NCBI GenBank assembly: GCA_009841225.1
Contig: VXMF01000001.1
Span: forward strand, 40,937-104,936
Direction of reading: 5' to 3'
Length of the DNA: 64,000 nucleotides
From: Terriglobia bacterium
GTDB taxonomy: Bacteria; Acidobacteriota; Terriglobia; Bryobacterales; UBA6623
Shown: positions 1 to 64,000 of the stretch, one piece after another
Numbering within the stretch: the stretch's first letter is position 1
How the letters are laid out: the number at the start of each line of letters is the position of its first letter
The notes under the pieces: generated by a model
What the model was told of the DNA's origin: nothing
Databases searched by the model: none
Seen by the model: the letters and a program-made list of their open reading frames with translations, nothing else
Translations under genes and position numbers: made by a program

Positions 1-1
1 C

Positions 2-700
2 CTGCCGCGGAGCAAGTACACGCCCAACATCAACGTCCAAGCCATGATGATGTTCGAAATGATGACGAAGGGCCTGAGCTGTGCGGGGTGGCTCGAGAAC
101 CGCTTGGTCAGAGGATTCGATCATCACTGGGCCCGCAAGAAGATCCTGTCCGGCTACCCGTTCGATCAGCGGGAAATGATTCGGACCGAACTCTGGACTC
201 CGCTCAAGACGTTCGTGCGCAAGCTCAAGGAAACAGAGTACGGAGACACGGGGAACTCCTATTACGACTTCACGACAATCGTGCTCAGCAGCGAGTTCGG
301 AAGGACCGTGGGTGGCAGCATCCAGAGCATCCTCGCGAATTCGGAGCTAGACGAGGCCGAAAAGAGAGAACAGATTCTCTCGCAGGACATCAGCGCCCAT
401 AACCCGGTCAATTCCTGCGCGTTCCTGGGCCCGCGCGCCCGTGGTGGCAAGCAGTTCGGATGGGTCGGTCAGAAGACGTTCCAGCCGATCCCCATTCACC
501 CAGCGACCGGGGACTTGGATCCGCGCTACGACCGCGACGGCAATCTCCGGGAAGGCTTCCACGAGCCGTCGGATGGATTCGTCATTCCGGACCACGGCCA
601 TATCTACTCCACGGCTCTCAAGCTGGCCGGTGTGGAGCCCAAAGGCGCCGGGAGGAACGAATCTCCCCACCTGCCATTCATCCTTGCGGACGGAGCATAA
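2..700 (+). CDS. DUF1501 domain-containing protein (sulfatase-like fold), 5' end cut by window edge
   Basis: The frame of ORF 44..700 stays open back to nt 2. The SSEFGRT motif and the C-terminal HGHIYSTALKLAGV segment are typical of DUF1501 (recognised from memory, no search). Confidence 0.7.
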   Translation: MPRSKYTPNINVQAMMMFEMMTKGLSCAGWLENRLVRGFDHHWARKKILSGYPFDQREMIRTELWTPLKTFVRKLKETEYGDTGNSYYDFTTIVLSSEFGRTVGGSIQSILANSELDEAEKREQILSQDISAHNPVNSCAFLGPRARGGKQFGWVGQKTFQPIPIHPATGDLDPRYDRDGNLREGFHEPSDGFVIPDHGHIYSTALKLAGVEPKGAGRNESPHLPFILADGA

Positions 701-716
701 GGGCCCACGTGTTGGC

Positions 717-1910
717 ATGAACCACTGCGTGGCTTCGCATGGTAGGTCGTCCGAGCGCTCCCGGAACTGGTTTCGCGCAAACGATCAAGGGGCGCGAACG
801 GCGGTCCCATCCAGCTACTCGCGGATCGCCCGCGACTGCACATTGTTGCTGACGCTTCTCGCTGCGCCCGGACAGGCCGGGACCGGCCAGACAGGGCGGT
901 TAGAGGATCCCGCACGATTCTGGCAACGCGAGTCCGAATACGCCGGTTCGCAGGCCTGCAAGTCCTGCCACGCTGACATCTATTCGCGCCAGAGTGCCAG
1001 CAACCACGCTCGGTCCCTCCGCCAAGCCGAATTGGTTCCCGAACTTGTAGGCGCCCTGCCCTTCAGTCGCTTCGATCGCGTTTCGGGCTACACGCTGACC
1101 CTCTCCTCCAACTCAGCTAGCCGTGTCCGTCTCGAATCGGCCAACGACGCCGAATCGGGCGCGGCCACGCTCGACTGGGCCTTCGGCAGCGGTGCGAAAG
1201 GGATCACACCGATAGGCCGCACGGACAGGGGCGGCTGGGTGGAGAGTCGGTTGACATGGTACGAGAGCGTCGGTGCGATAGACTTCACAACCGGTGCCTC
1301 GAAGTACGATCCGCAGAACGTCATCGAAAGCCTCGGCCGGGGCCTGACCGCCCAGCAGGTCACTGACTGCTTCGGCTGCCATACGACCGGTTACGACGAA
1401 CGCACGTCGGCGCCCACCGCAGATGAAATGGGGATTCGCTGCGAACGGTGCCATGGCCCCGGCCAAGCGCATATCGAAGCCGCGCTCGACGGCCAGTCGC
1501 TGGACGGGACGATCTTCAACCCGAGCGCGCTGTCCGGATTCGAGCAGGCCCGGATGTGCGGAAGCTGCCATGGTGTCCCGCCGCAGGACAATGATTTCGA
1601 TGCCTTGGCGCTGCTGGAACGTACCCCGCACAGTGTCCGGTTCCCGAGCCAGCGAATCGTATTGAGCCGATGTTTCAATGAGACATTCGGGGAACTCGCA
1701 TGTACGACCTGCCACGATCCTCACCGCGACGTCTCCGCCGAGGCGGGCTCGTTCGACGAGTCATGCCTCTCGTGCCACGACACAGGAGCACGGGTTCGTG
1801 GGACAGTTTGCCCTGAGGCTTCCGCGAATTGCGCGAGCTGCCACATGCCAAGGGAACGCGTGATGCGCCACTCCCTGTTCAGCGACCATTGGATCCGAGT
1901 CGTGAGGTAG
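717..1910 (+). CDS. exported multiheme c-type cytochrome (7 CXXCH)
   Basis: Seven heme-binding motifs: CKSCH, CFGCH, CERCH, CGSCH, CTTCH, CLSCH, CASCH. The in-frame ATG at 717 lies just after the upstream stop at 700. Hydrophobic N-terminus (CTLLLTLLAAPGQAG). The 441..716 extension in the ORF track overlaps the upstream gene and is rejected. Confidence 0.85.
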   Translation: MNHCVASHGRSSERSRNWFRANDQGARTAVPSSYSRIARDCTLLLTLLAAPGQAGTGQTGRLEDPARFWQRESEYAGSQACKSCHADIYSRQSASNHARSLRQAELVPELVGALPFSRFDRVSGYTLTLSSNSASRVRLESANDAESGAATLDWAFGSGAKGITPIGRTDRGGWVESRLTWYESVGAIDFTTGASKYDPQNVIESLGRGLTAQQVTDCFGCHTTGYDERTSAPTADEMGIRCERCHGPGQAHIEAALDGQSLDGTIFNPSALSGFEQARMCGSCHGVPPQDNDFDALALLERTPHSVRFPSQRIVLSRCFNETFGELACTTCHDPHRDVSAEAGSFDESCLSCHDTGARVRGTVCPEASANCASCHMPRERVMRHSLFSDHWIRVVR

Positions 1911-1918
1911 GAATCACA

Positions 1919-3817
1919 TTGGCTTCCGCAACCGTCACCCGGCTGAGTGCCATATGCCCGCCCTGGCCCTCTCGGTCCTTGCGGGGGCTCCCGCTTGCCT
2001 TGCTGGTTGCTGCAGTGGTGACCAGTGCGCAGCAGGTCCCTCTGGCGCCCGCCGACTACGAGTTCATCGGGGCGCACTTTCGCGCGGCCAAGAATTTCGA
2101 ACAGAGCGGAGAGCTTGCCGAGGCGGCTTCCGAGTACCGCACGATCCTACAGCGATACCCGTCGGCTGTGCCCCGGGTCTATCACAACCTGGGCTTGGTC
2201 TTCTACCGCCAGCGCGACTACCTGAACGCCATCGACGCCTTCGAGGCCGGTCTCGAACTCGACAAGGCGATGGTCGGGAGCCGACTCTTCTTGGGCGTTT
2301 CGTACCTCAATGTCGAGCTCCCGGAAAGGGCTCTGCCGCATCTTGAGACCACGCACGCGCTACAGCCAACCTTCGAGAGCGCCTTGCACCTAGGCCAAGC
2401 GTACGCCGCAAATCTCCGTTACGGGGAAGCCGTCCACGCCTACCGTGAGGCGCTGCCATCAGCCGGGGACGAGCTTCCCAATGTGCTGTATTCCATCGGG
2501 CAGGCCTACCTTGACCTCGCCGAGAGGATCGCGAACCAGCAGGCCGTCTCGCACCCCGAATCGAAGCAGACACACCTCGCAGCCGCGCGCGTGTTCGAGA
2601 GCCAGCAGGTGTTTCAGGTCGCAGCGATTAAGTACCTCGAAACAGCGGAACTGGACCCGTTCAACGCGTCAATCTTCTTCCCCCTAGCCCGCATGCTGGC
2701 CATCCTGGGATTGGATGTTCCGTCAAAGCTTGCGCTAGAACGCTATTGGAGCCTGCTCCCTGCCGTGCCGAGAATGCCGATCGACAAGAGCATGCTGCCA
2801 AAGGAGCAGATCGCGGAGATCGGAACGAAGGTGGAATTCGAAGGCATTCTGCGGTCGCTGCCACCTGTCGACCCCGAACGCTTGCCTCCGATGCCAATCG
2901 TGGGTTCCGAGATCAACGACGAGCTTGCCGGGCGTCTCCGCGGCTCCGACTCGACCGGTTGGGAAAACGTGACTCAAGCGGTGGTCGCGGGGAACTTCGA
3001 GGATGCTCTCGCGGCCCTCGACAAGCTCCGGAGCGCGGGCGACGAATGGCTGCGGGACTACTTGAAAATGACCGCGCACGTGTGGCTCGACGACTACAAG
3101 TCGGCAGCCCTCGTGGCCGACGAAGCGGCTCTGTCGACCAGTCCGTTGCAGGCTGTTCAGACCTTGAGGGCGGAGGTGTTCCGGCAGGTCTCGCTGGAGT
3201 ATTTCGAGACGCTGGTGCGCGACCACCCCAGTTCGTGCAGGGCCCGGCTGGTCAGGGCAATGAACTTCTCCGCTCAGGAAAAGGCAGAGGCCGAAGGCGA
3301 GTTCCTCGCGGCGATCGAGGCCTGCCCGCTCGACACCCAGATTCGGATCGAACTGGCAGACTACTACCTCTGGAACTCGCAGTACGAGGAGGCAAGGCAA
3401 GCCTGCCTGGACGAATTGGAGATCCACCCCCATTCGGGAGCCGCCAAGAAGCGGCTCGGCAGGATTCACGTGCAGTTGCGCGAGGGAGAAAGCGCCCTGC
3501 CGTACTTAGCCGCCGCGGCCGAGGCGGATCCAGAGGACGCAGACGTCCGGACAGACCTCGGAAGGGCCTACGAACTCCTACAGCGATGGGACGACGCGGT
3601 GGCGGCGTACCTGCTCGCTCTGGATTTGGATCCCACGTTGAACCGAGTCCACTACGTGCTGGCGCGGCTTTACCGCCAGCTCGGAAAGGACGACTTGGCA
3701 CAGCAGCAGTTTCAGCTGTTCAAGCGAAATGAAGACGAGGCAAGGCAAACGCGCACTGCCAGAATCCAGCGGCTTCGCAAAAAGGAGGCACCCGGATCTG
3801 AGCCAGGTGCGCGCTAG
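1919..3817 (+). CDS. tetratricopeptide (TPR) repeat protein, exported
   Basis: Repeated 34-aa TPR-like units (e.g. AASEYRTILQRYPSAVPRVYHNLGLVFYRQRDYLNAIDAFEAGLELD; ...DLGRAYELLQRWDDAVAAYLLALDLDP). Signal-like RGLPLALLVAAVVTSAQQ. Start uncertain: TTG 1919 (GAGG upstream) or TTG 1979. The track start at 1829 overlaps the cytochrome by 82 nt. Confidence 0.8.
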   Translation: MASATVTRLSAICPPWPSRSLRGLPLALLVAAVVTSAQQVPLAPADYEFIGAHFRAAKNFEQSGELAEAASEYRTILQRYPSAVPRVYHNLGLVFYRQRDYLNAIDAFEAGLELDKAMVGSRLFLGVSYLNVELPERALPHLETTHALQPTFESALHLGQAYAANLRYGEAVHAYREALPSAGDELPNVLYSIGQAYLDLAERIANQQAVSHPESKQTHLAAARVFESQQVFQVAAIKYLETAELDPFNASIFFPLARMLAILGLDVPSKLALERYWSLLPAVPRMPIDKSMLPKEQIAEIGTKVEFEGILRSLPPVDPERLPPMPIVGSEINDELAGRLRGSDSTGWENVTQAVVAGNFEDALAALDKLRSAGDEWLRDYLKMTAHVWLDDYKSAALVADEAALSTSPLQAVQTLRAEVFRQVSLEYFETLVRDHPSSCRARLVRAMNFSAQEKAEAEGEFLAAIEACPLDTQIRIELADYYLWNSQYEEARQACLDELEIHPHSGAAKKRLGRIHVQLREGESALPYLAAAAEADPEDADVRTDLGRAYELLQRWDDAVAAYLLALDLDPTLNRVHYVLARLYRQLGKDDLAQQQFQLFKRNEDEARQTRTARIQRLRKKEAPGSEPGAR

Positions 3818-5534
3818 GGTCCCCGTGCCTCGGCTGCGTGTGACCATCGCTCTCGCCACTGCGGCCGCAGTGTGGGCTAGCCCCTGCCCTGCCGGGCAGG
3901 CTGCGTTCGTAGATATCGCACCTGACGTCGGACTCACAGACGTCTTCCACTGTGGCAGGGACGACCGCAAGGATTTCATCCTCGAGGCCATCGGGTCCGG
4001 CGTGGCCCTGCTGGACTACGACCGCGACGGGTTCCTTGACGCGTTTTTCGTCTCGGCCACGACGTTTGAGGGCTTCGCTCCGGGCCAGGCTCCGAGCAAC
4101 CAGCTATACCGCAACAACGGTGACGGCACGTTCGCGAACGTCACGGACAGGACCGGGCTGCGAAGCGCCGGATGGGGCCAAGGAGCGTGCGTCGGCGACG
4201 TTGACAACGACGGCTTCGATGACCTCTTCGTCACGTACTACGGAGAGAACCGCCTGTTCCGCAACAGCCGGGAGGGGATCTTCGCCGACGTCACTCCGGA
4301 ATCGGGCCTTGGCGGGCAGAGGCGATGGTCGACCGGGTGCGCATTCCTAGACTATGACCTTGACGGGCAGCTCGACCTATTCGTCGCAAACTACCTAGTA
4401 TTCGAGAAAGACCGGATTCCCTCGAAAGGCAGCGCTCCTACCTGCCAATGGAAGGGACAGGCCGTGCTTTGTGGCCCGCGGGGCTTGCCCGGCGAGACGA
4501 ACCAATTGTTTCGCAACCTCGGGGGCGGCCGGTTTGAGGAGGTCTCGGAAGAATCCGGGGTGGACACCGGCACCGAGCGCTACTCGCTGTCCGTGACGCC
4601 TCTCGACTACAATCTCGACGGCTGGCCGGACGTGTTTGTGGCAGTGGATTCGCAGGCCAGCATCCTGCTGGAGAACAACGGTGACGGCACGTTTGAGGAT
4701 GTAGCGGTATTCGCCGGCGTGGCGTTTGACGAGCACGGGCACGTTCAGGCCGGGATGGGGTCGGCCGCCGTGGATGTCGACGGAGACGGCCTGCTCGACA
4801 TTGTCAAGACCAATTTCATCGAGGAGACGTCGAACATCTACCTCAATTCGTCGCTTGCGGCATTTCAAGACAAGGTACATGCGATGGGCGCGGGAGTCAG
4901 CGTCGGCTACATGGGTTGGGGTGTCGCCGCCCTCGATTTCGATCGCGATTCTTGGCCGGACCTGTTCGTTGCGAACGGGCACACCTACCCGGAAATCGAA
5001 GGCCTCGTTGCGAACAATCCGTACCGGCAGAAGCGGCTGCTCTACAGGAATGTCGGCGGTCAGACTCTCGAGCCCATCCAGCCCCCTGTCGGATCCTCCA
5101 TGCTGGCCAAGCACTCGAGCCGCGGTGTCGCCGTCGGGGACTACGACAATGACGGCGATACAGACGTGTTCGTGAACAACATGAACGAGCGTCCGAGCCT
5201 CCTCCGCAACGACTCCAAGCCGGCAGGCGGGTTCCTGTCGTTGCGGCTGGTCGGAACAAAGTCCAACCGCAGCGCGATCGGCGCTCGCGTCAGCGTGCAT
5301 GCAGGCAACAGGGTCTTGGTGCAAGAGGTCCGGTCAGGTTCCAGCTTCATGTCGAGCAATGACCTGAGGCTGCACTTCGGGCTGGGAGACAGCGCCAAGG
5401 TTCAAAAGGTAGTCGTAGACTGGCCCTCTCCCTCCTCCAGTGACATTTTCGGCGAGCTGGCGTCCGGCCAATTCCTAGAAATCACTGAAGGCGCGGGCAT
5501 CACGGCGCGCTCGCTCGGCAGTCCGGCGGAGTAA
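3807..5534 (+). CDS. CRTAC1 family protein (FG-GAP/VCBS beta-propeller + ASPIC/UnbV C-terminal domain), paralog 1
   Basis: Multiple DxDxDG Ca-binding FG-GAP loops (DYDRDGFLD, DVDNDGFDD, DYDLDGQLD, DYNLDGWPD, DVDGDGLLD, DFDRDSWPD, DYDNDGDTD). UnbV/ASPIC-like tail (NRSAIGARVSV...QEVRSGSSFMSSNDLRLHFGLG). Signal peptide TIALATAAAVWASPCPAGQA. Start uncertain (GTG 3807 or 3825); track ORF is 3729..5534. Confidence 0.85.
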   Translation: MRARVPVPRLRVTIALATAAAVWASPCPAGQAAFVDIAPDVGLTDVFHCGRDDRKDFILEAIGSGVALLDYDRDGFLDAFFVSATTFEGFAPGQAPSNQLYRNNGDGTFANVTDRTGLRSAGWGQGACVGDVDNDGFDDLFVTYYGENRLFRNSREGIFADVTPESGLGGQRRWSTGCAFLDYDLDGQLDLFVANYLVFEKDRIPSKGSAPTCQWKGQAVLCGPRGLPGETNQLFRNLGGGRFEEVSEESGVDTGTERYSLSVTPLDYNLDGWPDVFVAVDSQASILLENNGDGTFEDVAVFAGVAFDEHGHVQAGMGSAAVDVDGDGLLDIVKTNFIEETSNIYLNSSLAAFQDKVHAMGAGVSVGYMGWGVAALDFDRDSWPDLFVANGHTYPEIEGLVANNPYRQKRLLYRNVGGQTLEPIQPPVGSSMLAKHSSRGVAVGDYDNDGDTDVFVNNMNERPSLLRNDSKPAGGFLSLRLVGTKSNRSAIGARVSVHAGNRVLVQEVRSGSSFMSSNDLRLHFGLGDSAKVQKVVVDWPSPSSSDIFGELASGQFLEITEGAGITARSLGSPAE

Positions 5535-5536
5535 TC

Positions 5537-7285
5537 GTGCCCCTGTCCCGAAGGCAATTCCTGCAACTCGGCGCGGCCGCCGGAACCGCCAAGTGGGCCT
5601 CCCTCGGAAGCGGCGGCCTGCTGGGGGCGACTCCGGACGCCGTTCCGGCCGAACCCTACGGGGTGCGGTTCACAGACATTGCCAAGGACGCCGGCCTGAC
5701 CGACACGGTCTACTACGGAAGTAGCGAACAGGTGCGGTACATCGTCGAGGCGAACGGTTGCGGCGTCGCCTTCTACGACTACGACAATGACGGCTGGCCG
5801 GACATCTTTGTCTTGAACGGAACACGCCTCGATGGGCTACCGCTCGGGGCGAAGCCCACGAACCGTCTCTACAAGAACAACCGCGACGGCACCTTCACCG
5901 ATGTCACTGAGGAGGCCGGCTTGGTCCGTTCCGGCTGGGCGAACAGCGTCTGCATCGGGGACTTTGACAACGACGGCAACGACGATCTCTTCGTCACGTA
6001 CTGGGGCCAGAACGTGCTATACCGCAACAACGGCGACGGTACGTTCACCGATGTCACCGAGGAGGCCGGCTTGGGAGGCTTCCCCGACCGCTGGAACGCC
6101 GGCGCGACATTCATCGACTACGACCGCGACGGGCACCTGGACTTGTTTGTCTCGAACTACGTAGACATCGACCTTGAACGGGTTCCATTGCCGGGCCAAG
6201 GCAACAACTGCGAGTGGAAGGGTGTTCCGGTCTTTTGCGGACCGCGGGGGATGCCGGGCACGAAGAACTACCTGTACCGCAACAATGGCGACGGCACCTT
6301 CACCGATGTGAGCGAGCAGGCGGGGATGCATAATCCGCACGGCTACTACGGCATGACCGCGCTGGTGACGGACGTCAATGAGGATGGCTGGCCGGACATC
6401 TACGTGGCCTGCGATTCAACTCCGAGCATCCTCTATCGGAATAACCGGGACGGGACCTTCACCGACATCGCGGTCGAGTGCGGCGTTGCCTACAGCGAGG
6501 ACGGGCGGGAGCAGGCCGGGATGGGCCTTGCCACTGGCGACTACGACGGGGACGGCAAGCTGGATATTGTCAAGACTCTGTTCGCGGACGAGATGCCGGC
6601 CCTGTACCGGAACTTCGGCAACGGGACCTTCGCCGACATGTCCGTCGCGGCGGGTCTGCACGTCGTGACGCAGCACATCCAGTGGGGCACCGGCCTGGTG
6701 GACTTCGATAACGACAGCTGGCCGGACCTCTTCTATTCGGTTGGGAATCTGTTCCCCACAGTGGAGCGCTTCAATCCCCGCTATCCGTACCGCGGGCCGC
6801 GGTTCCTGTTCCGCAACATGCGAGACGGCTCTTTCGCGAACGTCACGAACGAGTGCGGCAGCGGGCTGACCACGCCCCACTCGAGTCGCGGCTGCGCCTT
6901 CGGAGACTTCGACAACGACGGAGACATGGACATCTTGGTCATGAACATGAACGAGCCACCATCGCTGATACGGGCGGATGTCTCGACGGGCAATCACTGG
7001 CTGAAGGTCAAGCTGTTCGGCGTCGAGTCGAACCGGACGGCAATCGGAGCCCGGGTAGACGTGCAGGCGGGGGGCAGGACGCAAGCACAGGAGGTTCACA
7101 GCCAAACCAGCTATTACTCGGTCAACGACTTTCGCCTCCACTTCGGCCTCGGCTCGAATTCCAAGGCGGATGAGCTCAGTGTTCGATGGCCGAACGGAAA
7201 GCGCGAAACTTTCCGGGATCTTCCTGCGGATCGTCTGCTCTTCGTCGAGGAGGGCAGCGGAATCGTTCGTTCGGAGAAGCTGTGA
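5537..7285 (+). CDS. CRTAC1 family protein, paralog 2 (Tat signal)
   Basis: Same FG-GAP DxDxDG loops and the same tail (NRTAIGARVDV...QEVHSQTSYYSVNDFRLHFGLG) as paralog 1. N-terminal twin-arginine motif SRRQFLQLGAAAG. Only a 2-nt gap from paralog 1. Confidence 0.9.
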   Translation: MPLSRRQFLQLGAAAGTAKWASLGSGGLLGATPDAVPAEPYGVRFTDIAKDAGLTDTVYYGSSEQVRYIVEANGCGVAFYDYDNDGWPDIFVLNGTRLDGLPLGAKPTNRLYKNNRDGTFTDVTEEAGLVRSGWANSVCIGDFDNDGNDDLFVTYWGQNVLYRNNGDGTFTDVTEEAGLGGFPDRWNAGATFIDYDRDGHLDLFVSNYVDIDLERVPLPGQGNNCEWKGVPVFCGPRGMPGTKNYLYRNNGDGTFTDVSEQAGMHNPHGYYGMTALVTDVNEDGWPDIYVACDSTPSILYRNNRDGTFTDIAVECGVAYSEDGREQAGMGLATGDYDGDGKLDIVKTLFADEMPALYRNFGNGTFADMSVAAGLHVVTQHIQWGTGLVDFDNDSWPDLFYSVGNLFPTVERFNPRYPYRGPRFLFRNMRDGSFANVTNECGSGLTTPHSSRGCAFGDFDNDGDMDILVMNMNEPPSLIRADVSTGNHWLKVKLFGVESNRTAIGARVDVQAGGRTQAQEVHSQTSYYSVNDFRLHFGLGSNSKADELSVRWPNGKRETFRDLPADRLLFVEEGSGIVRSEKL

Positions 7286-7326
7286 CGGGGGCGTTCCCGA
7301 CTCCCGTCTCCCCGCCGGGCAGACAA

Positions 7327-9987
7327 TCAGGGGCGACCAGCGAGGAGGCTTACGATCCTGCGATATCCCTTTGCCTGCGCAAGCGAAATCGCGGTCGCAC
7401 CATCAGCGGTCCGCACGTTGGGGTCGGCACCTCGTTCGAGAAGGTACTCGACGACAAGTGTCTGCCCTCGAGTCACCGCAACGAGCAATGGCGTAAAGCC
7501 CCGCGAATCCGCAGAGCCGATATTCGCACCGGCTTCCCAGAGTTGCTGCACGCCAGCCAGTGTGCCCGATGACGACGCCAGCATGAGCGCTGTGACACCA
7601 TCGGGTCGCCCGAGATTCGGGTCAGCCCCGCCAGCCAGCAGCACTTCAATCGTTTCGGCGTGCCCCTCAGCTGCGGCAAACATCAGCGCCGAACCTCCGT
7701 TCGCGTCCATTAGATCGGGGCTCGCGCCATGGTCCAAGAGGGTCTGGGCCGTTGTCGAGAACCCTTCGAAGCAGGCCATCATCAATGCGGTTCGACCGTC
7801 GGGCGTGCGGGCGTCCGGGCGGGCCCCGCTCTCCAGGAGGGCCTCTGCCGTTTCCCGCCGGTTCCGGCCGGCGGCCAGCATTAGCGCTGTGCCGCCGTCG
7901 GGAGTCTCGGCGTTCACGTCCGCGCCCCTAGCAACCAGCTCGGCCACCGTAGCTGCGTGACCGGCAGCCGAGGCCAGCATCAGTGGGGTGTTCCGCTCGG
8001 CGTCACGACCATCCACTTCGGCTCCGGCGCTCACCAGCGCCGCGATTCGGGCCGCCCGACCCGTGGCTGCCACGATCCGGAGCAATTCATCAAGGTCCTC
8101 GACCGCCCCGGCGCTCTCCAGCAGCAACGCGGCTTCGTCATAGCCGGCTAGGGCGGCATGCACCAGAGCGGTCCGCCCACGCTCATCAGTCTCGTCAGCT
8201 TCCGCGCCGCGCTCGAGCAGGAACTGGATCGCATCCGTCTGTCCGTTGGCTGCGGCGAGCATCAGGGCCGTCCTGCCGTCGCGCATCTTGGCATGAATGT
8301 CGGCACCCGCAGTCGCGAGCACTTCGAGCACAGACACATCGCCCCTGCCAGCTGCGAGCAGCAATGCCGTGCGCCCGTCGGCGGATCGAAGGTCCAACTC
8401 AGCACTGCCTGCCAACAGCATCCGGAGCATCGAGCGATCCCCGGACGAGACGGCGATCATCGTCGCCGTGCTGCCGTCGTCAGCCTGAGCGTCGACGTCC
8501 GCGGCCGCCTCGAGCAGGATCCGAACCATCGTGGGAAGACCTTTGGACACGGCAAGGATCAATGGCGTCCTGCCGCCTTCTACGCGGGCGTTCGGATCCG
8601 CGCCTGCTGACAGAAGCGTCTCTACCACGGATGTCTGGCCCTCCCAAGCGGCCATCAGCAAGGGTGTCCAGCCGACAGGGCTGGCCAAGGCAGTGTCGGC
8701 ACCCGCCTGAAGGAGCGCTTCCACAACCGCCAGGTGGCCTTCCGCAGAAGCCAGCATGAGAGCGGTGACGCCTCCCCCCTCCAGTGTTCCGCTCTCAACT
8801 GCTATGGGAGCGCCCTCCATGCTCCGCCGGTTGACTTCGGCGCCTCTGGCGACCAGCAGGCGGACCACGCCCAGATGGCCATACAACGCAGAACTCATCA
8901 GTGCTGTCACCCCGCGGCTATCGCTGGCGTCGGGGTCAGCGCCTCTCGACAACGCGGTCTCGGCTTCGGCGGTCCTCCCGACCCGCGCTGCGAAGAGCAG
9001 ATCTTCGCTTGGCGTCGAAGCCGCGCCCCGGTCCTTGAGTACTTCCACGACCTCGATCCGTCCCATCAGGGCCGCATGGACGAGGGCCGACTCGTTGAGA
9101 TTGTCGACAGCGTCAATGGGCGATCCGTGCTCTAGCAGCGCCTGCACGCTCTGCGCATTCCCGTTCGATGCCGCGAACATGAGAGCAGTGCGGCCGTCGA
9201 TCGAAGCGGTTCCCACCGTCGACCCAGCCTCCAGCAGGGCCGTGACGACTGGAGTCGCCCCCTTGGCCGCCGCGAGCATCAGGGCGGTCACGCGCCCCAA
9301 CGGGATCTCGATGCCACCGGAGGAGACGCTCGCTCCTTCAGCGCCTCGGGCATCGAGATTCACGCCAGCCTCAATCAGCGCTTCGACGATTGAGGCATGC
9401 CCGCGAAATGCGGACGCCATCAGCGGTGTTTGCCCGGAGTCGTCCGAAAGGTTCGCGTCGGCACCTGCTTCGATCAGCATGTCCGTCATTGATCGGTGAC
9501 CCGTGGCCGCCGCGATTAGCAGAGCCGTCTGGCCCTCGTCGTTCCGGGCATCGATTGCTGCGGATTCCAATAGACTCTGGACCGCCGCCGGCCGAATCTC
9601 CGCCACAGCCAGCATCAGCGCGGTTTGGCCTTGGTCATCCTGCGTATCTGGATCGGCACCCGCATGGAGCAGCTGTCGGACGATCTCGGCACGCCCCTCC
9701 GAAGCGGCGGCCATCAAGGCAGTCATGCCGCGGCCGTCCGTACTCCCAACGTCCGCTCCCTTGGATAGCAGTGTCCCTACGACTCCTAGATGGCCCTCCA
9801 GCGCGGCAACCATCAGAGGCGTCGTTCCGTGATCGTTGCGGGCATCGATGTCCGCACCCTGCTCCAGCAACTGGCGGATTCTCGTACTGTCTCCTGATTC
9901 CGAGGCTCTCAAGAGAGCCACGTCCACTGGCTGCCGTTGCGACAATGAAGGCGCTAGGTGCCCTAGCGCCAGAACGGCGGCCATCAT
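7327..9987 (-). CDS. ankyrin repeat protein (~26 consecutive ANK repeats)
   Basis: About 26 tandem 33-aa units with the G-x-T-(A/P)-L-M-x-A-A-x-x-G-H-x-x-x-V-x-x-L-L-x-x-G-A-D signature along the whole protein. I place the start at the internal MMAAVLALGHLAPSLSQ (nt 9987), because the track start at 10137 would overlap the divergent gene at 10071. Confidence 0.85.
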   Translation of the reverse strand: MMAAVLALGHLAPSLSQRQPVDVALLRASESGDSTRIRQLLEQGADIDARNDHGTTPLMVAALEGHLGVVGTLLSKGADVGSTDGRGMTALMAAASEGRAEIVRQLLHAGADPDTQDDQGQTALMLAVAEIRPAAVQSLLESAAIDARNDEGQTALLIAAATGHRSMTDMLIEAGADANLSDDSGQTPLMASAFRGHASIVEALIEAGVNLDARGAEGASVSSGGIEIPLGRVTALMLAAAKGATPVVTALLEAGSTVGTASIDGRTALMFAASNGNAQSVQALLEHGSPIDAVDNLNESALVHAALMGRIEVVEVLKDRGAASTPSEDLLFAARVGRTAEAETALSRGADPDASDSRGVTALMSSALYGHLGVVRLLVARGAEVNRRSMEGAPIAVESGTLEGGGVTALMLASAEGHLAVVEALLQAGADTALASPVGWTPLLMAAWEGQTSVVETLLSAGADPNARVEGGRTPLILAVSKGLPTMVRILLEAAADVDAQADDGSTATMIAVSSGDRSMLRMLLAGSAELDLRSADGRTALLLAAGRGDVSVLEVLATAGADIHAKMRDGRTALMLAAANGQTDAIQFLLERGAEADETDERGRTALVHAALAGYDEAALLLESAGAVEDLDELLRIVAATGRAARIAALVSAGAEVDGRDAERNTPLMLASAAGHAATVAELVARGADVNAETPDGGTALMLAAGRNRRETAEALLESGARPDARTPDGRTALMMACFEGFSTTAQTLLDHGASPDLMDANGGSALMFAAAEGHAETIEVLLAGGADPNLGRPDGVTALMLASSSGTLAGVQQLWEAGANIGSADSRGFTPLLVAVTRGQTLVVEYLLERGADPNVRTADGATAISLAQAKGYRRIVSLLAGRP

Positions 9988-10070
9988 GCACGGTCCGCCC
10001 CTGCAGATGCGACTGCTCGTATGACCCTCCGCTAAGATAAGCCAAGATTCTCGCCCGGGATCGCGTCGAA

Positions 10071-11867
10071 TTGCAAGGCCGTCCCGCGCCTTTCCTTCAA
10101 ACCGTGACAAGGCGACGCCTCCTGAAAATGTGTCCATGGGGCGTGGTCGCTCTTCCCGCGGCCCTGGGCCAGCGCAGAAATGGCGCGGGCACGACCGAAC
10201 GGGAATTGACAGCTGGCGGAACCGCGAGTGGGTACCGGGCTCGCTTTCGCGACGTCGCGCGGGAGGCGGGGCTCAACCGCACAATCTACTACGGCGAGGT
10301 CGACACTTCCGACTATATTTCCGAGGCGAACGGCTGCGGCGTTGCATTCTACGACTTCGACAATGACGGCTGGCTCGACATCCTGCTGCTGAACGGTTCC
10401 CGCCGCAGCGGCATTCCCGACGGCGAAATTGCCACGAATCGCCTCTACAAGAACAACCGGGACGGAACCTTCACGGACGTCACTCGGGAAGCAGGCCTGA
10501 TGAGAGCCGGCTGGGCAAACGGTGTATGTATCGGCGACTACGACAACGACGGATTCGATGACCTGTTCATAACCTACCGAGGGAAGAACGTCCTGTATCG
10601 CAACAACGGAGACGGCACGTTCACAGATGTGACCGACGACGCGGGCGTGGGCGGAGAGGCCGGGAGCTGGAGCACCGGCTGCACGTTCTTGGATTACGAC
10701 AGGGATGGGCACTTGGACCTCTTCGTCGCCAACTATGTCGGCATCGAGAGTCTCGAGAACCTGCCGCCCAAGGGCCGGACCACCTGGAAAGGCGCTCCGG
10801 TATTTTATGGCCCGCAAGGCTTGCTCAAGGGGTCGCACGCCCTCTACCGCAATAACGGAGACGGCACGTTCACAAACGTTTCGGAAGAGGCGCAAATTCG
10901 CGGCGTGCTGGGCTACGGATTGACGGCGATGAACACCGATTACAACGAAGATGGCTGGCAAGACATCTACCTTGCCTGCGACTCGAGCCCGAGCATCCTG
11001 CTGCGGAATAACCGGGACGGCACGTTCAGCGACATCGCGACCGAACGCGGTCTCGCCTACAGTCCCGACGGCGTTGCACAGGCTGGCATGGGGCTCGCGA
11101 TTGGGGACTACACGGCCGATGGCAAACTCGATATTGTCAAGACGCACTTCGCCGACGACATCCCGGGACTATACCGCAACGACGGGGAGGGATATTTCTC
11201 GGACGAGTCGTCCATCGCCGGGCTGCAAGCCAGCACCAGGCACCTGGAGTGGGGAGCTGGGCTTGTGGACTTTGACAACGACGGCCGACCCGACCTGTTC
11301 TATGTCGCTGGCAGCGTCTACCCCGAGGTAGAAGCGGTCAATCCCGACTACCCGTACAGAGGCCCACGGTTCCTGTTTCGCAATGTGGGGAACGGACTGT
11401 TCGTGAACGTGACCGAGCAGTGCGGGCCCGGGCTGACGGCATTGCACTCGAGCCGGGGCTGCGCCTTCGGCGACTTCGACAACGACGGTGACATGGACAT
11501 CCTAGTGATGAATATGAACGAGCCGCCGTCGTTGATCCGGTGCGACGTTAGCTCGACCAACCACTGGCTGAAGGTAAAGCTGGCCGGCACCAAGTCGAAT
11601 CGCACGGCGATCGGCGCACGTGTCTATGTTCGTACGGGCCGGCTACTGCAGGTACAGGAGCTTCACAGCCAAGACAGCTACCTGTCCGTCAATGATTTCC
11701 GGCTGCATTTCGGGCTGGGCCAGGCAACCCGTGTTGACTCGATCCGGGTAGACTGGCCGAACAGCGAGCCCGAGACCATTGCAAGCATAGGGAGCGATCA
11801 GCTGATCTATGTCACGGAGGGCGAGGGGATCGTTCGGGCCGAGAGGTTTGGCGCGAACACAGGTTGA
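10071..11867 (+). CDS. CRTAC1 family protein, paralog 3 (Tat-like signal)
   Basis: Colinear with paralog 2 (NRLYKNNRDGTFTDVTREAGL..., DFDNDGDMDILVMNMNEPPSLIR, NRTAIGARVYV...NDFRLHFGLG). TRRRLLKM twin-arginine-like motif. Start could be TTG 10071, GTG 10104 or ATG 10128. Confidence 0.88.
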   Translation: MQGRPAPFLQTVTRRRLLKMCPWGVVALPAALGQRRNGAGTTERELTAGGTASGYRARFRDVAREAGLNRTIYYGEVDTSDYISEANGCGVAFYDFDNDGWLDILLLNGSRRSGIPDGEIATNRLYKNNRDGTFTDVTREAGLMRAGWANGVCIGDYDNDGFDDLFITYRGKNVLYRNNGDGTFTDVTDDAGVGGEAGSWSTGCTFLDYDRDGHLDLFVANYVGIESLENLPPKGRTTWKGAPVFYGPQGLLKGSHALYRNNGDGTFTNVSEEAQIRGVLGYGLTAMNTDYNEDGWQDIYLACDSSPSILLRNNRDGTFSDIATERGLAYSPDGVAQAGMGLAIGDYTADGKLDIVKTHFADDIPGLYRNDGEGYFSDESSIAGLQASTRHLEWGAGLVDFDNDGRPDLFYVAGSVYPEVEAVNPDYPYRGPRFLFRNVGNGLFVNVTEQCGPGLTALHSSRGCAFGDFDNDGDMDILVMNMNEPPSLIRCDVSSTNHWLKVKLAGTKSNRTAIGARVYVRTGRLLQVQELHSQDSYLSVNDFRLHFGLGQATRVDSIRVDWPNSEPETIASIGSDQLIYVTEGEGIVRAERFGANTG

Positions 11868-11880
11868 GCCGCGCCCCGTG

Positions 11881-11896
11881 CCCGGCTCATGCCGGG
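11881..11896. terminator. GC-rich hairpin between convergent genes (possible bidirectional terminator)
   Basis: cccggc-tcat-gccggg (6-bp stem) in the 104-nt gap between the convergent stops at 11867 and 11972. No U-tract. Confidence 0.25.
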
Positions 11897-11971
11897 CCAG
11901 ATGGAGTCCACGGCCCCCGCAACACCAAGGCGCGAGGGCCGAATCGCTTCAGTGGCGGGTCTTCCGTTCCG

Positions 11972-14900
11972 TCACCACTCGACGCGCATGCGTAGCTGAA
12001 TCGTCCTCGGGCCCTTGGGCTGTTGTGGAACGATTCTCCCGAATGTCGAACTGTTGATGTTGTTGCCGAAGCGACCTGCGATCCAGCGATGCCGGTTCAG
12101 GCAGTTAAAGCAATCAGCCCCGATTTGGAGCTTGATCTTCTCGGTTGCGAGCGGGATTCGCTTGACCACCGAAAAGTCCTCATTCAGGTTCGGGCACTGC
12201 CGGGTCTCTTGGTCAACCTCTGGCGCGTTCCCCTCGACGAAATCTCCCGGAGGGAGCCACGCCTGCGGTCTGCTGGGAGTGACTTGGCTAGGATTGCCGG
12301 CATTTAGGATGTAGTTTCGATTGGGATCCCCGAATACCATGTCGCCACAGGCAATGGAACTTCTCCATGGCACGCCCGGCGCTCGATCGGCTAGGTTCCG
12401 GACCCCGCCCGGGATACCTACCGACAACCCCCCGCTGGTTGAGATCGGGAAGCCGTTGACGTACTCCTGAACGCCCGAAATCGTCCACCCGCTTAGCACG
12501 TATTGGCTGAAAGCGCTGGTACCTCCCCACCTCTGCCCCGGGCCGAACGGGAGGTCGTACGAATAGTTGAAGACCGCGCGGTGAGTCGTGTCATAGCGAT
12601 TGATCCGCTTGTCCAGCTTTCGGTTGTACGAGTTCCGGGTGTTGCTTCCGAAGGCGCCGGGAGCCCAGTCGACGTCCCCCAATTGCTTCGCTACCGTCCA
12701 GTGCCCGAGGAAGGACAGGCCGTTCGAGTAGCGCTTCGTCGCCTTCAGCATGAACGCGTTGTAGTTCATTCCAGTATTGATTCCGGCATCGTTGGAGATG
12801 TTGCCGTACTGGGGGAAGCGCCGCAGAGCGCGGTGCAACGGGAGGTTGTCTGGAAACTCAGGATACGGCTTGCCGAAGCCGGCGGCGGCCACTGCGGGAT
12901 CGCTGATCTCCAGGTTCAGCAGCGGCCCTAGGTGCCAGTAGTCCGGGTGCAAGTCGTTGATGCGCTCGTGGTCCGCGTTGTTGCGGCCCATGTTCGAATA
13001 GAACGTGGTCTCCAGCACCCAGTCGCCGAATTGGCGCTGGAATCCACCAGTGATCATGTAGAGCGAGGGAGGCGTCCCAATGGTTTGCGGATTCATCCAG
13101 TTCGTGACTGACTGGTTGTTCAGGAAGGCCGGGTCGATGAATGGGGGCGTTCCCAGTTGGGTGGACGGGAAGCCGTTGTCCCACTCGTAGTAAGGCGCGA
13201 ACGGGCTGACTCGCGGCGGGGGGTTCCCGCGCGCCTCGTGGCCAACCCGGTTGACAGATCTCACGTTCGTGTTCTGGATGGCCATGTACTGGATGCCGGC
13301 GCCAGCTCGAAAGACAAGCTTGTCTGTGATCTGGTAGGCCAAGCCGAGCCGGGGCCCGAAATTGCCATAGGTGGCAGGGCCGACTCGAAGCCTGCCATTT
13401 GCGCCCTCCGTCATCCCGTAGAATTCGATCGCCCCGCGATAGTTTCCACTGATGCCTGGATTCGCAAGGGCAGGGTCGAAGCCGGAGAACTGTCCCCGGT
13501 TCTCCTTGAAGGGCATCTGCACGTCCCAGCGCAGGCCGATGTTCAGGGTCAGCCGCGGCAGGACCTTCCAGTCGTCCTGAAAGTACAGGGCGTGATATGC
13601 CTCCCGCTCTTCCAGCGCGAGGCCCGCAGCCGTTCCGACAAAGTTGGGCAAGCCGAGGTAAAAGTCGGCCAGATGAAATCCGCCCGAGCCGTCTGTGTCC
13701 TTCGTCTCGCTACCGAGGTTCCCTTCCGACACGCCAAACAGGTAGGTGCCGGCCGAGCCCACGGTCAGGCCCCCTGCGAAGCCGCCCTGGTTGTGCCGGT
13801 TGATGCGCCAGAACTGGCCTTGGTAGCCGAACTTGATGGTGTGCCGCCCCTTGTTCCAGAGGGTGCTGTAGGCCCAGTTCGGGATCAACTTCGACTCCCT
13901 GTTCGAGGGCGGGTTCGCGCAGATCGAGACACCGAAGCTGGAAGCCCGCGCGAGCTGGATCCAAGGACATTCGCTGCTCGGCATGCCGGTCAGGCCGAAC
14001 TGGCTCGACAGCCCCTCGCCGAAGTTGTTCTGCTCTCTGCCGTTCTCTTGGAAGTTGAACCCGAATAGGATCTGATGCACCACGCTCGGACTCTGCACCC
14101 ACGAGTAGTCGGCACGCACGCGCTGGAACGAGTTGAATGTCGTTCTTCCGAAAGAATCGTCCAAGACTCCGCCAGGGTCGGTCTCGACGCGCGGCGCTGT
14201 ACCGTACATGTAGAAGGCCGAAATGCGGTGGGCTGCGTTGAACTGGTGATCGATCTTGGTCGTCAAGTCCCATGGATTGAACGTGCTCGAGACAGCGCCG
14301 ACGTGATTCAGCTCGGGAGTGTCGCGTGCGGTCGGAATGGGCAGCAGCTGCATAACGTTTGCACTTACCCGGCTCTGCCTGGCCATCGGGATCTGATTGT
14401 TGACGAAGGGCCGGAACCGCACGTTATTTTCGGCATCCATGTACTGATCTTTGCGGTCGAAGATCATGTTGAGGTCAGGGTGGGAGAAGTCCCCGCCGCG
14501 CATCGCGGATGTGGGCAGGGTCAGGAAATTGGTCGGGCTGCCAGTGGCGCTCTGCCGGTAGTAGGCCAGAGTCGACCAGAAAAACGTCTTGTTGCGCCCG
14601 TCGTAGACCTTGGGGATAACGACGGGGCCTCCTCCGGCAATCCCGAATTCGTTGTTGCGGCTGTTCCCCCGCTCGGCCGCCTGCCACGGGCGGGCGTTCA
14701 GGAACGAGTTGTTATGGAAGTTCCAAACAGAGCCGTGCAGGTCGTTGTTGCCAGACTTGGTCGCGTACGTGATCAACCCGCCACTGCTGCGCCCATACTC
14801 GGCGTTCATGTTGCTCAGCAGCAGCTTGTATTCCCCAATCGCTTCCACGCTGGGCTCGGTGGCCGTCGCCCTCTCGCCCACCCCGTCGTTCGAGGTTTCC

Positions 14901-15475
14901 GTCGAGAGGCCGTCCAGCATGATGACCGTGTTGAGCGTTCGCGACCCCGCGACGTTGCCGCGCCCGTTGGTGTTGTTCACTCCCGGCGACATCGAAATGT
15001 ACTGGTACGGTCGACGCTTCTGCCCCGACACGGGAATGGGGGCGTGGCGCATCAGATTCTCTTCAATCGCCGCGCCGATGGTCGTGTCGCTCGTCTCGAG
15101 CTGGGCCACGGCCGCCGAGACGCTGACTTGCTCCGCGACTGTCTCGACGTCGAGCTCGACATCGACCGTGGTTTCCGAAGCGGTCGTCACCAGGACTCCT
15201 GTGGTGATCTTCGTGCCAAAGCCGAGAGACGACACCCGCACATCGTAGGTGCCGAAAGGCACGTAGACGACGTACTGCCCCACCTCGTTGGCGGTGATTT
15301 GCTGCGCGACCCCGGTCGAGGGATTCACCACCTCGATTTCAGCGCCGGGAATTATCGCACCTGTCGTGTCGGTGACGCGGCCATTGATCTGGCCCTGCGT
15401 GGTTTGTGCCGAGCTGACTGGTGTCAGGGCAACTGCCACCACCAAGAGTGCTACGCCAATGACCGCTCTAGTCAT
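11972..15475 (-). CDS. TonB-dependent receptor with N-terminal carboxypeptidase-regulatory-like (CarboxypepD_reg) domain
   Basis: Signal peptide MTRAVIGVALLVVAVALTPVSSAQ, followed by GRVTDTTGAIIPGAEIEVVN...GTYDVRVSSLGF (CarboxypepD_reg). The long beta-barrel-like remainder ends in an aromatic C-terminus (...LRMRVEW). GGGAGG lies 9 nt upstream of ATG 15475. Confidence 0.8.
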   Translation of the reverse strand: MTRAVIGVALLVVAVALTPVSSAQTTQGQINGRVTDTTGAIIPGAEIEVVNPSTGVAQQITANEVGQYVVYVPFGTYDVRVSSLGFGTKITTGVLVTTASETTVDVELDVETVAEQVSVSAAVAQLETSDTTIGAAIEENLMRHAPIPVSGQKRRPYQYISMSPGVNNTNGRGNVAGSRTLNTVIMLDGLSTETSNDGVGERATATEPSVEAIGEYKLLLSNMNAEYGRSSGGLITYATKSGNNDLHGSVWNFHNNSFLNARPWQAAERGNSRNNEFGIAGGGPVVIPKVYDGRNKTFFWSTLAYYRQSATGSPTNFLTLPTSAMRGGDFSHPDLNMIFDRKDQYMDAENNVRFRPFVNNQIPMARQSRVSANVMQLLPIPTARDTPELNHVGAVSSTFNPWDLTTKIDHQFNAAHRISAFYMYGTAPRVETDPGGVLDDSFGRTTFNSFQRVRADYSWVQSPSVVHQILFGFNFQENGREQNNFGEGLSSQFGLTGMPSSECPWIQLARASSFGVSICANPPSNRESKLIPNWAYSTLWNKGRHTIKFGYQGQFWRINRHNQGGFAGGLTVGSAGTYLFGVSEGNLGSETKDTDGSGGFHLADFYLGLPNFVGTAAGLALEEREAYHALYFQDDWKVLPRLTLNIGLRWDVQMPFKENRGQFSGFDPALANPGISGNYRGAIEFYGMTEGANGRLRVGPATYGNFGPRLGLAYQITDKLVFRAGAGIQYMAIQNTNVRSVNRVGHEARGNPPPRVSPFAPYYEWDNGFPSTQLGTPPFIDPAFLNNQSVTNWMNPQTIGTPPSLYMITGGFQRQFGDWVLETTFYSNMGRNNADHERINDLHPDYWHLGPLLNLEISDPAVAAAGFGKPYPEFPDNLPLHRALRRFPQYGNISNDAGINTGMNYNAFMLKATKRYSNGLSFLGHWTVAKQLGDVDWAPGAFGSNTRNSYNRKLDKRINRYDTTHRAVFNYSYDLPFGPGQRWGGTSAFSQYVLSGWTISGVQEYVNGFPISTSGGLSVGIPGGVRNLADRAPGVPWRSSIACGDMVFGDPNRNYILNAGNPSQVTPSRPQAWLPPGDFVEGNAPEVDQETRQCPNLNEDFSVVKRIPLATEKIKLQIGADCFNCLNRHRWIAGRFGNNINSSTFGRIVPQQPKGPRTIQLRMRVEW

Positions 15476-15559
15476 GAAACAGATCCTCCCTTCGGCCCGC
15501 GACCGCAGTCCCAATGTCCGTGCACTTTGTACCACAGAGTCGACGATGAATCAACCCAT

Positions 15560-15578
15560 GTTCCGGCGAAACCGGAAC
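15560..15578. promoter_or_regulatory. perfect palindrome GTTCCGG-N5-CCGGAAC in divergent intergenic region
   Basis: gttccgg cgaaa ccggaac read directly. It lies between the receptor start (15475, minus) and the kinase start (15757, plus). It could be an operator or a 5'-UTR hairpin. Confidence 0.3.
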
Positions 15579-15756
15579 ACTGCACCTTGGCGTCGGCCTT
15601 CTGTGGCCGAATCCAGGTATTCCCTACTCCAGGCGCGCGCTCGGCTTCCGCAACCCGAGAAGTACTTCGCTGCAGGAGTCAGTCGCAGTTTGCTCCTGCC
15701 GTCGTCACTAGCACCCCGGCAAAGCGCTGGCAGCACGCAATTATCATGAATGGAGC

Positions 15757-16659
15757 GTGGAACTTCCCGGCCATCGCAGGGTCTCGGTCATCTTCTGGAT
15801 CGCCCTAGGCGCGTGCTTGGTCGCCTTGGCCGTGGCGCTGAATATCGGCTGGTTGGTCGCCAACTGGCCAGGCGGCGTGCTGGTCGTGCTAGGCGTCCTA
15901 GCAGGGCTGACGCTGGTTGCCGGGCTCGTCCTCAACACTGTGTTCCTCGTGCGCGAGATCCGGCGCAACGAGAAGCACGACGCCTTCATCAACGCTGTCA
16001 CGCACGAACTCAAGACCCCCGTGGCCTCGCTGCGGCTGTACCTGCAAACCCTGCAATCCAGGGAACTTGACGCAGACCAGCAGCAAGAGTTCTACCAGAC
16101 GATGCTCTCGGACATGGATCGCCTGCAGGGCACGATCGAGCAGGTGCTGCTGGCCGGGTCCACCCGCAGCAAGCGCAAGCGACAGCGGATACCGGTGGAC
16201 CTCGGGGCCGTGGTCCAGGACTGCATCGGCCGGCTCCAGCACAACTACAGCCTGCGCGATGGTGCGCTGCGCTTCCGCAGCGAGTTCGAAGAGGGCGACA
16301 CTCCCATCGTGCTGGGCAACCGGGACGAGTTGGCCGCGGCGATCTCCAACCTGATCGACAACTCGATCAAGTATTCCGACGAGCGCGCCAAAGTGGATAT
16401 CGAGATGTCCAAGCTCGGCTCGCGAGTGGCCGTCCGCATCCGTGACAACGGCATCGGCATCGACAGCGACGAGCTCAGGCGCGTCTTCCGGCGTTTCTAT
16501 CGCGTTCAGGGCACGTTCCGTCCGAAAGGAACGGGGCTGGGCCTGTACATCGTGCAGTCCGTTGCCAAGCGGCATGGCGGACGGGTCTTCGGGGAGAGTC
16601 CGGGCAAGGGTCGTGGCAGCACGTTCACGATCGAACTGCCCCTGACTGCCAGGGCATGA
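15757..16659 (+). CDS. sensor histidine kinase (two TM helices, no extracytoplasmic sensor domain)
   Basis: H-box AVTHELKTPVASL, N-box NLIDNSIKYS, G-boxes DNGIGI and GTGLGLYIV. The two N-terminal TM helices join directly to HisKA. Confidence 0.9.
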   Translation: MELPGHRRVSVIFWIALGACLVALAVALNIGWLVANWPGGVLVVLGVLAGLTLVAGLVLNTVFLVREIRRNEKHDAFINAVTHELKTPVASLRLYLQTLQSRELDADQQQEFYQTMLSDMDRLQGTIEQVLLAGSTRSKRKRQRIPVDLGAVVQDCIGRLQHNYSLRDGALRFRSEFEEGDTPIVLGNRDELAAAISNLIDNSIKYSDERAKVDIEMSKLGSRVAVRIRDNGIGIDSDELRRVFRRFYRVQGTFRPKGTGLGLYIVQSVAKRHGGRVFGESPGKGRGSTFTIELPLTARA

Positions 16660-17417
16660 AACGGATACTGATCGTCGAGGACGAGACGAATCTCGCCAAG
16701 GGGTTGCAGTTCAACCTCGAGGCCGAGGGCTTCGCCACGCACATCGCCCCCACGGGCGAAGCCGGCCTGGCCGCGATCAAGCAAAGCCCGGCCTTCGACG
16801 CGCTGCTTGTGGACGTGATGCTGCCCGGCATCGACGGCTTCCATCTGGTCAGAGAGCTGAGGTCGCGCGGCTGCTTCGTCCCGGTGATGATGCTCACGGC
16901 GCGCCGCCGTCCGCAGGACATCGTCGAAGGGCTGGCGGCCGGAGCTGACGACTACCTGCCCAAGCCGTTCGAACTGGCAGTGCTGCTGGCCCGCATCCGC
17001 GGCCTGCTGCGCCGACACCGCTGGAGCGCCGGCGAGCAGATGCAGGCCGTGCCGGACAGGTACGAGTTCAACGGCAGGACCGTGGACTTCGCCAACCAGC
17101 GCATCGAAGTGGAGGGCGAGTCACGCAGCCTGACTCTGACCGAGGCCAAGTTGCTGCATTATTTGATCGCTCACGAGGGCCGCAGCGTCTCGCGCAAGAA
17201 CCTGCTCGAAGACGTCTGGGGCGTGCGGGAGGACACCGACACGCGAGCGATCGACAATTTCATCGTGCGCCTGCGCCGATTCATCGAGCCGGATCCGGCC
17301 AAGCCGCGCCACCTGGTCACCGTGCGCGGCCTCGGCTACCGCTTCGTGGCCGAGCCCGGCCCAGGACTCAGTCGTCGTCTGTCGGGAGCGGCAGCGAAGC
17401 ACTTTCGCCGCTCGTGA
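16656..17417 (+). CDS. OmpR-family response regulator (REC + winged-helix)
   Basis: ILIVEDE...LLVDVMLPGIDG receiver motifs. C-terminal winged helix (LTLTEAKLLHYL...VTVRGLGYRF). ATGA start/stop overlap with the kinase gene. Confidence 0.92.
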   Translation: MKRILIVEDETNLAKGLQFNLEAEGFATHIAPTGEAGLAAIKQSPAFDALLVDVMLPGIDGFHLVRELRSRGCFVPVMMLTARRRPQDIVEGLAAGADDYLPKPFELAVLLARIRGLLRRHRWSAGEQMQAVPDRYEFNGRTVDFANQRIEVEGESRSLTLTEAKLLHYLIAHEGRSVSRKNLLEDVWGVREDTDTRAIDNFIVRLRRFIEPDPAKPRHLVTVRGLGYRFVAEPGPGLSRRLSGAAAKHFRRS

Positions 17418-18201
17418 TCCCGGTCGCCCAGCGGAAGGCCTCCAGCCACATCTTCTGGATGGCGGCGTTGTCCCAGACTTCGGGACGGTGCCCCAGCAGG
17501 CAGGTGAAGACCCGTCCCTTGCCGAACTCCCGCACCCAGGCCAAGGCGAAGTCGCCATCGGTGCGCTGGACACCCTTCTTGGTCATATCGACGCTGGAAG
17601 TGTCCATGGACATCAGCACGCGCACTTTCGAGCGGTCGTAGCGGTCCACCTGGTAGATCTCGTCGGTGATTTCGAACTCGGCCGGGAAGTGGCGGCTGAT
17701 CGGATGCGTGCGATCCTCCACCCGGACCCGGATCTTCTGGTGCCAGGGATGGTTGATGAACGCCCCTCCCACCATGTCGATGTACTCCGGCCAAGTCTCT
17801 CGGAACGAGTCCGTGCCGCTGTGCACCGCCAGGATCGCCTTGCCATCCTCCTTCACGAAGCGCATCAGGTCAGCCTTCTGCTCCTCGCTGACCTTCAGGT
17901 CACCCTGCGTGTAGAACATCACGGCGTCGAAGTAGTCGAGGTTCTTGCGGTTGCCTCTCAGCTTCTGCTTGGTCATCAGCTCCATGTCCGTGCGGAAGCG
18001 CACGTCGAACAGGCCGGTGCGCTCGCCGATCTTGGCCATGGTGAACATCGCGTGCGACACCGAGTCGTGCGCGAAAAAGTCGGAACCGCCGAGCACCAGC
18101 AGGTGCTTCTTTTCGTCGGCGTCCTGGCCAACGGCGGACGGGGCCGTCGAAAGCAGCAGCCCGGCCAGCGCGGTCGCTGTGATCAAACTCCGGAGTCTCA
18201 T
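17368..18201 (-). CDS. ThuA domain-containing protein, exported
   Basis: Signal peptide MRLRSLITATALAGLLLSTAPSAVGQ. ThuA-like segments (FDAVMFYTQGD, ILAVHSGTDSF, GGAFINHPW, GRVFTCLLGH). Confidence 0.75.
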   Translation of the reverse strand: MRLRSLITATALAGLLLSTAPSAVGQDADEKKHLLVLGGSDFFAHDSVSHAMFTMAKIGERTGLFDVRFRTDMELMTKQKLRGNRKNLDYFDAVMFYTQGDLKVSEEQKADLMRFVKEDGKAILAVHSGTDSFRETWPEYIDMVGGAFINHPWHQKIRVRVEDRTHPISRHFPAEFEITDEIYQVDRYDRSKVRVLMSMDTSSVDMTKKGVQRTDGDFALAWVREFGKGRVFTCLLGHRPEVWDNAAIQKMWLEAFRWATGITSGESASLPLPTDDD

Positions 18202-18226
18202 GCCCGCTAGTTTCGCACAAGCGGAC

Positions 18227-18973
18227 TCAGAGCCGGTTGATTAAGGTGGCGACATAGGCAGCGCCGAAGCCGTTGTCGATGTTGACGACGGACACATTGC
18301 TGGAGCATGAGTTGAGCATGCCGAGCAGCGCCGAAAGCCCGTTGAAGCTGGCTCCGTAGCCAACGCTGGTCGGCACGGCAATGACCGGAACCGAGACCAG
18401 CCCGCCCAGCGCGCTGGGCAACGCACCCTCCATGCCCGCACAGCAGATCACCACGCGAGCCCCGTGTATGCGATCGAGCTTCGACAGCAGCCGGTGGATT
18501 CCAGCAACGCCGACATCGTAAATCGTGTCGACCTCGTTGCCCATCACTTCGGCCGTCACAGTGGCTTCCTCGGCCACCGGGATGTCGCTGGTGCCGGCGC
18601 AGACCACGGCGATCTTGGCCTTGCCGAGCTTGCTCCGCTCCGCCCATACGCGCACGGCGCCCGAGCGCGGGAAGTGCTCGGCTTGGTCGCTGAGTTCCCG
18701 CACCGCCTCGAACATCGCCTGCGACGCCCGCGTGACCAGCAAGTTGGGGGAGCGCTCGAGCAGTTTCTCGGAAATCGCGCGGACCTCGTCGGGAGTCTTG
18801 CCCTGGCCCAGGATCACCTCGGGCATGCCGTGGCGCAACTCCCGGTGGTGGTCGACCTTGGCAAAGCCGAGGTCCTCGTACGGCATGTGGCGCAACTCGC
18901 CGACCGCGTTTTCGACATCGCAGCGCCCTTCGCGCACGTCCTCCAACAAGGCCCGCAGTCGCTGGTCGTTCAT
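18227..18973 (-). CDS. larB: nickel-pincer cofactor biosynthesis protein LarB (PurE/AIR-carboxylase-like)
   Basis: N-terminal [26 protein letters not shown], then a PurE-like core ([18 protein letters not shown]; [17 protein letters not shown]; [10 protein letters not shown]). Confidence 0.8.
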
Positions 18974-19983
18974 GGCCTCGCCCTTGACGGCCGGTAGGTG
19001 CCGATTTCGATGACCGGGTCGGGCCCCGTTCCGGGTGGCGTGTCAATCACCTGCACGACCTTCCGGTCGGGCACCGACACGATCCAGATCTGATCTTCGT
19101 CCTGCACGCCCGCGAACGCATGGCGGTCGTCCTTGGACAGCGAGATGGAGAGTGGCGCGCCACCCAATGGGATCTGCGCAAGTTCCGTCAGCGTGTGCGG
19201 ATCAGCGATTCCGACCGCCTCGCCGGTCTGGAGGGAGTACACCAAGAGGTCCTCGTCGTCCGTGGCAACGATGCGATTCGCGCCCGGCCCCGTGGGGATC
19301 GAGCCGATCACGGACTTGGAGGCCGTATCGATTACGTCGATGCGACTCTCATCCCGGCAGGTCACCCACAATTTCGTGCCATCGCGGGACAGCAGGCTGC
19401 CCTGGGGCCCCTTGCCCACCTCGATCAGGTGAAGTTCGCCGCTCGCGGCGTGCACGGCCCCCACGGTACCGCTAGCCGTGTTGGAGACGTATCCCCAGCC
19501 GTCCAAGCCAAACGTGACCATGTGGGGGTCCACGCCGCCGTTGTCAAAGTCCTTGATGACAGCCCGCGCGTCGAGGTCGACCAGCACGAGCCGGTCCGGG
19601 TTTTCCGCGGTCACGAATGCCCGGCTTGAGCCCGCATCGAGCCCGATGCCGTGCGGGCGATGGAACTTGCCCAGCGGCAGGACGCCCACGCGCCTGCGCA
19701 GCTGAAGATCAATGATGGATATGGTATTGCCCCCGGGGCCGTCATAGTCCATCCACAGCACACCGTTGTCGGACACGTAGGCAAAGCGCCCGTCGCGCGA
19801 CAGCGCCACCTCGTGCGGGGTCTCGCCCACCAGCACTCCCGCGACGCGCTGGCCCGCCGAAGTGTAGAAGCCTACGGAGTTGTTCTTCTTTTCGACGACG
19901 AGCAGGTCCGGGCGCTCGGCAGCTGCCGGGGCAGCCGCAGAAAGCGAAGACAGGATGGTTGGCGCAGTGGATTTCATGGGCAT
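18970..19983 (-). CDS. YncE/YVTN-type beta-propeller repeat protein (lactonase-like)
   Basis: Repeated motifs of the type ...[19 protein letters not shown]..., ...[16 protein letters not shown]..., ...[16 protein letters not shown]..., ...[16 protein letters not shown].... 4-nt overlap with larB. Confidence 0.7.
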
Positions 19984-20037
19984 CTACAGCCGCGCGTCGG
20001 TTGTAATCCGCGAGCCATTGATTGTACCGTGGAGACC

Positions 20038-20547
20038 ATGGCCCAAAGTCTGAACAAAGTCATGCTCATCGGCAACCTCGGCAAGGATGCCGAGAGTAGG
20101 CAAACCCCCAGCGGCACGACAGTAACCAATTTCAGCCTTGCCACGACGGCTCGCATCAAGGATGCAGCTACCGGTGATTGGAAGGACAAGACCGATTGGC
20201 ACGATGTCGTTCTGTGGCGGGGCGAACGCGTCGCCCAGTACCTCAAGAAGGGCCGCAAGGTTTTTGTCGAAGGGCGTTTGCAGACCCGCTCCTACGAGGA
20301 TCGCAACGGCGAGAAGCGCTACCGCACCGAGGTGGTCTGCGATAACTTCGGCTTGATGCTGCTCGGTGACCGTGGCGGTTCAGGCGAGGAAGGCGGTGGC
20401 GGCTATCGCCAAGGCGGGCAAAGCGGCGGCTACGGCCGAAGCAGTTCGGGCGATGCCCCTGGCGGAGGTATGGGACAGCCGGCGCCATCGCACGAGCCGG
20501 CCAGCTCGCCTGAACCGTCGCAGGATGACGACGACATCCCGTTCTAG
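20038..20547 (+). CDS. ssb: single-stranded DNA-binding protein
   Basis: MAQSLNKVMLIGNLGKDAESRQTPSG OB-fold N-terminus, Gly-rich linker and canonical acidic tail DDDIPF. The track extension 19651..20037 is antisense to the beta-propeller gene and is rejected. Confidence 0.95.
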   Translation: MAQSLNKVMLIGNLGKDAESRQTPSGTTVTNFSLATTARIKDAATGDWKDKTDWHDVVLWRGERVAQYLKKGRKVFVEGRLQTRSYEDRNGEKRYRTEVVCDNFGLMLLGDRGGSGEEGGGGYRQGGQSGGYGRSSSGDAPGGGMGQPAPSHEPASSPEPSQDDDDIPF

Positions 20548-20555
20548 GATCGAGC

Positions 20556-22472
<1,917 letters not shown>

Positions 22473-22537
22473 TTGATTGAATCCTTGTCTGCTGCGTCGC
22501 CGCTCATTACGTTAGACGCATCGAACGGCGGTTTCGG

Positions 22538-23932
22538 CTACCGGCCTGCCTCGTCAGCCCCGAGCTCTTCCACGACCAGCGCCCGCCGGCTCGTCGGCCG
22601 CACCGCGAATTCGCCCGCGGGGCCAAAGACCCGCGCCCAGACGATACGACTCCCGCCGGCTTCGTCCGAAGCGACGACAGGCCAGCCCGCCCGGTTCCAC
22701 GCGCTGATCCGGTTCTGCTGAAACAGATCCTTGATCTTTTTCGGCGAGTCCAGACCGGCCGGCTTGTAGCGGTCTCCGTCGCGCCAGCTTCGGAGCCGTA
22801 ACGACTTCGGGACACGATCCCAGTCAAGCAATACAATTGCATCCTTATCGTACAGCATTGCTGCGGAAGCAGTTTCCAACACCCGGGTGCTGATGACACA
22901 TCGATCTACGCCGGGCAGCGGCACCTGGCCAGGCACGGGTAGCGGCAGATCATAGGCCGTGGGTTCCGCGGCGCCTTGGCGGCGCAGCCGAACCTGGCCG
23001 AACGATCGCTCGGCGCGCACGCCGGGAAGTTCAACGACGCCGCTTCCGGAATTGGCGAGCACGAGGGCGCGCAGGGACTCGACATGCTCGAAGCCCAACT
23101 CGCCGCAGCCGAGTGCAGGGTCTCTCAGCGCCGCCAGCAGCACGCGACGCTGCTCAGCCACGCAAAGCGCTTGCAGCGCTTGGAGATCCAAGATGGTCTC
23201 CGCCGAGCCGTGCACGACACAGCGCTCGCTCAGCTCCGCAATCCGGCGGTTCCAGAAGCGCTCTTCTTCCACCGCCCAATCGGCGGTGTGCGCCAAGGCC
23301 GAATCGAGGTTTGAATTCCACTCTTGGCGCAGTTGCGGTAGCAGTCCGTGGCGCAGCCGATTGCGGGCAAAACGCGGGTCGGAGTTGGAGGCGTCTTCCC
23401 GCCAATCCAGACCGCTTCGCTCGAGATACTCCAGCACTTCGTCGCGCGTCACATCCAGCATCGGCCTGAAAATACGCTCGCCGGAGACGGGCCAAACGCC
23501 GCTCAGTCCGCCGCCACACGCGCCACGCAAGAGTCGGAATAGCACGGTCTCGGCTTGATCGGACTGTGTGTGACCGGTCGCGATTTCCGAACAGGATCCG
23601 TCCGCGAGGAGTTCTTCAAAGAATCGGTAGCGGGCACGCCGGCCGGCGCGCTCGAGGTTTCCACCACTCAAAGCCACATCCTCTCGGCGCACAAAGTGCT
23701 CGCAGCCCAGCTCAGCCGCGAGTTTCCGCACGAACGCCTCGTCCGCGTCCGCGTCGGCACTGCGCAGGCAGTGGTTCAGGTGCACCGCTGCGACCGTCCG
23801 TTCGGGAAATAGAGTACGCAGCGCGTGGAGGAGTGCAACCGAGTCAGCACCTCCAGAAACTGCGGCGCCGATTACCCCGCCGCCAGTGAACATCCGCTCC
23901 CGGGCGATACGCTTGCGCAGCTTTGCAAGCAC
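22538..23932 (-). CDS. tilS: tRNA(Ile)-lysidine synthase TilS
   Basis: PP-loop SGGADSVALLH. Conserved position immediately upstream of ftsH. Confidence 0.9.
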   Translation of the reverse strand: MLAKLRKRIARERMFTGGGVIGAAVSGGADSVALLHALRTLFPERTVAAVHLNHCLRSADADADEAFVRKLAAELGCEHFVRREDVALSGGNLERAGRRARYRFFEELLADGSCSEIATGHTQSDQAETVLFRLLRGACGGGLSGVWPVSGERIFRPMLDVTRDEVLEYLERSGLDWREDASNSDPRFARNRLRHGLLPQLRQEWNSNLDSALAHTADWAVEEERFWNRRIAELSERCVVHGSAETILDLQALQALCVAEQRRVLLAALRDPALGCGELGFEHVESLRALVLANSGSGVVELPGVRAERSFGQVRLRRQGAAEPTAYDLPLPVPGQVPLPGVDRCVISTRVLETASAAMLYDKDAIVLLDWDRVPKSLRLRSWRDGDRYKPAGLDSPKKIKDLFQQNRISAWNRAGWPVVASDEAGGSRIVWARVFGPAGEFAVRPTSRRALVVEELGADEAGR

Positions 23933-24115
23933 ACACTCACTGTAGACGACCGTCGCTCAGACGCCGCCGTCGCGGCTTGACCCTGGGATTCACGCCTCGC
24001 CCCGACGTTGCGGTCCTGAGAGAGATCGATTACGGGAAAGCTGTATGTGGCAGAGTCTGCCGTCGACTTGCACCGTCTCCGCCCATGCAGTGCGTAGGCC
24101 GGTTTATCCTCTGAA

Positions 24116-25939
24116 GTGATGGTTGCGATTGTTGCCCTAGCCCTGGCGGCGGCTGCGGCCCTGCCCGCCCAGAACATCGAGGCGTGCGAATCTGTTCCGG
24201 TCTACGATCCGTGCGAGATCGTCGTCGAGCTCGGCGCAAGCGATGCCGCCGAGCACTCGACGCCGGTCACCGATGTCGAGCTGCGCGCCGAGTACCGTTC
24301 TCCGAAGGGCGGCCGAACCAAGGTCATGTCCGCCTTCTGGGACGGCGGCCACAGGTTCGTGCTGCGGTTCTCGCCCGACTTCGAAGGCCGCTGGGACTAC
24401 CGCCTCATCTCGAATGTCGCGAATCTGGACAGGCGGACCGGCAGCTTCGAGGCTGAGCCGGCGACGACACCCGGCTTCATCGAGGTGTTCAACACCCGCT
24501 ACTTCAGGCACCCCCTCACGAACACGCCCCATTTCTGGCTCGGCGACAGCCTGCTGGGGCTGGCGGCAATGCCCTGGCCGGAATTCGAGGCCACCGCCGA
24601 GAGGCGTTCCGAGCAGGGCTTCACGCACGTCCGGGCGCTAGCTGTTCCCCCGCTCAGCGCGAGCCGCAAGGCGTTCAGCGCGTCCGGCGAACCAGACATC
24701 GAGCACTTCCGCGCACTCGACCGCCGCGTCGAGCACTTGCACAGGCTCGGCATCGTCACCGATCTCGTGCTGGGCAATTCCGGCGACGAACTCGACGAGC
24801 TGTTCCCGCGCTTGCGAGAAAAGGACCGCTACATCCGGTACCTATGCGCCCGCTACGCGGCCTATAGCGTGACTTGGCAAATCCTGCTGGAGTGGGAAAG
24901 CCACGAGGCGGCCGGCAAGCTGCTCAAGCAGCTCGCCAGCTCGCTCCGCAAACACGACCCCTACGCCCATCCGATGTCTACCGGGGCGACAGTCACCTCG
25001 GCACCGCTTGCCGAGGACGGCTGGCAGGACTACTTCGTCCAGAATCGGGTCGATCCCGCCTTGGCCGCGATCGAGTACGAGCTTAACCGCGCTCCGTTTG
25101 TCAACACGGGAATCGGCCTCGGAGCCGGCCCCGCAGCCGCCCGCCGCCAAGCCTGGAACGCCGCGGTGCGCGGCCACTACGTGACCCTCAGCGCCGAAGA
25201 CACATCGATGGAATCGCCGTTCGCCGAACAGATGGTGCCGCTGAAACAGTTCTTCTCGCAGTCGCGCTACTACGACCTCCAGCCGCACTATCGGATCGTG
25301 GGCGGAGCCGCGCTGGCCCTGCATCGGGTACCGCGGTACTCGGAGCGAACCGTGGGGATCGAACACGTCGTCTACGCCGAAGAGCCCGGACTGATCGAGC
25401 TGGTCATGCCAAAGCAAGAGTATTCGGTCAGCTGGTACAACCCGGCAAACGGGGCATGGTTCGATCAGAAGAAAAAGTTCAAGGGCGACCGCTACCGTTC
25501 GCGCACGCCCGACGACAAGCACGACTGGGTGCTCTACATTCGGCGCGAAGGCAAGAAACAGGACTACAACAAATCGTTCATCCTCGAATCGAAGCCTCCG
25601 CGATTTCGCGAAGTGGAGTACTCGCCCTCGGAATTGCCGTTCGAGATCCAATTGCCCGAAGGCAACGAGCTGCAAGCGGGCCGCGCACACGAGTTCAACG
25701 CGACACTGCTCAAGAACACCATCGCGGCCAAGCGCACCGTTTGGCTGTGGATGGCCGAGGCAGCAGGCTCGGCACGCGGCGCGCGAGTGCTCGGCACGAC
25801 CCAGTCGGGCAGCTTCAACATTCCCGCCGAACTCGCGCAGTCCTACCCCACGACTCTGTCGGTTAGGGCGATCGGACTGGACGGCGCGGGTCGGCTGTTC
25901 GAAGCATTCCGGACCTACTCCCTGTTGGCCCCGGAGTGA
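24116..25939 (+). CDS. DUF5060 + DUF4038 (GH140/GH5-like) putative glycoside hydrolase, exported
   Basis: Signal MMVAIVALALAAAAALPAQ. DUF5060-like segment VELRAEYRSPKGGRTKVMSAFWDGGHRFVLRFSPDFEGRWDY. DUF4038-like segment GFIEV...RYFRH..TPHFWLGDS. Family call is from memory. Confidence 0.6.
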   Translation: MMVAIVALALAAAAALPAQNIEACESVPVYDPCEIVVELGASDAAEHSTPVTDVELRAEYRSPKGGRTKVMSAFWDGGHRFVLRFSPDFEGRWDYRLISNVANLDRRTGSFEAEPATTPGFIEVFNTRYFRHPLTNTPHFWLGDSLLGLAAMPWPEFEATAERRSEQGFTHVRALAVPPLSASRKAFSASGEPDIEHFRALDRRVEHLHRLGIVTDLVLGNSGDELDELFPRLREKDRYIRYLCARYAAYSVTWQILLEWESHEAAGKLLKQLASSLRKHDPYAHPMSTGATVTSAPLAEDGWQDYFVQNRVDPALAAIEYELNRAPFVNTGIGLGAGPAAARRQAWNAAVRGHYVTLSAEDTSMESPFAEQMVPLKQFFSQSRYYDLQPHYRIVGGAALALHRVPRYSERTVGIEHVVYAEEPGLIELVMPKQEYSVSWYNPANGAWFDQKKKFKGDRYRSRTPDDKHDWVLYIRREGKKQDYNKSFILESKPPRFREVEYSPSELPFEIQLPEGNELQAGRAHEFNATLLKNTIAAKRTVWLWMAEAAGSARGARVLGTTQSGSFNIPAELAQSYPTTLSVRAIGLDGAGRLFEAFRTYSLLAPE

Positions 25940-25943
25940 GGCA

Positions 25944-27590
25944 GTGAGAACGGACGGCACAGCGGCGGCACGCGCTCCCGGCGGAACCTCGCCGCGTCGC
26001 CGCGATCTCCTGCTACTCGCCGCGAGCGCGGCCCTGCAAGGTTGCGCTGAGCGTCGCCCGCGACCATCGGCGCAGCGCAGCGCCGACTTTGAGCCGATGC
26101 GGGCCTCGGTCGCGGATCTGCGCGCCGGGCTCGTTTCCGGGCGGTGGACCACGCGTTCGATTTGCGAGGCACTGCTAGATCGAATCGAGGCCATCGACGC
26201 GACCGGGCCGAGCCTCAACTCGGTCATCGAGGTCAATCCGGCGGCGTTCGAGGAGGCCGACCGCCTCGATGCCGAGCGACGCGCCGGAGAATTGCGCGGG
26301 CCGCTGCACGGCATCCCGGTCATGCTGAAGGACAACATTGACACAGCGGACGGCATGCAGACCACAGCCGGTTCGCTGGCCTTGGTCGATTCAGGCGTCG
26401 CGCGAGACTCAGCAGTGGCCTCCAACCTGCGTGCCGCCGGCGCGCTGCTCATCGCCAAGACCAACCTGAGCGAGTGGGCCAACTTTCGCTCCAGGCGGTC
26501 CACTAGCGGCTGGAGCGCGCGCGGGGGGCTGACGCGCAACCCGTACTTTTTGGACCGCAATCCCTGCGGATCGAGCTCGGGCTCGGCGGTGGCCGTCTCG
26601 GCGGGCCTCGCGCCGCTTGCGGTCGGCACCGAGACCAACGGTTCGATCGTCTGCCCTTCTTCCGTCGACGGCATCGTGGGGATCAAGCCGACGGTCGGCT
26701 TGGTCAGCCGGACTGGGATCGTCCCCATCTCGCACACCCAAGACACGGCGGGGCCGATGGCTCGCACGGTGGCCGACGCGGCCGAGCTGCTTGGCGCGCT
26801 GGCCGGCACGGATCCGCTTGATGCGGCCACGCGCTCCAGCGCGGGGAGGGCGCCGGGGAGCTATACAGAATTCCTCAACGCGGACGCGCTGCGCGGCGCT
26901 CGCATCGGATTGTTGCGAGAGTATTGGGGCCGGCACGGCGCTATCGACAGGATCCTGGACGAGGCCGCTGCCGCGATGCGAAGTAGCGGGGCGGAGTTGG
27001 TCGACGTCGGCGAATTGCCCGGCATCGACGAGACGAATCGTCCTGGCTTCGAGCTGATGCTGTATGAATTCAAGGCCGGCCTGAACGACTACCTATCCCA
27101 ACTCTCGGCTGATGCGAAAGTCCGCACGCTCGCAGATGTGATTCGCTTCAACCGGCAGCACGAGGCTGAGGAGATGCCCTACTTCGGCCAGAATATCCTC
27201 GAGTCCGCCGAAGAAAGAGGGCCGCTGACGGACGGGGCTTACCTTGATGCCATTGCATCAAGCCGCGACAGATGCAGGGGCTCGATCGACGCGACGATGG
27301 CCGACTTAGAGCTTGACGCGCTGTTCGCTCCGACGACTGGGCCGGCCTGGGTCACCGACCTTGTGCACGGCGACCGATCCTCGTTTCCCAGCTGCTCTTC
27401 GGCCGCCGCGCGGGCAGGATATCCGCATATCACGGTTCCGGGCGGTCTCGTACACGGCTTGCCAGTCGGCGTGTCGTTCTTCGGGGCAGCTTGGTCCGAG
27501 CCGAAGTTGATCGGCCTCGCGCACTCGTTTGAACAGTCCACGCGGCACCGTCAGGCGCCGCGCATGCGGCCGGGAACGGGGCCAGCTTAG
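25944..27590 (+). CDS. amidase (amidase-signature family), Tat/lipoprotein-like signal
   Basis: AS-family motif GGSSSGSAVAV-like (CGSSSGSAVAVSAG) and GTETNGSIVCPS. N-terminal SPRRRDLLLLAASAALQGC. Confidence 0.88.
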   Translation: MRTDGTAAARAPGGTSPRRRDLLLLAASAALQGCAERRPRPSAQRSADFEPMRASVADLRAGLVSGRWTTRSICEALLDRIEAIDATGPSLNSVIEVNPAAFEEADRLDAERRAGELRGPLHGIPVMLKDNIDTADGMQTTAGSLALVDSGVARDSAVASNLRAAGALLIAKTNLSEWANFRSRRSTSGWSARGGLTRNPYFLDRNPCGSSSGSAVAVSAGLAPLAVGTETNGSIVCPSSVDGIVGIKPTVGLVSRTGIVPISHTQDTAGPMARTVADAAELLGALAGTDPLDAATRSSAGRAPGSYTEFLNADALRGARIGLLREYWGRHGAIDRILDEAAAAMRSSGAELVDVGELPGIDETNRPGFELMLYEFKAGLNDYLSQLSADAKVRTLADVIRFNRQHEAEEMPYFGQNILESAEERGPLTDGAYLDAIASSRDRCRGSIDATMADLELDALFAPTTGPAWVTDLVHGDRSSFPSCSSAAARAGYPHITVPGGLVHGLPVGVSFFGAAWSEPKLIGLAHSFEQSTRHRQAPRMRPGTGPA

Positions 27591-30427
27591 TCCGTCGTTA
27601 CCCAGATCGGAGAGGACCACGCGACATTACCGTCGTTCTGCTCCACCCTGACGTAGTAGTAGTCCTCGCCCGGTGTCTTGCCCGCGTCCTCGTAGCTGAA
27701 CTCGAAGTCCTGCGGGAGTTTCTGGCGCGTGTACAGGAACTCCTGATTCTTGATGATGTCGATCTGACGGATCGGCGAAGTGCCCAGGATGTTCACCGTC
27801 AGGCGGAATTCGCCATCGACCTTGACGATATCCCCTTGGAGGTATTCACCGCCATTCGCCTCCATGCGGTAGTCCAGCACGATGTTGTCGGTAGCGCCGT
27901 AGCTGTGGCGCTGCTTCATTGCATCGATAAGCCCCTCGCGTGTAAAGTCCTCAGCGATGGTGCATGCATACGAGTAGTGCGTCGACAGATGGTCCGACGC
28001 AGCTTGCACGCCCAGCTTGTAGCCCTTGGCCCAAGCGTTCCAGACATATCCCGCGGGCTCGAATCCGCCCGCCTGCGTGGTCGGCCGATTACGGTCCGCC
28101 GCCAGGGGGGCACCCTCGTACTCGGCGGACACCCGATCGCCCTGGAAAATCTCCACCAAGGGTTCGACCTCTGGATCGTTGTCACGCCAATCCGTTCCCA
28201 TACCCGTCGCCGAGGTGTGAGAAATCGCGATGCCGCCGTTTCTGCGCAAGTACTCGTAGAGGCGGCCAGCCCCGCTGGCGTGGCTGGACTCCTCGGGAAG
28301 AATGGGCAGTGTCGGCGTGCCGCGCTTGGGCAGCAGGATGTTCCGATGGCCGTCCGGGTACCGGACTGAGCGCTCGTAACCGTAGAAGGGCTGGAAGGTT
28401 CCGCTGACCGAAAACAGGTCGACGGCCTGCTGCAACACCCAGTTGATGTACGGGTTGTCCGGCCCGCCCTGGAAATTGTGCTCGCTGACCAGCAGGTAGT
28501 CCAGGCTGGCGGCATCGAGCGCGTAGCGATAGGTCTGGAACAGGGAGCCATCGTTGTTGCCATCCATCGAGAACTCCGTGTGCCGGTGGGTGTCGCCCCG
28601 GTAGATCTTGTAGGTCTTGCCCTCGGAACTGATCTGATAGCCGCGCAACCGCTTGAGGTCTTCCACCTCCGTGGGCACCACATTGTGGAACCGCACTACC
28701 CGATCAGGCCTGACCCTCAGATCAGGCGCAGCGGCCGTGCGTCCCAGCGATGGCAGCTTGGCGGCGAAGACGTCCGTGTGCTGGTACAGAAAGTCGTAGT
28801 AGTCACGGCCATCGGACTGCCACGCAGCGATCAAGTTTCCGGCACCGTCAGGAGCTACACCCCAGCGCACATCCTGCCGGCTGCCGCTGGACGGAAACTC
28901 GTACGGAGTGGTCCACTCGTCGCCATCTAGGGTGCTTGCCCAGATCTCCCACACAGCACGGTGCAAGGGAGTGTCGTCGGGCATGTCGCGCTGGCGGATC
29001 GTGCGATTGCGGTTGAACAACCAGATTCGCCCGTCATCATCCGCCACCAACTTCGGGAAGTCGTTGTGCCGACTGTCCATGTGAGACGGCAGAGAGGTAT
29101 TGATGTCGTCCGCCGGAACCTGCCATTCGATGCCGTCAAGCACCGCCACCCGGGTCTGCCGGTACTCGTAGAGCAGCGTGCCTTCAACCGGCAGCAGAAA
29201 GCCCGTGTCCTTGCCCCAGTTCAGGCCGCTTTCGTTCCAAGCCGCCCACAGGCGGTTCTGGCCGTCCACCGCCAGCGAGACGTGGGCCTCATACAGCGGG
29301 GTATCGGCTATGGGCACAGGGCTGGCGGCCCAGCGCTCGCCGTCCCAAGTGCGCAGCAGCACGTCATAGTTGCCCGAACCATAGCTATCCCACGCGATAT
29401 GGATCTCGTTATCTCGACCCGCCGCGACGACCGGCTCCCAGTCGTTGGCCTCAGACGCGGAAACTCGCTGGGCGGGCACCCACTGCCCGCCGACGTAGCG
29501 CTTGGCGAAGATATCAGACTGGCCGTCCCGGAAGCCCTGCCAAACCAACCAGATGTCGCCCCCCGTCGTGGTCGCCATATTTGGCAGCACGTCGGGCTGG
29601 GGGGCCTCGGTCAGACGCACAGTGGAACTCCACGAGCCCTCTTTGAGGGACCTGCCGTAGAGATCGAAGTTGCCATCGCGTTGCTCGGCCCAAACGAACC
29701 AAACGCTGCCATCGCCGGCGCGAGCGATCTGGACCATGTGGATATCGCCTGGAGACTCGGTGACGGTCTCGACCGGCCCCCATGCGCCGCCTTGGAACGT
29801 CCGTGTCAGCACTTCGTCGGCTCCGTCACGAAACGCCACCCACGCGGTGCGGGCAGAACCGTCGGCCCCTCCGAGCACCGCAGGATAGTCGTCTTCGGCC
29901 TCATGGCCAGTCAGCTTCTCCACGGTTGGAACCATGTCGACCACGGCGGAGCCGCCCAAGAATTCCAATGGCTCGCCCAGGCGCACGTCGCTCAGCGGGA
30001 ATGCAAAGTCCCCTTGCAGCGTGGCGATGCGGACTTCCGCACCGGAAGCGCCCCTGATGTCTAGCACCACGCCGGGCGTCCAGAAATATGTCTTGACGTG
30101 CAGATCGGGAATGTTCTCATAGGCGCGCCAGTTGTAGTTCACGCCCTTGTGTGTCGAAAACCGCCAGCTGCCAGCGGGATCGACTGAGTCTTCCGGCCTC
30201 GGGTGCCAGTCAGCGGCATGCAGCAATTCGCCGCCCGAGACCGAGGCCGAGCCGTCCCACTTGGTTTCGACAACATCCGAGATGCCGAAACGCACGCGCA
30301 CCGAGACGGTATCCTGGCCGGCTAGCGGCACAGCGGCGACAAGCACTGCAAGGAGCAACGAGAACTGGAAAACGCGGAGATTCGAAGCGGACATGACGGT
30401 CTTGATCCTCACAGCCAAACCCCGCAT
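27587..30427 (-). CDS. exported protein: N-terminal beta-propeller-like repeats + C-terminal PHP/DUF3604-like (CehA/McbA-type) metallohydrolase domain
   Basis: The C-terminal half has GDTHRHTEFSMDG, LLVSEHNF, IAISHTSATG and AASDHLSTHYS (His-rich metal-site motifs). The N-terminal half has repeated W-rich units (VWFVWAEQRDGNFDLY, IWLVWQGFRDGQSDIF, IHIAWDSYGSGNYDVL, LWAAWNESG). GGGAGG lies 10 nt upstream of ATG 30427; track ORF start is 30472. Confidence 0.6.
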   Translation of the reverse strand: MRGLAVRIKTVMSASNLRVFQFSLLLAVLVAAVPLAGQDTVSVRVRFGISDVVETKWDGSASVSGGELLHAADWHPRPEDSVDPAGSWRFSTHKGVNYNWRAYENIPDLHVKTYFWTPGVVLDIRGASGAEVRIATLQGDFAFPLSDVRLGEPLEFLGGSAVVDMVPTVEKLTGHEAEDDYPAVLGGADGSARTAWVAFRDGADEVLTRTFQGGAWGPVETVTESPGDIHMVQIARAGDGSVWFVWAEQRDGNFDLYGRSLKEGSWSSTVRLTEAPQPDVLPNMATTTGGDIWLVWQGFRDGQSDIFAKRYVGGQWVPAQRVSASEANDWEPVVAAGRDNEIHIAWDSYGSGNYDVLLRTWDGERWAASPVPIADTPLYEAHVSLAVDGQNRLWAAWNESGLNWGKDTGFLLPVEGTLLYEYRQTRVAVLDGIEWQVPADDINTSLPSHMDSRHNDFPKLVADDDGRIWLFNRNRTIRQRDMPDDTPLHRAVWEIWASTLDGDEWTTPYEFPSSGSRQDVRWGVAPDGAGNLIAAWQSDGRDYYDFLYQHTDVFAAKLPSLGRTAAAPDLRVRPDRVVRFHNVVPTEVEDLKRLRGYQISSEGKTYKIYRGDTHRHTEFSMDGNNDGSLFQTYRYALDAASLDYLLVSEHNFQGGPDNPYINWVLQQAVDLFSVSGTFQPFYGYERSVRYPDGHRNILLPKRGTPTLPILPEESSHASGAGRLYEYLRRNGGIAISHTSATGMGTDWRDNDPEVEPLVEIFQGDRVSAEYEGAPLAADRNRPTTQAGGFEPAGYVWNAWAKGYKLGVQAASDHLSTHYSYACTIAEDFTREGLIDAMKQRHSYGATDNIVLDYRMEANGGEYLQGDIVKVDGEFRLTVNILGTSPIRQIDIIKNQEFLYTRQKLPQDFEFSYEDAGKTPGEDYYYVRVEQNDGNVAWSSPIWVTTD

Positions 30428-30682
30428 TTTACCAAGGCCTCCCGTCCGAAGGTGCCCGGACTCCCGGTGCAAGGAGCTCGGCGAAACCCGCGATGCCGCA
30501 ATGCACGGGCGGGGCCCCAGAAGTGGCGAAAGGCGAAGATCCTTCCCACGCCGGGCGGCAAGCGCCGCTGCTAGCTAGGTCCGAAGCTGCTCGGCCGAGC
30601 GCAAGCTCGGATCATCGAGCTCAGCGGGTGGCGTCTGCGACAAACGTGGCCATCAGGCCTGACACATGATTCACGGGACGCC

Positions 30683-30711
30683 TTGACAATGTAGACGCAT
30701 GTAGCTACAAT
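30683..30711 (+). promoter_or_regulatory. near-consensus sigma70-type promoter of phd/vapC (TTGACA-17-TACAAT) with direct ATGTAG repeats in the spacer
   Basis: ttgaca atgtagacgcatgtagc tacaat read directly. The -10 ends 8 nt before ATG 30720, which implies a leaderless or nearly leaderless mRNA. ATGTAG-N4-ATGTAG in the spacer is a plausible antitoxin operator. Confidence 0.55.
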
Positions 30712-30719
30712 CGGATGCG

Positions 30720-31010
30720 ATGAAGACATCAGGTGTACGCGAGGTCAAGAACCGCCTGAGCGCCTATCTCCGCATGGTAGAGCAGGGCGAGCGCGTGGCG
30801 ATTACCCATCATGGACGGGTCGTGGCCGAATTGGGCCCCCCTGCGCACGCCACCGAGGAAGAAGCCAACGCCGGGCTGAGGCGTCGCGCTCTTGCCGGAT
30901 CGGTTCGCCTAGGTGCGGCGAACCGCCCGGACGTTTACCCCAGGCCCACCGGCCGGTTGCCGTCCCGGGTTGTACAGGATCTGCTCGACGAGACTAGGGG
31001 AGAAAGGTGA
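30720..31010 (+). CDS. type II antitoxin, Phd/YefM (prevent-host-death) family
   Basis: The N-terminus VREVKNRLSAYLRMVEQGERVAITHHGRVVAEL matches the Phd/YefM fold signature. 4-nt overlap with the downstream PIN gene. Confidence 0.85.
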   Translation: MKTSGVREVKNRLSAYLRMVEQGERVAITHHGRVVAELGPPAHATEEEANAGLRRRALAGSVRLGAANRPDVYPRPTGRLPSRVVQDLLDETRGER

Positions 31011-31468
31011 CGCTCTATGCGGAGGCGAGTGCCGTCCTTGCATGGCTGCTCGACGAAGAGCGAGCAGGACGCGCTGGCCTTGCTTGGTCGCAACTTGTCG
31101 CCGCCGATGCTGTCCACAGCTCGGACCTGACGCTCGTCGAGTGCGATCGGACGCTCCGACGGGCCGTCGCGACTGGGCGAATCAGTGCCGACGAATCATT
31201 GCGGCTTCACGCAATCGTCGATAGGGCGTCAGCGTTTTGGACCCTCCACGGCATGGATGCGGAAGTTGTTGAGCGGTCCCGACGATCGTTCCCTTGCGAG
31301 CCGATCAGGTCGCTGGATGCCCTTCATCTGGCAACGGCGCTGGTCGTTCGGAATCTGTCGCCCGAGGTGCAGGTCCTGTCGTTCGATGAGCGGATTCGCG
31401 ACAATGCGACCGCCCTCGGGCTCGACGTGGTACCGGCGATGGTCAGTCAGCCGCCACGTTCTGGCTGA
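31007..31468 (+). CDS. vapC: type II toxin, PIN-domain VapC family
   Basis: PIN acidic residues are distributed as expected (LVECD, SLDALHLATA, LSFDERI). The first acidic position is Glu (LYAEASAV) rather than the usual Asp. GTGA overlap with the antitoxin gene. Confidence 0.8.
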   Translation: MTLYAEASAVLAWLLDEERAGRAGLAWSQLVAADAVHSSDLTLVECDRTLRRAVATGRISADESLRLHAIVDRASAFWTLHGMDAEVVERSRRSFPCEPIRSLDALHLATALVVRNLSPEVQVLSFDERIRDNATALGLDVVPAMVSQPPRSG

Positions 31469-31471
31469 CGA

Positions 31472-31488
31472 GCGGCCGTGCCGGCCGC
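31472..31488. terminator. GC hairpin between convergent genes
   Basis: gcggccg-tgc-cggccgc (7-bp stem) 4 nt after the vapC stop, in the 55-nt gap before the convergent sulfatase stop. Confidence 0.3.
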
Positions 31489-31523
31489 CCGATTCGCTCC
31501 AACGCATCCCGCACGCGGCCAAG

Positions 31524-32939
31524 CTAAGCTCGCGGTTCAGCAGGCCCCTGTGCGAGCCTAGACCGCATTCGCTCCAACACGTCAGCGTGCTGGGGGTCGT
31601 CCACAAGATTCGTGAACTCGCGCGGATCCGCTTCGTGGTCGTAGAGTTCCTCGCCGCCCCCGTCCCCTTCCCAGCTGATGTAGCGATACTGGTCTGTCCG
31701 CACGGTTCGGCCGAAAATGCGGTCCTCCCACTGAACCTGCGAAAACGCGGCATCCTTCACAGAGGCGGAAGGATCGTCGAGCACGGGGGCCAAACTGACA
31801 CCCTCCAGTCCAGCGGGCGCGGCCAAACCGCATAGGTCGGCCAAGGTGGGATAGAAGTCCACGAACTCCACCAAGGCCTTCGAAGCGCGGCCATTGCCCC
31901 GCATGCCCGGCGCCGAGATGATCAGCGGTGCCTTGACGGACTCCTCCATCAGGCTCATCTTTTGCCAGTGCGTGTGCTCCCCGAGGTGCCAGCCATGGTC
32001 TCCGAAGAAAAGGACGATCGTCCGGTCCGCCTGCCCTAGCCGCTCCAACGCGTCAAGCACGTGTCCAAGTTGTTGGTCCATGAAGGACACCGAGGCGTAG
32101 TAGCCCCGCAGGGAAATCCGCTGGTTCTCCTCGCTCATGCCCATCTGATTCCAAAGAAACGGTCGCAGGTTCTTCGCGGGCGCCGGGATGTCGTCAAGGT
32201 CATCCGGCGGGTTCGAGACAAGCTCGATCTCCTCCAAGGGATACATGTCGAAGAACTCAGTTGGGGCGACGAACGGCACGTGCGGTCGGACGAATCCCAG
32301 ACCTAGGAAGAACGGCTGGTCGGCTGTGGACTCGAGCAGGTCGATCGCCGTGTCGGCGGCCGCGGCATCCGCCTGGCCCGACGCGTCGGCCGTCTGGACC
32401 CACTGCATCTTCAATCCGTTGCGCAGGTCAGGATTCGGATCGCCACCCAGCCCGACGCTCTCGTCCTCGTCTCCCGGCGGGCTTATCGAGACATCCCACG
32501 AAGGCGGGTCTTGGTGTCTCATCGTCCCGACTCCGCCGGGGACTCCCATGTGAAACATCTTCCCGACCCGCATCGAGCGCCAGCCGCTGGTCTTGAACAG
32601 CTGTGGGAGGGTGACGGCGTCGGGGTGCTTTTCCCGGAAGTTCACCATGGAATTGGTGACGACCCCACTCGTGTCGGGGCGCATTCCCGTCATCAGCGAG
32701 GCGCGGCTGGGCCCACAGAACGGGAACTGGCAATACGCATTGTCGAATCGAACTCCGCGCGCGGCGAGGCGATCGATGTTGGGAGACTTGACGACCGGGT
32801 GGCCGTAGCAGCCCAACGTGGAAGTAAGGTCGTCCGAGGCGACAAACAACACGTTGAGTGGTGGCTCGGTGCGTTTACAGGCAGCGGCACCAGCGGTTAG
32901 CATCGCCGCGAATTCCCGTCGCGAGGGCAAGCTTGTCAT
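31524..32939 (-). CDS. sulfatase (formylglycine-dependent; iduronate-2-sulfatase-like)
   Basis: NVLFVASDDL, then the C-x-P-x-R FGly motif (CGPSRASLMTG). C-terminal ELYDHEADPREFTNL. Tat-like SRREF. Confidence 0.9.
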   Translation of the reverse strand: MTSLPSRREFAAMLTAGAAACKRTEPPLNVLFVASDDLTSTLGCYGHPVVKSPNIDRLAARGVRFDNAYCQFPFCGPSRASLMTGMRPDTSGVVTNSMVNFREKHPDAVTLPQLFKTSGWRSMRVGKMFHMGVPGGVGTMRHQDPPSWDVSISPPGDEDESVGLGGDPNPDLRNGLKMQWVQTADASGQADAAAADTAIDLLESTADQPFFLGLGFVRPHVPFVAPTEFFDMYPLEEIELVSNPPDDLDDIPAPAKNLRPFLWNQMGMSEENQRISLRGYYASVSFMDQQLGHVLDALERLGQADRTIVLFFGDHGWHLGEHTHWQKMSLMEESVKAPLIISAPGMRGNGRASKALVEFVDFYPTLADLCGLAAPAGLEGVSLAPVLDDPSASVKDAAFSQVQWEDRIFGRTVRTDQYRYISWEGDGGGEELYDHEADPREFTNLVDDPQHADVLERMRSRLAQGPAEPRA

Positions 32940-33071
32940 GGCGGTCCCATTATTCCTGAGTCACAAGCAGAATGCCGCTACTGCCTGAGGGAGTTGCAAG
33001 CCGGCACTGGCGGTGCTACGTCCCCAGTCGAGGCCTTAATCAGTCCCTGCAGACGCTAAAGCGCGCTTGCT

Positions 33072-33986
33072 TCAGACAAGTTTCAATACGCGGGCCGCAT
33101 TGCCACCCAAGATCTTCCCAAGCATCGAATCGCCGCTGCACAGACGCCGCACCGCTGCCAAGCCCTTTGCGCCGATGCAGTCTTGCCCTTCGCCGATGGT
33201 GTCGTTGCAGTCGCTGGCCCACAGCAGGCGGTCCTGGTGCCGCTCCAAGAATCCGCGGGCATGCTCCTCGTCGCGCAGCATCGAATTCAGCCCGGAGCCG
33301 GCCGAGAGGTCGCCGTACATGTTCGGGTAGTCGGATAGCAGGCGGTCAGTGATGCCGCCGGGCGTGACCGGCGTCTTGGGGTACATCACCGATTGCTCAT
33401 GCTTGGCGTCAATATTCCCCCACCAAGTCTGCGCATGCCCGATGAAGTCGACCGTCGGGAACTTCTCCAGCATGGCCTGAAACCTCTCGATGCCGGTGTT
33501 GTAGGCCTCGTGCTGAAAGTGGATCAGGACGGGAACTTGGTAGTCGCGAGCGATCGAGTAGACAAGCTGCATGGCCTCCGAATCGCACGCTACCGGGAAC
33601 TTCTGCTCGCCAATGCCCTTGGCGCCCAGTCCCAGATAGCGCTCGAGCACCGGGCGCGTTTGCTCGATATCGGGGAGCTCGTTGGCAAACCACACGAACT
33701 CGGCCGGGAACCGCTCGGCCAGCGCTACGACCGAGTCGTTGCCGTAGGCCTCGGCCGCCAGCCCGTACCTCGACCCTGCGGGCAGCAATACGGTCAGGTC
33801 TACTCCCATCTTGCGTTGGTGGGCGACCAACTCGTCATCGCTGCGGCCCTTGTAGTTCGTGTGCTGATGAAAATCGACCGTCAGGCGGGCAGCCTGGCCT
33901 GCTTCGTCCGGCGCGGCAGGCTCTGACCCGCAGCCAATGCCGGCAACCGCGCCAGCGACGGATGTGATGAACTCCCGACGCCGCAT
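33072..33986 (-). CDS. amidohydrolase family protein (TIM-barrel metal hydrolase), Tat signal
   Basis: MRRREFITSVAGAVAGIG twin-arginine signal. DFHQHTNY metal-binding HxH. I place the start at 33986, because the track start (34220) would overlap the divergent M16 gene. Confidence 0.75.
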   Translation of the reverse strand: MRRREFITSVAGAVAGIGCGSEPAAPDEAGQAARLTVDFHQHTNYKGRSDDELVAHQRKMGVDLTVLLPAGSRYGLAAEAYGNDSVVALAERFPAEFVWFANELPDIEQTRPVLERYLGLGAKGIGEQKFPVACDSEAMQLVYSIARDYQVPVLIHFQHEAYNTGIERFQAMLEKFPTVDFIGHAQTWWGNIDAKHEQSVMYPKTPVTPGGITDRLLSDYPNMYGDLSAGSGLNSMLRDEEHARGFLERHQDRLLWASDCNDTIGEGQDCIGAKGLAAVRRLCSGDSMLGKILGGNAARVLKLV

Positions 33987-34056
33987 GCGGACATAGCATC
34001 GCACGAAACGACCACAGTGGAAGCCAGCGTCAGCGTTCCTCCATCGCATTGCTACG

Positions 34057-35346
34057 ATGGCGAGCATGGAGCGCGCCCTGCCCGCCAATATCCACAAGAC
34101 CGTGCTCCCCAACGGCTTGCGGGTTGTCACCGAATCGATGCCCGCGGTCCGCTCTGTTTCCTTGGGGGTTTGGCTCGATGCCGGATCCCGGCATGAGACC
34201 GATCCCGAAAGCGGGATCACTCATTTCATCGAGCACATGGTGTTCAAGGGCACGGACCGCTTTTCAGCGCGCGAACTGGCGTGTGAGATCGACGGACTGG
34301 GCGGGAATCTCGACGCATTCACATCGAAGGAGACCACAGCGTTCACTGCCAAGGTGCTGGACGAGCACTGGCCACGCGCCCTAGACGTTCTCGCGGACAT
34401 GGTGCAGAACCCAACCCTCGCCGAGGACGAGATCGAGCGTGAAAAAGGGGTCATCCTCGAGGAACTCAAGATGGACGAGGACAACCCGGACTACCTGCTG
34501 GGCACCCTCTTCGCGGGCAGCTTCTGGCGCGGCCACGGCATGGGACGCCCCGTCATCGGCACGCAGGAGTCCATCCGGGGCTTCGGCCGGAGCCGCTTGC
34601 GGCAGTTCTTCGCGGACACGTTCCGCGCACCCAATCTGATGCTCGCGGCAGCCGGCAATATCGATCACGACGACTTCGCGCGCGCGGCCGACCGGCACTT
34701 CGGCGGTCTCGCAGGCACCGGCACGACGCGAGCCGAGCAACCGCCGCAAGGCCAAGCGGAAATCGTGCTCCGCGACAAGCCTTCCCTTGAGCAGGTTCAC
34801 ATGCTCCTTGGAGTGGAAACCTTCTCCGCACGCGATCCCAGGCGATTCGCCGGACTGGTGCTCAGCACGCTGCTCGGTGGCGGCTTCAGTTCCCGTCTTT
34901 TCCAGAAGATCCGCGAGGAAGCTGGGCTGGCCTACAGCGTCTATTCCGACCTGGGCCTGTATTCCGACGCCGGGTGCCTCTCGGTAGGCGTGGGCACCTC
35001 GCTCGATGCGCTGCGCACAGTGCTGCAGTATGCGCTGCGGGAATTCGCGGACCTCAAGGACAGGCGGGCGCCGGAGTCTGAGATCCGCAGAGCGAAGGAC
35101 CACCTCAAGGGCAGTCTGATGTTGAGCTTGGAATCTACCGGCAGCCGCATGGCGAACTTGGCGCGCCAAGAAGCGATCCACGGCCACGTCCGCACGCTCG
35201 ACGAAATCAGTGACCAGATTGAGTCCGTGACCTCTCCCGAGATCGAGGCGCTGGCCAACGAATGGTTCCAGCAAGATCGCATCGCGTTGACCGTTCTCGG
35301 CAACTTGAACGGCTTGCGGGTCGAGCGCGCGGACCTGGCTTGCTGA
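34057..35346 (+). CDS. M16 family (pitrilysin/insulinase) zinc metallopeptidase
   Basis: Inverted zinc motif HxxEH in HFIEHMVFKGT, with the downstream Glu in EREKGVILEE. Confidence 0.9.
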   Translation: MASMERALPANIHKTVLPNGLRVVTESMPAVRSVSLGVWLDAGSRHETDPESGITHFIEHMVFKGTDRFSARELACEIDGLGGNLDAFTSKETTAFTAKVLDEHWPRALDVLADMVQNPTLAEDEIEREKGVILEELKMDEDNPDYLLGTLFAGSFWRGHGMGRPVIGTQESIRGFGRSRLRQFFADTFRAPNLMLAAAGNIDHDDFARAADRHFGGLAGTGTTRAEQPPQGQAEIVLRDKPSLEQVHMLLGVETFSARDPRRFAGLVLSTLLGGGFSSRLFQKIREEAGLAYSVYSDLGLYSDAGCLSVGVGTSLDALRTVLQYALREFADLKDRRAPESEIRRAKDHLKGSLMLSLESTGSRMANLARQEAIHGHVRTLDEISDQIESVTSPEIEALANEWFQQDRIALTVLGNLNGLRVERADLAC

Positions 35347-35559
35347 GGCGGGAGTTCCAAGCGCCGCCCGCCCGAGCAAGTGCCACGAATCGAGTCCCGT
35401 CCGATGGCTTGATCTCGTCCACTAGGAGCTGCAGACTCCAGAGTGGCGTGAGCCGAACGGAACGGCACATGCCATTCCACCGAACCGCGCAGCGGGCATG
35501 CAGGCCCGACCATAGAACTTCATTCAAGCCCATCGCAGACAGGCCGGTCCTGAAGCACC

Positions 35560-36000
35560 ATGGCGCTGGCAGGCACCCCACAGCCCCGATATACAATCGT
35601 GCCTGCCCGCGAGGTCTTTGTGTCCACAACAACGCGCCATCAGCTGGCCGGCGTGACCGCCCTGCTCGCAGCGACGGGCCGCAAGTACGGCCCGCACACG
35701 GACACGATTCCCACCGGCGATGATGCCCTGGCCAACAACGTCGCGTGGAACGTCATGCTGGCCGGAGGCCGCTTCAAAGACATCCGCTCACTGACCAACG
35801 ATCCGCGGGAACTCTACGACTTGCGCGCCGATCCGGAAGAGCTGGACAACCTCGCGATCAAGCCTGAAGATCGAGAGCGCCTCGCACACATGCGGGAACT
35901 GGCTGTCGCGGAGCTGCGGGAGGACGATGCAGGCTTCGTGGACCGCATGCCAGCGGTGCGAGAAGTCGGCTACGACGCACTGAGGAAATATGCAAGCTGA
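35560..36000 (+). pseudogene. probable remnant of a sulfatase gene (C-terminal ~90 aa only)
   Basis: Contains the sulfatase C-terminal signature PRELYDLRADPEELDNLA, paralogous to EELYDHEADPREFTNL of the intact sulfatase at 31524..32939. It lacks the whole catalytic N-terminal domain and the CxPxR motif. It overlaps the next gene by 11 nt. Confidence 0.45.
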
Positions 36001-36655
36001 CCCCATCCTCGACGCGTTCTGGCATCGGGGCCTCATCCTGCTCGGTGACCGAGTGCGCCAAGAGTACGGGCTCAATACGCCCATCTTCATTGACCTGCGG
36101 CACGGGCTCTACGACGACCTCGGACTGCTGCAGGCCCTGGGCGCAGCCTTGCACCGCGAGATCTTCGCCCTAGCGGGCGATTCGGGGCGGCCGCAGCAAG
36201 TCGTGGGGATACCGGATACAGCCACGCCGCTGGCGCTGGCCGCCGCGCTGGCCTCGCGCGGCACGAATCAACCCCTGGCATACGGCCAGCTGCGCAAGCA
36301 GCGCGCTGCCTACCCGGGCGGGCACTATGGCAGCAGCGCGTACATGGGGACATGCGACACCGAGCGCGAGATCACGCTGATCGACGATGTCATCGCTTCT
36401 GGCGCGACAAAGGTCTGGTCCACTGCCTACTTGCGCGAGGTCGGCTTGGAAGTCGCGCGGATCTTGGTTGTGGTTGATCGCGAGCAAGGCGGCGACCGCG
36501 GCCTCCGCGAAGAGGGCTATCCGGTTCACAGCCTTTATCGCATCAGCGATGTGATCTCGTACTACCTAGAGCGGGGCATGGTCGACGAGGAATCAGCCCG
36601 GGCTGCGCTCGGACACGTCAGGCGCAAGGGCCCGGATACGACGGGAATCCCCTAG
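35990..36655 (+). CDS. type I phosphoribosyltransferase, orotate PRTase-like
   Basis: PRPP-binding motif ITLIDDVIASGAT. Overall colinearity with PyrE (…PIFIDLR…, VVGIPDTATPLA). Substrate not certain. Confidence 0.6.
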   Translation: MQADPILDAFWHRGLILLGDRVRQEYGLNTPIFIDLRHGLYDDLGLLQALGAALHREIFALAGDSGRPQQVVGIPDTATPLALAAALASRGTNQPLAYGQLRKQRAAYPGGHYGSSAYMGTCDTEREITLIDDVIASGATKVWSTAYLREVGLEVARILVVVDREQGGDRGLREEGYPVHSLYRISDVISYYLERGMVDEESARAALGHVRRKGPDTTGIP

Positions 36656-37290
36656 CAGCAGGCTTGGACGCTGCGAATCGCCTCCAAGTCGCCCTAACCG
36701 AGGTTCTTGGGCAGGTTGCTTTGCCGAGGACCGCTACTGGTTGGATCGGCCGGATCCAAGACGATCACCGTGCCTGAGGAGCCTCTGCGCGGCAACAACT
36801 GCGGATTGACATTGCGAGCCGAGTAGGGGTCGCGTGCCGACGAGGTAGCGGGACTGTCGACAACAGGTGTACCCCGCGATTCCGGACAGCCCACCGAGCA
36901 AGTCGTATCGACGACAGGTGCCTGTGTCGGTCGCATGCCGCTGTCAGGCGTTTCCCGATCAATCAGGGTCCTGTTCATCGATTGCCAGCTTCTTGCAGTT
37001 GGAACGCTCCTGCGGACACGGCGCCCGTGCTGATGAAGATTAGGCGGCTGGCGAGTCGAATCACACGAGACAGTCGCCGTTCGCCTAAGGCTGTGCTGTA
37101 CTTGAACTAGCTTGTAGGCTGTAGCCGTGCCGGTTGTTCCAAGCACCTGAATGGCTTGGACCGCAGCTAGACGCGGAGCGAGCCTCGTGGTCCGCGGCTC
37201 TTGGCTAATCCAAACTGAAATGCAGAGCCACCGGCACTCGCTCACCTTGGCCGCACCTTGCCCGTCGGCCCTGTCCCTATGGGAGGCAAC

Positions 37291-38577
37291 GTGATTACCT
37301 CTCTGCGGCTGAAGGATTTCAAGAACTTTGCTGACGAGACGCTGCACGTCGGCCCGTTCACCTTGATCGTCGGGGCCAACGCGAGCGGCAAGAGTAACAT
37401 CCGTGACGCCTTCCGCTTTCTCCATGGCATTGGACGCGGATATTCGCTCGCAGAGATCGCCGGAGGGAAGCACGAGGCCGGTTGGGGACCGATCCGGGGA
37501 GCGACCAACGAAATCAATCGGTTCCAGCCTCGCGGGACGAGTCCGGAGGCAGACCAGTTCTCTCTGGAAGTCAAGATCGTGCTTCCCCTGTTGCCAGCCC
37601 GTGCTCTCGAGGACAGTGGCAATGTCAGATACCGCATTGATGTCCGTGCTGAGAGCTCCAGCGATGGCGCACTGTCTGTCGCCGACGAGGCGTTGTGCTT
37701 CAATTCGGAAGAGATCTACACGGCGGGAATATTTGAGGATGAGAACTACATTTGGGGCCGCTCGACGCCTGCGCTGTCCAAAGCCCCCTACATGCCCAAG
37801 ACCATTGGCCATGCTGTATCGCCATCTGATGATGCATTCACCCTCTACGGCCAACTCACTTTACGACCGGAAATGATGCTCGATGTTTGTAGGCAACTTG
37901 AGGGGATGCGCTTCTTCGACTTTAGACCTAACCGTATGCGGGAACCGGCGAGTCCCGGCCAGACAACCTTGGGCGACAGCGGCGAGTACCTGCCGGTTGT
38001 GCTGCGAGAAATCTGCTCCGAAGAGAAGCGCAAGTCGGCTTTGGTGAGTTGGCTTCGCGAATTGACGCCCATGGATGTGGAGGACTTCGAGTTCCCCTCC
38101 GATCCATCCGGCAGAATCCATCTCGTCATCTGTGAAGCGAACGGTGCGAGAGTCTCCGCCGATTGTGCTTCTGACGGCACATTGCGGTTTCTCGCCATGC
38201 TGGCGGCGCTACTTGGTAAAGACTTCAATCACGTCTATTTTTTTGAGGAGATCGAAAATGGCCTTCACCCGTCACGGCTTCATCTCCTGATCGATCTCAT
38301 TGAGCGGGTGACGGCCGACGGAAGCAAGCAGGTGATCGCCACGACCCATTCACCTCAGGTGTTGTCATTGGTCAACGAATCTTCGTTCGAGAGCGCCGCT
38401 GTCGTCTGCCGGATGGAGGATACGAACGAGGCCATCATCCGCCGCATCGCCGACATACCCAACGCGAAGAACCTGCGGAAGACTCAGGGACTGGATCGGC
38501 TCTTGGTCGGTGGCTGGATGGAAACCGCGCTCGCATTCACCGAAAGCAATGGCGATAACGAGGAGCGTTCTGAATGA
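37291..38577 (+). CDS. ABC-type (AAA_21/AAA_15, RecF/OLD-like) ATPase
   Basis: Walker A GANASGKSN. Signature-like SDGTLRFLAML. Walker B/D-loop VYFFEEIENGLHP. H-loop ATTHSP. GGGAGG lies 4 nt upstream of GTG 37291 (alternatives: ATG 37279, track start 37258). Confidence 0.85.
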   Translation: MITSLRLKDFKNFADETLHVGPFTLIVGANASGKSNIRDAFRFLHGIGRGYSLAEIAGGKHEAGWGPIRGATNEINRFQPRGTSPEADQFSLEVKIVLPLLPARALEDSGNVRYRIDVRAESSSDGALSVADEALCFNSEEIYTAGIFEDENYIWGRSTPALSKAPYMPKTIGHAVSPSDDAFTLYGQLTLRPEMMLDVCRQLEGMRFFDFRPNRMREPASPGQTTLGDSGEYLPVVLREICSEEKRKSALVSWLRELTPMDVEDFEFPSDPSGRIHLVICEANGARVSADCASDGTLRFLAMLAALLGKDFNHVYFFEEIENGLHPSRLHLLIDLIERVTADGSKQVIATTHSPQVLSLVNESSFESAAVVCRMEDTNEAIIRRIADIPNAKNLRKTQGLDRLLVGGWMETALAFTESNGDNEERSE

Positions 38578-39137
38578 CGGTTCTCGTCGTTCCCGAGGAC
38601 TTTCGTTACGACCAATACATCCTTAAACCTCTGTTCAGCCGACTCTTCGCTTACCTGGGTAGACCAAGAGCACGCGTGAAAGTCTGCCAAGACCCGTTGC
38701 TAGGCGGCGTCCACGAGGCGCTGAAATTGGAGCGTATCCAAGAGGTCGTCGACCAGCACGAAGGCATGACTGACATCTTCATCCTCTGCGTCGACCGCGA
38801 CGGGGAAGAGGGGCGGCGGCAGAGACTGGACAAAATCGAAGATAAGTTCGATGGCGGACGCAGCTTCCTAGCCGAATGCGCTTGGGAAGAGATCGAAACT
38901 TGGGCACTGGCCGGCCTGGATCTTCCGAAAGGATGGAATTGGGCCAATGTTCGAGCGGAAATTCACGTCAAGGAAAACTACTTCGAACCCCTTGCTAGAG
39001 ACCGTGGGGTCGCCGATGGCCCAGGCGGCGGGCGTAAAGCACTGGGCGAGGAATCCGCACGGCACATTCCCGCAATCCGAAGCAAGTGCCCCGAGGATTT
39101 CGACAGGCTCGCCCATCGCCTCGGAGCACTCCTCTGA
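38574..39137 (+). CDS. TOPRIM-like protein (DUF4276 / RloB / DUF4435-like), putative nuclease partner of the ATPase
   Basis: N-terminal strand with conserved Glu (MTVLVVPED, E8). DxD metal motif (ILCVDRDGEE, D74/D76). A further acidic patch, WEEIETW. ATGA overlap with the ATPase gene. The family name is recalled from memory and not searched. Confidence 0.65.
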   Translation: MTVLVVPEDFRYDQYILKPLFSRLFAYLGRPRARVKVCQDPLLGGVHEALKLERIQEVVDQHEGMTDIFILCVDRDGEEGRRQRLDKIEDKFDGGRSFLAECAWEEIETWALAGLDLPKGWNWANVRAEIHVKENYFEPLARDRGVADGPGGGRKALGEESARHIPAIRSKCPEDFDRLAHRLGALL

Positions 39138-39195
39138 GTTGCTGAGGCGAGGTGGCAGTGGAACCCTGTCATCGACAACCTGATGCAAGGATGTG

Positions 39196-39219
39196 AGTCT
39201 GCACAACCAGCGGCAGACT
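39196..39219 (+). terminator. hairpin downstream of the ATPase/TOPRIM pair
   Basis: agtctgc-N10-gcagact (7-bp stem) about 60 nt after the stop at 39137. No U-tract. Confidence 0.25.
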
Positions 39220-39296
39220 GACCAGCTCTGAGTAGCCAGCACTTGTTGTATCGGGCACCTATACCGGAATGACCAGCGGTCGCCGCTATAGTGTTG

Positions 39297-39337
39297 CCCA
39301 TCCGCCCGGTCGGGGGAGTCACCCATCCGCCCGGTCG
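39297..39337 (+). repeat. two perfect 16-nt direct repeats (cccatccgcccggtcg) with 25-nt period upstream of the protease gene
   Basis: Read directly: ...ttgCCCATCCGCCCGGTCGggggagtcaCCCATCCGCCCGGTCGaac.... The second copy ends about 17 nt before ATG 39354. Confidence 0.6.
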
Positions 39338-39353
39338 AACAAGCCTCCACGCC

Positions 39354-40364
39354 ATGCGAATCGTCACACTCGCGCTGGCCAGCGCAGCCGCGCTGGCGCA
39401 GCTCCAAGCCGCAACCACCGAAAGCCCGCTCGACCGCAGGGATCTCAGCGGGGGAACCAGAGTCACCGCCAGCGCAGCGCCGTTCTTGGTGTTCCTTGAA
39501 ACCAACTACGGGCGCTACTACGGCGGATGCCTGGGAACCTTGATCTCAAATAGCTGGATCGTGACCGCCGCGCACTGCATTGACGCGACTGGCGGCCGCC
39601 AAATTGCCGTGCGACACATCAGCGGGTACGAAGAACGAAGGTTTGCCCGCCCGCCGGGGCGGGCCGACGAGAGGCGGCACATCACGATCCACGTGCACCC
39701 GGACTACGAACCAGCAACCCCCCAGAGCTGGGAAGACGTTGGAACCGACATCGCGCTCCTGAGGCTACCAAGGCCGTTCCAAGGCTCGAGAATCGCGCCA
39801 GCGCGCCTGCCGACAGCGGCCGAGGCGCTCACGATCCAGCCCGGCCTGACCGTCCGAACAATCGGCAAGACCGGACGCCGCGGCGCAGCCAGCGCCGACT
39901 GGCCGATCTTGGCCAAGCCGCACGCCTCAGCGCTAACCATACGCACCGATCCGGGATCGCGGTTCCTCGAACTCGGCGACAGCGGCGGGCCGACACTAAT
40001 GCAAGTCGGTAACGAATGGGTGCTCATCGCCCTAAACAGAGGCGCAGATACCGAAGGGCAGACACGTTACGACGCGGTCAACATCAGCTACCACCACGAA
40101 TGGATGGCCGGCCTCGGCGTAGACGGGATCGAGCCGCCAGACTCCCAACCGCCGACACCGCCAACACCGCCGAGCACGCCCGAGTCGCGACCGCGAGGCA
40201 AGATCACGCTCACGTTCGAAACCGAGAACCTGACCGGGCTAACCTGCACCTTCGAGACCAGTGACGGCGCCAGCACCCGCGTGAGCGGAAGCAACAGCCG
40301 AAGCAGCATCAGCTGGAACCTCACCGGCCCGTTTCGCAGGAGCATAACCGTCGAATGCGAATGA
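39354..40364 (+). CDS. secreted trypsin-like serine protease (S1 family) with Pro/Thr linker and small C-terminal domain
   Basis: Catalytic triad motifs TAAHC, DIALLRL and GDSGGP. Signal MRIVTLALASAAALAQLQA. Linker PPDSQPPTPPTPPSTPESRP. Confidence 0.88.
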   Translation: MRIVTLALASAAALAQLQAATTESPLDRRDLSGGTRVTASAAPFLVFLETNYGRYYGGCLGTLISNSWIVTAAHCIDATGGRQIAVRHISGYEERRFARPPGRADERRHITIHVHPDYEPATPQSWEDVGTDIALLRLPRPFQGSRIAPARLPTAAEALTIQPGLTVRTIGKTGRRGAASADWPILAKPHASALTIRTDPGSRFLELGDSGGPTLMQVGNEWVLIALNRGADTEGQTRYDAVNISYHHEWMAGLGVDGIEPPDSQPPTPPTPPSTPESRPRGKITLTFETENLTGLTCTFETSDGASTRVSGSNSRSSISWNLTGPFRRSITVECE

Positions 40365-40688
40365 GCCGGGGAGATCGGGTAGCAAGAATCACGTCGAAGT
40401 AACGCAATCCAGTTTGAGCTAGAACAGCGAATCTGTGGCGCAGCACGGCAACGATCACGGAGCGCTCGCCCAACCAGAGCGCCAAGCGATGGCTGGGCAC
40501 CGGTACGCCCGCCTGTTCGATCAGCGGCGGACCGGCCAACTCTCCGCCGTCAACGCCAACAGCGACCATCAGCAGCTAGCCAAGCAGCGCGGCACACAGC
40601 CGCTACAAGAAGGCGCGGGCTGGTTCGTCGCATTGATGTTCCTCAAGATTCACACGCTGCCCTCCGCGGGAATACGGCAGCCCGCCTG

Positions 40689-41915
40689 TCACGCTCCGAA
40701 GAATCCAGACAGCGCCACGAAGCACATGTAGAACGAGAACAGCACCGTAACGCCCAGGCCCGCATTGAGGGCGAGCGAGGGGCGGTCAGGCCCGCAAACC
40801 TCTTCCTTGTTCAGCAGTAGCAAAACAAACAGCGCCAGCAGCGGCATCGCCACCGGGCTGACGGCCTGCGAGGCGATCATGATCTGCACGGGCCTGCCGC
40901 CCAGCACGGGCACGACCAGTCCGAACAGCGCAGCTCCGACCACCATCGCCCGGAAGGCGGCCCCGCCCATCTTGCGCGGCAAGCCGAGGAAGTCCGCGGC
41001 CATCCACGGCCCGAGCAGGTAGTTCGGAAACAGCGACGAGAGGCCGGCCGCGATGATGCCGATCACGAAGCCGCCCGTTGCCAGACCGCCGGCGAGCGGT
41101 TCCAAGGTCTTGACCATATCGATCGCCGCGTCGATCTCCATGCCCTGACGGTGGAGAGTCCCCGCGGCGCAGGCCATGATGGCGGCGTTGATGAAGAACA
41201 GCAGCGTCATCGAGAACCCGGAGTCCCGGTTCACAACTGGCAGGTCGCTCGCGCTCCAGCCCTCTTCTTTCACCAGCACGCTGCGGGTGAACAGCACGAC
41301 CGACGCCATGGTCGTGCCCACCATGCCCGCGATCAGCAAGCGCGGATTGCCGGAAGTGGGAATGCTGGGCACCAAGCCGGACACTAGCTCGCCGGCTCCG
41401 GGCAGGACCAGCGCGGAGGTGAAGAAGAACGCCAAGCCCATCACTCCAACCAGCGCAGCCAAGACTTTGAGGAAGAACCCGTGGCGACCCACCCAGTACA
41501 GGCCGAGCAGGAAGGCAGTGAATACGATGGCCGCAAGCAAGGGATCGGCCGCGATGCCCAGGGCCGACGAGCACCATTCGCTGAAGACGTCGGCCACGAT
41601 GGCCATCACGCCGATGATGGACGTGATCTGCGTGGCCACGAGCGAGAGGATCATCAGCACCGTGACAGGCGTGCCGAAGTGGCGCCGGAATAGATACAGC
41701 AGGGTCTGGCCAGACAGGATCGTCAGCCGGCTGATGCCGACGATCATCAAGTGCGTAAACACCGAGGCCAGCGCCAGCGTCCATGTCAGCGACATGCCAT
41801 AGCTGGCCCCGGCCGAACTCATCGTCGTGACACTGCCCGTGCCCACGACGTAGCCGATGATGAAGATGCCCGGCGCCAAGCTGGCGGCCGCGCGCTTGAC
41901 GCGCTTCCAGTCCAT
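40689..41915 (-). CDS. Nramp (SLC11)-fold transporter with non-canonical metal-site motifs
   Basis: Colinear with MntH (IGY..., AGASYGMSLTW, IAAGLSSL). TM1 DPGN is replaced by GTGS (res 25-28). The TM6 ...MPH region reads GTTMASV (res 200-206). Confidence 0.75.
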   Translation of the reverse strand: MDWKRVKRAAASLAPGIFIIGYVVGTGSVTTMSSAGASYGMSLTWTLALASVFTHLMIVGISRLTILSGQTLLYLFRRHFGTPVTVLMILSLVATQITSIIGVMAIVADVFSEWCSSALGIAADPLLAAIVFTAFLLGLYWVGRHGFFLKVLAALVGVMGLAFFFTSALVLPGAGELVSGLVPSIPTSGNPRLLIAGMVGTTMASVVLFTRSVLVKEEGWSASDLPVVNRDSGFSMTLLFFINAAIMACAAGTLHRQGMEIDAAIDMVKTLEPLAGGLATGGFVIGIIAAGLSSLFPNYLLGPWMAADFLGLPRKMGGAAFRAMVVGAALFGLVVPVLGGRPVQIMIASQAVSPVAMPLLALFVLLLLNKEEVCGPDRPSLALNAGLGVTVLFSFYMCFVALSGFFGA

Positions 41916-42006
41916 TCGGGCGCAAGCATATCACCACGCCCGCGGCGACTTCCGAGCGGCTGCGATACGTCGCCATTGGCGCTTGCGTCATACTCAACTG
42001 AAGGCT

Positions 42007-43578
42007 ATGCAGAATTTGGCTTTGCGATTCCTCACGCTACTGCTGGCGTTGGCAGCCACTTTGGCCGCGCAGCGCGTGGAGGTCGAAGAACTCACCCTCG
42101 ACAACGGCATGACGTTCCTGCTGTTGCCGCGAGAGGGCGACCCGAACGTCGCTGCGGGCTGGATCTCGAAGTTCGGATCCGTCAACGAGAGACCGGGAGT
42201 GACCGGCGTCGCTCACCTCTTCGAGCACATGATGTTCAAGGGCAGCCATGCCATAGGCACCAAAGACCTAAAGCGCGACCTCGAAATCATGGACGAACTC
42301 GACGGGCTGTATGCCGAGATGGAATCCGAACGGGCCAAGCTGCTGGAAAAGCAGCGGCGCGGGCTCATCGCGGACGCCGACAATCCGGCTGTCCGCAGCC
42401 CTGAGCACAGCGAGCTCTTGGAACGCTTCAGCCGGCTCATCGCCGAACAGCAGGAATTAATCGTCAAGGACGAGTTTTCGCAGATCTACACCCTCAACGG
42501 TGGATCGGGAATGAACGCCGGCACCAGCAACGACTACACGATCTACTTCATCAACATGCCATCCAACAAGCTGGAGCTGTGGTTCTGGATGGAGTCCGAT
42601 CGGCTGGCCCAACCTGTCTTCCGTCAGTTCTATGCCGAGCGAGACGTGGTCAAGGAAGAACGTCGGCTGCGGGTTGACTCCACGCCCACCGGCAAGCTCA
42701 ACGAGCAGTTCGAGTCTATGTTCTGGCAGGCCTCGCCGTACAGCTGGCCGGTGATCGGCTGGCCTTCTGACCTGAATTCCATCACCCGCGACGAGGCCAT
42801 GGAGTACTTCGACACGTACTACGCGCCGAACAACTTGGTAGCGTCTCTGGTCGGCGACTTCGACATCGAACAGGTCAAGGGCCTGGCCCAGAAGTACTTC
42901 GGGCGTCTGGAGCGCAACGAGCGCGAGCCGGGTGCCGTGCGCACTCGCGAAGTCGAGCAACAGGCCGAGCAGCGGCTCAGCGGGCATGCCGAGACCCGGC
43001 CGCAGGCCACCGTCCGTTTCCACACGGCCCCCGACGCCCATGTAGACGAGCCGGCATTGATCGTGCTGTCGTCTCTGCTGAACGGCCGCACGGGCCGGCT
43101 CTACAAGTCCCTTGTCCTAGAGAAACAGGTGGCCGTCCAAGCCGGAGCGGGAGTCGACGGGCGCAAGTACGACGGCTCGTTCCAGGTTTCCGGCGTGGCC
43201 GCTCCCGGCTCGACGCCCGAAGACGTGGAAAAGGCGCTGCTGGAAGAACTAGACCGCATCGCCGCCGAACCCGTGGCCGAGCGCGAGCTGCAGAAGGTCA
43301 AGAACCAGCAGCTTGCCGGAGACTTCCGCAAGTTGCAGTCGAAGTTCGGATTGATGTTGCAATTGCTGACGTACGAAGCGCTGGGCGAGTGGGAGAACAT
43401 CAATGTCTTCTCGGAGCGCATACAAGCTGTGACGCCGGGGGACATCCAGCGTGTCGCCAAGAAGTACTTCACCGAAACGAACCGCACGGTGGCCCTGTAC
43501 TACACGAAGGAGGGCGCAGGCCCGCCCGGGGGCCGAGGTGGCGGGCGCGGGCGGGGACCGCAAGGAGGTCGGCCATGA
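42007..43578 (+). CDS. M16 family zinc metallopeptidase (catalytic subunit), exported
   Basis: HxxEH in AHLFEHMMFKGS. Signal MQNLALRFLTLLLALAATLAAQ. The 5' extension in the track (41857..) overlaps the divergent transporter gene. Confidence 0.9.
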   Translation: MQNLALRFLTLLLALAATLAAQRVEVEELTLDNGMTFLLLPREGDPNVAAGWISKFGSVNERPGVTGVAHLFEHMMFKGSHAIGTKDLKRDLEIMDELDGLYAEMESERAKLLEKQRRGLIADADNPAVRSPEHSELLERFSRLIAEQQELIVKDEFSQIYTLNGGSGMNAGTSNDYTIYFINMPSNKLELWFWMESDRLAQPVFRQFYAERDVVKEERRLRVDSTPTGKLNEQFESMFWQASPYSWPVIGWPSDLNSITRDEAMEYFDTYYAPNNLVASLVGDFDIEQVKGLAQKYFGRLERNEREPGAVRTREVEQQAEQRLSGHAETRPQATVRFHTAPDAHVDEPALIVLSSLLNGRTGRLYKSLVLEKQVAVQAGAGVDGRKYDGSFQVSGVAAPGSTPEDVEKALLEELDRIAAEPVAERELQKVKNQQLAGDFRKLQSKFGLMLQLLTYEALGEWENINVFSERIQAVTPGDIQRVAKKYFTETNRTVALYYTKEGAGPPGGRGGGRGRGPQGGRP

Positions 43579-45071
43579 AGCGCCGGGACTGGATCAAGAC
43601 AGCCGCAGGCGGCGCTCTGGCGACGCTGGCACAAGCCCAGGACGGCCTGCCGGAGCACCCGCGGGATCTGGTGTTCCCCAAGCTCTCTTACGACCCTCCC
43701 GACCCGTCCGAGTACCGCCACGAGCTGGACTCAGGGGCGGTGGCGTACTTGGTAGAAGACCATCAACTGCCGCTGGTATCCATCGGGCTGACGCTGCGCG
43801 CGGGCGCATACCAGGTGCCGGCCGAGAGCGCGGGCTTGGCGGGATTCACCGGCAGCCAGATGCGCTCAGGCGGCACCACGAACCTCAGCGCTCAGGATTT
43901 CGACGAGGAAGCGGCCTTCCTCGCGACGCAGATCGGCGCGAGTATCGGGGCGACATCCGGTGGTGGTTCGGTCAATTGCTTGACGCAGAACCTCGACCGC
44001 TCGCTGGAACTGTTCTTCGACGTGCTCAAGCGCCCCGGCTTCGAGGCGGAACGGCTTGAGATTGCCCGAGCCCAGACCCTGCAGGGACTGGCCCGCCGCA
44101 ATGACCGGCTGGACCGGATCCAGTCGCGCGAGTTTCGCCGGCTCACGTACGGGGACCACTTCACCACCATCCAGTCAACCCAGGCGTCAATCGAGTCGAT
44201 CTCGCGGGAAGCCATGCAAGAGTTCCACGCCCGGAGCTTCGATCCGCGGCGGATGTTCTTCTCGGTGTCCGGCGATTTCGACACCCAAGACATGATCCGG
44301 CGGCTCAACGAGGCCCTGGCGGACGGCTGGCCGGACGGCCCGGCAGAACCGGCCGAGATCCCGGCCCCCTCTCACGAACCGCAGCCTGGCGTCTACATGG
44401 TCAACAAGACCAGCCGGGACGTGAACCAGTCCCACGTGGTCCTAGGACACCTAGGGATACACCGCTTCGACCCCGATGCCTTCAAGGTGCGCATCATGAA
44501 TTCCGTCTTGGGCGGGGGCGGCTTCACCTCGCGCATCATGGTGCGCGTCCGCTCGGACGAGGGCTTGGCGTACAGCGCCTACTCGCGCTTCCAGCCGGGC
44601 ACGTACTACCCGGGCACCTTCTCGGCCGGCTTCCAGTCGCGCAACGCCACGTGCGCGCAGGCGGCGGCGATCGTGGTCGAGGAAATCGAGCGCATGCAGA
44701 ACGACAAGATCACGGCCAGGGAACTGGACACGGCCAAGAATTACCAGATCGAGATCTTTCCGCGCTTCTTCGCCACCGCCGGCCAGGTCGCCGGGACTTT
44801 CGCGAACGACGAGTTCACCGGGCAGAAGAAGGACTATTGGAAGACGTATCGCGAGCGCGTCGGCGACGTCAGTGTCGACGACGTGCTGGAGGCCGCCCAA
44901 CAACACCTGCACCCGGGCAAGTTGGTGGTGCTGGCCGTCGGCGACCGCGAGGCCATGCTGCAGGGCAACCCGGACAAGCCGGAATTCAGCTTCGAGAAGC
45001 TTGCCGGCGATGTCGGCATCCGGGGGATCCCGCTGCCCGACCCGCTAACGATGCAATACCCCGAGGCGTAG
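43575..45071 (+). CDS. M16 family peptidase-like protein lacking HxxEH (non-catalytic partner subunit)
   Basis: M16 fold-like sequence with no HxxEH. Tat-like MKRRDWIKTAAGGALATLAQA. ATGA overlap with the upstream M16 gene, with AAGGAGG upstream. Confidence 0.85.
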   Translation: MKRRDWIKTAAGGALATLAQAQDGLPEHPRDLVFPKLSYDPPDPSEYRHELDSGAVAYLVEDHQLPLVSIGLTLRAGAYQVPAESAGLAGFTGSQMRSGGTTNLSAQDFDEEAAFLATQIGASIGATSGGGSVNCLTQNLDRSLELFFDVLKRPGFEAERLEIARAQTLQGLARRNDRLDRIQSREFRRLTYGDHFTTIQSTQASIESISREAMQEFHARSFDPRRMFFSVSGDFDTQDMIRRLNEALADGWPDGPAEPAEIPAPSHEPQPGVYMVNKTSRDVNQSHVVLGHLGIHRFDPDAFKVRIMNSVLGGGGFTSRIMVRVRSDEGLAYSAYSRFQPGTYYPGTFSAGFQSRNATCAQAAAIVVEEIERMQNDKITARELDTAKNYQIEIFPRFFATAGQVAGTFANDEFTGQKKDYWKTYRERVGDVSVDDVLEAAQQHLHPGKLVVLAVGDREAMLQGNPDKPEFSFEKLAGDVGIRGIPLPDPLTMQYPEA

Positions 45072-45088
45072 GCGGAGCGGGCGGGCGC

Positions 45089-45964
45089 TCAGCGGCCCAG
45101 CTGGTCCCGGATCCTGCGGTAGATGGCCTGGGTGGCCGTGGAGTGGTTCAGCGTGTAGAAGTGCAGCCCGGCGACGCCCTCGGCTAGCAGGTGCCTGCAC
45201 TGGGCGGTGGCGTGGTCGATGCCAACCGCCCGGACCTGGGCGGGGCTCGCCTGCACCGCCTCGAGTCGGGCCAGCAACTCGGCCGGTATCCGCGCGCCGC
45301 ACATCGTGGCGAAGCGCTGGGTCTGGCTGAGGCTCCGGACTGGCATGATGCCGGCCAGCACAGGCACGGAGATTCCCGCCGCGACAGCCCGGTCGCGAAA
45401 CCTGAGGAAGTCATCGTCATCGAAGAAAAGCTGGGTGATCAGGAAGTCGGCCCCGGCATCGACCTTGCGCTTCAGATTCGCGAGATCGTCTTCCGGGCTG
45501 GCAGCCTCCGGATGGGTCTCCGGGTAGCATGCGGCACCGAGGCAGAAGCTGTAGCGCTGGCGGATGAAGCCGACCAGTTCGTTGGCGTAGCGAAATCCGC
45601 CCGGGACAGGCTCGAAGCGGTCGGAGCCTCTGGGCGGGTCGCCGCGCAGCGGCAGGACGTTCTCGATCCCGTCGGCCTCGAGCGAATCAAGCACGTCCGC
45701 AATGTGCTCGCGCGTCGATCCAACGCAGGTGATGTGGGCCATCGCTTCGATGCCCGCATCACGCTTGATGCGCTTGACGAGCTCAACCGTCTTGTGGCGT
45801 GTGCTGCCACCGGCGCCGTATGTCACCGAGACATAGCTGGGGCTTAGCGGGCGGAGGGCGTCAATCGTCTCGAACAGGGGACCGAACCCGTCTTCTTCCT
45901 TCGGCGGAAAGAACTCGAAAGAGACCGTCGGCGATCCGGGCGCGAGCATGTGGCGGATCTTCAT
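45089..45964 (-). CDS. metF: methylenetetrahydrofolate reductase
   Basis: VSFEFFPPK, SVTYGAGGSTR, HITCVG, NVLPLRGDPP: characteristic MetF motifs. Confidence 0.93.
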   Translation of the reverse strand: MKIRHMLAPGSPTVSFEFFPPKEEDGFGPLFETIDALRPLSPSYVSVTYGAGGSTRHKTVELVKRIKRDAGIEAMAHITCVGSTREHIADVLDSLEADGIENVLPLRGDPPRGSDRFEPVPGGFRYANELVGFIRQRYSFCLGAACYPETHPEAASPEDDLANLKRKVDAGADFLITQLFFDDDDFLRFRDRAVAAGISVPVLAGIMPVRSLSQTQRFATMCGARIPAELLARLEAVQASPAQVRAVGIDHATAQCRHLLAEGVAGLHFYTLNHSTATQAIYRRIRDQLGR

Positions 45965-46029
45965 CGCCGAGACACCTCAGGCTATCACGAGGATTCCCAA
46001 TGGCGGCGCGAGCGGGCGCGGCGGACCGG

Positions 46030-46050
46030 CACCCAAGCCAGTCTTGGGTG
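46030..46050. other. perfect 8-bp-stem hairpin in the 242-nt metF leader / PIN-gene trailer
   Basis: cacccaag-ccagt-cttgggtg read directly. Function unknown. Confidence 0.3.
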
Positions 46051-46206
46051 ATCTGCTCGTTATCGAGCGCCAAGATGCAAGCTAGAGCAACCTTGGCCGT
46101 TGCTTCCCGCTTGAAGGCGTTGGATCTGAGTGCCCCAAAGCCATTCGAAGCAGAAGCCATGCCACCGGCAGCCTGAACTCACGGACCCGTGGTTCCTAAG
46201 TGCCGG

Positions 46207-46716
46207 CTACTCCGCCTTCTTGTACCGCCTGATTCGCGCCGCGAGTTCACGTCGGGGCAACCGGACGTTCGGATCGTCGGTAAAGTCGCGAAGGACCGCT
46301 AGCAAGACTTTGGTTGGTGCAAGGCCCGCGTTGTGAATCTGATCGATCACCCAGAGAGTCCCGTGGACCTCCAAGCGGTAACTTTCGGCGAGCGCCCTCA
46401 AGCCACTGTCACCCGTGAGCAGCATGCGGTCCTCGCAACTGTCAGCAAGGGCGAATGCGAAGGCGTCATGAATTGAGAGTTGCGGGTAGTCACCAACGAT
46501 CGCTCGGGCACGAAGGACGCTCTCCGCTGGCACCTCTACTACTTTGAGCCCTCCCTGCAAGAGCAAGTCCTTCTGGGCGGGCGTGAACCGGACCAATTCC
46601 TCCTCGAAGAGCGCGTCCGGGATTAGGACCTCATACGGTAAGTCTAGGAAGGCCTCGAGCAACGACGCCTTCCTAAGGTCAATAAGGCAACTGCTGTCAC
46701 TGACTATCAGGCGCAT
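46207..46716 (-). CDS. PIN domain protein (putative toxin/RNase) with C-terminal extension
   Basis: MRLIVSDSSCLIDL (first Asp), ...EE..., HDAFAFALA, LLTGDSGL: acidic PIN quartet. 20-nt overlap with the upstream XRE-ImmA gene. Confidence 0.8.
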   Translation of the reverse strand: MRLIVSDSSCLIDLRKASLLEAFLDLPYEVLIPDALFEEELVRFTPAQKDLLLQGGLKVVEVPAESVLRARAIVGDYPQLSIHDAFAFALADSCEDRMLLTGDSGLRALAESYRLEVHGTLWVIDQIHNAGLAPTKVLLAVLRDFTDDPNVRLPRRELAARIRRYKKAE

Positions 46717-47839
46717 TGGCGTGCTGCGGACCCTTTAGGCCTGCCTCTACTTCCGGAAGGGGTATTCTCAGCAGTTCCGTACCCTTCGCGAGCGAGATCA
46801 AGCCCTCTGCGAGTGCGCGGTAGCACAGGCGCTCGAACCGGGCTGGGCGTTCGCGCTGTCCCCGCTGGTTGATAGGTTCGATTTCTTCGGGTTCCTTGGT
46901 TCGCCAGCCGCGAGCGACCGTTTGGTAGGTGTAGGTGAGCTTTGATTTGCTGATCACGTTCAGCTGCCACAAACGAACGAGTAGCGCTGCCCCACTGACT
47001 CTATAAACGTGCTTGAGTTCGATCAGTTCCTTGTAGCCTAGGGCGTTTCGACGCTTTCCGACTTCGCGCAGCAAGTGTTCCCGGGGCATCAGGAACGCGC
47101 CAGCGAATATGTTGGCGGCTTCTTCTTCATACCGATCCGATAGGGTATCGGTGTTTATCAGTCGATGAGCCAGCTCGTGGGCCAGCGTGAACCGGCGGCG
47201 TTCAAGAGTGAATCGATCGTTCGCTACGACGACTGGCAACTCCGTCTGTCCGTTGGAACGCCTGACGAAGCAGGTGAGTCCAGAGACGCGGTCGGGCAAC
47301 ATGACGGTAAGAACCTTCAGTCCCTTTTCCTCGAGCAATTCGGTCATGTTGGGGATTGGGTCGATTCCCAAGCGCCATTCCTCACGTGCATCGGCAGCAA
47401 GCCGTTCCGCATCGTGCACTTGGCCTAGCTCCCTCGGTGGTTTGATCGGGCATTGCCAATGCGCACTGTCGAGCTCCAGCACGGCCTCAATTTGCAAATA
47501 GCGTTCGATCCACTCAAGCACCTCCGTTTCGACCTTTGCCCGATCCCGAGCAGTCGTGTTGGTCTTGGTGCGGAACTCGACTCCTTGGATCTCGATGTCC
47601 TGGGTATCCATCAGGTAACTCACAGACACGCCCATGGCTCTTGACAACGCAATCAGGACACCCGAACTGGGGATACTCTCCCCTCGCTCATACTTCCCGA
47701 TTGCTTGAGCCGTCACTCTTCCGTCGATGGCGTCCGAGAGGCCCCGCAGCGACAGCCCGGACTTGCGGCGCGCCAGTCTAACTCGGTCAGCAATCATGTC
47801 TCCGCCCAGAGCAGGAGTTTCCAATTGACCTGCTTCCAT
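46697..47839 (-). CDS. fused XRE-family HTH + ImmA/IrrE (M78, COG2856) zinc metallopeptidase
   Basis: HTH_3 segment (RVRLARRKSGLSLRGLSDAI...IGKYERGES.PS...L..LSRAMGVSVSYL). HEXXH with family context (RRRFTLAHELAHRLI...EEEANIFAGAFLMP). Alternative start at ATG 47797 (MIADRVRLAR). Confidence 0.88.
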   Translation of the reverse strand: MEAGQLETPALGGDMIADRVRLARRKSGLSLRGLSDAIDGRVTAQAIGKYERGESIPSSGVLIALSRAMGVSVSYLMDTQDIEIQGVEFRTKTNTTARDRAKVETEVLEWIERYLQIEAVLELDSAHWQCPIKPPRELGQVHDAERLAADAREEWRLGIDPIPNMTELLEEKGLKVLTVMLPDRVSGLTCFVRRSNGQTELPVVVANDRFTLERRRFTLAHELAHRLINTDTLSDRYEEEAANIFAGAFLMPREHLLREVGKRRNALGYKELIELKHVYRVSGAALLVRLWQLNVISKSKLTYTYQTVARGWRTKEPEEIEPINQRGQRERPARFERLCYRALAEGLISLAKGTELLRIPLPEVEAGLKGPQHANAPDSQ

Positions 47840-47843
47840 ATGT

Positions 47844-47873
47844 ATTGTAAACTAAACGATTCGCGCTTGGCAA
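47844..47873 (-). promoter_or_regulatory. sigma70-like promoter TTGCCA-18-TACAAT directly upstream of the XRE-ImmA gene
   Basis: Minus strand reads TTGCCAagcgcgaatcgtttagttTACAATacatATG. The -10 ends 4 nt before ATG 47839, so the mRNA is leaderless or has a very short leader. This is the least GC-rich stretch I noticed while reading. Confidence 0.45.
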
Positions 47874-48052
47874 GCCCACTGCCACCCCAGCGCTTCTTCC
47901 ACGGAGCACAGAAAAAGGTGGAGTCGGGCGAATACGACTTCGGCGTTGATAGCAAATATGGGACGCAATCTCTTCGCGTTCGGGGCAATGGAGGCCTTCC
48001 AGACAAGGCTACAATTGCGATGGCGAGCGCAACAACCGGCTCGGAGAGCAAC

Positions 48053-48238
48053 ATGTCCAAGGAGTTGACCGCGATTATCGAGAGCGAAGCGGACGGCTAC
48101 GTAGCACTTTGCCCCGAGTTGGACGTGGCTAGCCAAGGTGACACCGTGATCGAAGCGCGCTCCAACCTACAAGAGGCTCTTGAGTTGTTTTTTGAAACCG
48201 CTGCAAAGACCGAGATCGAGCAACGCTTTGGTTCATAG
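48053..48238 (+). CDS. HicB-family antitoxin-like small protein (no HicA partner seen)
   Basis: LTAIIESEADGYVALCPELDVASQGDTVIEARSNLQEALELFFE matches the HicB N-terminal (RNase H-like) fold signature. Alternative start at ATG 48020. The rest of track ORF 47705.. has no support. Confidence 0.65.
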   Translation: MSKELTAIIESEADGYVALCPELDVASQGDTVIEARSNLQEALELFFETAAKTEIEQRFGS

Positions 48239-48375
48239 GGGTACGTGACTGCCGCCGAGGTGGCGATTGGCTGAGATCCGAGTGCTTTCGGCGTCGAGTG
48301 TTTGCAGGATCCTATCGGGCGCAGCATGGCACAGTCCTTGCTTGTCCCGATCCGAGCTGTTGTTACGCTGAAGCA

Positions 48376-49284
48376 ATGCACGCTCCGGCCACACTGCTCA
48401 GCGCAGAGGCGCTGGAGCGGCTCGAGCGGCTGACGATCCGCTGGACGCAGTCCTTTCAGGGGCGGATCGGCGGTGACATCGTGTCCCGCTACCCGGGCGT
48501 CGGACACGAGTTCCTGGACCACCGCAATTTCCAGCGGGGCGACGACCTGCGCGCCGTCAACTGGCGCGCCTACATGCGCCTCGAGCGCATGTTCCTGAAG
48601 CTCTTCCGGTCCGAGCCGCGGATTCCCGTGCGAATCCTGATCGACACCAGCGAGTCTATGGCGGTCGGCGGAGAGGATGCCTCGGATTCCAAGTTCGCCT
48701 ATGCCTGCCGCTTGGCCGCCTCGCTGTGCTACGTCGGCTTGGTCCGCCTCGAGACCATCGTGCTGCAACCCTTCGCGGACACACTCTCGGATTCGTTTCG
48801 AGCGCACGGGGGAAGACTCCGCTACGGCCAGGCGGCGGAATACATCTCGAACCTCGAAACCGGCGGCGGCACGGCCTTCCAGCGCCCGGTGCGGGACTAC
48901 CTGATGAAGTTTCCCGTCCCAGGGATCACGTTCGTGCTGAGCGACTTCTTGGACAGCGCAGGAGGGAACCTGCCGCTGGACCACTTGGTCAACGAAGGCC
49001 ACGAGGTTCACTTGCTCCAGATCGCCTCGCCCAGCGATCGCGAGCCTCCCTGGCGCGGCGATCTCGAACTGTTCGACGCCGAGACGGACTCGGTGCTGCA
49101 GGTCAGCCTTGACGACCGCTCGGCTCGCGAGTATCGCGACTCGTACGACGAGTTTTGCCGCTCTCTCGAGCGACATGCCAAGCGATCCGGCGCGCAATAC
49201 CTGCACCTCTCAACGGCCGAGCCGATCGAGAGCGTGCTGTTTCAGGAATTGCCCGCCACTCGCCACGCGACGGGACCGCAATAG
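48376..49284 (+). CDS. DUF58 domain-containing protein (MoxR-system associated, VWA-like)
   Basis: GVGHEFLDHRNFQRGDDLRAVNWRAYMRLERMFLKLF and PVRILIDTSESM are characteristic DUF58 segments. Confidence 0.85.
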   Translation: MHAPATLLSAEALERLERLTIRWTQSFQGRIGGDIVSRYPGVGHEFLDHRNFQRGDDLRAVNWRAYMRLERMFLKLFRSEPRIPVRILIDTSESMAVGGEDASDSKFAYACRLAASLCYVGLVRLETIVLQPFADTLSDSFRAHGGRLRYGQAAEYISNLETGGGTAFQRPVRDYLMKFPVPGITFVLSDFLDSAGGNLPLDHLVNEGHEVHLLQIASPSDREPPWRGDLELFDAETDSVLQVSLDDRSAREYRDSYDEFCRSLERHAKRSGAQYLHLSTAEPIESVLFQELPATRHATGPQ

Positions 49285-49287
49285 GCC

Positions 49288-51207
49288 ATGGGACTGCTCA
49301 ATCTCGCCCTGGCGCAACTGGTCGGGATCTTCGCGCCAATCGCCGGCCTTCTCGTCGCCCTGTACTTCTACGACCGCTCGCGCCGCAGGGTGCTTGTGTC
49401 GACGCTGCGCTTCTGGCCCAAGCGGCCCGCTCCCGCGACGCGGCAGCGCCACAAGCGCATCCAGCATCCGCTTTCCCTGATCTTGCAGCTGATCGCGCTT
49501 GGGTTGTTGCTGCTCGCTATCGCGGATCCCCGGCCCGGCACTTCCGATGCTACGGCACAACGTCGCGTGATCGTCCTGGACACTTCGGCCTCGATGGCGC
49601 TGGCCGACGGCAACGGCGTCAACCTGATGGACCAAGCCAAGACCCTGGCCCTGGCCTATATCAGCTCCCTGCCCGCTGGCGATCAGGCAATGCTGATCGA
49701 AGCAGACGGCTCTCCCATGGTCCGGGTGCCGTTCACGCGAGACCGCCAGCTGCTGCGCGACAGCGTCTCCACAGCGGAGCCCAGCTTGACTCCGCTCGAC
49801 ATCGGCGCTGCATTCGACCTAGCCGACGGCACGCTCCGGCTTGCGCTGAATTCGGGCGGCGAGCCGCTGGCAGACAATGCAGGAGCGGGAGAGACGGTCT
49901 ACATAGGCCCGGGACGATTCGACGGCGAGCCGGTTCGCGCTGGAGTGCTGCCGAGCGTCCGCTACCTGCAGACAGAGGCTCCTAGCGACTCGTTGGGAAT
50001 TCTCTCGCTGGAGGCCTCAGCCGACCTCGCGGAGCGAGGCAAGTGGAATGTCGCGCTCGAGGCGCGGAATTACGGCTCTGAAACCACCACGGCCCGCATC
50101 GATTTCTTCTTCAGTGACAGGCTTCTGGGCCATCGCAACCTTTCCATCGCGGAGGGCGGAGACGAGAGCCTCCAGTTCACTCTCAGAAGCCAGCATCCAG
50201 GCAGGCTGCGGGCGCAACTCGCCGCAGACGATGCCTACCCGCAGAACAACGTAGCGACAGTCGCGATTCCCGCCCCGGACCGCACTCGCGTCCAGATCCA
50301 CGGAGCGTCCGAACGGGAGTTCGGGCCGCTGCTCGCGGCCGGCGCCCGCATCGAGGCCGACTATGTGGAATCCCCCGAGGACCTGACCCCCGATGCCATC
50401 CATGTCTGGGCCCGCGGTGGAGGCACCGGATCGTCAAGCCGCGCAATCTACCTCGCTCCCCCGGGCACCCAGTCACCGATCGCAGAGGCGGCGTCTGCAC
50501 GCAGAAGCGCGGTTTCGGAGTGGTCGGCCTCGCACCAGCTTGCCAAGGGAATCCGTGACCCCGACCTGATTCCAGACCGTGTTCGCGTATTCACGCCTAG
50601 CCCCGGGGACGACGTTATCGCCAGCACAGCTGACGGACCCGTCATCGTCGCGCGGTCCGACGACGACAAGAGACTCGTAGCCTTAGGCTTCGATCTGACG
50701 GACCCGTCGGTCCGCGACCGCTTGTCCGCGCCGATGCTCTTCGCGAACGCGGTCTCGTGGCTGGACTCTGCGGCGTTCCGCGCGGAGGCGGTCGCCGCCC
50801 GAGGTCCGGGCGCGGTGACCATCGAGGCCCCGAATTCCGCCCCGCACCAGATCTCCGTCCGCACGGCTAGCGGCGCCAAGGTCCCGTGGGTGCTCTCCGA
50901 CGGGAAGGTTCGCTTCTACGGCGACCAGCGGGACACCTACCGCGCGACGACCGCCGATCACGACCTGACCCTCATCTTGCAGCAGCCGCAGATCCCGAGC
51001 GCTAGCTGGGAACCGTCCGAATCGGTCTTGCGCGGTGTGCCATCAAGACTGGCCGGGATGGGCGAATCGTGGATACTCTGGCCGTGGCTCGCGGCTCTCG
51101 GGGCATTGATCCTGCTGTACGACTGGATCCGCTTCGGACGGGGGCGGCGCCTGACCGCTGAGACGGTTCAGGCCGCATCACAACATGCACCGGAGGGCAG
51201 GCTGTGA
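49288..51207 (+). CDS. BatA-like protein (N-terminal double-TM aerotolerance domain + VWA-like region)
   Basis: N-terminal MGLLNLALAQLVGIFAPIAGLLVALYFYD...RFW...LSLILQLIALGLLLLAIADP (double-TM BatA_N). RRVIVLDTSASM. C-terminal TM helix. Confidence 0.78.
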   Translation: MGLLNLALAQLVGIFAPIAGLLVALYFYDRSRRRVLVSTLRFWPKRPAPATRQRHKRIQHPLSLILQLIALGLLLLAIADPRPGTSDATAQRRVIVLDTSASMALADGNGVNLMDQAKTLALAYISSLPAGDQAMLIEADGSPMVRVPFTRDRQLLRDSVSTAEPSLTPLDIGAAFDLADGTLRLALNSGGEPLADNAGAGETVYIGPGRFDGEPVRAGVLPSVRYLQTEAPSDSLGILSLEASADLAERGKWNVALEARNYGSETTTARIDFFFSDRLLGHRNLSIAEGGDESLQFTLRSQHPGRLRAQLAADDAYPQNNVATVAIPAPDRTRVQIHGASEREFGPLLAAGARIEADYVESPEDLTPDAIHVWARGGGTGSSSRAIYLAPPGTQSPIAEAASARRSAVSEWSASHQLAKGIRDPDLIPDRVRVFTPSPGDDVIASTADGPVIVARSDDDKRLVALGFDLTDPSVRDRLSAPMLFANAVSWLDSAAFRAEAVAARGPGAVTIEAPNSAPHQISVRTASGAKVPWVLSDGKVRFYGDQRDTYRATTADHDLTLILQQPQIPSASWEPSESVLRGVPSRLAGMGESWILWPWLAALGALILLYDWIRFGRGRRLTAETVQAASQHAPEGRL

Positions 51208-53657
51208 CGCTGGAAACCGCCTGGCCTCTGCTGCTGTTGATTCCGCTGCTGGCGTGGGCCGCCCGCGAGTGGACGCACACCCCGAGGCGGCTAGGCCTGT
51301 TGCTGAAGACCCTGGCGCTGGCAGCGGTGTGCTTGGCACTCTGCCAGCCTCAATGGCGCATCTCCGAGACCTACGCCGCGGTCGCGATCCTGAGCGACGC
51401 TTCGGACAGCATCCCGGAAGAGCAGCGCGGACAGCAGGAGGCGTTCCTGCAGCGAGCCCGAGCGGCGGGCCGAGGACACACGCTGCGCGAGCTGGAATTC
51501 GGCAAGCTGCCCGTGCGGCAGCTCCGTGACAGCGAAGCCAGCCGCTCGACAAACCTGGAGGCAGCGCTGCGCAACGCGCTGGGCGCACTGCCGGCCGACC
51601 GGGTGCCGCGGCTGGTGTTAGTCAGCGACGGCCACGCCAGCGAGGGAGCGGTCGAGCGTGCGGTTTACCAAGCCTGGAGTCGCAACGTGCCGGTTGACAC
51701 CCTTGCCCTGGCGGGGCGGGCCGAACCGAGGCTCCGCCTAGCGGGCATGCGCATGCCCTCGCAAGCGTACGTCGGCGAGAGCTTCCCGATCGAGTTCGAG
51801 ATCGAGAGCCCCGAGTCCGTGCGCGCCAGCCTCGAACTGCTCGCGGACGGGCAACTGATCGGAAGCGAGCAAGTGGCGCTGCAAGCCGGCACGAGCGCCG
51901 TCGTGGCACGGGCCAAGCTCGAAAGCCCCGGGGCAACCTTGGTGGAGGGCAAGCTCACGACTGCTGCCGAGGAGCAGGTGCGCTTCGCCGGCGCGGTATC
52001 CATCCACGAGCCGCGCGCTCTGCTGATCTCCTCCGACTCCGACCAGCAGAACGCTTCCCTGGCAGGCGTCTTGGTGGGATCGGGATTCCAGCTCGAGCGC
52101 GCGCCGGCGGCAGCGGTGCGCGATGCAGAGAGCCTCGACTACGACTTGGTGATCTGCTCGAACGAAGACTTCGAAGCCTGGCCCGAGACAGTCAAGGAGC
52201 GACTTGCCAAATTTGTGCGCGCCGGCGGCGGCTTCCTCCTCATCGCGGGCGAGAAGAATCTCTATCGCGAGAGCACCCACGAGGAACCGGACGAACTGCA
52301 ATCGATGCTGCCGGCGATCCTGGCACCGCCACGCACGCCGGAAGGAACGGCCGTGGTGTTGGTCGTGGACAAGTCCTCGTCGATGGAGGGCAAGAAGATG
52401 CAGCTCGCACGGCAGTCGGCCCTAGGCGTGGTCGAGAACCTGCGAGCCATCGACAGCGTGGGAGTGCTGGCATTCGACAATTCGTTCGAATGGGCCGCCC
52501 CCCTGCAGCGGAACGAGATGCCAGCCGACACCAAGCGGATGATCAGCGGAATCGTGGCGGACGGCGGCACCCAGATCGCGCCGGCCCTGGGCGAGGCGTA
52601 CAGGATCATCCGGCCACAGCAGGCCGTGTACAAGCACATCCTGCTGCTGACGGACGGAATCTCGGAAGAAGGCGACAGCATCGCACTTGCGCGCGAAGCC
52701 GCTGCCAACGAGGTAACGATCTCGACGATCGGCTTGGGCCAAGACGTCAATCGCTCGTACCTGGAGCGCGTAGCCCGCAGCGCCGAGGGGCAATCCTATT
52801 TCCTGATCGATATCTCGGCACTGGAGCAGATCGTGCTCAAAGACGTGATGGAGCACACCGGCACATCCGTCACGGAGCGGGAATTCGTGCCGTTCGCCGA
52901 GCGTGACTTCGAGATTCTCGAAGGCTTGGACCTGGCCGAACCGGGCCCGCTGCTGGGCTGGGTCAAGTTCGAGGTCAAGCCAGCGGCGGACACGATCCTG
53001 CACGCCGCTGACGATGACCCCTTGTTCGCGCGCTGGCAGTTCGGCCTCGGACGTTCGGCCGTATTCACGTCCGACGCCAAAGATCGCTGGGCGACCAACT
53101 GGGTAGCTTGGAAGGGATTCGACACTTTTTGGTCGAACTCTCTGCGGGATCTGTTGCCGAGGGCGGCCCGCACCGCCGTACAGACGGAGTACGACGCCAG
53201 CACCGATGAGATCGTGGTGCGCTTCAGCCCGTCGTCGGACGACAGGCCGGACGATCTGCCCGATCTCTACGCACTGGGCCCGGATGGCTACAGATCTGTC
53301 GCGACACCGAGACCGACCGGAGGGGGATTCGAGGCTCGCTTCCCGTCCGAAGGACTCCACGGATTGTTCCGCATCCGGCCCGCCGAGAGGTCCCGCGCGT
53401 TTCCAGAAGCCGCGTACTACCGCGAGAATTCCGAATTGAGCCGGTACGGCTCAGACTCTGACTTGCTCCAGACCATTGCTGCCGCGACGGGCGGGCGCAC
53501 GAATCCCGCCCCCGAAGAACTCTTCGCCACGGGAGGACGGGCGATCGAGCGCTGGATGGATCTGTGGCCAGCCCTGCTGGTATTGGCGATCCTGCTGAAC
53601 TTCGTCGAGCTCCTCGCCCGCAAGGGATGGCTCCCCGTGCTGGGGCGCTGGGCCTGA
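51204..53657 (+). CDS. membrane-anchored VWA domain protein
   Basis: MIDAS-type VWA (VVLVVDKSSSMEG...GGTQIAPAL...ILLLTDGISEEGD...ISTIGLG). N- and C-terminal TM helices. GTGA overlap with the upstream gene. Confidence 0.82.
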   Translation: MTLETAWPLLLLIPLLAWAAREWTHTPRRLGLLLKTLALAAVCLALCQPQWRISETYAAVAILSDASDSIPEEQRGQQEAFLQRARAAGRGHTLRELEFGKLPVRQLRDSEASRSTNLEAALRNALGALPADRVPRLVLVSDGHASEGAVERAVYQAWSRNVPVDTLALAGRAEPRLRLAGMRMPSQAYVGESFPIEFEIESPESVRASLELLADGQLIGSEQVALQAGTSAVVARAKLESPGATLVEGKLTTAAEEQVRFAGAVSIHEPRALLISSDSDQQNASLAGVLVGSGFQLERAPAAAVRDAESLDYDLVICSNEDFEAWPETVKERLAKFVRAGGGFLLIAGEKNLYRESTHEEPDELQSMLPAILAPPRTPEGTAVVLVVDKSSSMEGKKMQLARQSALGVVENLRAIDSVGVLAFDNSFEWAAPLQRNEMPADTKRMISGIVADGGTQIAPALGEAYRIIRPQQAVYKHILLLTDGISEEGDSIALAREAAANEVTISTIGLGQDVNRSYLERVARSAEGQSYFLIDISALEQIVLKDVMEHTGTSVTEREFVPFAERDFEILEGLDLAEPGPLLGWVKFEVKPAADTILHAADDDPLFARWQFGLGRSAVFTSDAKDRWATNWVAWKGFDTFWSNSLRDLLPRAARTAVQTEYDASTDEIVVRFSPSSDDRPDDLPDLYALGPDGYRSVATPRPTGGGFEARFPSEGLHGLFRIRPAERSRAFPEAAYYRENSELSRYGSDSDLLQTIAAATGGRTNPAPEELFATGGRAIERWMDLWPALLVLAILLNFVELLARKGWLPVLGRWA

Positions 53658-53691
53658 GGGCCCGCGAAGCCGATGCTATCCTTGGACTCGT

Positions 53692-53931
53692 ATGGCGATC
53701 CGCATGTACTCGACCCAGTGGTGCTCGGACTGCTGGCGGGCCAAGAATTTCCTCCGCAAGCAAGGCATCGAGTTCACTGAGATCGACATCGAGGACGACG
53801 ATCGCGCCGCAGACCTCGTTATGCACCACAACGACGGCAAGCGTCGGGTGCCCACTTTCGACATCGACGGCGAATTCTACGGCAATCCGAACATCCCGGA
53901 ACTGGCACGCATCCTCGGTGTCGCGATCTGA
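53692..53931 (+). CDS. glutaredoxin/NrdH/mycoredoxin-like small redoxin
   Basis: 79 aa with active site WCSDCWRAK (CxxC) and cis-Pro segment RRVPTF. Confidence 0.82.
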   Translation: MAIRMYSTQWCSDCWRAKNFLRKQGIEFTEIDIEDDDRAADLVMHHNDGKRRVPTFDIDGEFYGNPNIPELARILGVAI

Positions 53932-53954
53932 GGGATTCGCGTTGCCAGCCTTGC

Positions 53955-54944
53955 TTGATGCAGCCCGCCGCGACAGACACTCGCGCCTCCGGCGCGGATC
54001 CTGAGAAAGCGACTCCGCAGTCTCGGAGCGACTTCCTCGACTTCGTCCATTCGCACTGCTTGCGCCGCACCGAAAAGACGGCGGAGCGATTGGCAGCGGC
54101 GCGCTCCGATCCAACCGCCTCCGCCGTACACGACCTGCGGGTGGCGGCACGGCGCTTGCTCTACACCCTGGACTGCTTTTCCACCTTGCTGGACCCGGAT
54201 CGAGCGGCCGACTTCCGCAAGCGGGTCAAATCGATCCTCTCGGCTGCCCGGCGGGTCCGCGAGCTAGACGTCGCGCTCGAGCTCGTCTCTGAACTGGATT
54301 CGGGCATGGGAAACTCGCTTGCGGACGATCTGCGGCGAATGCGTGAGACGGCAACACGGATCATGGGCGAACAGCTGGAGCGCAAACGGGTTCAGAACCT
54401 CACACAGCGATGGCTCAGCAGTGCGAGCGGCTCCGCGCCCGAATCCGTCGAGGACAGATCGGCGGCGACTACGGCGGGCCGAAGGCCGTTTACCCACTTG
54501 TCTTGGATGCCCGATCAATCCTGCGAGGCGAACGCCAGCGCGATCCTGCCCACGCTAGCAGTGCATTTCTTCCAACAAGGACGCGCCGCTTGCACCGAGG
54601 GCACTGCGCCAGAGGAACTGCACGCATTTCGACTCGCGAGCAAGCGACTGCGCTATTGCCTGGAACTCTTCTCCGAGCAGTATGGCCCATCGCTGGCCAC
54701 GCGGCTTGGGGCCTTGCGAGACATCCAAGGGCGACTTGGGGCGCTAAGCGACTACGACTCCACCATCCGGCTGCTCCATTCGGCTGAAGCACCGGACGAT
54801 GCAGCCTCGCAGCGGCTGCTGACCGTCTTTTCTGTCCGCCAAAGTGACGCGACCGAGTCCTTCCTCAAGTCTTGGAAGCGGCATTTCGACACACCGAAGG
54901 CCGAAGACGATTGGAGAAGCTATCTGACCCTGCGACAGGAGTGA
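53955..54944 (+). CDS. CHAD domain-containing protein
   Basis: Repeated CHAD helices with the conserved His/Arg pattern (VHDLRVAARRLLY; LHAFRLASKRLRYCLELF; LRDIQGRLGALSDYD). Confidence 0.8.
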   Translation: MMQPAATDTRASGADPEKATPQSRSDFLDFVHSHCLRRTEKTAERLAAARSDPTASAVHDLRVAARRLLYTLDCFSTLLDPDRAADFRKRVKSILSAARRVRELDVALELVSELDSGMGNSLADDLRRMRETATRIMGEQLERKRVQNLTQRWLSSASGSAPESVEDRSAATTAGRRPFTHLSWMPDQSCEANASAILPTLAVHFFQQGRAACTEGTAPEELHAFRLASKRLRYCLELFSEQYGPSLATRLGALRDIQGRLGALSDYDSTIRLLHSAEAPDDAASQRLLTVFSVRQSDATESFLKSWKRHFDTPKAEDDWRSYLTLRQE

Positions 54945-55180
54945 ATCTCGCCGATTCAGGGGTAGACTCCTCGACGCAGCGTCAGGTAGAGGATCGGGTC
55001 AAGATCGCCAGCCCCCAGGCCGCACTTGTCGGCGCAGCCTTGCCGATAGTCTTGATGGCGTTGCGCCACCATTTCCGGGACCGCCACGAAATGCTGGTGG
55101 CGATGAAGTTAGTGGGTCCTGGGGGTCACTGCGCCGCGGGGCTCGGAGGCGAGCGATGACCAGCCCAGGGTCGGTCTCGG

Positions 55181-56494
55181 CTAGAGCCGGACGACGAGGG
55201 TGGTGTACAGGTAGGTCTGCGATTCCCCGCCCGGCACGTGACGCTCGACGAAGGGCCCGGCGAAGAACCGGAAGAAGCCGACGACGAGCTGGACCCGCTC
55301 TGTCGGGCGGTAGCGCAGGACCGCGTCCAGCTCCGAGCCGACCGATCCCGTGCTGCTGCCGCCTTCCGGAGCCCGGGCCTCCAGCGCATTGCTCGCAGCG
55401 TATAGGCCGTCGTTCCGGCTGGCCAAGCGATGCGAGATGTACTCGACCTCGATCTCCAGCTCCTCTCGCGGGTGAATCCGCACGCCGCCGTTGAGGTACT
55501 GCAGATTCCTGAGAGCCACGAGATCCTGCTCGCCGTAGTGCCGGTGTCGGGATATGAAGAACGGCTCGAAGGTGGAGTTCGTTCTGTCAAGCGGGTTCGC
55601 GTCCCCGCTGCCATGGCTCCACTCGAAACCAACCCTCGGCCGAGCCGGCAGCCGCTCAAAGGTCTTGCCCAGTCCGGCCGTGCCAGACCAGGCCCGCTTG
55701 TCGAGGCCGCCGACGTCTCCGCCCTGCCCCATCAGGATGAACTCGTAGTCCCAGGTGCTGTCCAGTACCCCCGAGAAGCGCGAGCCGATGGTGCGCAGCT
55801 GGCCGCCGACGTTCGATCCGGCATTGACGGGCTGCCGCGTCAGCAGAACGAAGGGCTCGATCCTCAGCCCCTCCACCCACGAACGGATGGAGCCGACCGC
55901 TCCAGCCACGGCAGTTGCCGTGTTCAGAAAATCCGGGCCCTCCCGGACCTTGGCATGCGAGACGGCGAACACGTCGACGCTGTCCTCGCCCCGCCGCAGG
56001 ATCAGCTTTCCGCCGTCCCAAACAGGCGTGGTGTTGCTCCAGTTGCGCGCGCCAATCAAACGGCCCTCGAAGTAGTCGAGCTCCTGCCTCCCAGCGCGCA
56101 GGGTCACCGGGCCGGACTCGTGCCCGAGCGCCACGTACAACTGGCGAAAGCCCAGGTTATGGAAACGCAGCGGGTTGCCACCGGGATCAAGGCCCCCGAC
56201 GCGCGCGTCCTGCGCCTGGACGACCACGCCTACGTGCTTGGCCGGCCGCAGGCCGAGGTTGAGCCTCAGCCTCGACAGGGCGAAGCTGTCCACGCCCTCG
56301 GGATTGACGCCGTTGCCGCTGCGGGTCTCTCCGCGGAACCTGAGCTCGGCACCGACCTCGAAGCGCGGCTCGGGCGCGGCCCCGTCCTGGCCGGCCAAGC
56401 CGCCGCCGGAAGCTGTACAGGCGATCGAGAGGAGCGCGCGCGCCAGCACCCCGCCGGCTGCCGGCCAGGCCGGGATGCGTGCCAGGGAAGCCAT
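55181..56494 (-). CDS. outer-membrane beta-barrel porin, alginate-export (AlgE-like) family
   Basis: Signal MASLARIPAWPAAGGVLARALLSIAC. Alternating beta-strand pattern. ELRFRGE...ALSRLRLNLGL...VVVQAQDARV and the terminal aromatic-rich strand resemble Alginate_exp proteins. Family call is moderately confident. Confidence 0.55.
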   Translation of the reverse strand: MASLARIPAWPAAGGVLARALLSIACTASGGGLAGQDGAAPEPRFEVGAELRFRGETRSGNGVNPEGVDSFALSRLRLNLGLRPAKHVGVVVQAQDARVGGLDPGGNPLRFHNLGFRQLYVALGHESGPVTLRAGRQELDYFEGRLIGARNWSNTTPVWDGGKLILRRGEDSVDVFAVSHAKVREGPDFLNTATAVAGAVGSIRSWVEGLRIEPFVLLTRQPVNAGSNVGGQLRTIGSRFSGVLDSTWDYEFILMGQGGDVGGLDKRAWSGTAGLGKTFERLPARPRVGFEWSHGSGDANPLDRTNSTFEPFFISRHRHYGEQDLVALRNLQYLNGGVRIHPREELEIEVEYISHRLASRNDGLYAASNALEARAPEGGSSTGSVGSELDAVLRYRPTERVQLVVGFFRFFAGPFVERHVPGGESQTYLYTTLVVRL

Positions 56495-56644
56495 TTCCGC
56501 ACTCCGCCGGCCCAAGCGAGCAATGTAGCACGGCCGGCCTGACCGGCCCCGGCGGCCAGCTCGGCCGCCAGGCAGCCAGGCAAGTTCAAAGTCCGCCTTC
56601 GCGCTTATCGGCCCGGATCGCTCGCTACCCCTGCAAATCCGTCG

Positions 56645-57622
56645 CTAGGCACCGCAAGCTACGTCCAGGAACAGGTCGACGAATCGGTCGGCGTCGACCT
56701 TTGTGGCGACCATCGCCGATGCCACCTCTGCCGAACTAGCGTCCCTGCCTACCAGCATCATGCCCCGCGTCAACCCCGGAGTGTCAATCACGTCACAAGG
56801 CAGGCGCTCAGTGCTGACAAGTGTCGGGTCAATCGCCACTCCTACAGCCAATGGGTCATGCATGACACAAGCATGGCTGCCGCTTTCCTTGCGGCCGAAC
56901 TCGAAGTACGGGCGGCTGACATCGCCGAGGAAGGAGCGCAGCCGCGTTGGCTGGACTGCTGCCAAACGCTGGTGGAACCGGTCCTTGTAAAGAAGCGTTC
57001 TGCGCGTCACGTTCAGGCCTACCAGCGTCGCCGGAAGTCCCGCCCGGATCACGGCCTTGGCAGCCGTCGCGTCGGAATAGAAGTTGAACTCGGCTCTTGG
57101 CGTGATGTTGCCCTGGCCGTCATCTGTTCCGCCCATCACAACCAGCTGGCCTATGCCGGACATCGCGCTCCGGTCTCGTTCAATCGCCTTGGCGACGTTC
57201 GTGAGAGGCCCTAGCGCAACGATGGTCAGAGCCTTGCCATGCTGGCGGGCCAGTTCAACCATGGCCTGGGTGGCATGGCCACCGGCCACGGCAAGTTCCC
57301 GCACGGGATAGCTTGGCGTGATCCCGCCCAGGCCGTCATTGCCATGCACGTCGCCAGCGCGAGCGACCTTGCCACCCAACGGGCGCGCGTGCCCTTTGTA
57401 TACCGGCGGGACCGAGGACGGGCCAACAGCCTCTAGGATCCGCAGGGTGTTGGCAGTGCAGGCGGACAGCGACACATTCCCGGCAACCACGGTGATCGCC
57501 TTCACATCCAGCGCTGGCGAGCGCAAGGCTAGGACCAGCGCGAGAGCGTCGTCAAGGCCGGGATCCGTGTCGATAACGACCGGTTTGCGCGACTGCTTGC
57601 CCTCTTGGCCACTTGCCGACAT
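56645..57622 (-). CDS. nucleoside hydrolase (IUNH family)
   Basis: N-terminal DTDPGLDDALAL (DxDxxxDD fingerprint). GGAG lies 8 nt upstream of ATG 57622; track start is 57679. Confidence 0.88.
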   Translation of the reverse strand: MSASGQEGKQSRKPVVIDTDPGLDDALALVLALRSPALDVKAITVVAGNVSLSACTANTLRILEAVGPSSVPPVYKGHARPLGGKVARAGDVHGNDGLGGITPSYPVRELAVAGGHATQAMVELARQHGKALTIVALGPLTNVAKAIERDRSAMSGIGQLVVMGGTDDGQGNITPRAEFNFYSDATAAKAVIRAGLPATLVGLNVTRRTLLYKDRFHQRLAAVQPTRLRSFLGDVSRPYFEFGRKESGSHACVMHDPLAVGVAIDPTLVSTERLPCDVIDTPGLTRGMMLVGRDASSAEVASAMVATKVDADRFVDLFLDVACGA

Positions 57623-57729
57623 GGTGGTCTCCGAAATACCGACCAGACCGGCACCTGTGTCCAGGTGCCTTGCCACCATTTTCGCAGGAGGCTGGAAAGC
57701 GGGGCCTGGCCGGCCGGAAATCCGTGTCG

Positions 57730-60525
57730 CTACCGATCACCCGGGCTTTGGCTGGACCGGCGTGTGCTGGAACTCGAAGACGGGCGCGCAGATCGGCTCG
57801 AAGAGGAACGCGAGGCCCCGGAGGACGGCGAGCGGCTACCGACCGTCGACCTAGCGCGCGACGACGACGAAGATGACGGCCCGGTCCGGCTGCTACGGCT
57901 CGAGGATGTCGCACCGACTGTCGGGCGGCGATAGCTTGGCGTGGAGCGCTGGCCCCTCGAACTGCCGAAGCCGCCAGAGGAGCTTTGCCGGCTAGCGGAC
58001 CGGCCGCTCCCCGTGCCAAACGACCCTCCGCTGCTGGGAGGCCTCGGGCTCACGCGGCTCGACGTTCGCGATGACGAGCGCGAGCTCACCCCGGAAGGCG
58101 AGCTCCGCCTGGAACTCGACGATGTGCCAGGTCCGATCTGGCTACGGCGACTAGAGGACGTGGCACCGACGGTTGGGCGGCGATTGCTTGGCGTGGAGCG
58201 CTGGCTGCGCGAAGTGCCGAAGCTGCCGCGGCTGCTCGAAGACCCAGGGCTAATCCGGCTCCGCGTTCGAGCCGGAAACGAGGAGCCCGTTGACGACCCG
58301 GAGCCTTGTCGCACGCCTCGATTCGCACTTGCTGTGCCAGTGACCGAAGAACGCGATCCCGTGACCGCCGGCGGTGAGGACGGCCGCACTCGGCTCGGGC
58401 TGGAAGGCCTCGTGGCAGGCGAAGCCGTACGAGCCGAAGTGCTGCCAGCTGGCCGCGAGGTGCCAAACGTCCCACTCGATCGCGTCCCAATACTTTGGCG
58501 GGACGTTCGCAGCGTCGTTCCGCTGTTAGTTCCGACACCGACCCTAGATTGGTTCCTAGGTGCGAATACCGGGCCATGCGCCGGCGACGATGTGGTGGCA
58601 GACGCAGAAGTCGCTGCCGGGGACTGCCGACGGGATTGCGACGAGACGCGGGGGGACGCAGGAAGCGTGCGCGCGCCGCCCTGCGGTGTCTGCGCCGCGG
58701 TGACAGCCGAGCGGGGTCGCGGACTTGATCCGGCTGTCGGGACCCGACTGGAAGTTCGGGCGCTAGCGCCTGTCTCGCCGCGCACAACAGATCCGGCGGT
58801 GGGCGTCCGGGTCGACGCAGTGCTCGCTGGACCGAGCGTCCCGCTTCTGGCTGCGACCGCCGTAGACGGACTTGCGGGCTCGGTCCCGTCACGACGGTTC
58901 GTCGCGGAAGCGGCTCCGACACCGCGACGCTGTGATTGCAGCGGCGAGGTTGACGGATTCACGGCTTGCTCCCGCCGTGTCTGCGCGCCTGCTGTCCCTA
59001 CCGGGCGTGCCGCAACGGCCCGAACCGTACCTGCGCGCGTGCTAGTGCTCGACGCCACGGCGGCGGGTCTCGAGTCGTGCCGGCGCTGAAAGTCGTCCAC
59101 GGAAGAACGCAAGAACTTGCGCTGATCATCAAACGATACTCTCGCCGTGCCGTCACGCAGCTGTGACACAGATGCGCGGTTCCAAGCTCTCGGCGAGGAT
59201 ACGCGAACGCTGCTCGAAGACCCCGGCAGCACTCGGCCTTGGCTGGCTCGGCTAGGCACCACTGGCAGCGGACCTCGAATCGCGACGCCGCGCGCAGACT
59301 GCGCCAGACGCATTCCGCGCGGCGTGTTGGCTCCCGCGGCGCCAAACTGATCGGCTTCAAGATAAGAGACGGCTGACCCACCCGGTCCGCTGCGGGCGTA
59401 GCGGTAGTTGGTGATGATATTGACACTGTTGTCGACGACGATAGTGTTTCCCACCGCCGAGCGACCCAGCCCGAACCCGTAGACCGACCGACCGTACCAA
59501 GGCCAGTACAACTCTCCTGGCGCCAGGGGCACCCAGCCGATATGACCGAAGGTCGCGCCGCGAATCGCGGCGCCGATGAACGATACGAGAGCGGGTCGCC
59601 AGATGTGCCGCAGCCGGGGGGATCCCGGATACCAGCCCCAGCCCCAGATCGGGTCATAGTGCCAGCGCCCCCAGTGTGAGGTGGCCCAGCCCCACGGTGC
59701 GTAGGGCACCCAGTTCCAGCCGTAGTAGTCGATCCAGGTCCAGTGGCCGTGGCGGTAGGGCACCCATGTCGCTGGGACTCGCGGGAACCAGCAGTGGCCC
59801 ACCGAGGAGACATGTCGCCAAGAGCCGTGGTCGTCAAACGTATCGACGCCGTAGATGTCCCGGCTGACGTAGCGATAGGCGCTCGAACGTCGCAATTCCC
59901 GATCGCGATTTGCTGCCCAACGGTCGAATCCGTCCCTATTGCTGGCCCGGCCCACCTCGAATTCCACTCCGGCGGACCCCTGCCACAGCGTGATGGCCTG
60001 ACCTGCGGTCAAGCTGCTCGTGCTGTGTTCCATGGCGATCTCCGTCCTGCCCTCGCGAACCTCGATGACCGTTGAATCGGCCCCAACGTGGATTCGATAG
60101 CGGCCTTTTTCCTGCGGGCGAACGGCCGCGAAGGGAGTCTCGATGTCGATGTCAGCTGCGGAGTCTGGCAGCTCGCTGTATAACGCCGTGCCGTGGATCA
60201 CCCGCACGCGAAACACCTTTTCGCCGAGTTCGACGAACTGGGCCTCGCTATCGGCCACGACGCGGACGAAGTTCCCCGGAGACAGCTGAACCTCGGCCCT
60301 CGACGCATCCGTAGTGCGCACCGAGTCACCCTCGACGAGCGGTGAGTTCACCGTGGTGGCGATCCAATCGCCAGAATCGCCGCGCCGGGTCGCCACATCA
60401 CCCTTGACGACGCTCACGCGCGCAACGCCAAGGTCAGTCCGGGCTGCTTGCGGGCCAGCCGCCGCCGATACCGGAACTAGAGCCACGCCAGCCCACAGCG
60501 AAACGATTAACGCTCTTGCTTGCAT
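57730..60525 (-). CDS. exported FecR-domain + DUF6600 (W/Y/G-rich) protein with ~450-aa Ser/Arg/Thr/Pro-rich C-terminal tail
   Basis: Signal MQARALIVSLWAGVALVPVSAAAG. FecR-like VARVSVVKGDVATRRGDSGDWIATTVNSPLVEGDSVRT. DUF6600-like WVPYRHGHWTWIDYYGWNWVPYAPWGWATSHWGRWHYDPIWGWGWYPG. Residues ~485-931 are low complexity. Confidence 0.8.
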   Translation of the reverse strand: MQARALIVSLWAGVALVPVSAAAGPQAARTDLGVARVSVVKGDVATRRGDSGDWIATTVNSPLVEGDSVRTTDASRAEVQLSPGNFVRVVADSEAQFVELGEKVFRVRVIHGTALYSELPDSAADIDIETPFAAVRPQEKGRYRIHVGADSTVIEVREGRTEIAMEHSTSSLTAGQAITLWQGSAGVEFEVGRASNRDGFDRWAANRDRELRRSSAYRYVSRDIYGVDTFDDHGSWRHVSSVGHCWFPRVPATWVPYRHGHWTWIDYYGWNWVPYAPWGWATSHWGRWHYDPIWGWGWYPGSPRLRHIWRPALVSFIGAAIRGATFGHIGWVPLAPGELYWPWYGRSVYGFGLGRSAVGNTIVVDNSVNIITNYRYARSGPGGSAVSYLEADQFGAAGANTPRGMRLAQSARGVAIRGPLPVVPSRASQGRVLPGSSSSVRVSSPRAWNRASVSQLRDGTARVSFDDQRKFLRSSVDDFQRRHDSRPAAVASSTSTRAGTVRAVAARPVGTAGAQTRREQAVNPSTSPLQSQRRGVGAASATNRRDGTEPASPSTAVAARSGTLGPASTASTRTPTAGSVVRGETGASARTSSRVPTAGSSPRPRSAVTAAQTPQGGARTLPASPRVSSQSRRQSPAATSASATTSSPAHGPVFAPRNQSRVGVGTNSGTTLRTSRQSIGTRSSGTFGTSRPAGSTSARTASPATRPSSPSRVRPSSPPAVTGSRSSVTGTASANRGVRQGSGSSTGSSFPARTRSRISPGSSSSRGSFGTSRSQRSTPSNRRPTVGATSSSRRSQIGPGTSSSSRRSSPSGVSSRSSSRTSSRVSPRPPSSGGSFGTGSGRSASRQSSSGGFGSSRGQRSTPSYRRPTVGATSSSRSSRTGPSSSSSSRARSTVGSRSPSSGASRSSSSRSARPSSSSSTRRSSQSPGDR
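57850..58227 (-). repeat. imperfect intragenic tandem duplication (period 84 aa / 252 nt) inside the SR-rich tail
   Basis: The units GSFGTSRSQRSTPSNRRPTVGATSSSRRSQIGPGTSSSSRRS (nt ~58102..58227) and GGFGSSRGQRSTPSYRRPTVGATSSSRSSRTGPSSSSSSRAR (nt ~57850..57975) are also visible at DNA level (cggcgatWgcttggcgtggagcgctgg twice on the plus strand). Confidence 0.75.
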
Positions 60526-60719
60526 TGCACCGAACCTCCTTGTTGGGGATGTATGCGCGCTTAGATGCGCGTCACTCCGATTCGGTTCCAGATCTTTCTT
60601 GACAAATTTTTGACATCCTCGAACACCAAACGGGATGCCGCCGACAGAGTCCGCGAGCTGACTGGCCAGCCATCCCTAACGGAGCTCGCAGACCACAATC
60701 AGTGCCATAATCTTCGCCA

Positions 60720-62174
60720 GTGAAACGAGCAATAGCGTTGGCGGTCGCCTGTGCCGCAACCCTGGCCGGCCAAGGAGGCTACGACCTTGTAGTCCGCGAC
60801 GGGCGGGTCATCGACCCTGAATCGGGCCTCGACGCCGTGCGGAATGTGGGGGTCATCGCGGGCCGCGTGGTCGCGGTGAGCGAAACGGCCCTGGAAGGAG
60901 CGCGCAGCCTAGATGCTTCCGGGCTCGTCGTGGCACCGGGGTTCATCGACCTTCACCAGCACGGACAGAGCCTCGAGAACTACGCTGCCCAAGTCCGGGA
61001 TGGGATCACGACGGCTCTGGAACTCGAGATCGGCGTTGAGGACATCGAGGCCTGGTATCAAGACCGCCAAGGCAAGGCTTTGCTGAACTACGGCGCGAGT
61101 ATCTCGCACCCCTATTCGAGGCAGCTTGCGATGCTCGGCCACAACCCGGGACTGTCCGGCGAGTCGCTCGCCACGCCTCTGACTGCGCAGCAAACGGTCG
61201 CGCTCGCCAGACGCATCGAGCAAGGGCTTGACCAAGGCGCCCTAGCGGTCGGTTTCGGGCTGGCCTACACGCCGGGAGCCACCAAGGACGAGATCGTAGA
61301 GATGTTCCGCATCGCAACCCGCTATGGGGCTAGCTGCCACGTGCACATGCGGACAGACCTAACGACACTCTCGAATCTGGAAGAGGTCATTTCCGCCGCG
61401 CGAGAAACTGGCGCGCAGGCCCACGTGGTCCATCTCAACAGCAGCGCCCGAGACCGCGTCACGGAGTACTTGGCTCGCATCGAAAGGGCGCAAGCCCGCG
61501 GCGTGGACATCACGACCGAAGCCTATCCATACAATCGCGGCTCGACCCTGATCCAGTCGCACCTCTTCAATCGGTGGCAGGACTACACCGACGAGGAGCT
61601 GTCCCAGTTCATCTGGGTGCGGACCGGCGAGACGCTGACACGCGAGACGTTCCCGGAAAGGCGACGCACCGGGGGCACGATCATCATGCCGCCCCTATAC
61701 AGCGAGGACAGCGTGCGGAAGGCCATTGCCAATCCGCTCGTCATGATCGCCAGCGACGGGATGTGGCTTAGCGGCGGCAGGGCCCATCCCCGCTCGTTCG
61801 GAACATTCTCGCGCGTGCTGGGGCGGTTCGTGCGGGAGCAACAGGCACTGACCCTGACGGAGGCCCTGCGCAAGATGACGGTCATGCCTGCGATGCGCCT
61901 GGAGCAGCGCCTCCCGGCGATGCGCAACAAGGGACGAATCCGGCCTGGCGCAGACGCGGACATCGTGGTGTTCGACCCGGACACCGTGATCGACCGCGGC
62001 ACGTACGCAGATCCGGCGCGCAGCCCGGAGGGCATCAGGCACGTGATCGTGAATGGCGTGCCGGTCGTGGCCGAGGGCCGGCTGGTCGAGGATGCCAGGC
62101 CCGGCCGGGCCGTGCGCGCGAAGCGTTCGTACCCGTTCGCACCGGGCACTACGTGGAGCCGGGCGGGCCACTAG
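60720..62174 (+). CDS. N-acyl-D-amino-acid deacylase (D-aminoacylase) family amidohydrolase, exported
   Basis: YDLVVRDGRVIDPESG...GVIAGRVVAV, then PGFIDLHQH metal motif. C-terminal ADIVVFDP...RHVIVNGVPVV is typical of the family. GTG start. Confidence 0.85.
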   Translation: MKRAIALAVACAATLAGQGGYDLVVRDGRVIDPESGLDAVRNVGVIAGRVVAVSETALEGARSLDASGLVVAPGFIDLHQHGQSLENYAAQVRDGITTALELEIGVEDIEAWYQDRQGKALLNYGASISHPYSRQLAMLGHNPGLSGESLATPLTAQQTVALARRIEQGLDQGALAVGFGLAYTPGATKDEIVEMFRIATRYGASCHVHMRTDLTTLSNLEEVISAARETGAQAHVVHLNSSARDRVTEYLARIERAQARGVDITTEAYPYNRGSTLIQSHLFNRWQDYTDEELSQFIWVRTGETLTRETFPERRRTGGTIIMPPLYSEDSVRKAIANPLVMIASDGMWLSGGRAHPRSFGTFSRVLGRFVREQQALTLTEALRKMTVMPAMRLEQRLPAMRNKGRIRPGADADIVVFDPDTVIDRGTYADPARSPEGIRHVIVNGVPVVAEGRLVEDARPGRAVRAKRSYPFAPGTTWSRAGH

Positions 62175-62789
62175 CGCAGTGGCGAGAAAGGGCGCTCGCA
62201 ACGCGTCGACCCTTCGTCGGTCGCCGGTCGGCCGCGGACTGACAGGAAGGGAGGCGTGAGTTCGTCCGACGGCATGCACGGCTGATCCGGGGGAACTCGG
62301 CGTTCAGTGCCCTTGCCTGCTTCTCGCCTCGAGCCACCAGTGCAGCGCGTCGGCCTTGTTCTTCTAGCAAGCGTGCGACACCTGGAGCAGCGGGCGGTTC
62401 TGATCGTGCAGGTTCACTGAACCTACCTCGATCCTGTTCGAGTTTACGCCCAGACCTGCCTTGCGCCGCCGCGGCGAACGGTCCGGTCGAGCGCCCGTTC
62501 CGTGCAAGCACCGGCAAAGCGGTGCCGGCGGTCAAGGCCTCGGTCCGGATCGGCGACGTGATTGCCGAGGGTCCGGTAGAGCCCGGGGCCAAGAAGGTGG
62601 CGTTCCGAATAGCACTACCGATCGGCAAGGCCCAAACGACGGCCCCTTGTGCGACCCGACACGGCAACGCCCTGAGCTTGCATTTCTCTTACGTGAAAAA
62701 GATGTACGATTGATACTCTTGCATGCAAGTGCAAAGGTAGACCCTCTATCGTTGCTAGACGGGATGGATAAGGTCGGAGGATCGTCAAG

Positions 62790-64000
62790 ATGAAAGCTCA
62801 AACATCCTTAGTTTCGAAATCGATCACTTGTGTTGTCGGTCTGCTCGTGCTGGCCTGCGTTCTTTCCAACGCACGCCCGGCCTCGGCACAGGAAGCTTGC
62901 CCGCTCACGCCTGGTCTAGTTCCGCCCGAGGGCCCGCGCGTAACGGTACAGCAAGTGGAAAGCGGCAGCGCTAGCCTGATGGACTTCGCGTTGGCCGCGA
63001 GGGATCGATTCAGTTCCCTGTCCCACGAAATATCGACCATCGAGCAAGCGTCATACTTCGGATGTCTTGTCAGGCAGGAGGGAACTCCATACCGTTCCGG
63101 TTCTACCTACCTTGTACAGCTGACGCCCGACGGCAGGATATTGGTGCACGCGAAGGCCATGGCGTTGTCGGGCAGGAAGCTAAACCCCTTGATCTATGGC
63201 GAGATTCTCGCTGCTCTAGGAGTCTCCCCAACTGACCTTGCCAATCTGGCTTCTCCAGATCCCGAGGCCGTAGCCCGGTCTGGCGCCGCCGTCTTTCGCA
63301 CGTTGTTGCAACAACCGCATGCTCCATTCGATGCGACCACCCCTATTCCAGGCTTGCGACCGGGTATTCCAGGCGCATCCGGCTACGCTGCCGTGTACTT
63401 TTCGACCAATTTCAGGATTCCGATCCTGCTGCTCACCGGATTCGATCTCGATGAATCTCACCTGGCGAAGGAGGTCATCGATTACGGCAATCCCACTATT
63501 ACTGCCAAGGACGTGGTGGATCGCGAGACCCTGAAGACCTTCGTCACGGAAGCTGGGGAGTTCCTTCTTTCCGTCATGAAGACCGGCGATACAGCCGCTA
63601 TCTCTAGGGCTAGGACTGCCTTGCGCGATCCGAACGGGCCCTGGCGGCACGGTTCCGTGTACATCTACGTCTTGGAGCGTATCAGCAACATCGTCTGGGT
63701 TCACGGCGCGTTTCCCGACAAGTTCGAGCTTCGACCTCTGGTCGGGGACGTCCGAGACACGGTCACCGGCAAACCCGTTCTGCCACAGGTCATCGCTGCG
63801 GCGAACCGTAACCCCGAAGGCGACTTCGTGGAGTATTTCTTCGACGATCCGGCCGACGACTCCGACAGCGCCGAGATCCCCAAAGTGGGCTTCGCGCGCG
63901 CCTTTATCCATACACCCCAGCAGGCTGACGGAACGCGACCCCCAGTGAACTTCATCGTTGGGTCGGGCTTTTACGGGAGTTCGGCTGCGGGCGGCCCGGA
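62790..64000 (+). CDS. exported Cache-like (sCache_2/dCache-type) domain protein, 3' end cut by window edge (ORF not in supplied track)
   Basis: I translated by hand from ATG ~62790 (GGAGG 9 nt upstream). The frame is open for ~403 codons to the window end. Signal CVVGLLVLACVLSNARPASAQE. Cache-like segments GSTYLVQLTPDGRILVHAKA and GSVYIYVLERISNIVWVHGAFPDKFELRPLVGDVRD..GKPV...AAANRNPEGDFVEYFFDDP. Confidence 0.7.
   Translation, partial: MKAQTSLVSKSITCVVGLLVLACVLSNARPASAQEACPLTPGLVPPEGPRVTVQQVESGSASLMDFALAARDRFSSLSHEISTIEQASYFGCLVRQEGTPYRSGSTYLVQLTPDGRILVHAKAMALSGRKLNPLIYGEILAALGVSPTDLANLASPDPEAVARSGAAVFRTLLQQPHAPFDATTPIPGLRPGIPGASGYAAVYFSTNFRIPILLLTGFDLDESHLAKEVIDYGNPTITAKDVVDRETLKTFVTEAGEFLLSVMKTGDTAAISRARTALRDPNGPWRHGSVYIYVLERISNIVWVHGAFPDKFELRPLVGDVRDTVTGKPVLPQVIAAANRNPEGDFVEYFFDDPADDSDSAEIPKVGFARAFIHTPQQADGTRPPVNFIVGSGFYGSSAAGGP

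Follow-up and report, generated by a model that had tools for sequence, protein, structure and literature searches.

A putative protease-gated toxin–antitoxin-like cassette of an HTH–M78 peptidase gene and a PIN-domain gene in a Terriglobia genome

Described relatives and layout of the locus

PIN-domain proteins of COG2405 are co-transcribed with HTH plus DUF955 (Matelska 2017, PMC5499597), and a three-component system of HTH–DUF955 (COG2856) with a COG2405/DUF3368 PIN has been predicted (Makarova 2009, PMC2701414; PMC5499597). The gene pair described here, termed A and B, has exactly this fused-gene layout, including the conserved HExxH motif, with a PIN that probably belongs to COG2405. The three-component system was published as a prediction only, and the operator, the C-terminal HTH-like domain and the coupling to CBASS reported below are unmentioned there. 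Predictions of the A–B architecture as such exist in Makarova 2009, Matelska 2017, RosmerTA and Lau 2022.

The RosmerTA systems (Millman 2022; Ernits 2023, PMC10440598), to which RipAB of S. pneumoniae belongs, resemble A in their antitoxin-type protein with an N-terminal HTH and an ImmA-like Zn-peptidase, and A–B in their two-gene operon, where B takes the place of the adjacent, co-oriented toxin gene. Their antitoxins are Zn-peptidase proteins, and an rmrA deletion mutant was unobtainable, for which toxicity is a possible reason (bioRxiv 10.1101/2022.05.11.491447). Antitoxins with an ImmA domain are found in association with PIN-like domains (PMC10440598); such partners of the variable RosmerTA toxin position were noted by NetFlax. 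The validated RosmerTA toxins, however, depolarise membranes or target DnaN, whereas the partner here is a PIN, and RosmerTA comprises anti-phage systems whereas no defence phenotype is known for the A–B family. A scored 102 bits against the spr1629/RipB equivalog NF052239 (NCBIfam), far below its cut-off of 335. The PADLOC models of RmrA matched A with E 7e-48 to 2e-23, but most of these alignments ended near residue 320 of the 380-aa ORF, and the C-terminal 63 residues by themselves drew no match from the models.

In CapH/CapP (Lau 2022, 10.1101/2022.04.27.489752; Calloji 2026 preprint), an HTH repressor and an M78 peptidase occur together as in A, and CapP cleaves CapH on DNA damage (Lau 2022, bioRxiv 10.1101/2022.04.27.489752). 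This module, which regulates CBASS and other defence operons, is encoded ahead of its operon on the opposite strand and lacks a PIN gene, which is the constant partner in the cassette. ImmR/ImmA of ICEBs1 and DdrO/IrrE of Deinococcus likewise consist of an XRE repressor that is inactivated by an M78 peptidase; A combines both types, whereas those are separate proteins that govern either the excision of an element or a repair regulon and come without a toxin gene. In the pairs of UPF0175 (COG2886) with a DUF3368/COG2405 PIN, the upstream gene runs up to or into the PIN gene, as A runs into B, and their PIN is probably related to B (hhalign E 1e-4), but the upstream gene is a separate small UPF0175 gene (~75–100 aa; canonical in loci L091–L094) instead of one for a 366-aa HTH–peptidase. 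VapBC offers a PIN toxin whose conserved acidic active site resembles that predicted for B, paired with an RHH, AbrB, Phd or HTH antitoxin of ~70–100 aa rather than a 366-aa multidomain peptidase protein.

The window, by which we mean the whole analysed stretch of 64,000 nt, carries both genes on its minus strand (Table 1). The first-pass annotation had proposed a 380-aa ORF read from the first ATG (46697..47839) and one of 169 aa (46207..46716) that overlap by 20 nt at 46697–46716; the two ORFs and their overlap are present, but the start of A is very probably ATG 47797 rather than ATG 47839. The former is Met15 of the long ORF, lies 42 nt downstream and gives 366 aa. This choice rests on four observations: homologues of A measure 364–366 aa in nearly all of the best 120 of 4596 and cover 95–96% of the 380-aa query; gene callers on the source contigs give A 366 aa; ATGATTGC, the start of A, is conserved across loci; and ATG 47839 sits between the arms of a conserved inverted repeat that is non-coding. 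The product of A is a putative repressor and antitoxin. The overlap with B suggests translational coupling, and it measures 17–20 nt likewise in the contigs examined from loci L001–L007.

Table 1. Features of the cassette, in positions of the 64,000-nt window (residues of A in 366-aa numbering)
Feature	Position	Strand	Remarks
Mobile unit, ~1.7 kb	46150..47856		DNA-level sharing with other genomic contexts
Gene B	46207..46716	minus	169 aa; PIN-domain protein, probably of COG2405/DUF3368 type, and putative RNase toxin
A end/B start overlap	46697..46716	minus	20 nt
Gene A	46697..47797	minus	366 aa; XRE HTH, M78/ImmA-IrrE zinc peptidase, C-terminal HTH-like domain
C-terminal domain of A, residues 319–355	46733..46843	minus	three-helix Fis/UPF0175-like HTH; helices 319–330, 336–343, 347–355 (AlphaFold2)
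Linker of A, residues 299–318	46844..46903	minus	predicted disordered, sequence highly conserved; RGWRTxEPxExE...RGxxE
M78 peptidase region of A, residues ~129–298	46904..47413	minus	Peptidase_M78 at residues 157–276
E225 codon of A	47123–47125	minus	third ligand
HELAH codons of A	47165–47179	minus	M78 active-site motif
XRE-type HTH domain of A, residues 1–63	47609..47797	minus	Pfam HTH_3 at residues 7–62
Inverted repeat, putative operator	47817..47852	minus	36 bp; family consensus GTTTACA-N22-TGTAAAC
Right arm TGGAAAC	47817–47823	minus	one-base variant of family consensus TGTAAAC
Left arm GTTTACA	47846–47852	minus	22-nt spacer to right arm
−10 hexamer TACAAT	47844..47849	minus	inside left operator arm
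−35-like hexamer TTGCCA	47868..47873	minus	cassette promoter, consensus scan
Promoter-like site TTGACC-17-TAAACT	47825..47853	plus	opposite strand; consensus scan, 9/12 matches

Domains of the two proteins

The N-terminal domain of A matched HTH_3 (Pfam, E 1.9e-11); PDB profile matches were obtained to the P22 C2 repressor, ClgR and ImmR, and Foldseek gave TM-scores of 0.8–0.9 to the DNA-binding domains of P22 c2 and SinR. Peptidase_M78 was recognized with E 1.6e-16 and 60.6 bits (Pfam, cut-off 22). The best structural match of A was IrrE (3dti, Foldseek), and sequence-profile searches of the peptidase also returned IrrE and an IrrE orthologue. The fusion of an XRE HTH with an HExxH peptidase core, as read from the letters in the first pass, is borne out by the two Pfam domains and by an alignment of 30 homologues in which the HExxH...E residues and metal ligands are all kept (H207, E208, H211 and E225 invariant). 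The similarity to CapP is partial: the capP model of PADLOC matched with E 1.4e-14 (capH with E 4.7e-4), but it aligns to A only over model positions 26–155 of 242, and CapP's order of peptidase, central HTH and C-terminal GAF is not that of A. No Pfam match to a GAF domain was found in A, and its AlphaFold2 model (pLDDT 77) shows only three short helices past the peptidase. With no counterpart in A to the GAF domain placed after the central HTH of CapP and IrrE, the sensing mechanism is not simply transferable.

Between the peptidase and these helices, pLDDT drops below 50 at residues 295–302, and no secondary structure is predicted up to residue 318 (AlphaFold2). W298, R299, E302, E307, R312 and E316 are nevertheless invariant around this linker in a 30-sequence alignment of A, which makes the segment a candidate for cleavage or regulation.

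For the C-terminal domain we first favoured a specific UPF0175 ancestry, based on hhalign comparisons (92.8–93.7%, E 2e-7 to 4e-7; 92.8%, E 4e-7 against 28 true UPF0175 proteins) whose controls by shuffling, reversal and other domains were negative. We downgraded this idea, as Fis-type and ISL3-transposase HTHs fit equally well. The UPF0175 model of Pfam reached only E 0.086 to 0.0016, far under the cut-off, divergent copies of the domain matched HTH_Tnp_ISL3, HTH_8 and UPF0175 about equally weakly (Pfam), and the resemblance is limited to a 32-residue HTH core. Judged by sequence comparison, the domain appears to be a generic Fis-like HTH without a specific link to UPF0175. Designed PPR repeats, the only solved relatives returned by a profile search, were spurious, as many repeat matches of 3–4 bits had been summed. 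Apparent small stand-alone genes for this domain beside a PIN gene were dismissed too; the short matches are fragments or remnants of decayed cassettes.

The matches of B to Pfam were below threshold, with 19.7 bits for PIN (cut-off 23.6) and 15.3 bits for DUF3368 (cut-off 27.3); among its 1026 homologues, all 120 listed carry a precomputed PF11848 annotation. B also matched the PADLOC model PDC-S70 (E 1e-9) and two UPF0175-partnered DUF3368 PINs (hhalign, E 1e-4 to 2e-4, probability 48–58%). The AlphaFold2 model (pLDDT 93) and the PDB matches listed by Foldseek agree on a PIN fold, with protein-only RNase P (HARP), VapC and others at TM-scores of 0.55–0.61, whereas the search for solved relatives by sequence gave nothing meaningful. 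The full acidic quartet that had been proposed for B is conserved across the 79 genome loci, as D7 was found in 77/78, E40 in 74/76, D84 in 73/75 and D103 in 74/74; D13 is conserved as well. In these alignments the PIN is not degenerate.

Promoter, operator and the link to CBASS

A TTGCCA-18-TACAAT promoter abutting the first ATG had been proposed previously. The promoter site itself stands (47873..47844, 10/12 matches; the scan gave 2 sites vs 0.6 expected in shuffles), but the ATG next to it lies inside the conserved operator and is very probably not the start. In relatives, a cTTG motif recurs at the −35 position, and the consensus AGTTTACAaTAcATat at the −10 position is kept in 65/71 upstream regions. 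An inverted repeat with at most one mismatch and a fixed spacing of 21/22 nt overlaps the −10 box in 65/71 relatives, compared with 1.3% of random windows, and within the 64,000-nt window it is a single site, where chance predicts 0. Since its left arm lies upstream of the expected transcription start, the repeat probably acts as a DNA element rather than as an RNA hairpin. With 29 bp between their centres, its half-sites are spaced unusually for a simple XRE dimer. The HTH recognition helix is nearly invariant, including in 4 loci with a different right arm, and co-variation between helix and operator is therefore uninformative. The promoter-like site on the plus strand consists of the same conserved sequence as the repeat, with a geometry set by the repeat spacing, and could serve a divergent operon in relatives.

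Such operons exist. A CBASS cyclase or TRIP13 gene was located beside the cassette in 33/79 loci, in 32 of them divergent from A as in CapH/CapP, and the CBASS-adjacent relatives span several CBASS types. Two plasmid copies (L096, L097) show the same divergent arrangement, and the closest non-syntenic relatives (L013, L051) carry cyclase remnants. Other neighbours of relatives are Mrr, DruA, SIR2, GmrSD and SMODS genes. Beside the window copy we found no CBASS gene or remnant; its divergent neighbours are a 61-aa HicB-like ORF and DUF58. The former description of the locus as a stand-alone module is therefore right for the window copy, but not for the family, with 32/79 relatives divergently joined to a CBASS operon.

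These arrangements raise the question whether A is mainly a CapH–CapP-type fused regulator of a neighbouring defence operon, with the PIN as an accessory (an addiction gene or, for instance, a co-repressor that would link two A molecules bound to the half-sites) and the window copy as a leftover that has lost its operon. Apart from the divergent cyclase or TRIP13 genes, the plasmid copies and the cyclase remnants, this is favoured by the opposite-strand promoter-like site within the repeat and by the 15 CapH–CapP fusions described by Lau 2022, together with one DISARM locus where a vapC-like gene stands beside such a fusion. However, the flanks fetched for 46/79 loci showed no CBASS gene, the unit shared at the DNA level consists of A and B only, the divergent neighbour is far less constant than the PIN partner (77/79), the active site of the PIN is kept, and A is without the GAF domain of CapP. 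We consider this explanation unlikely as a full account; it overlaps with our preferred one and is not exclusive of it.

The reading we prefer, with a probability of roughly 60%, is that the acquired ~1.7-kb cassette works as an autoregulated, protease-gated toxin–antitoxin-like switch. In the resting state A, probably together with B, would bind the 36-bp repeat over the −10 box and repress the operon, and in CBASS-joined relatives it would probably repress the head-to-head CBASS operon, too. The PIN would be kept inactive by A, most plausibly via the C-terminal domain. DNA damage or a phage-derived signal, by analogy with ImmA, IrrE and CapP, might then induce the peptidase to cut A at an inter-domain linker. 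Cleavage would lift repression and free the PIN, leading to RNA degradation and growth arrest. We infer the toxicity and neutralisation within the A–B pair, the self-cleavage and the nature of the trigger. As for the overall reading of the first-pass annotation, a protease-gated toxin–antitoxin or defence-like switch, all testable parts agree with the comparative evidence.

A further-reaching version of this switch is possible and is put forward tentatively, as we hold it to be less probable than its negation. One polypeptide would unite a CapH/CapP-type damage-sensing CBASS repressor and, tethered to it, an antitoxin domain against a PIN RNase, the C-terminal HTH would have been captured by fusion from a UPF0175 antitoxin of COG2405 PINs, and the addictive cassette would outlive the operon. 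If true, one cut by the peptidase would be enough both to activate CBASS and to set a nuclease free, and because the cassette is addictive it would persist after the loss of the defence operon, leaving orphans such as the window copy. Repeated occurrence of the cassette in head-to-head orientation to CBASS suggests that a toxin–antitoxin module and a transcription regulator of immunity can be one cassette.

Linkage, decay and mobility

A survey of genome neighbourhoods found A directly upstream of B in 77/79 genome loci from Acidobacteriota, Nitrospirota, Beta-/Gammaproteobacteria, Planctomycetota, Chloroflexota, Cyanobacteria and others. The same order holds in 65/75 more divergent metagenome loci, where a B-like PIN follows 3′ of the A-type C-terminal domain. 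Sequence conservation in the family is unusually high, at ~70% identity across phyla.

Decay was seen on both sides of the pair. Six loci combine an intact A with a broken B, including L051 with an insertion of ~3 kb, and three combine a frameshifted A with an intact B; the latter may be assembly errors in metagenome-assembled genomes. We considered toxin-first decay as evidence of addiction and dropped it, as 6 vs 3 cases are too few and confounded by such errors. The sole PIN found without A (L075) carries E38G, E40G and D84H.

The roles might also be reversed, with the zinc peptidase as the toxin, the HTH domain as its antitoxin and the PIN not being the toxic component. COG2856 was given as a predicted protease toxin by Makarova 2009 (PMC2701414), and a Brucella Zn-metalloproteinase/HTH-Xre pair is treated as a toxin–antitoxin system (PMC10538038). 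Yet the peptidase protein of RosmerTA is the antitoxin (Millman 2022 preprint; PMC10440598; RipAB preprint 10.1101/2025.09.02.673660), A stays intact where B is broken in the 6 loci mentioned, and the single A-less PIN has lost three catalytic residues, which together render a toxic peptidase very improbable.

That the cassette is a non-functional relic drifting after horizontal transfer appears improbable as well, if somewhat less so. The window copy is an orphan without a partner operon, several relatives have decayed and its right operator arm deviates by one base (TGGAAAC). Against this, neither ORF is interrupted and no catalytic residue is missing, proteins of identical sequence recur in several independent contigs and samples, TGGAAAC is common to the whole sub-clade, and A is 84–97% identical to its nearest relatives.

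Sequence comparison and composition mark the cassette as a horizontally acquired two-gene unit. By blastn, it shares 88–90% identity with L082, L013 and L051 only across 46150/46167..47854/47856, while L012 is syntenic with the window (92% over 6.5 kb). Its GC content of 0.581, compared with a window mean of 0.637, ranks 14th from the bottom among 623 windows of 1.7 kb, and GC3 is 0.66 and 0.72 in the two cassette genes vs 0.84 in metF and DUF58, in line with the lower GC previously noted by eye relative to these flanks. A search for insertion scars in the form of flanking direct or inverted repeats returned only short two-copy matches at chance level, and no empty site was found, as every contig found with an identical metF carries the cassette. 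For this genome, it represents an ordinary small acquired cassette of the toxin–antitoxin or defence type between housekeeping genes.

An immunity region of the ImmR/ImmA type, in which the pair would control the induction of a prophage or ICE, was rejected from the outset by the first-pass annotation. A does match M78/ImmA-family models and XRE repressors including ImmR, but repressor and protease are fused rather than encoded by separate genes, the called neighbours of the window cassette include neither a phage gene nor an integrase gene, and no tRNA gene lies within 40000–54000. A search of 50,697 phage genomes gave no match, and in IMG/VR a single contig has a homologue, with CBASS beside it. 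Embedding in a prophage or ICE was not seen in relatives either, where the cassette lies in defence islands, in transposase-rich regions or on plasmids, and we regard this reading as extremely improbable. Rfam searches for riboswitches and other RNA families gave no match in 45800–48450.

The conserved three-domain layout, the 36-bp operator, a putative toxin of known enzymatic class and the existence of cultured and plasmid-borne representatives make the family a practical model for signal sensing by RmrA-type antitoxins and for the substrate of their peptidase. Members occur in Telmatobacter bradus DSM 23630 and Silvibacterium bohemicum S15, on pAtCFBP6623a of Agrobacterium tumefaciens and on Roseobacter-group plasmids. 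Altogether, plasmid-borne homologues were found on 49 plasmids, 37 of which are conjugative or mobilizable.

Architecture of the cassette and start of gene A

The cassette belongs to a known, so far predicted toxin-antitoxin subfamily, in which gene A (XRE helix-turn-helix, HTH, plus M78 zinc peptidase) precedes gene B (PIN-domain protein). This architecture was predicted in 2009 (PMC2701414); in 2017 the prediction was made for COG2405 PINs in particular (PMC5499597). The RosmerTA concept (Millman 2022 preprint; PMC10440598) covers it as well. The best-supported reading is an autorepressed operon in which A would keep the PIN protein in check through a neutralising surface. On arrival of a signal, the M78 peptidase would cut A at a linker, in cis or in trans, relieving repression and freeing the nuclease. 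In the literature on related systems we found no description of a conserved 36-bp operator, of a second HTH-like domain tied to a PIN, or of CBASS coupling at this scale, which reaches ~40% of loci and includes several CBASS types. All three extend a known kind and do not make a new one.

The first-pass annotation, which proposed a protease-gated toxin-antitoxin or defence-like switch, was largely right and its finding is real. Its observation of overlapping ORFs with HTH and peptidase domains, a promoter and lower GC than metF and DUF58 is confirmed, since all of these were recovered: the ORFs share 20 nt, Pfam reports HTH_3 (E 1.9e-11) and Peptidase_M78 (E 1.6e-16; 60.6 bits, cut-off 22) in A, and a consensus scan finds the promoter-like site. 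Cassette GC is 0.58 vs a window mean of 0.637 (14th lowest among 623 windows of 1.7 kb), and GC3 is 0.66 and 0.72 in the cassette genes vs 0.84 in metF and DUF58. The start of A, placed at ATG 47839, had to be corrected. Nearly all of its best 120 homologues are 364-366 aa long and align with 95-96% of the 380-aa query, and 366 aa is also the length that gene callers predict for the source contigs. The start ATGATTGC is kept across 71 aligned upstream regions, and ATG 47839 lies in the spacer of an inverted repeat that is conserved and non-coding; gene A therefore very probably begins at 47797.

Features of the cassette and its surroundings, with regions of protein A (366-aa numbering) from its AlphaFold2 model
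Feature	Position	Strand	Remark
metF	45089..45964	minus	flanks cassette
Gene B	46207..46716	minus	169 aa
ORF A from first ATG	46697..47839	minus	380 aa
Gene A, corrected	46697..47797	minus	366 aa
Mobile unit	46150..47856		promoter region and two genes
Inverted repeat	47817..47852		sub-clade variant TGGAAAC
Promoter-like site	47873..47844		TTGCCA-18-TACAAT
Opposite-strand promoter-like site	47825-47853		
61-aa ORF	48053..48238	plus	flanks cassette
DUF58-BatA-VWA operon			flanks cassette
ATPase two-gene unit	37291-39137	plus	~7 kb from cassette
A, HTH domain	residues 1-63		
A, hinge	after residue 63		weakly predicted
A, strand and long helix	residues 70-107		
A, peptidase region	to about residue 298		
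A, disordered linker	about residues 295-318		296-318 = 46844-46912
A, three short helices	residues 319-355		

An AAGGG Shine-Dalgarno-like motif lies ~13 nt upstream of the B start (46717-46735). There, ...CTAAAGGGTCC..., which contains AAGGG, encodes the GLKGP that is invariant close to the C-terminus of A; conservation of this peptide may be partly due to a translational signal for B.

A putative operator in the promoter region

The inverted repeat GTTTACA-N21/22-TGTAAAC is present in 65 of 71 upstream regions, compared with 1.3% of random windows from the same loci, and its left arm contains the -10 TACAAT. The arms keep a fixed spacing, while anywhere from 11 to 28 nt separate the right arm and the start codon; this ties the repeat to the promoter and not to translation. 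An RNA hairpin was rejected, as the left arm precedes the expected transcription start. No further copies were found elsewhere in the 64-kb window, and the repeat sequence itself forms a promoter-like site on the opposite strand. Judged from sequence, autorepression by A at this putative operator is the natural reading. The half-sites are 29 bp apart, centre to centre, more suggestive of an oligomer than of a simple dimer. In FitAB-type systems, the PIN-antitoxin complex spans two separated repeats within a 36-bp site; by analogy, such bridging offers a lead here.

Four Burkholderiales loci (L061, L063, L067, L069) keep the left arm and the -10, with ACGACAACTG replacing the right arm, and their HTH recognition helix is unchanged despite this difference. 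In L063, moreover, the end of gene A recurs as a partial second copy ~4.6 kb upstream.

Domains of the two proteins

Protein A shows 84% mean column identity across 30 sequences from different phyla, in all of which H207, E208, H211, and E225 (HExxH...E) are invariant. The best structural match of its model (pLDDT 77) is IrrE, and the N-terminus matches phage and XRE repressors. PADLOC groups A with RosmerTA antitoxins (RmrA, E 7e-48) and matches it more weakly to capP and capH; with the NCBIfam spr1629/RipB antitoxin model its score is 102 bits, far under the cut-off of 335. Few stretches of the protein are as conserved as the predicted-disordered linker (RGWRTxEPxExE...RGxxE, six invariant residues), which could contain a cleavage site, act as a pseudo-substrate or bind the PIN.

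For B, the Pfam matches to PIN (19.7 bits, cut-off 23.6) and DUF3368 (15.3 bits, cut-off 27.3) are sub-threshold, and all 120 homologues listed carry precomputed PF11848. Its AlphaFold2 model is confident (pLDDT 93), and the Foldseek matches listed are PIN proteins (protein-only RNase P [HARP], VapC4, and other PIN-fold proteins; TM-score 0.55-0.61). The acidic residues noted at first reading are conserved: across 32 sequences D7, D13, E40, and D103 are invariant and D84 is almost so, and the pattern recurs in 79 genome loci. B is related to the DUF3368 PINs encoded after UPF0175 genes (hhalign E 1e-4) and matches PADLOC candidate PDC-S70, described as a PIN candidate found mostly in archaea and not yet validated by experiment (PMC12988326). 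The alternative that the peptidase is toxic and the HTH its antitoxin finds little support; the PIN protein is the putative toxin.

The last 63 residues of A alone match neither the PADLOC RmrA nor the NCBIfam spr1629 model. Profile-profile comparison of this C-terminal domain with 28-74 genuine UPF0175 proteins gave 93% probability (E 3e-7 to 4e-7), confined to a 32-residue HTH core. The UPF0175 set was obtained with a composed, consensus-like bait, and its identity was checked against precomputed Pfam annotation and, for two members, their DUF3368 neighbours. Controls reached 0.3% (N-terminal HTH), 3% (M78 region), and 0% (reversed alignment), the top score in 200 column shuffles was 18.3 vs 39.1 observed, and an independent, more divergent domain set gave the same outcome. 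Of 75 metagenome loci with enough sequence downstream, 65 have a B-like PIN directly after the C-terminal-domain protein, and UPF0175 was reported exclusively with COG2405 PINs (PMC5499597). However, descent specifically from UPF0175 is a lead and not a result, because HTH_Tnp_ISL3 (12/20), Fis-type HTH_8 (8/20, best E 6e-5), and UPF0175 (8/20) match 20 divergent C-terminal fragments about equally in Pfam, UPF0175 itself was described as Fis-like (PMC2701414), and in IrrE and CapP the peptidase is followed by a central HTH. It is equally possible that the domain is this central HTH, the GAF domain having been lost.

Linkage, mobility and neighbourhood

An A homologue lies immediately upstream of B in 77 of 79 species-representative genome loci, the exceptions being L064 (contig end) and L075 (5833-6500, in a Rubrivivax metagenome-assembled genome), the sole PIN copy without gene A. 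This L075 PIN is a remnant that lacks a proper start and stop and carries E38G, E40G, and D84H. Both genes are intact in 62 loci and broken in five; six have A intact and B broken (among them L051, where a ~3 kb insertion splits the PIN gene, 6338-9372), and three have A frameshifted and B intact. This asymmetry is too weak as proof of addiction. A relic without function has little support.

DNA-level identity with copies in other contexts (88-90%) is limited to the mobile unit, which is thereby defined; one relative, L012, is syntenic throughout. PIN homologues at 40-45% identity occur on 49 plasmids, 37 of them conjugative or mobilizable; a homologue is also present in one IMG/VR contig but in none of 50,697 phage genomes. 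A prophage or ICE immunity region has little support. On the two plasmid loci examined, L096 and L097, an annotated "XRE family transcriptional regulator" (~354 aa) is directly upstream of the PIN homologue.

The neighbourhood differs among relatives, with many defence and mobile-element genes, including Mrr, DruA, SIR2, GmrSD, RmuC, an integrase, and several transposases. The divergent gene directly upstream of A is often a CBASS oligonucleotide cyclase of one of several clades (PADLOC E 1e-113 to 1e-122) or, alternatively, TRIP13/Cap6 of type III CBASS (E 1e-115). By tblastn, 33 of 79 loci hold such genes or remnants, divergent from A in 32; CBASS also adjoins the copies on L096, L097, and the IMG/VR contig. 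The module had been called stand-alone, which is correct for the window copy, near which no CBASS gene was found, but not for these relatives. Its nearest non-syntenic relatives, L013 and L051, have truncated cyclase remnants (48-80 alignable residues) beside an intact A.

CapH/CapP regulators are described in the same divergent position upstream of CBASS; CapH is the CBASS repressor, which CapP cleaves upon DNA damage, and 15 CapH-CapP fusions were reported, with a vapC-like gene drawn once beside a fusion, in a DISARM locus (Lau 2022 preprint, bioRxiv 10.1101/2022.04.27.489752). That A is purely such a regulator, having lost its operon, overlaps with the autorepressed-operon reading.

Minimal cyclase systems are divergent partners in L004/L005/L006 and L096, one form comprising SMODS, a 198-aa protein, and DUF2188, another a nucleotidyltransferase and a SLATT protein; a link between DUF2188 operons and CapH/CapP-like genes has been reported (bioRxiv 10.1101/2022.04.27.489752). 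The 61-aa ORF separates the cassette from the DUF58 operon; it is outside the mobile unit and downstream of the promoter-like site on the opposite strand. It is HicB/UPF0150-like at scores under the cut-offs (UPF0150 20.6 bits, HicB_lk_antitox 17.5 bits), with low GC (0.54) and no HicA partner seen, and is called as a gene on source contigs. The two-gene unit encodes an AAA_15/AAA_21-type ATPase (428 aa; PADLOC candidate PDC-M07A, E 1e-55; further matches HEC-01A, AriA, and AbiLi-like) and then, from an overlapping gene, a 187-aa protein with no match, and may represent a second defence-type system in the window.
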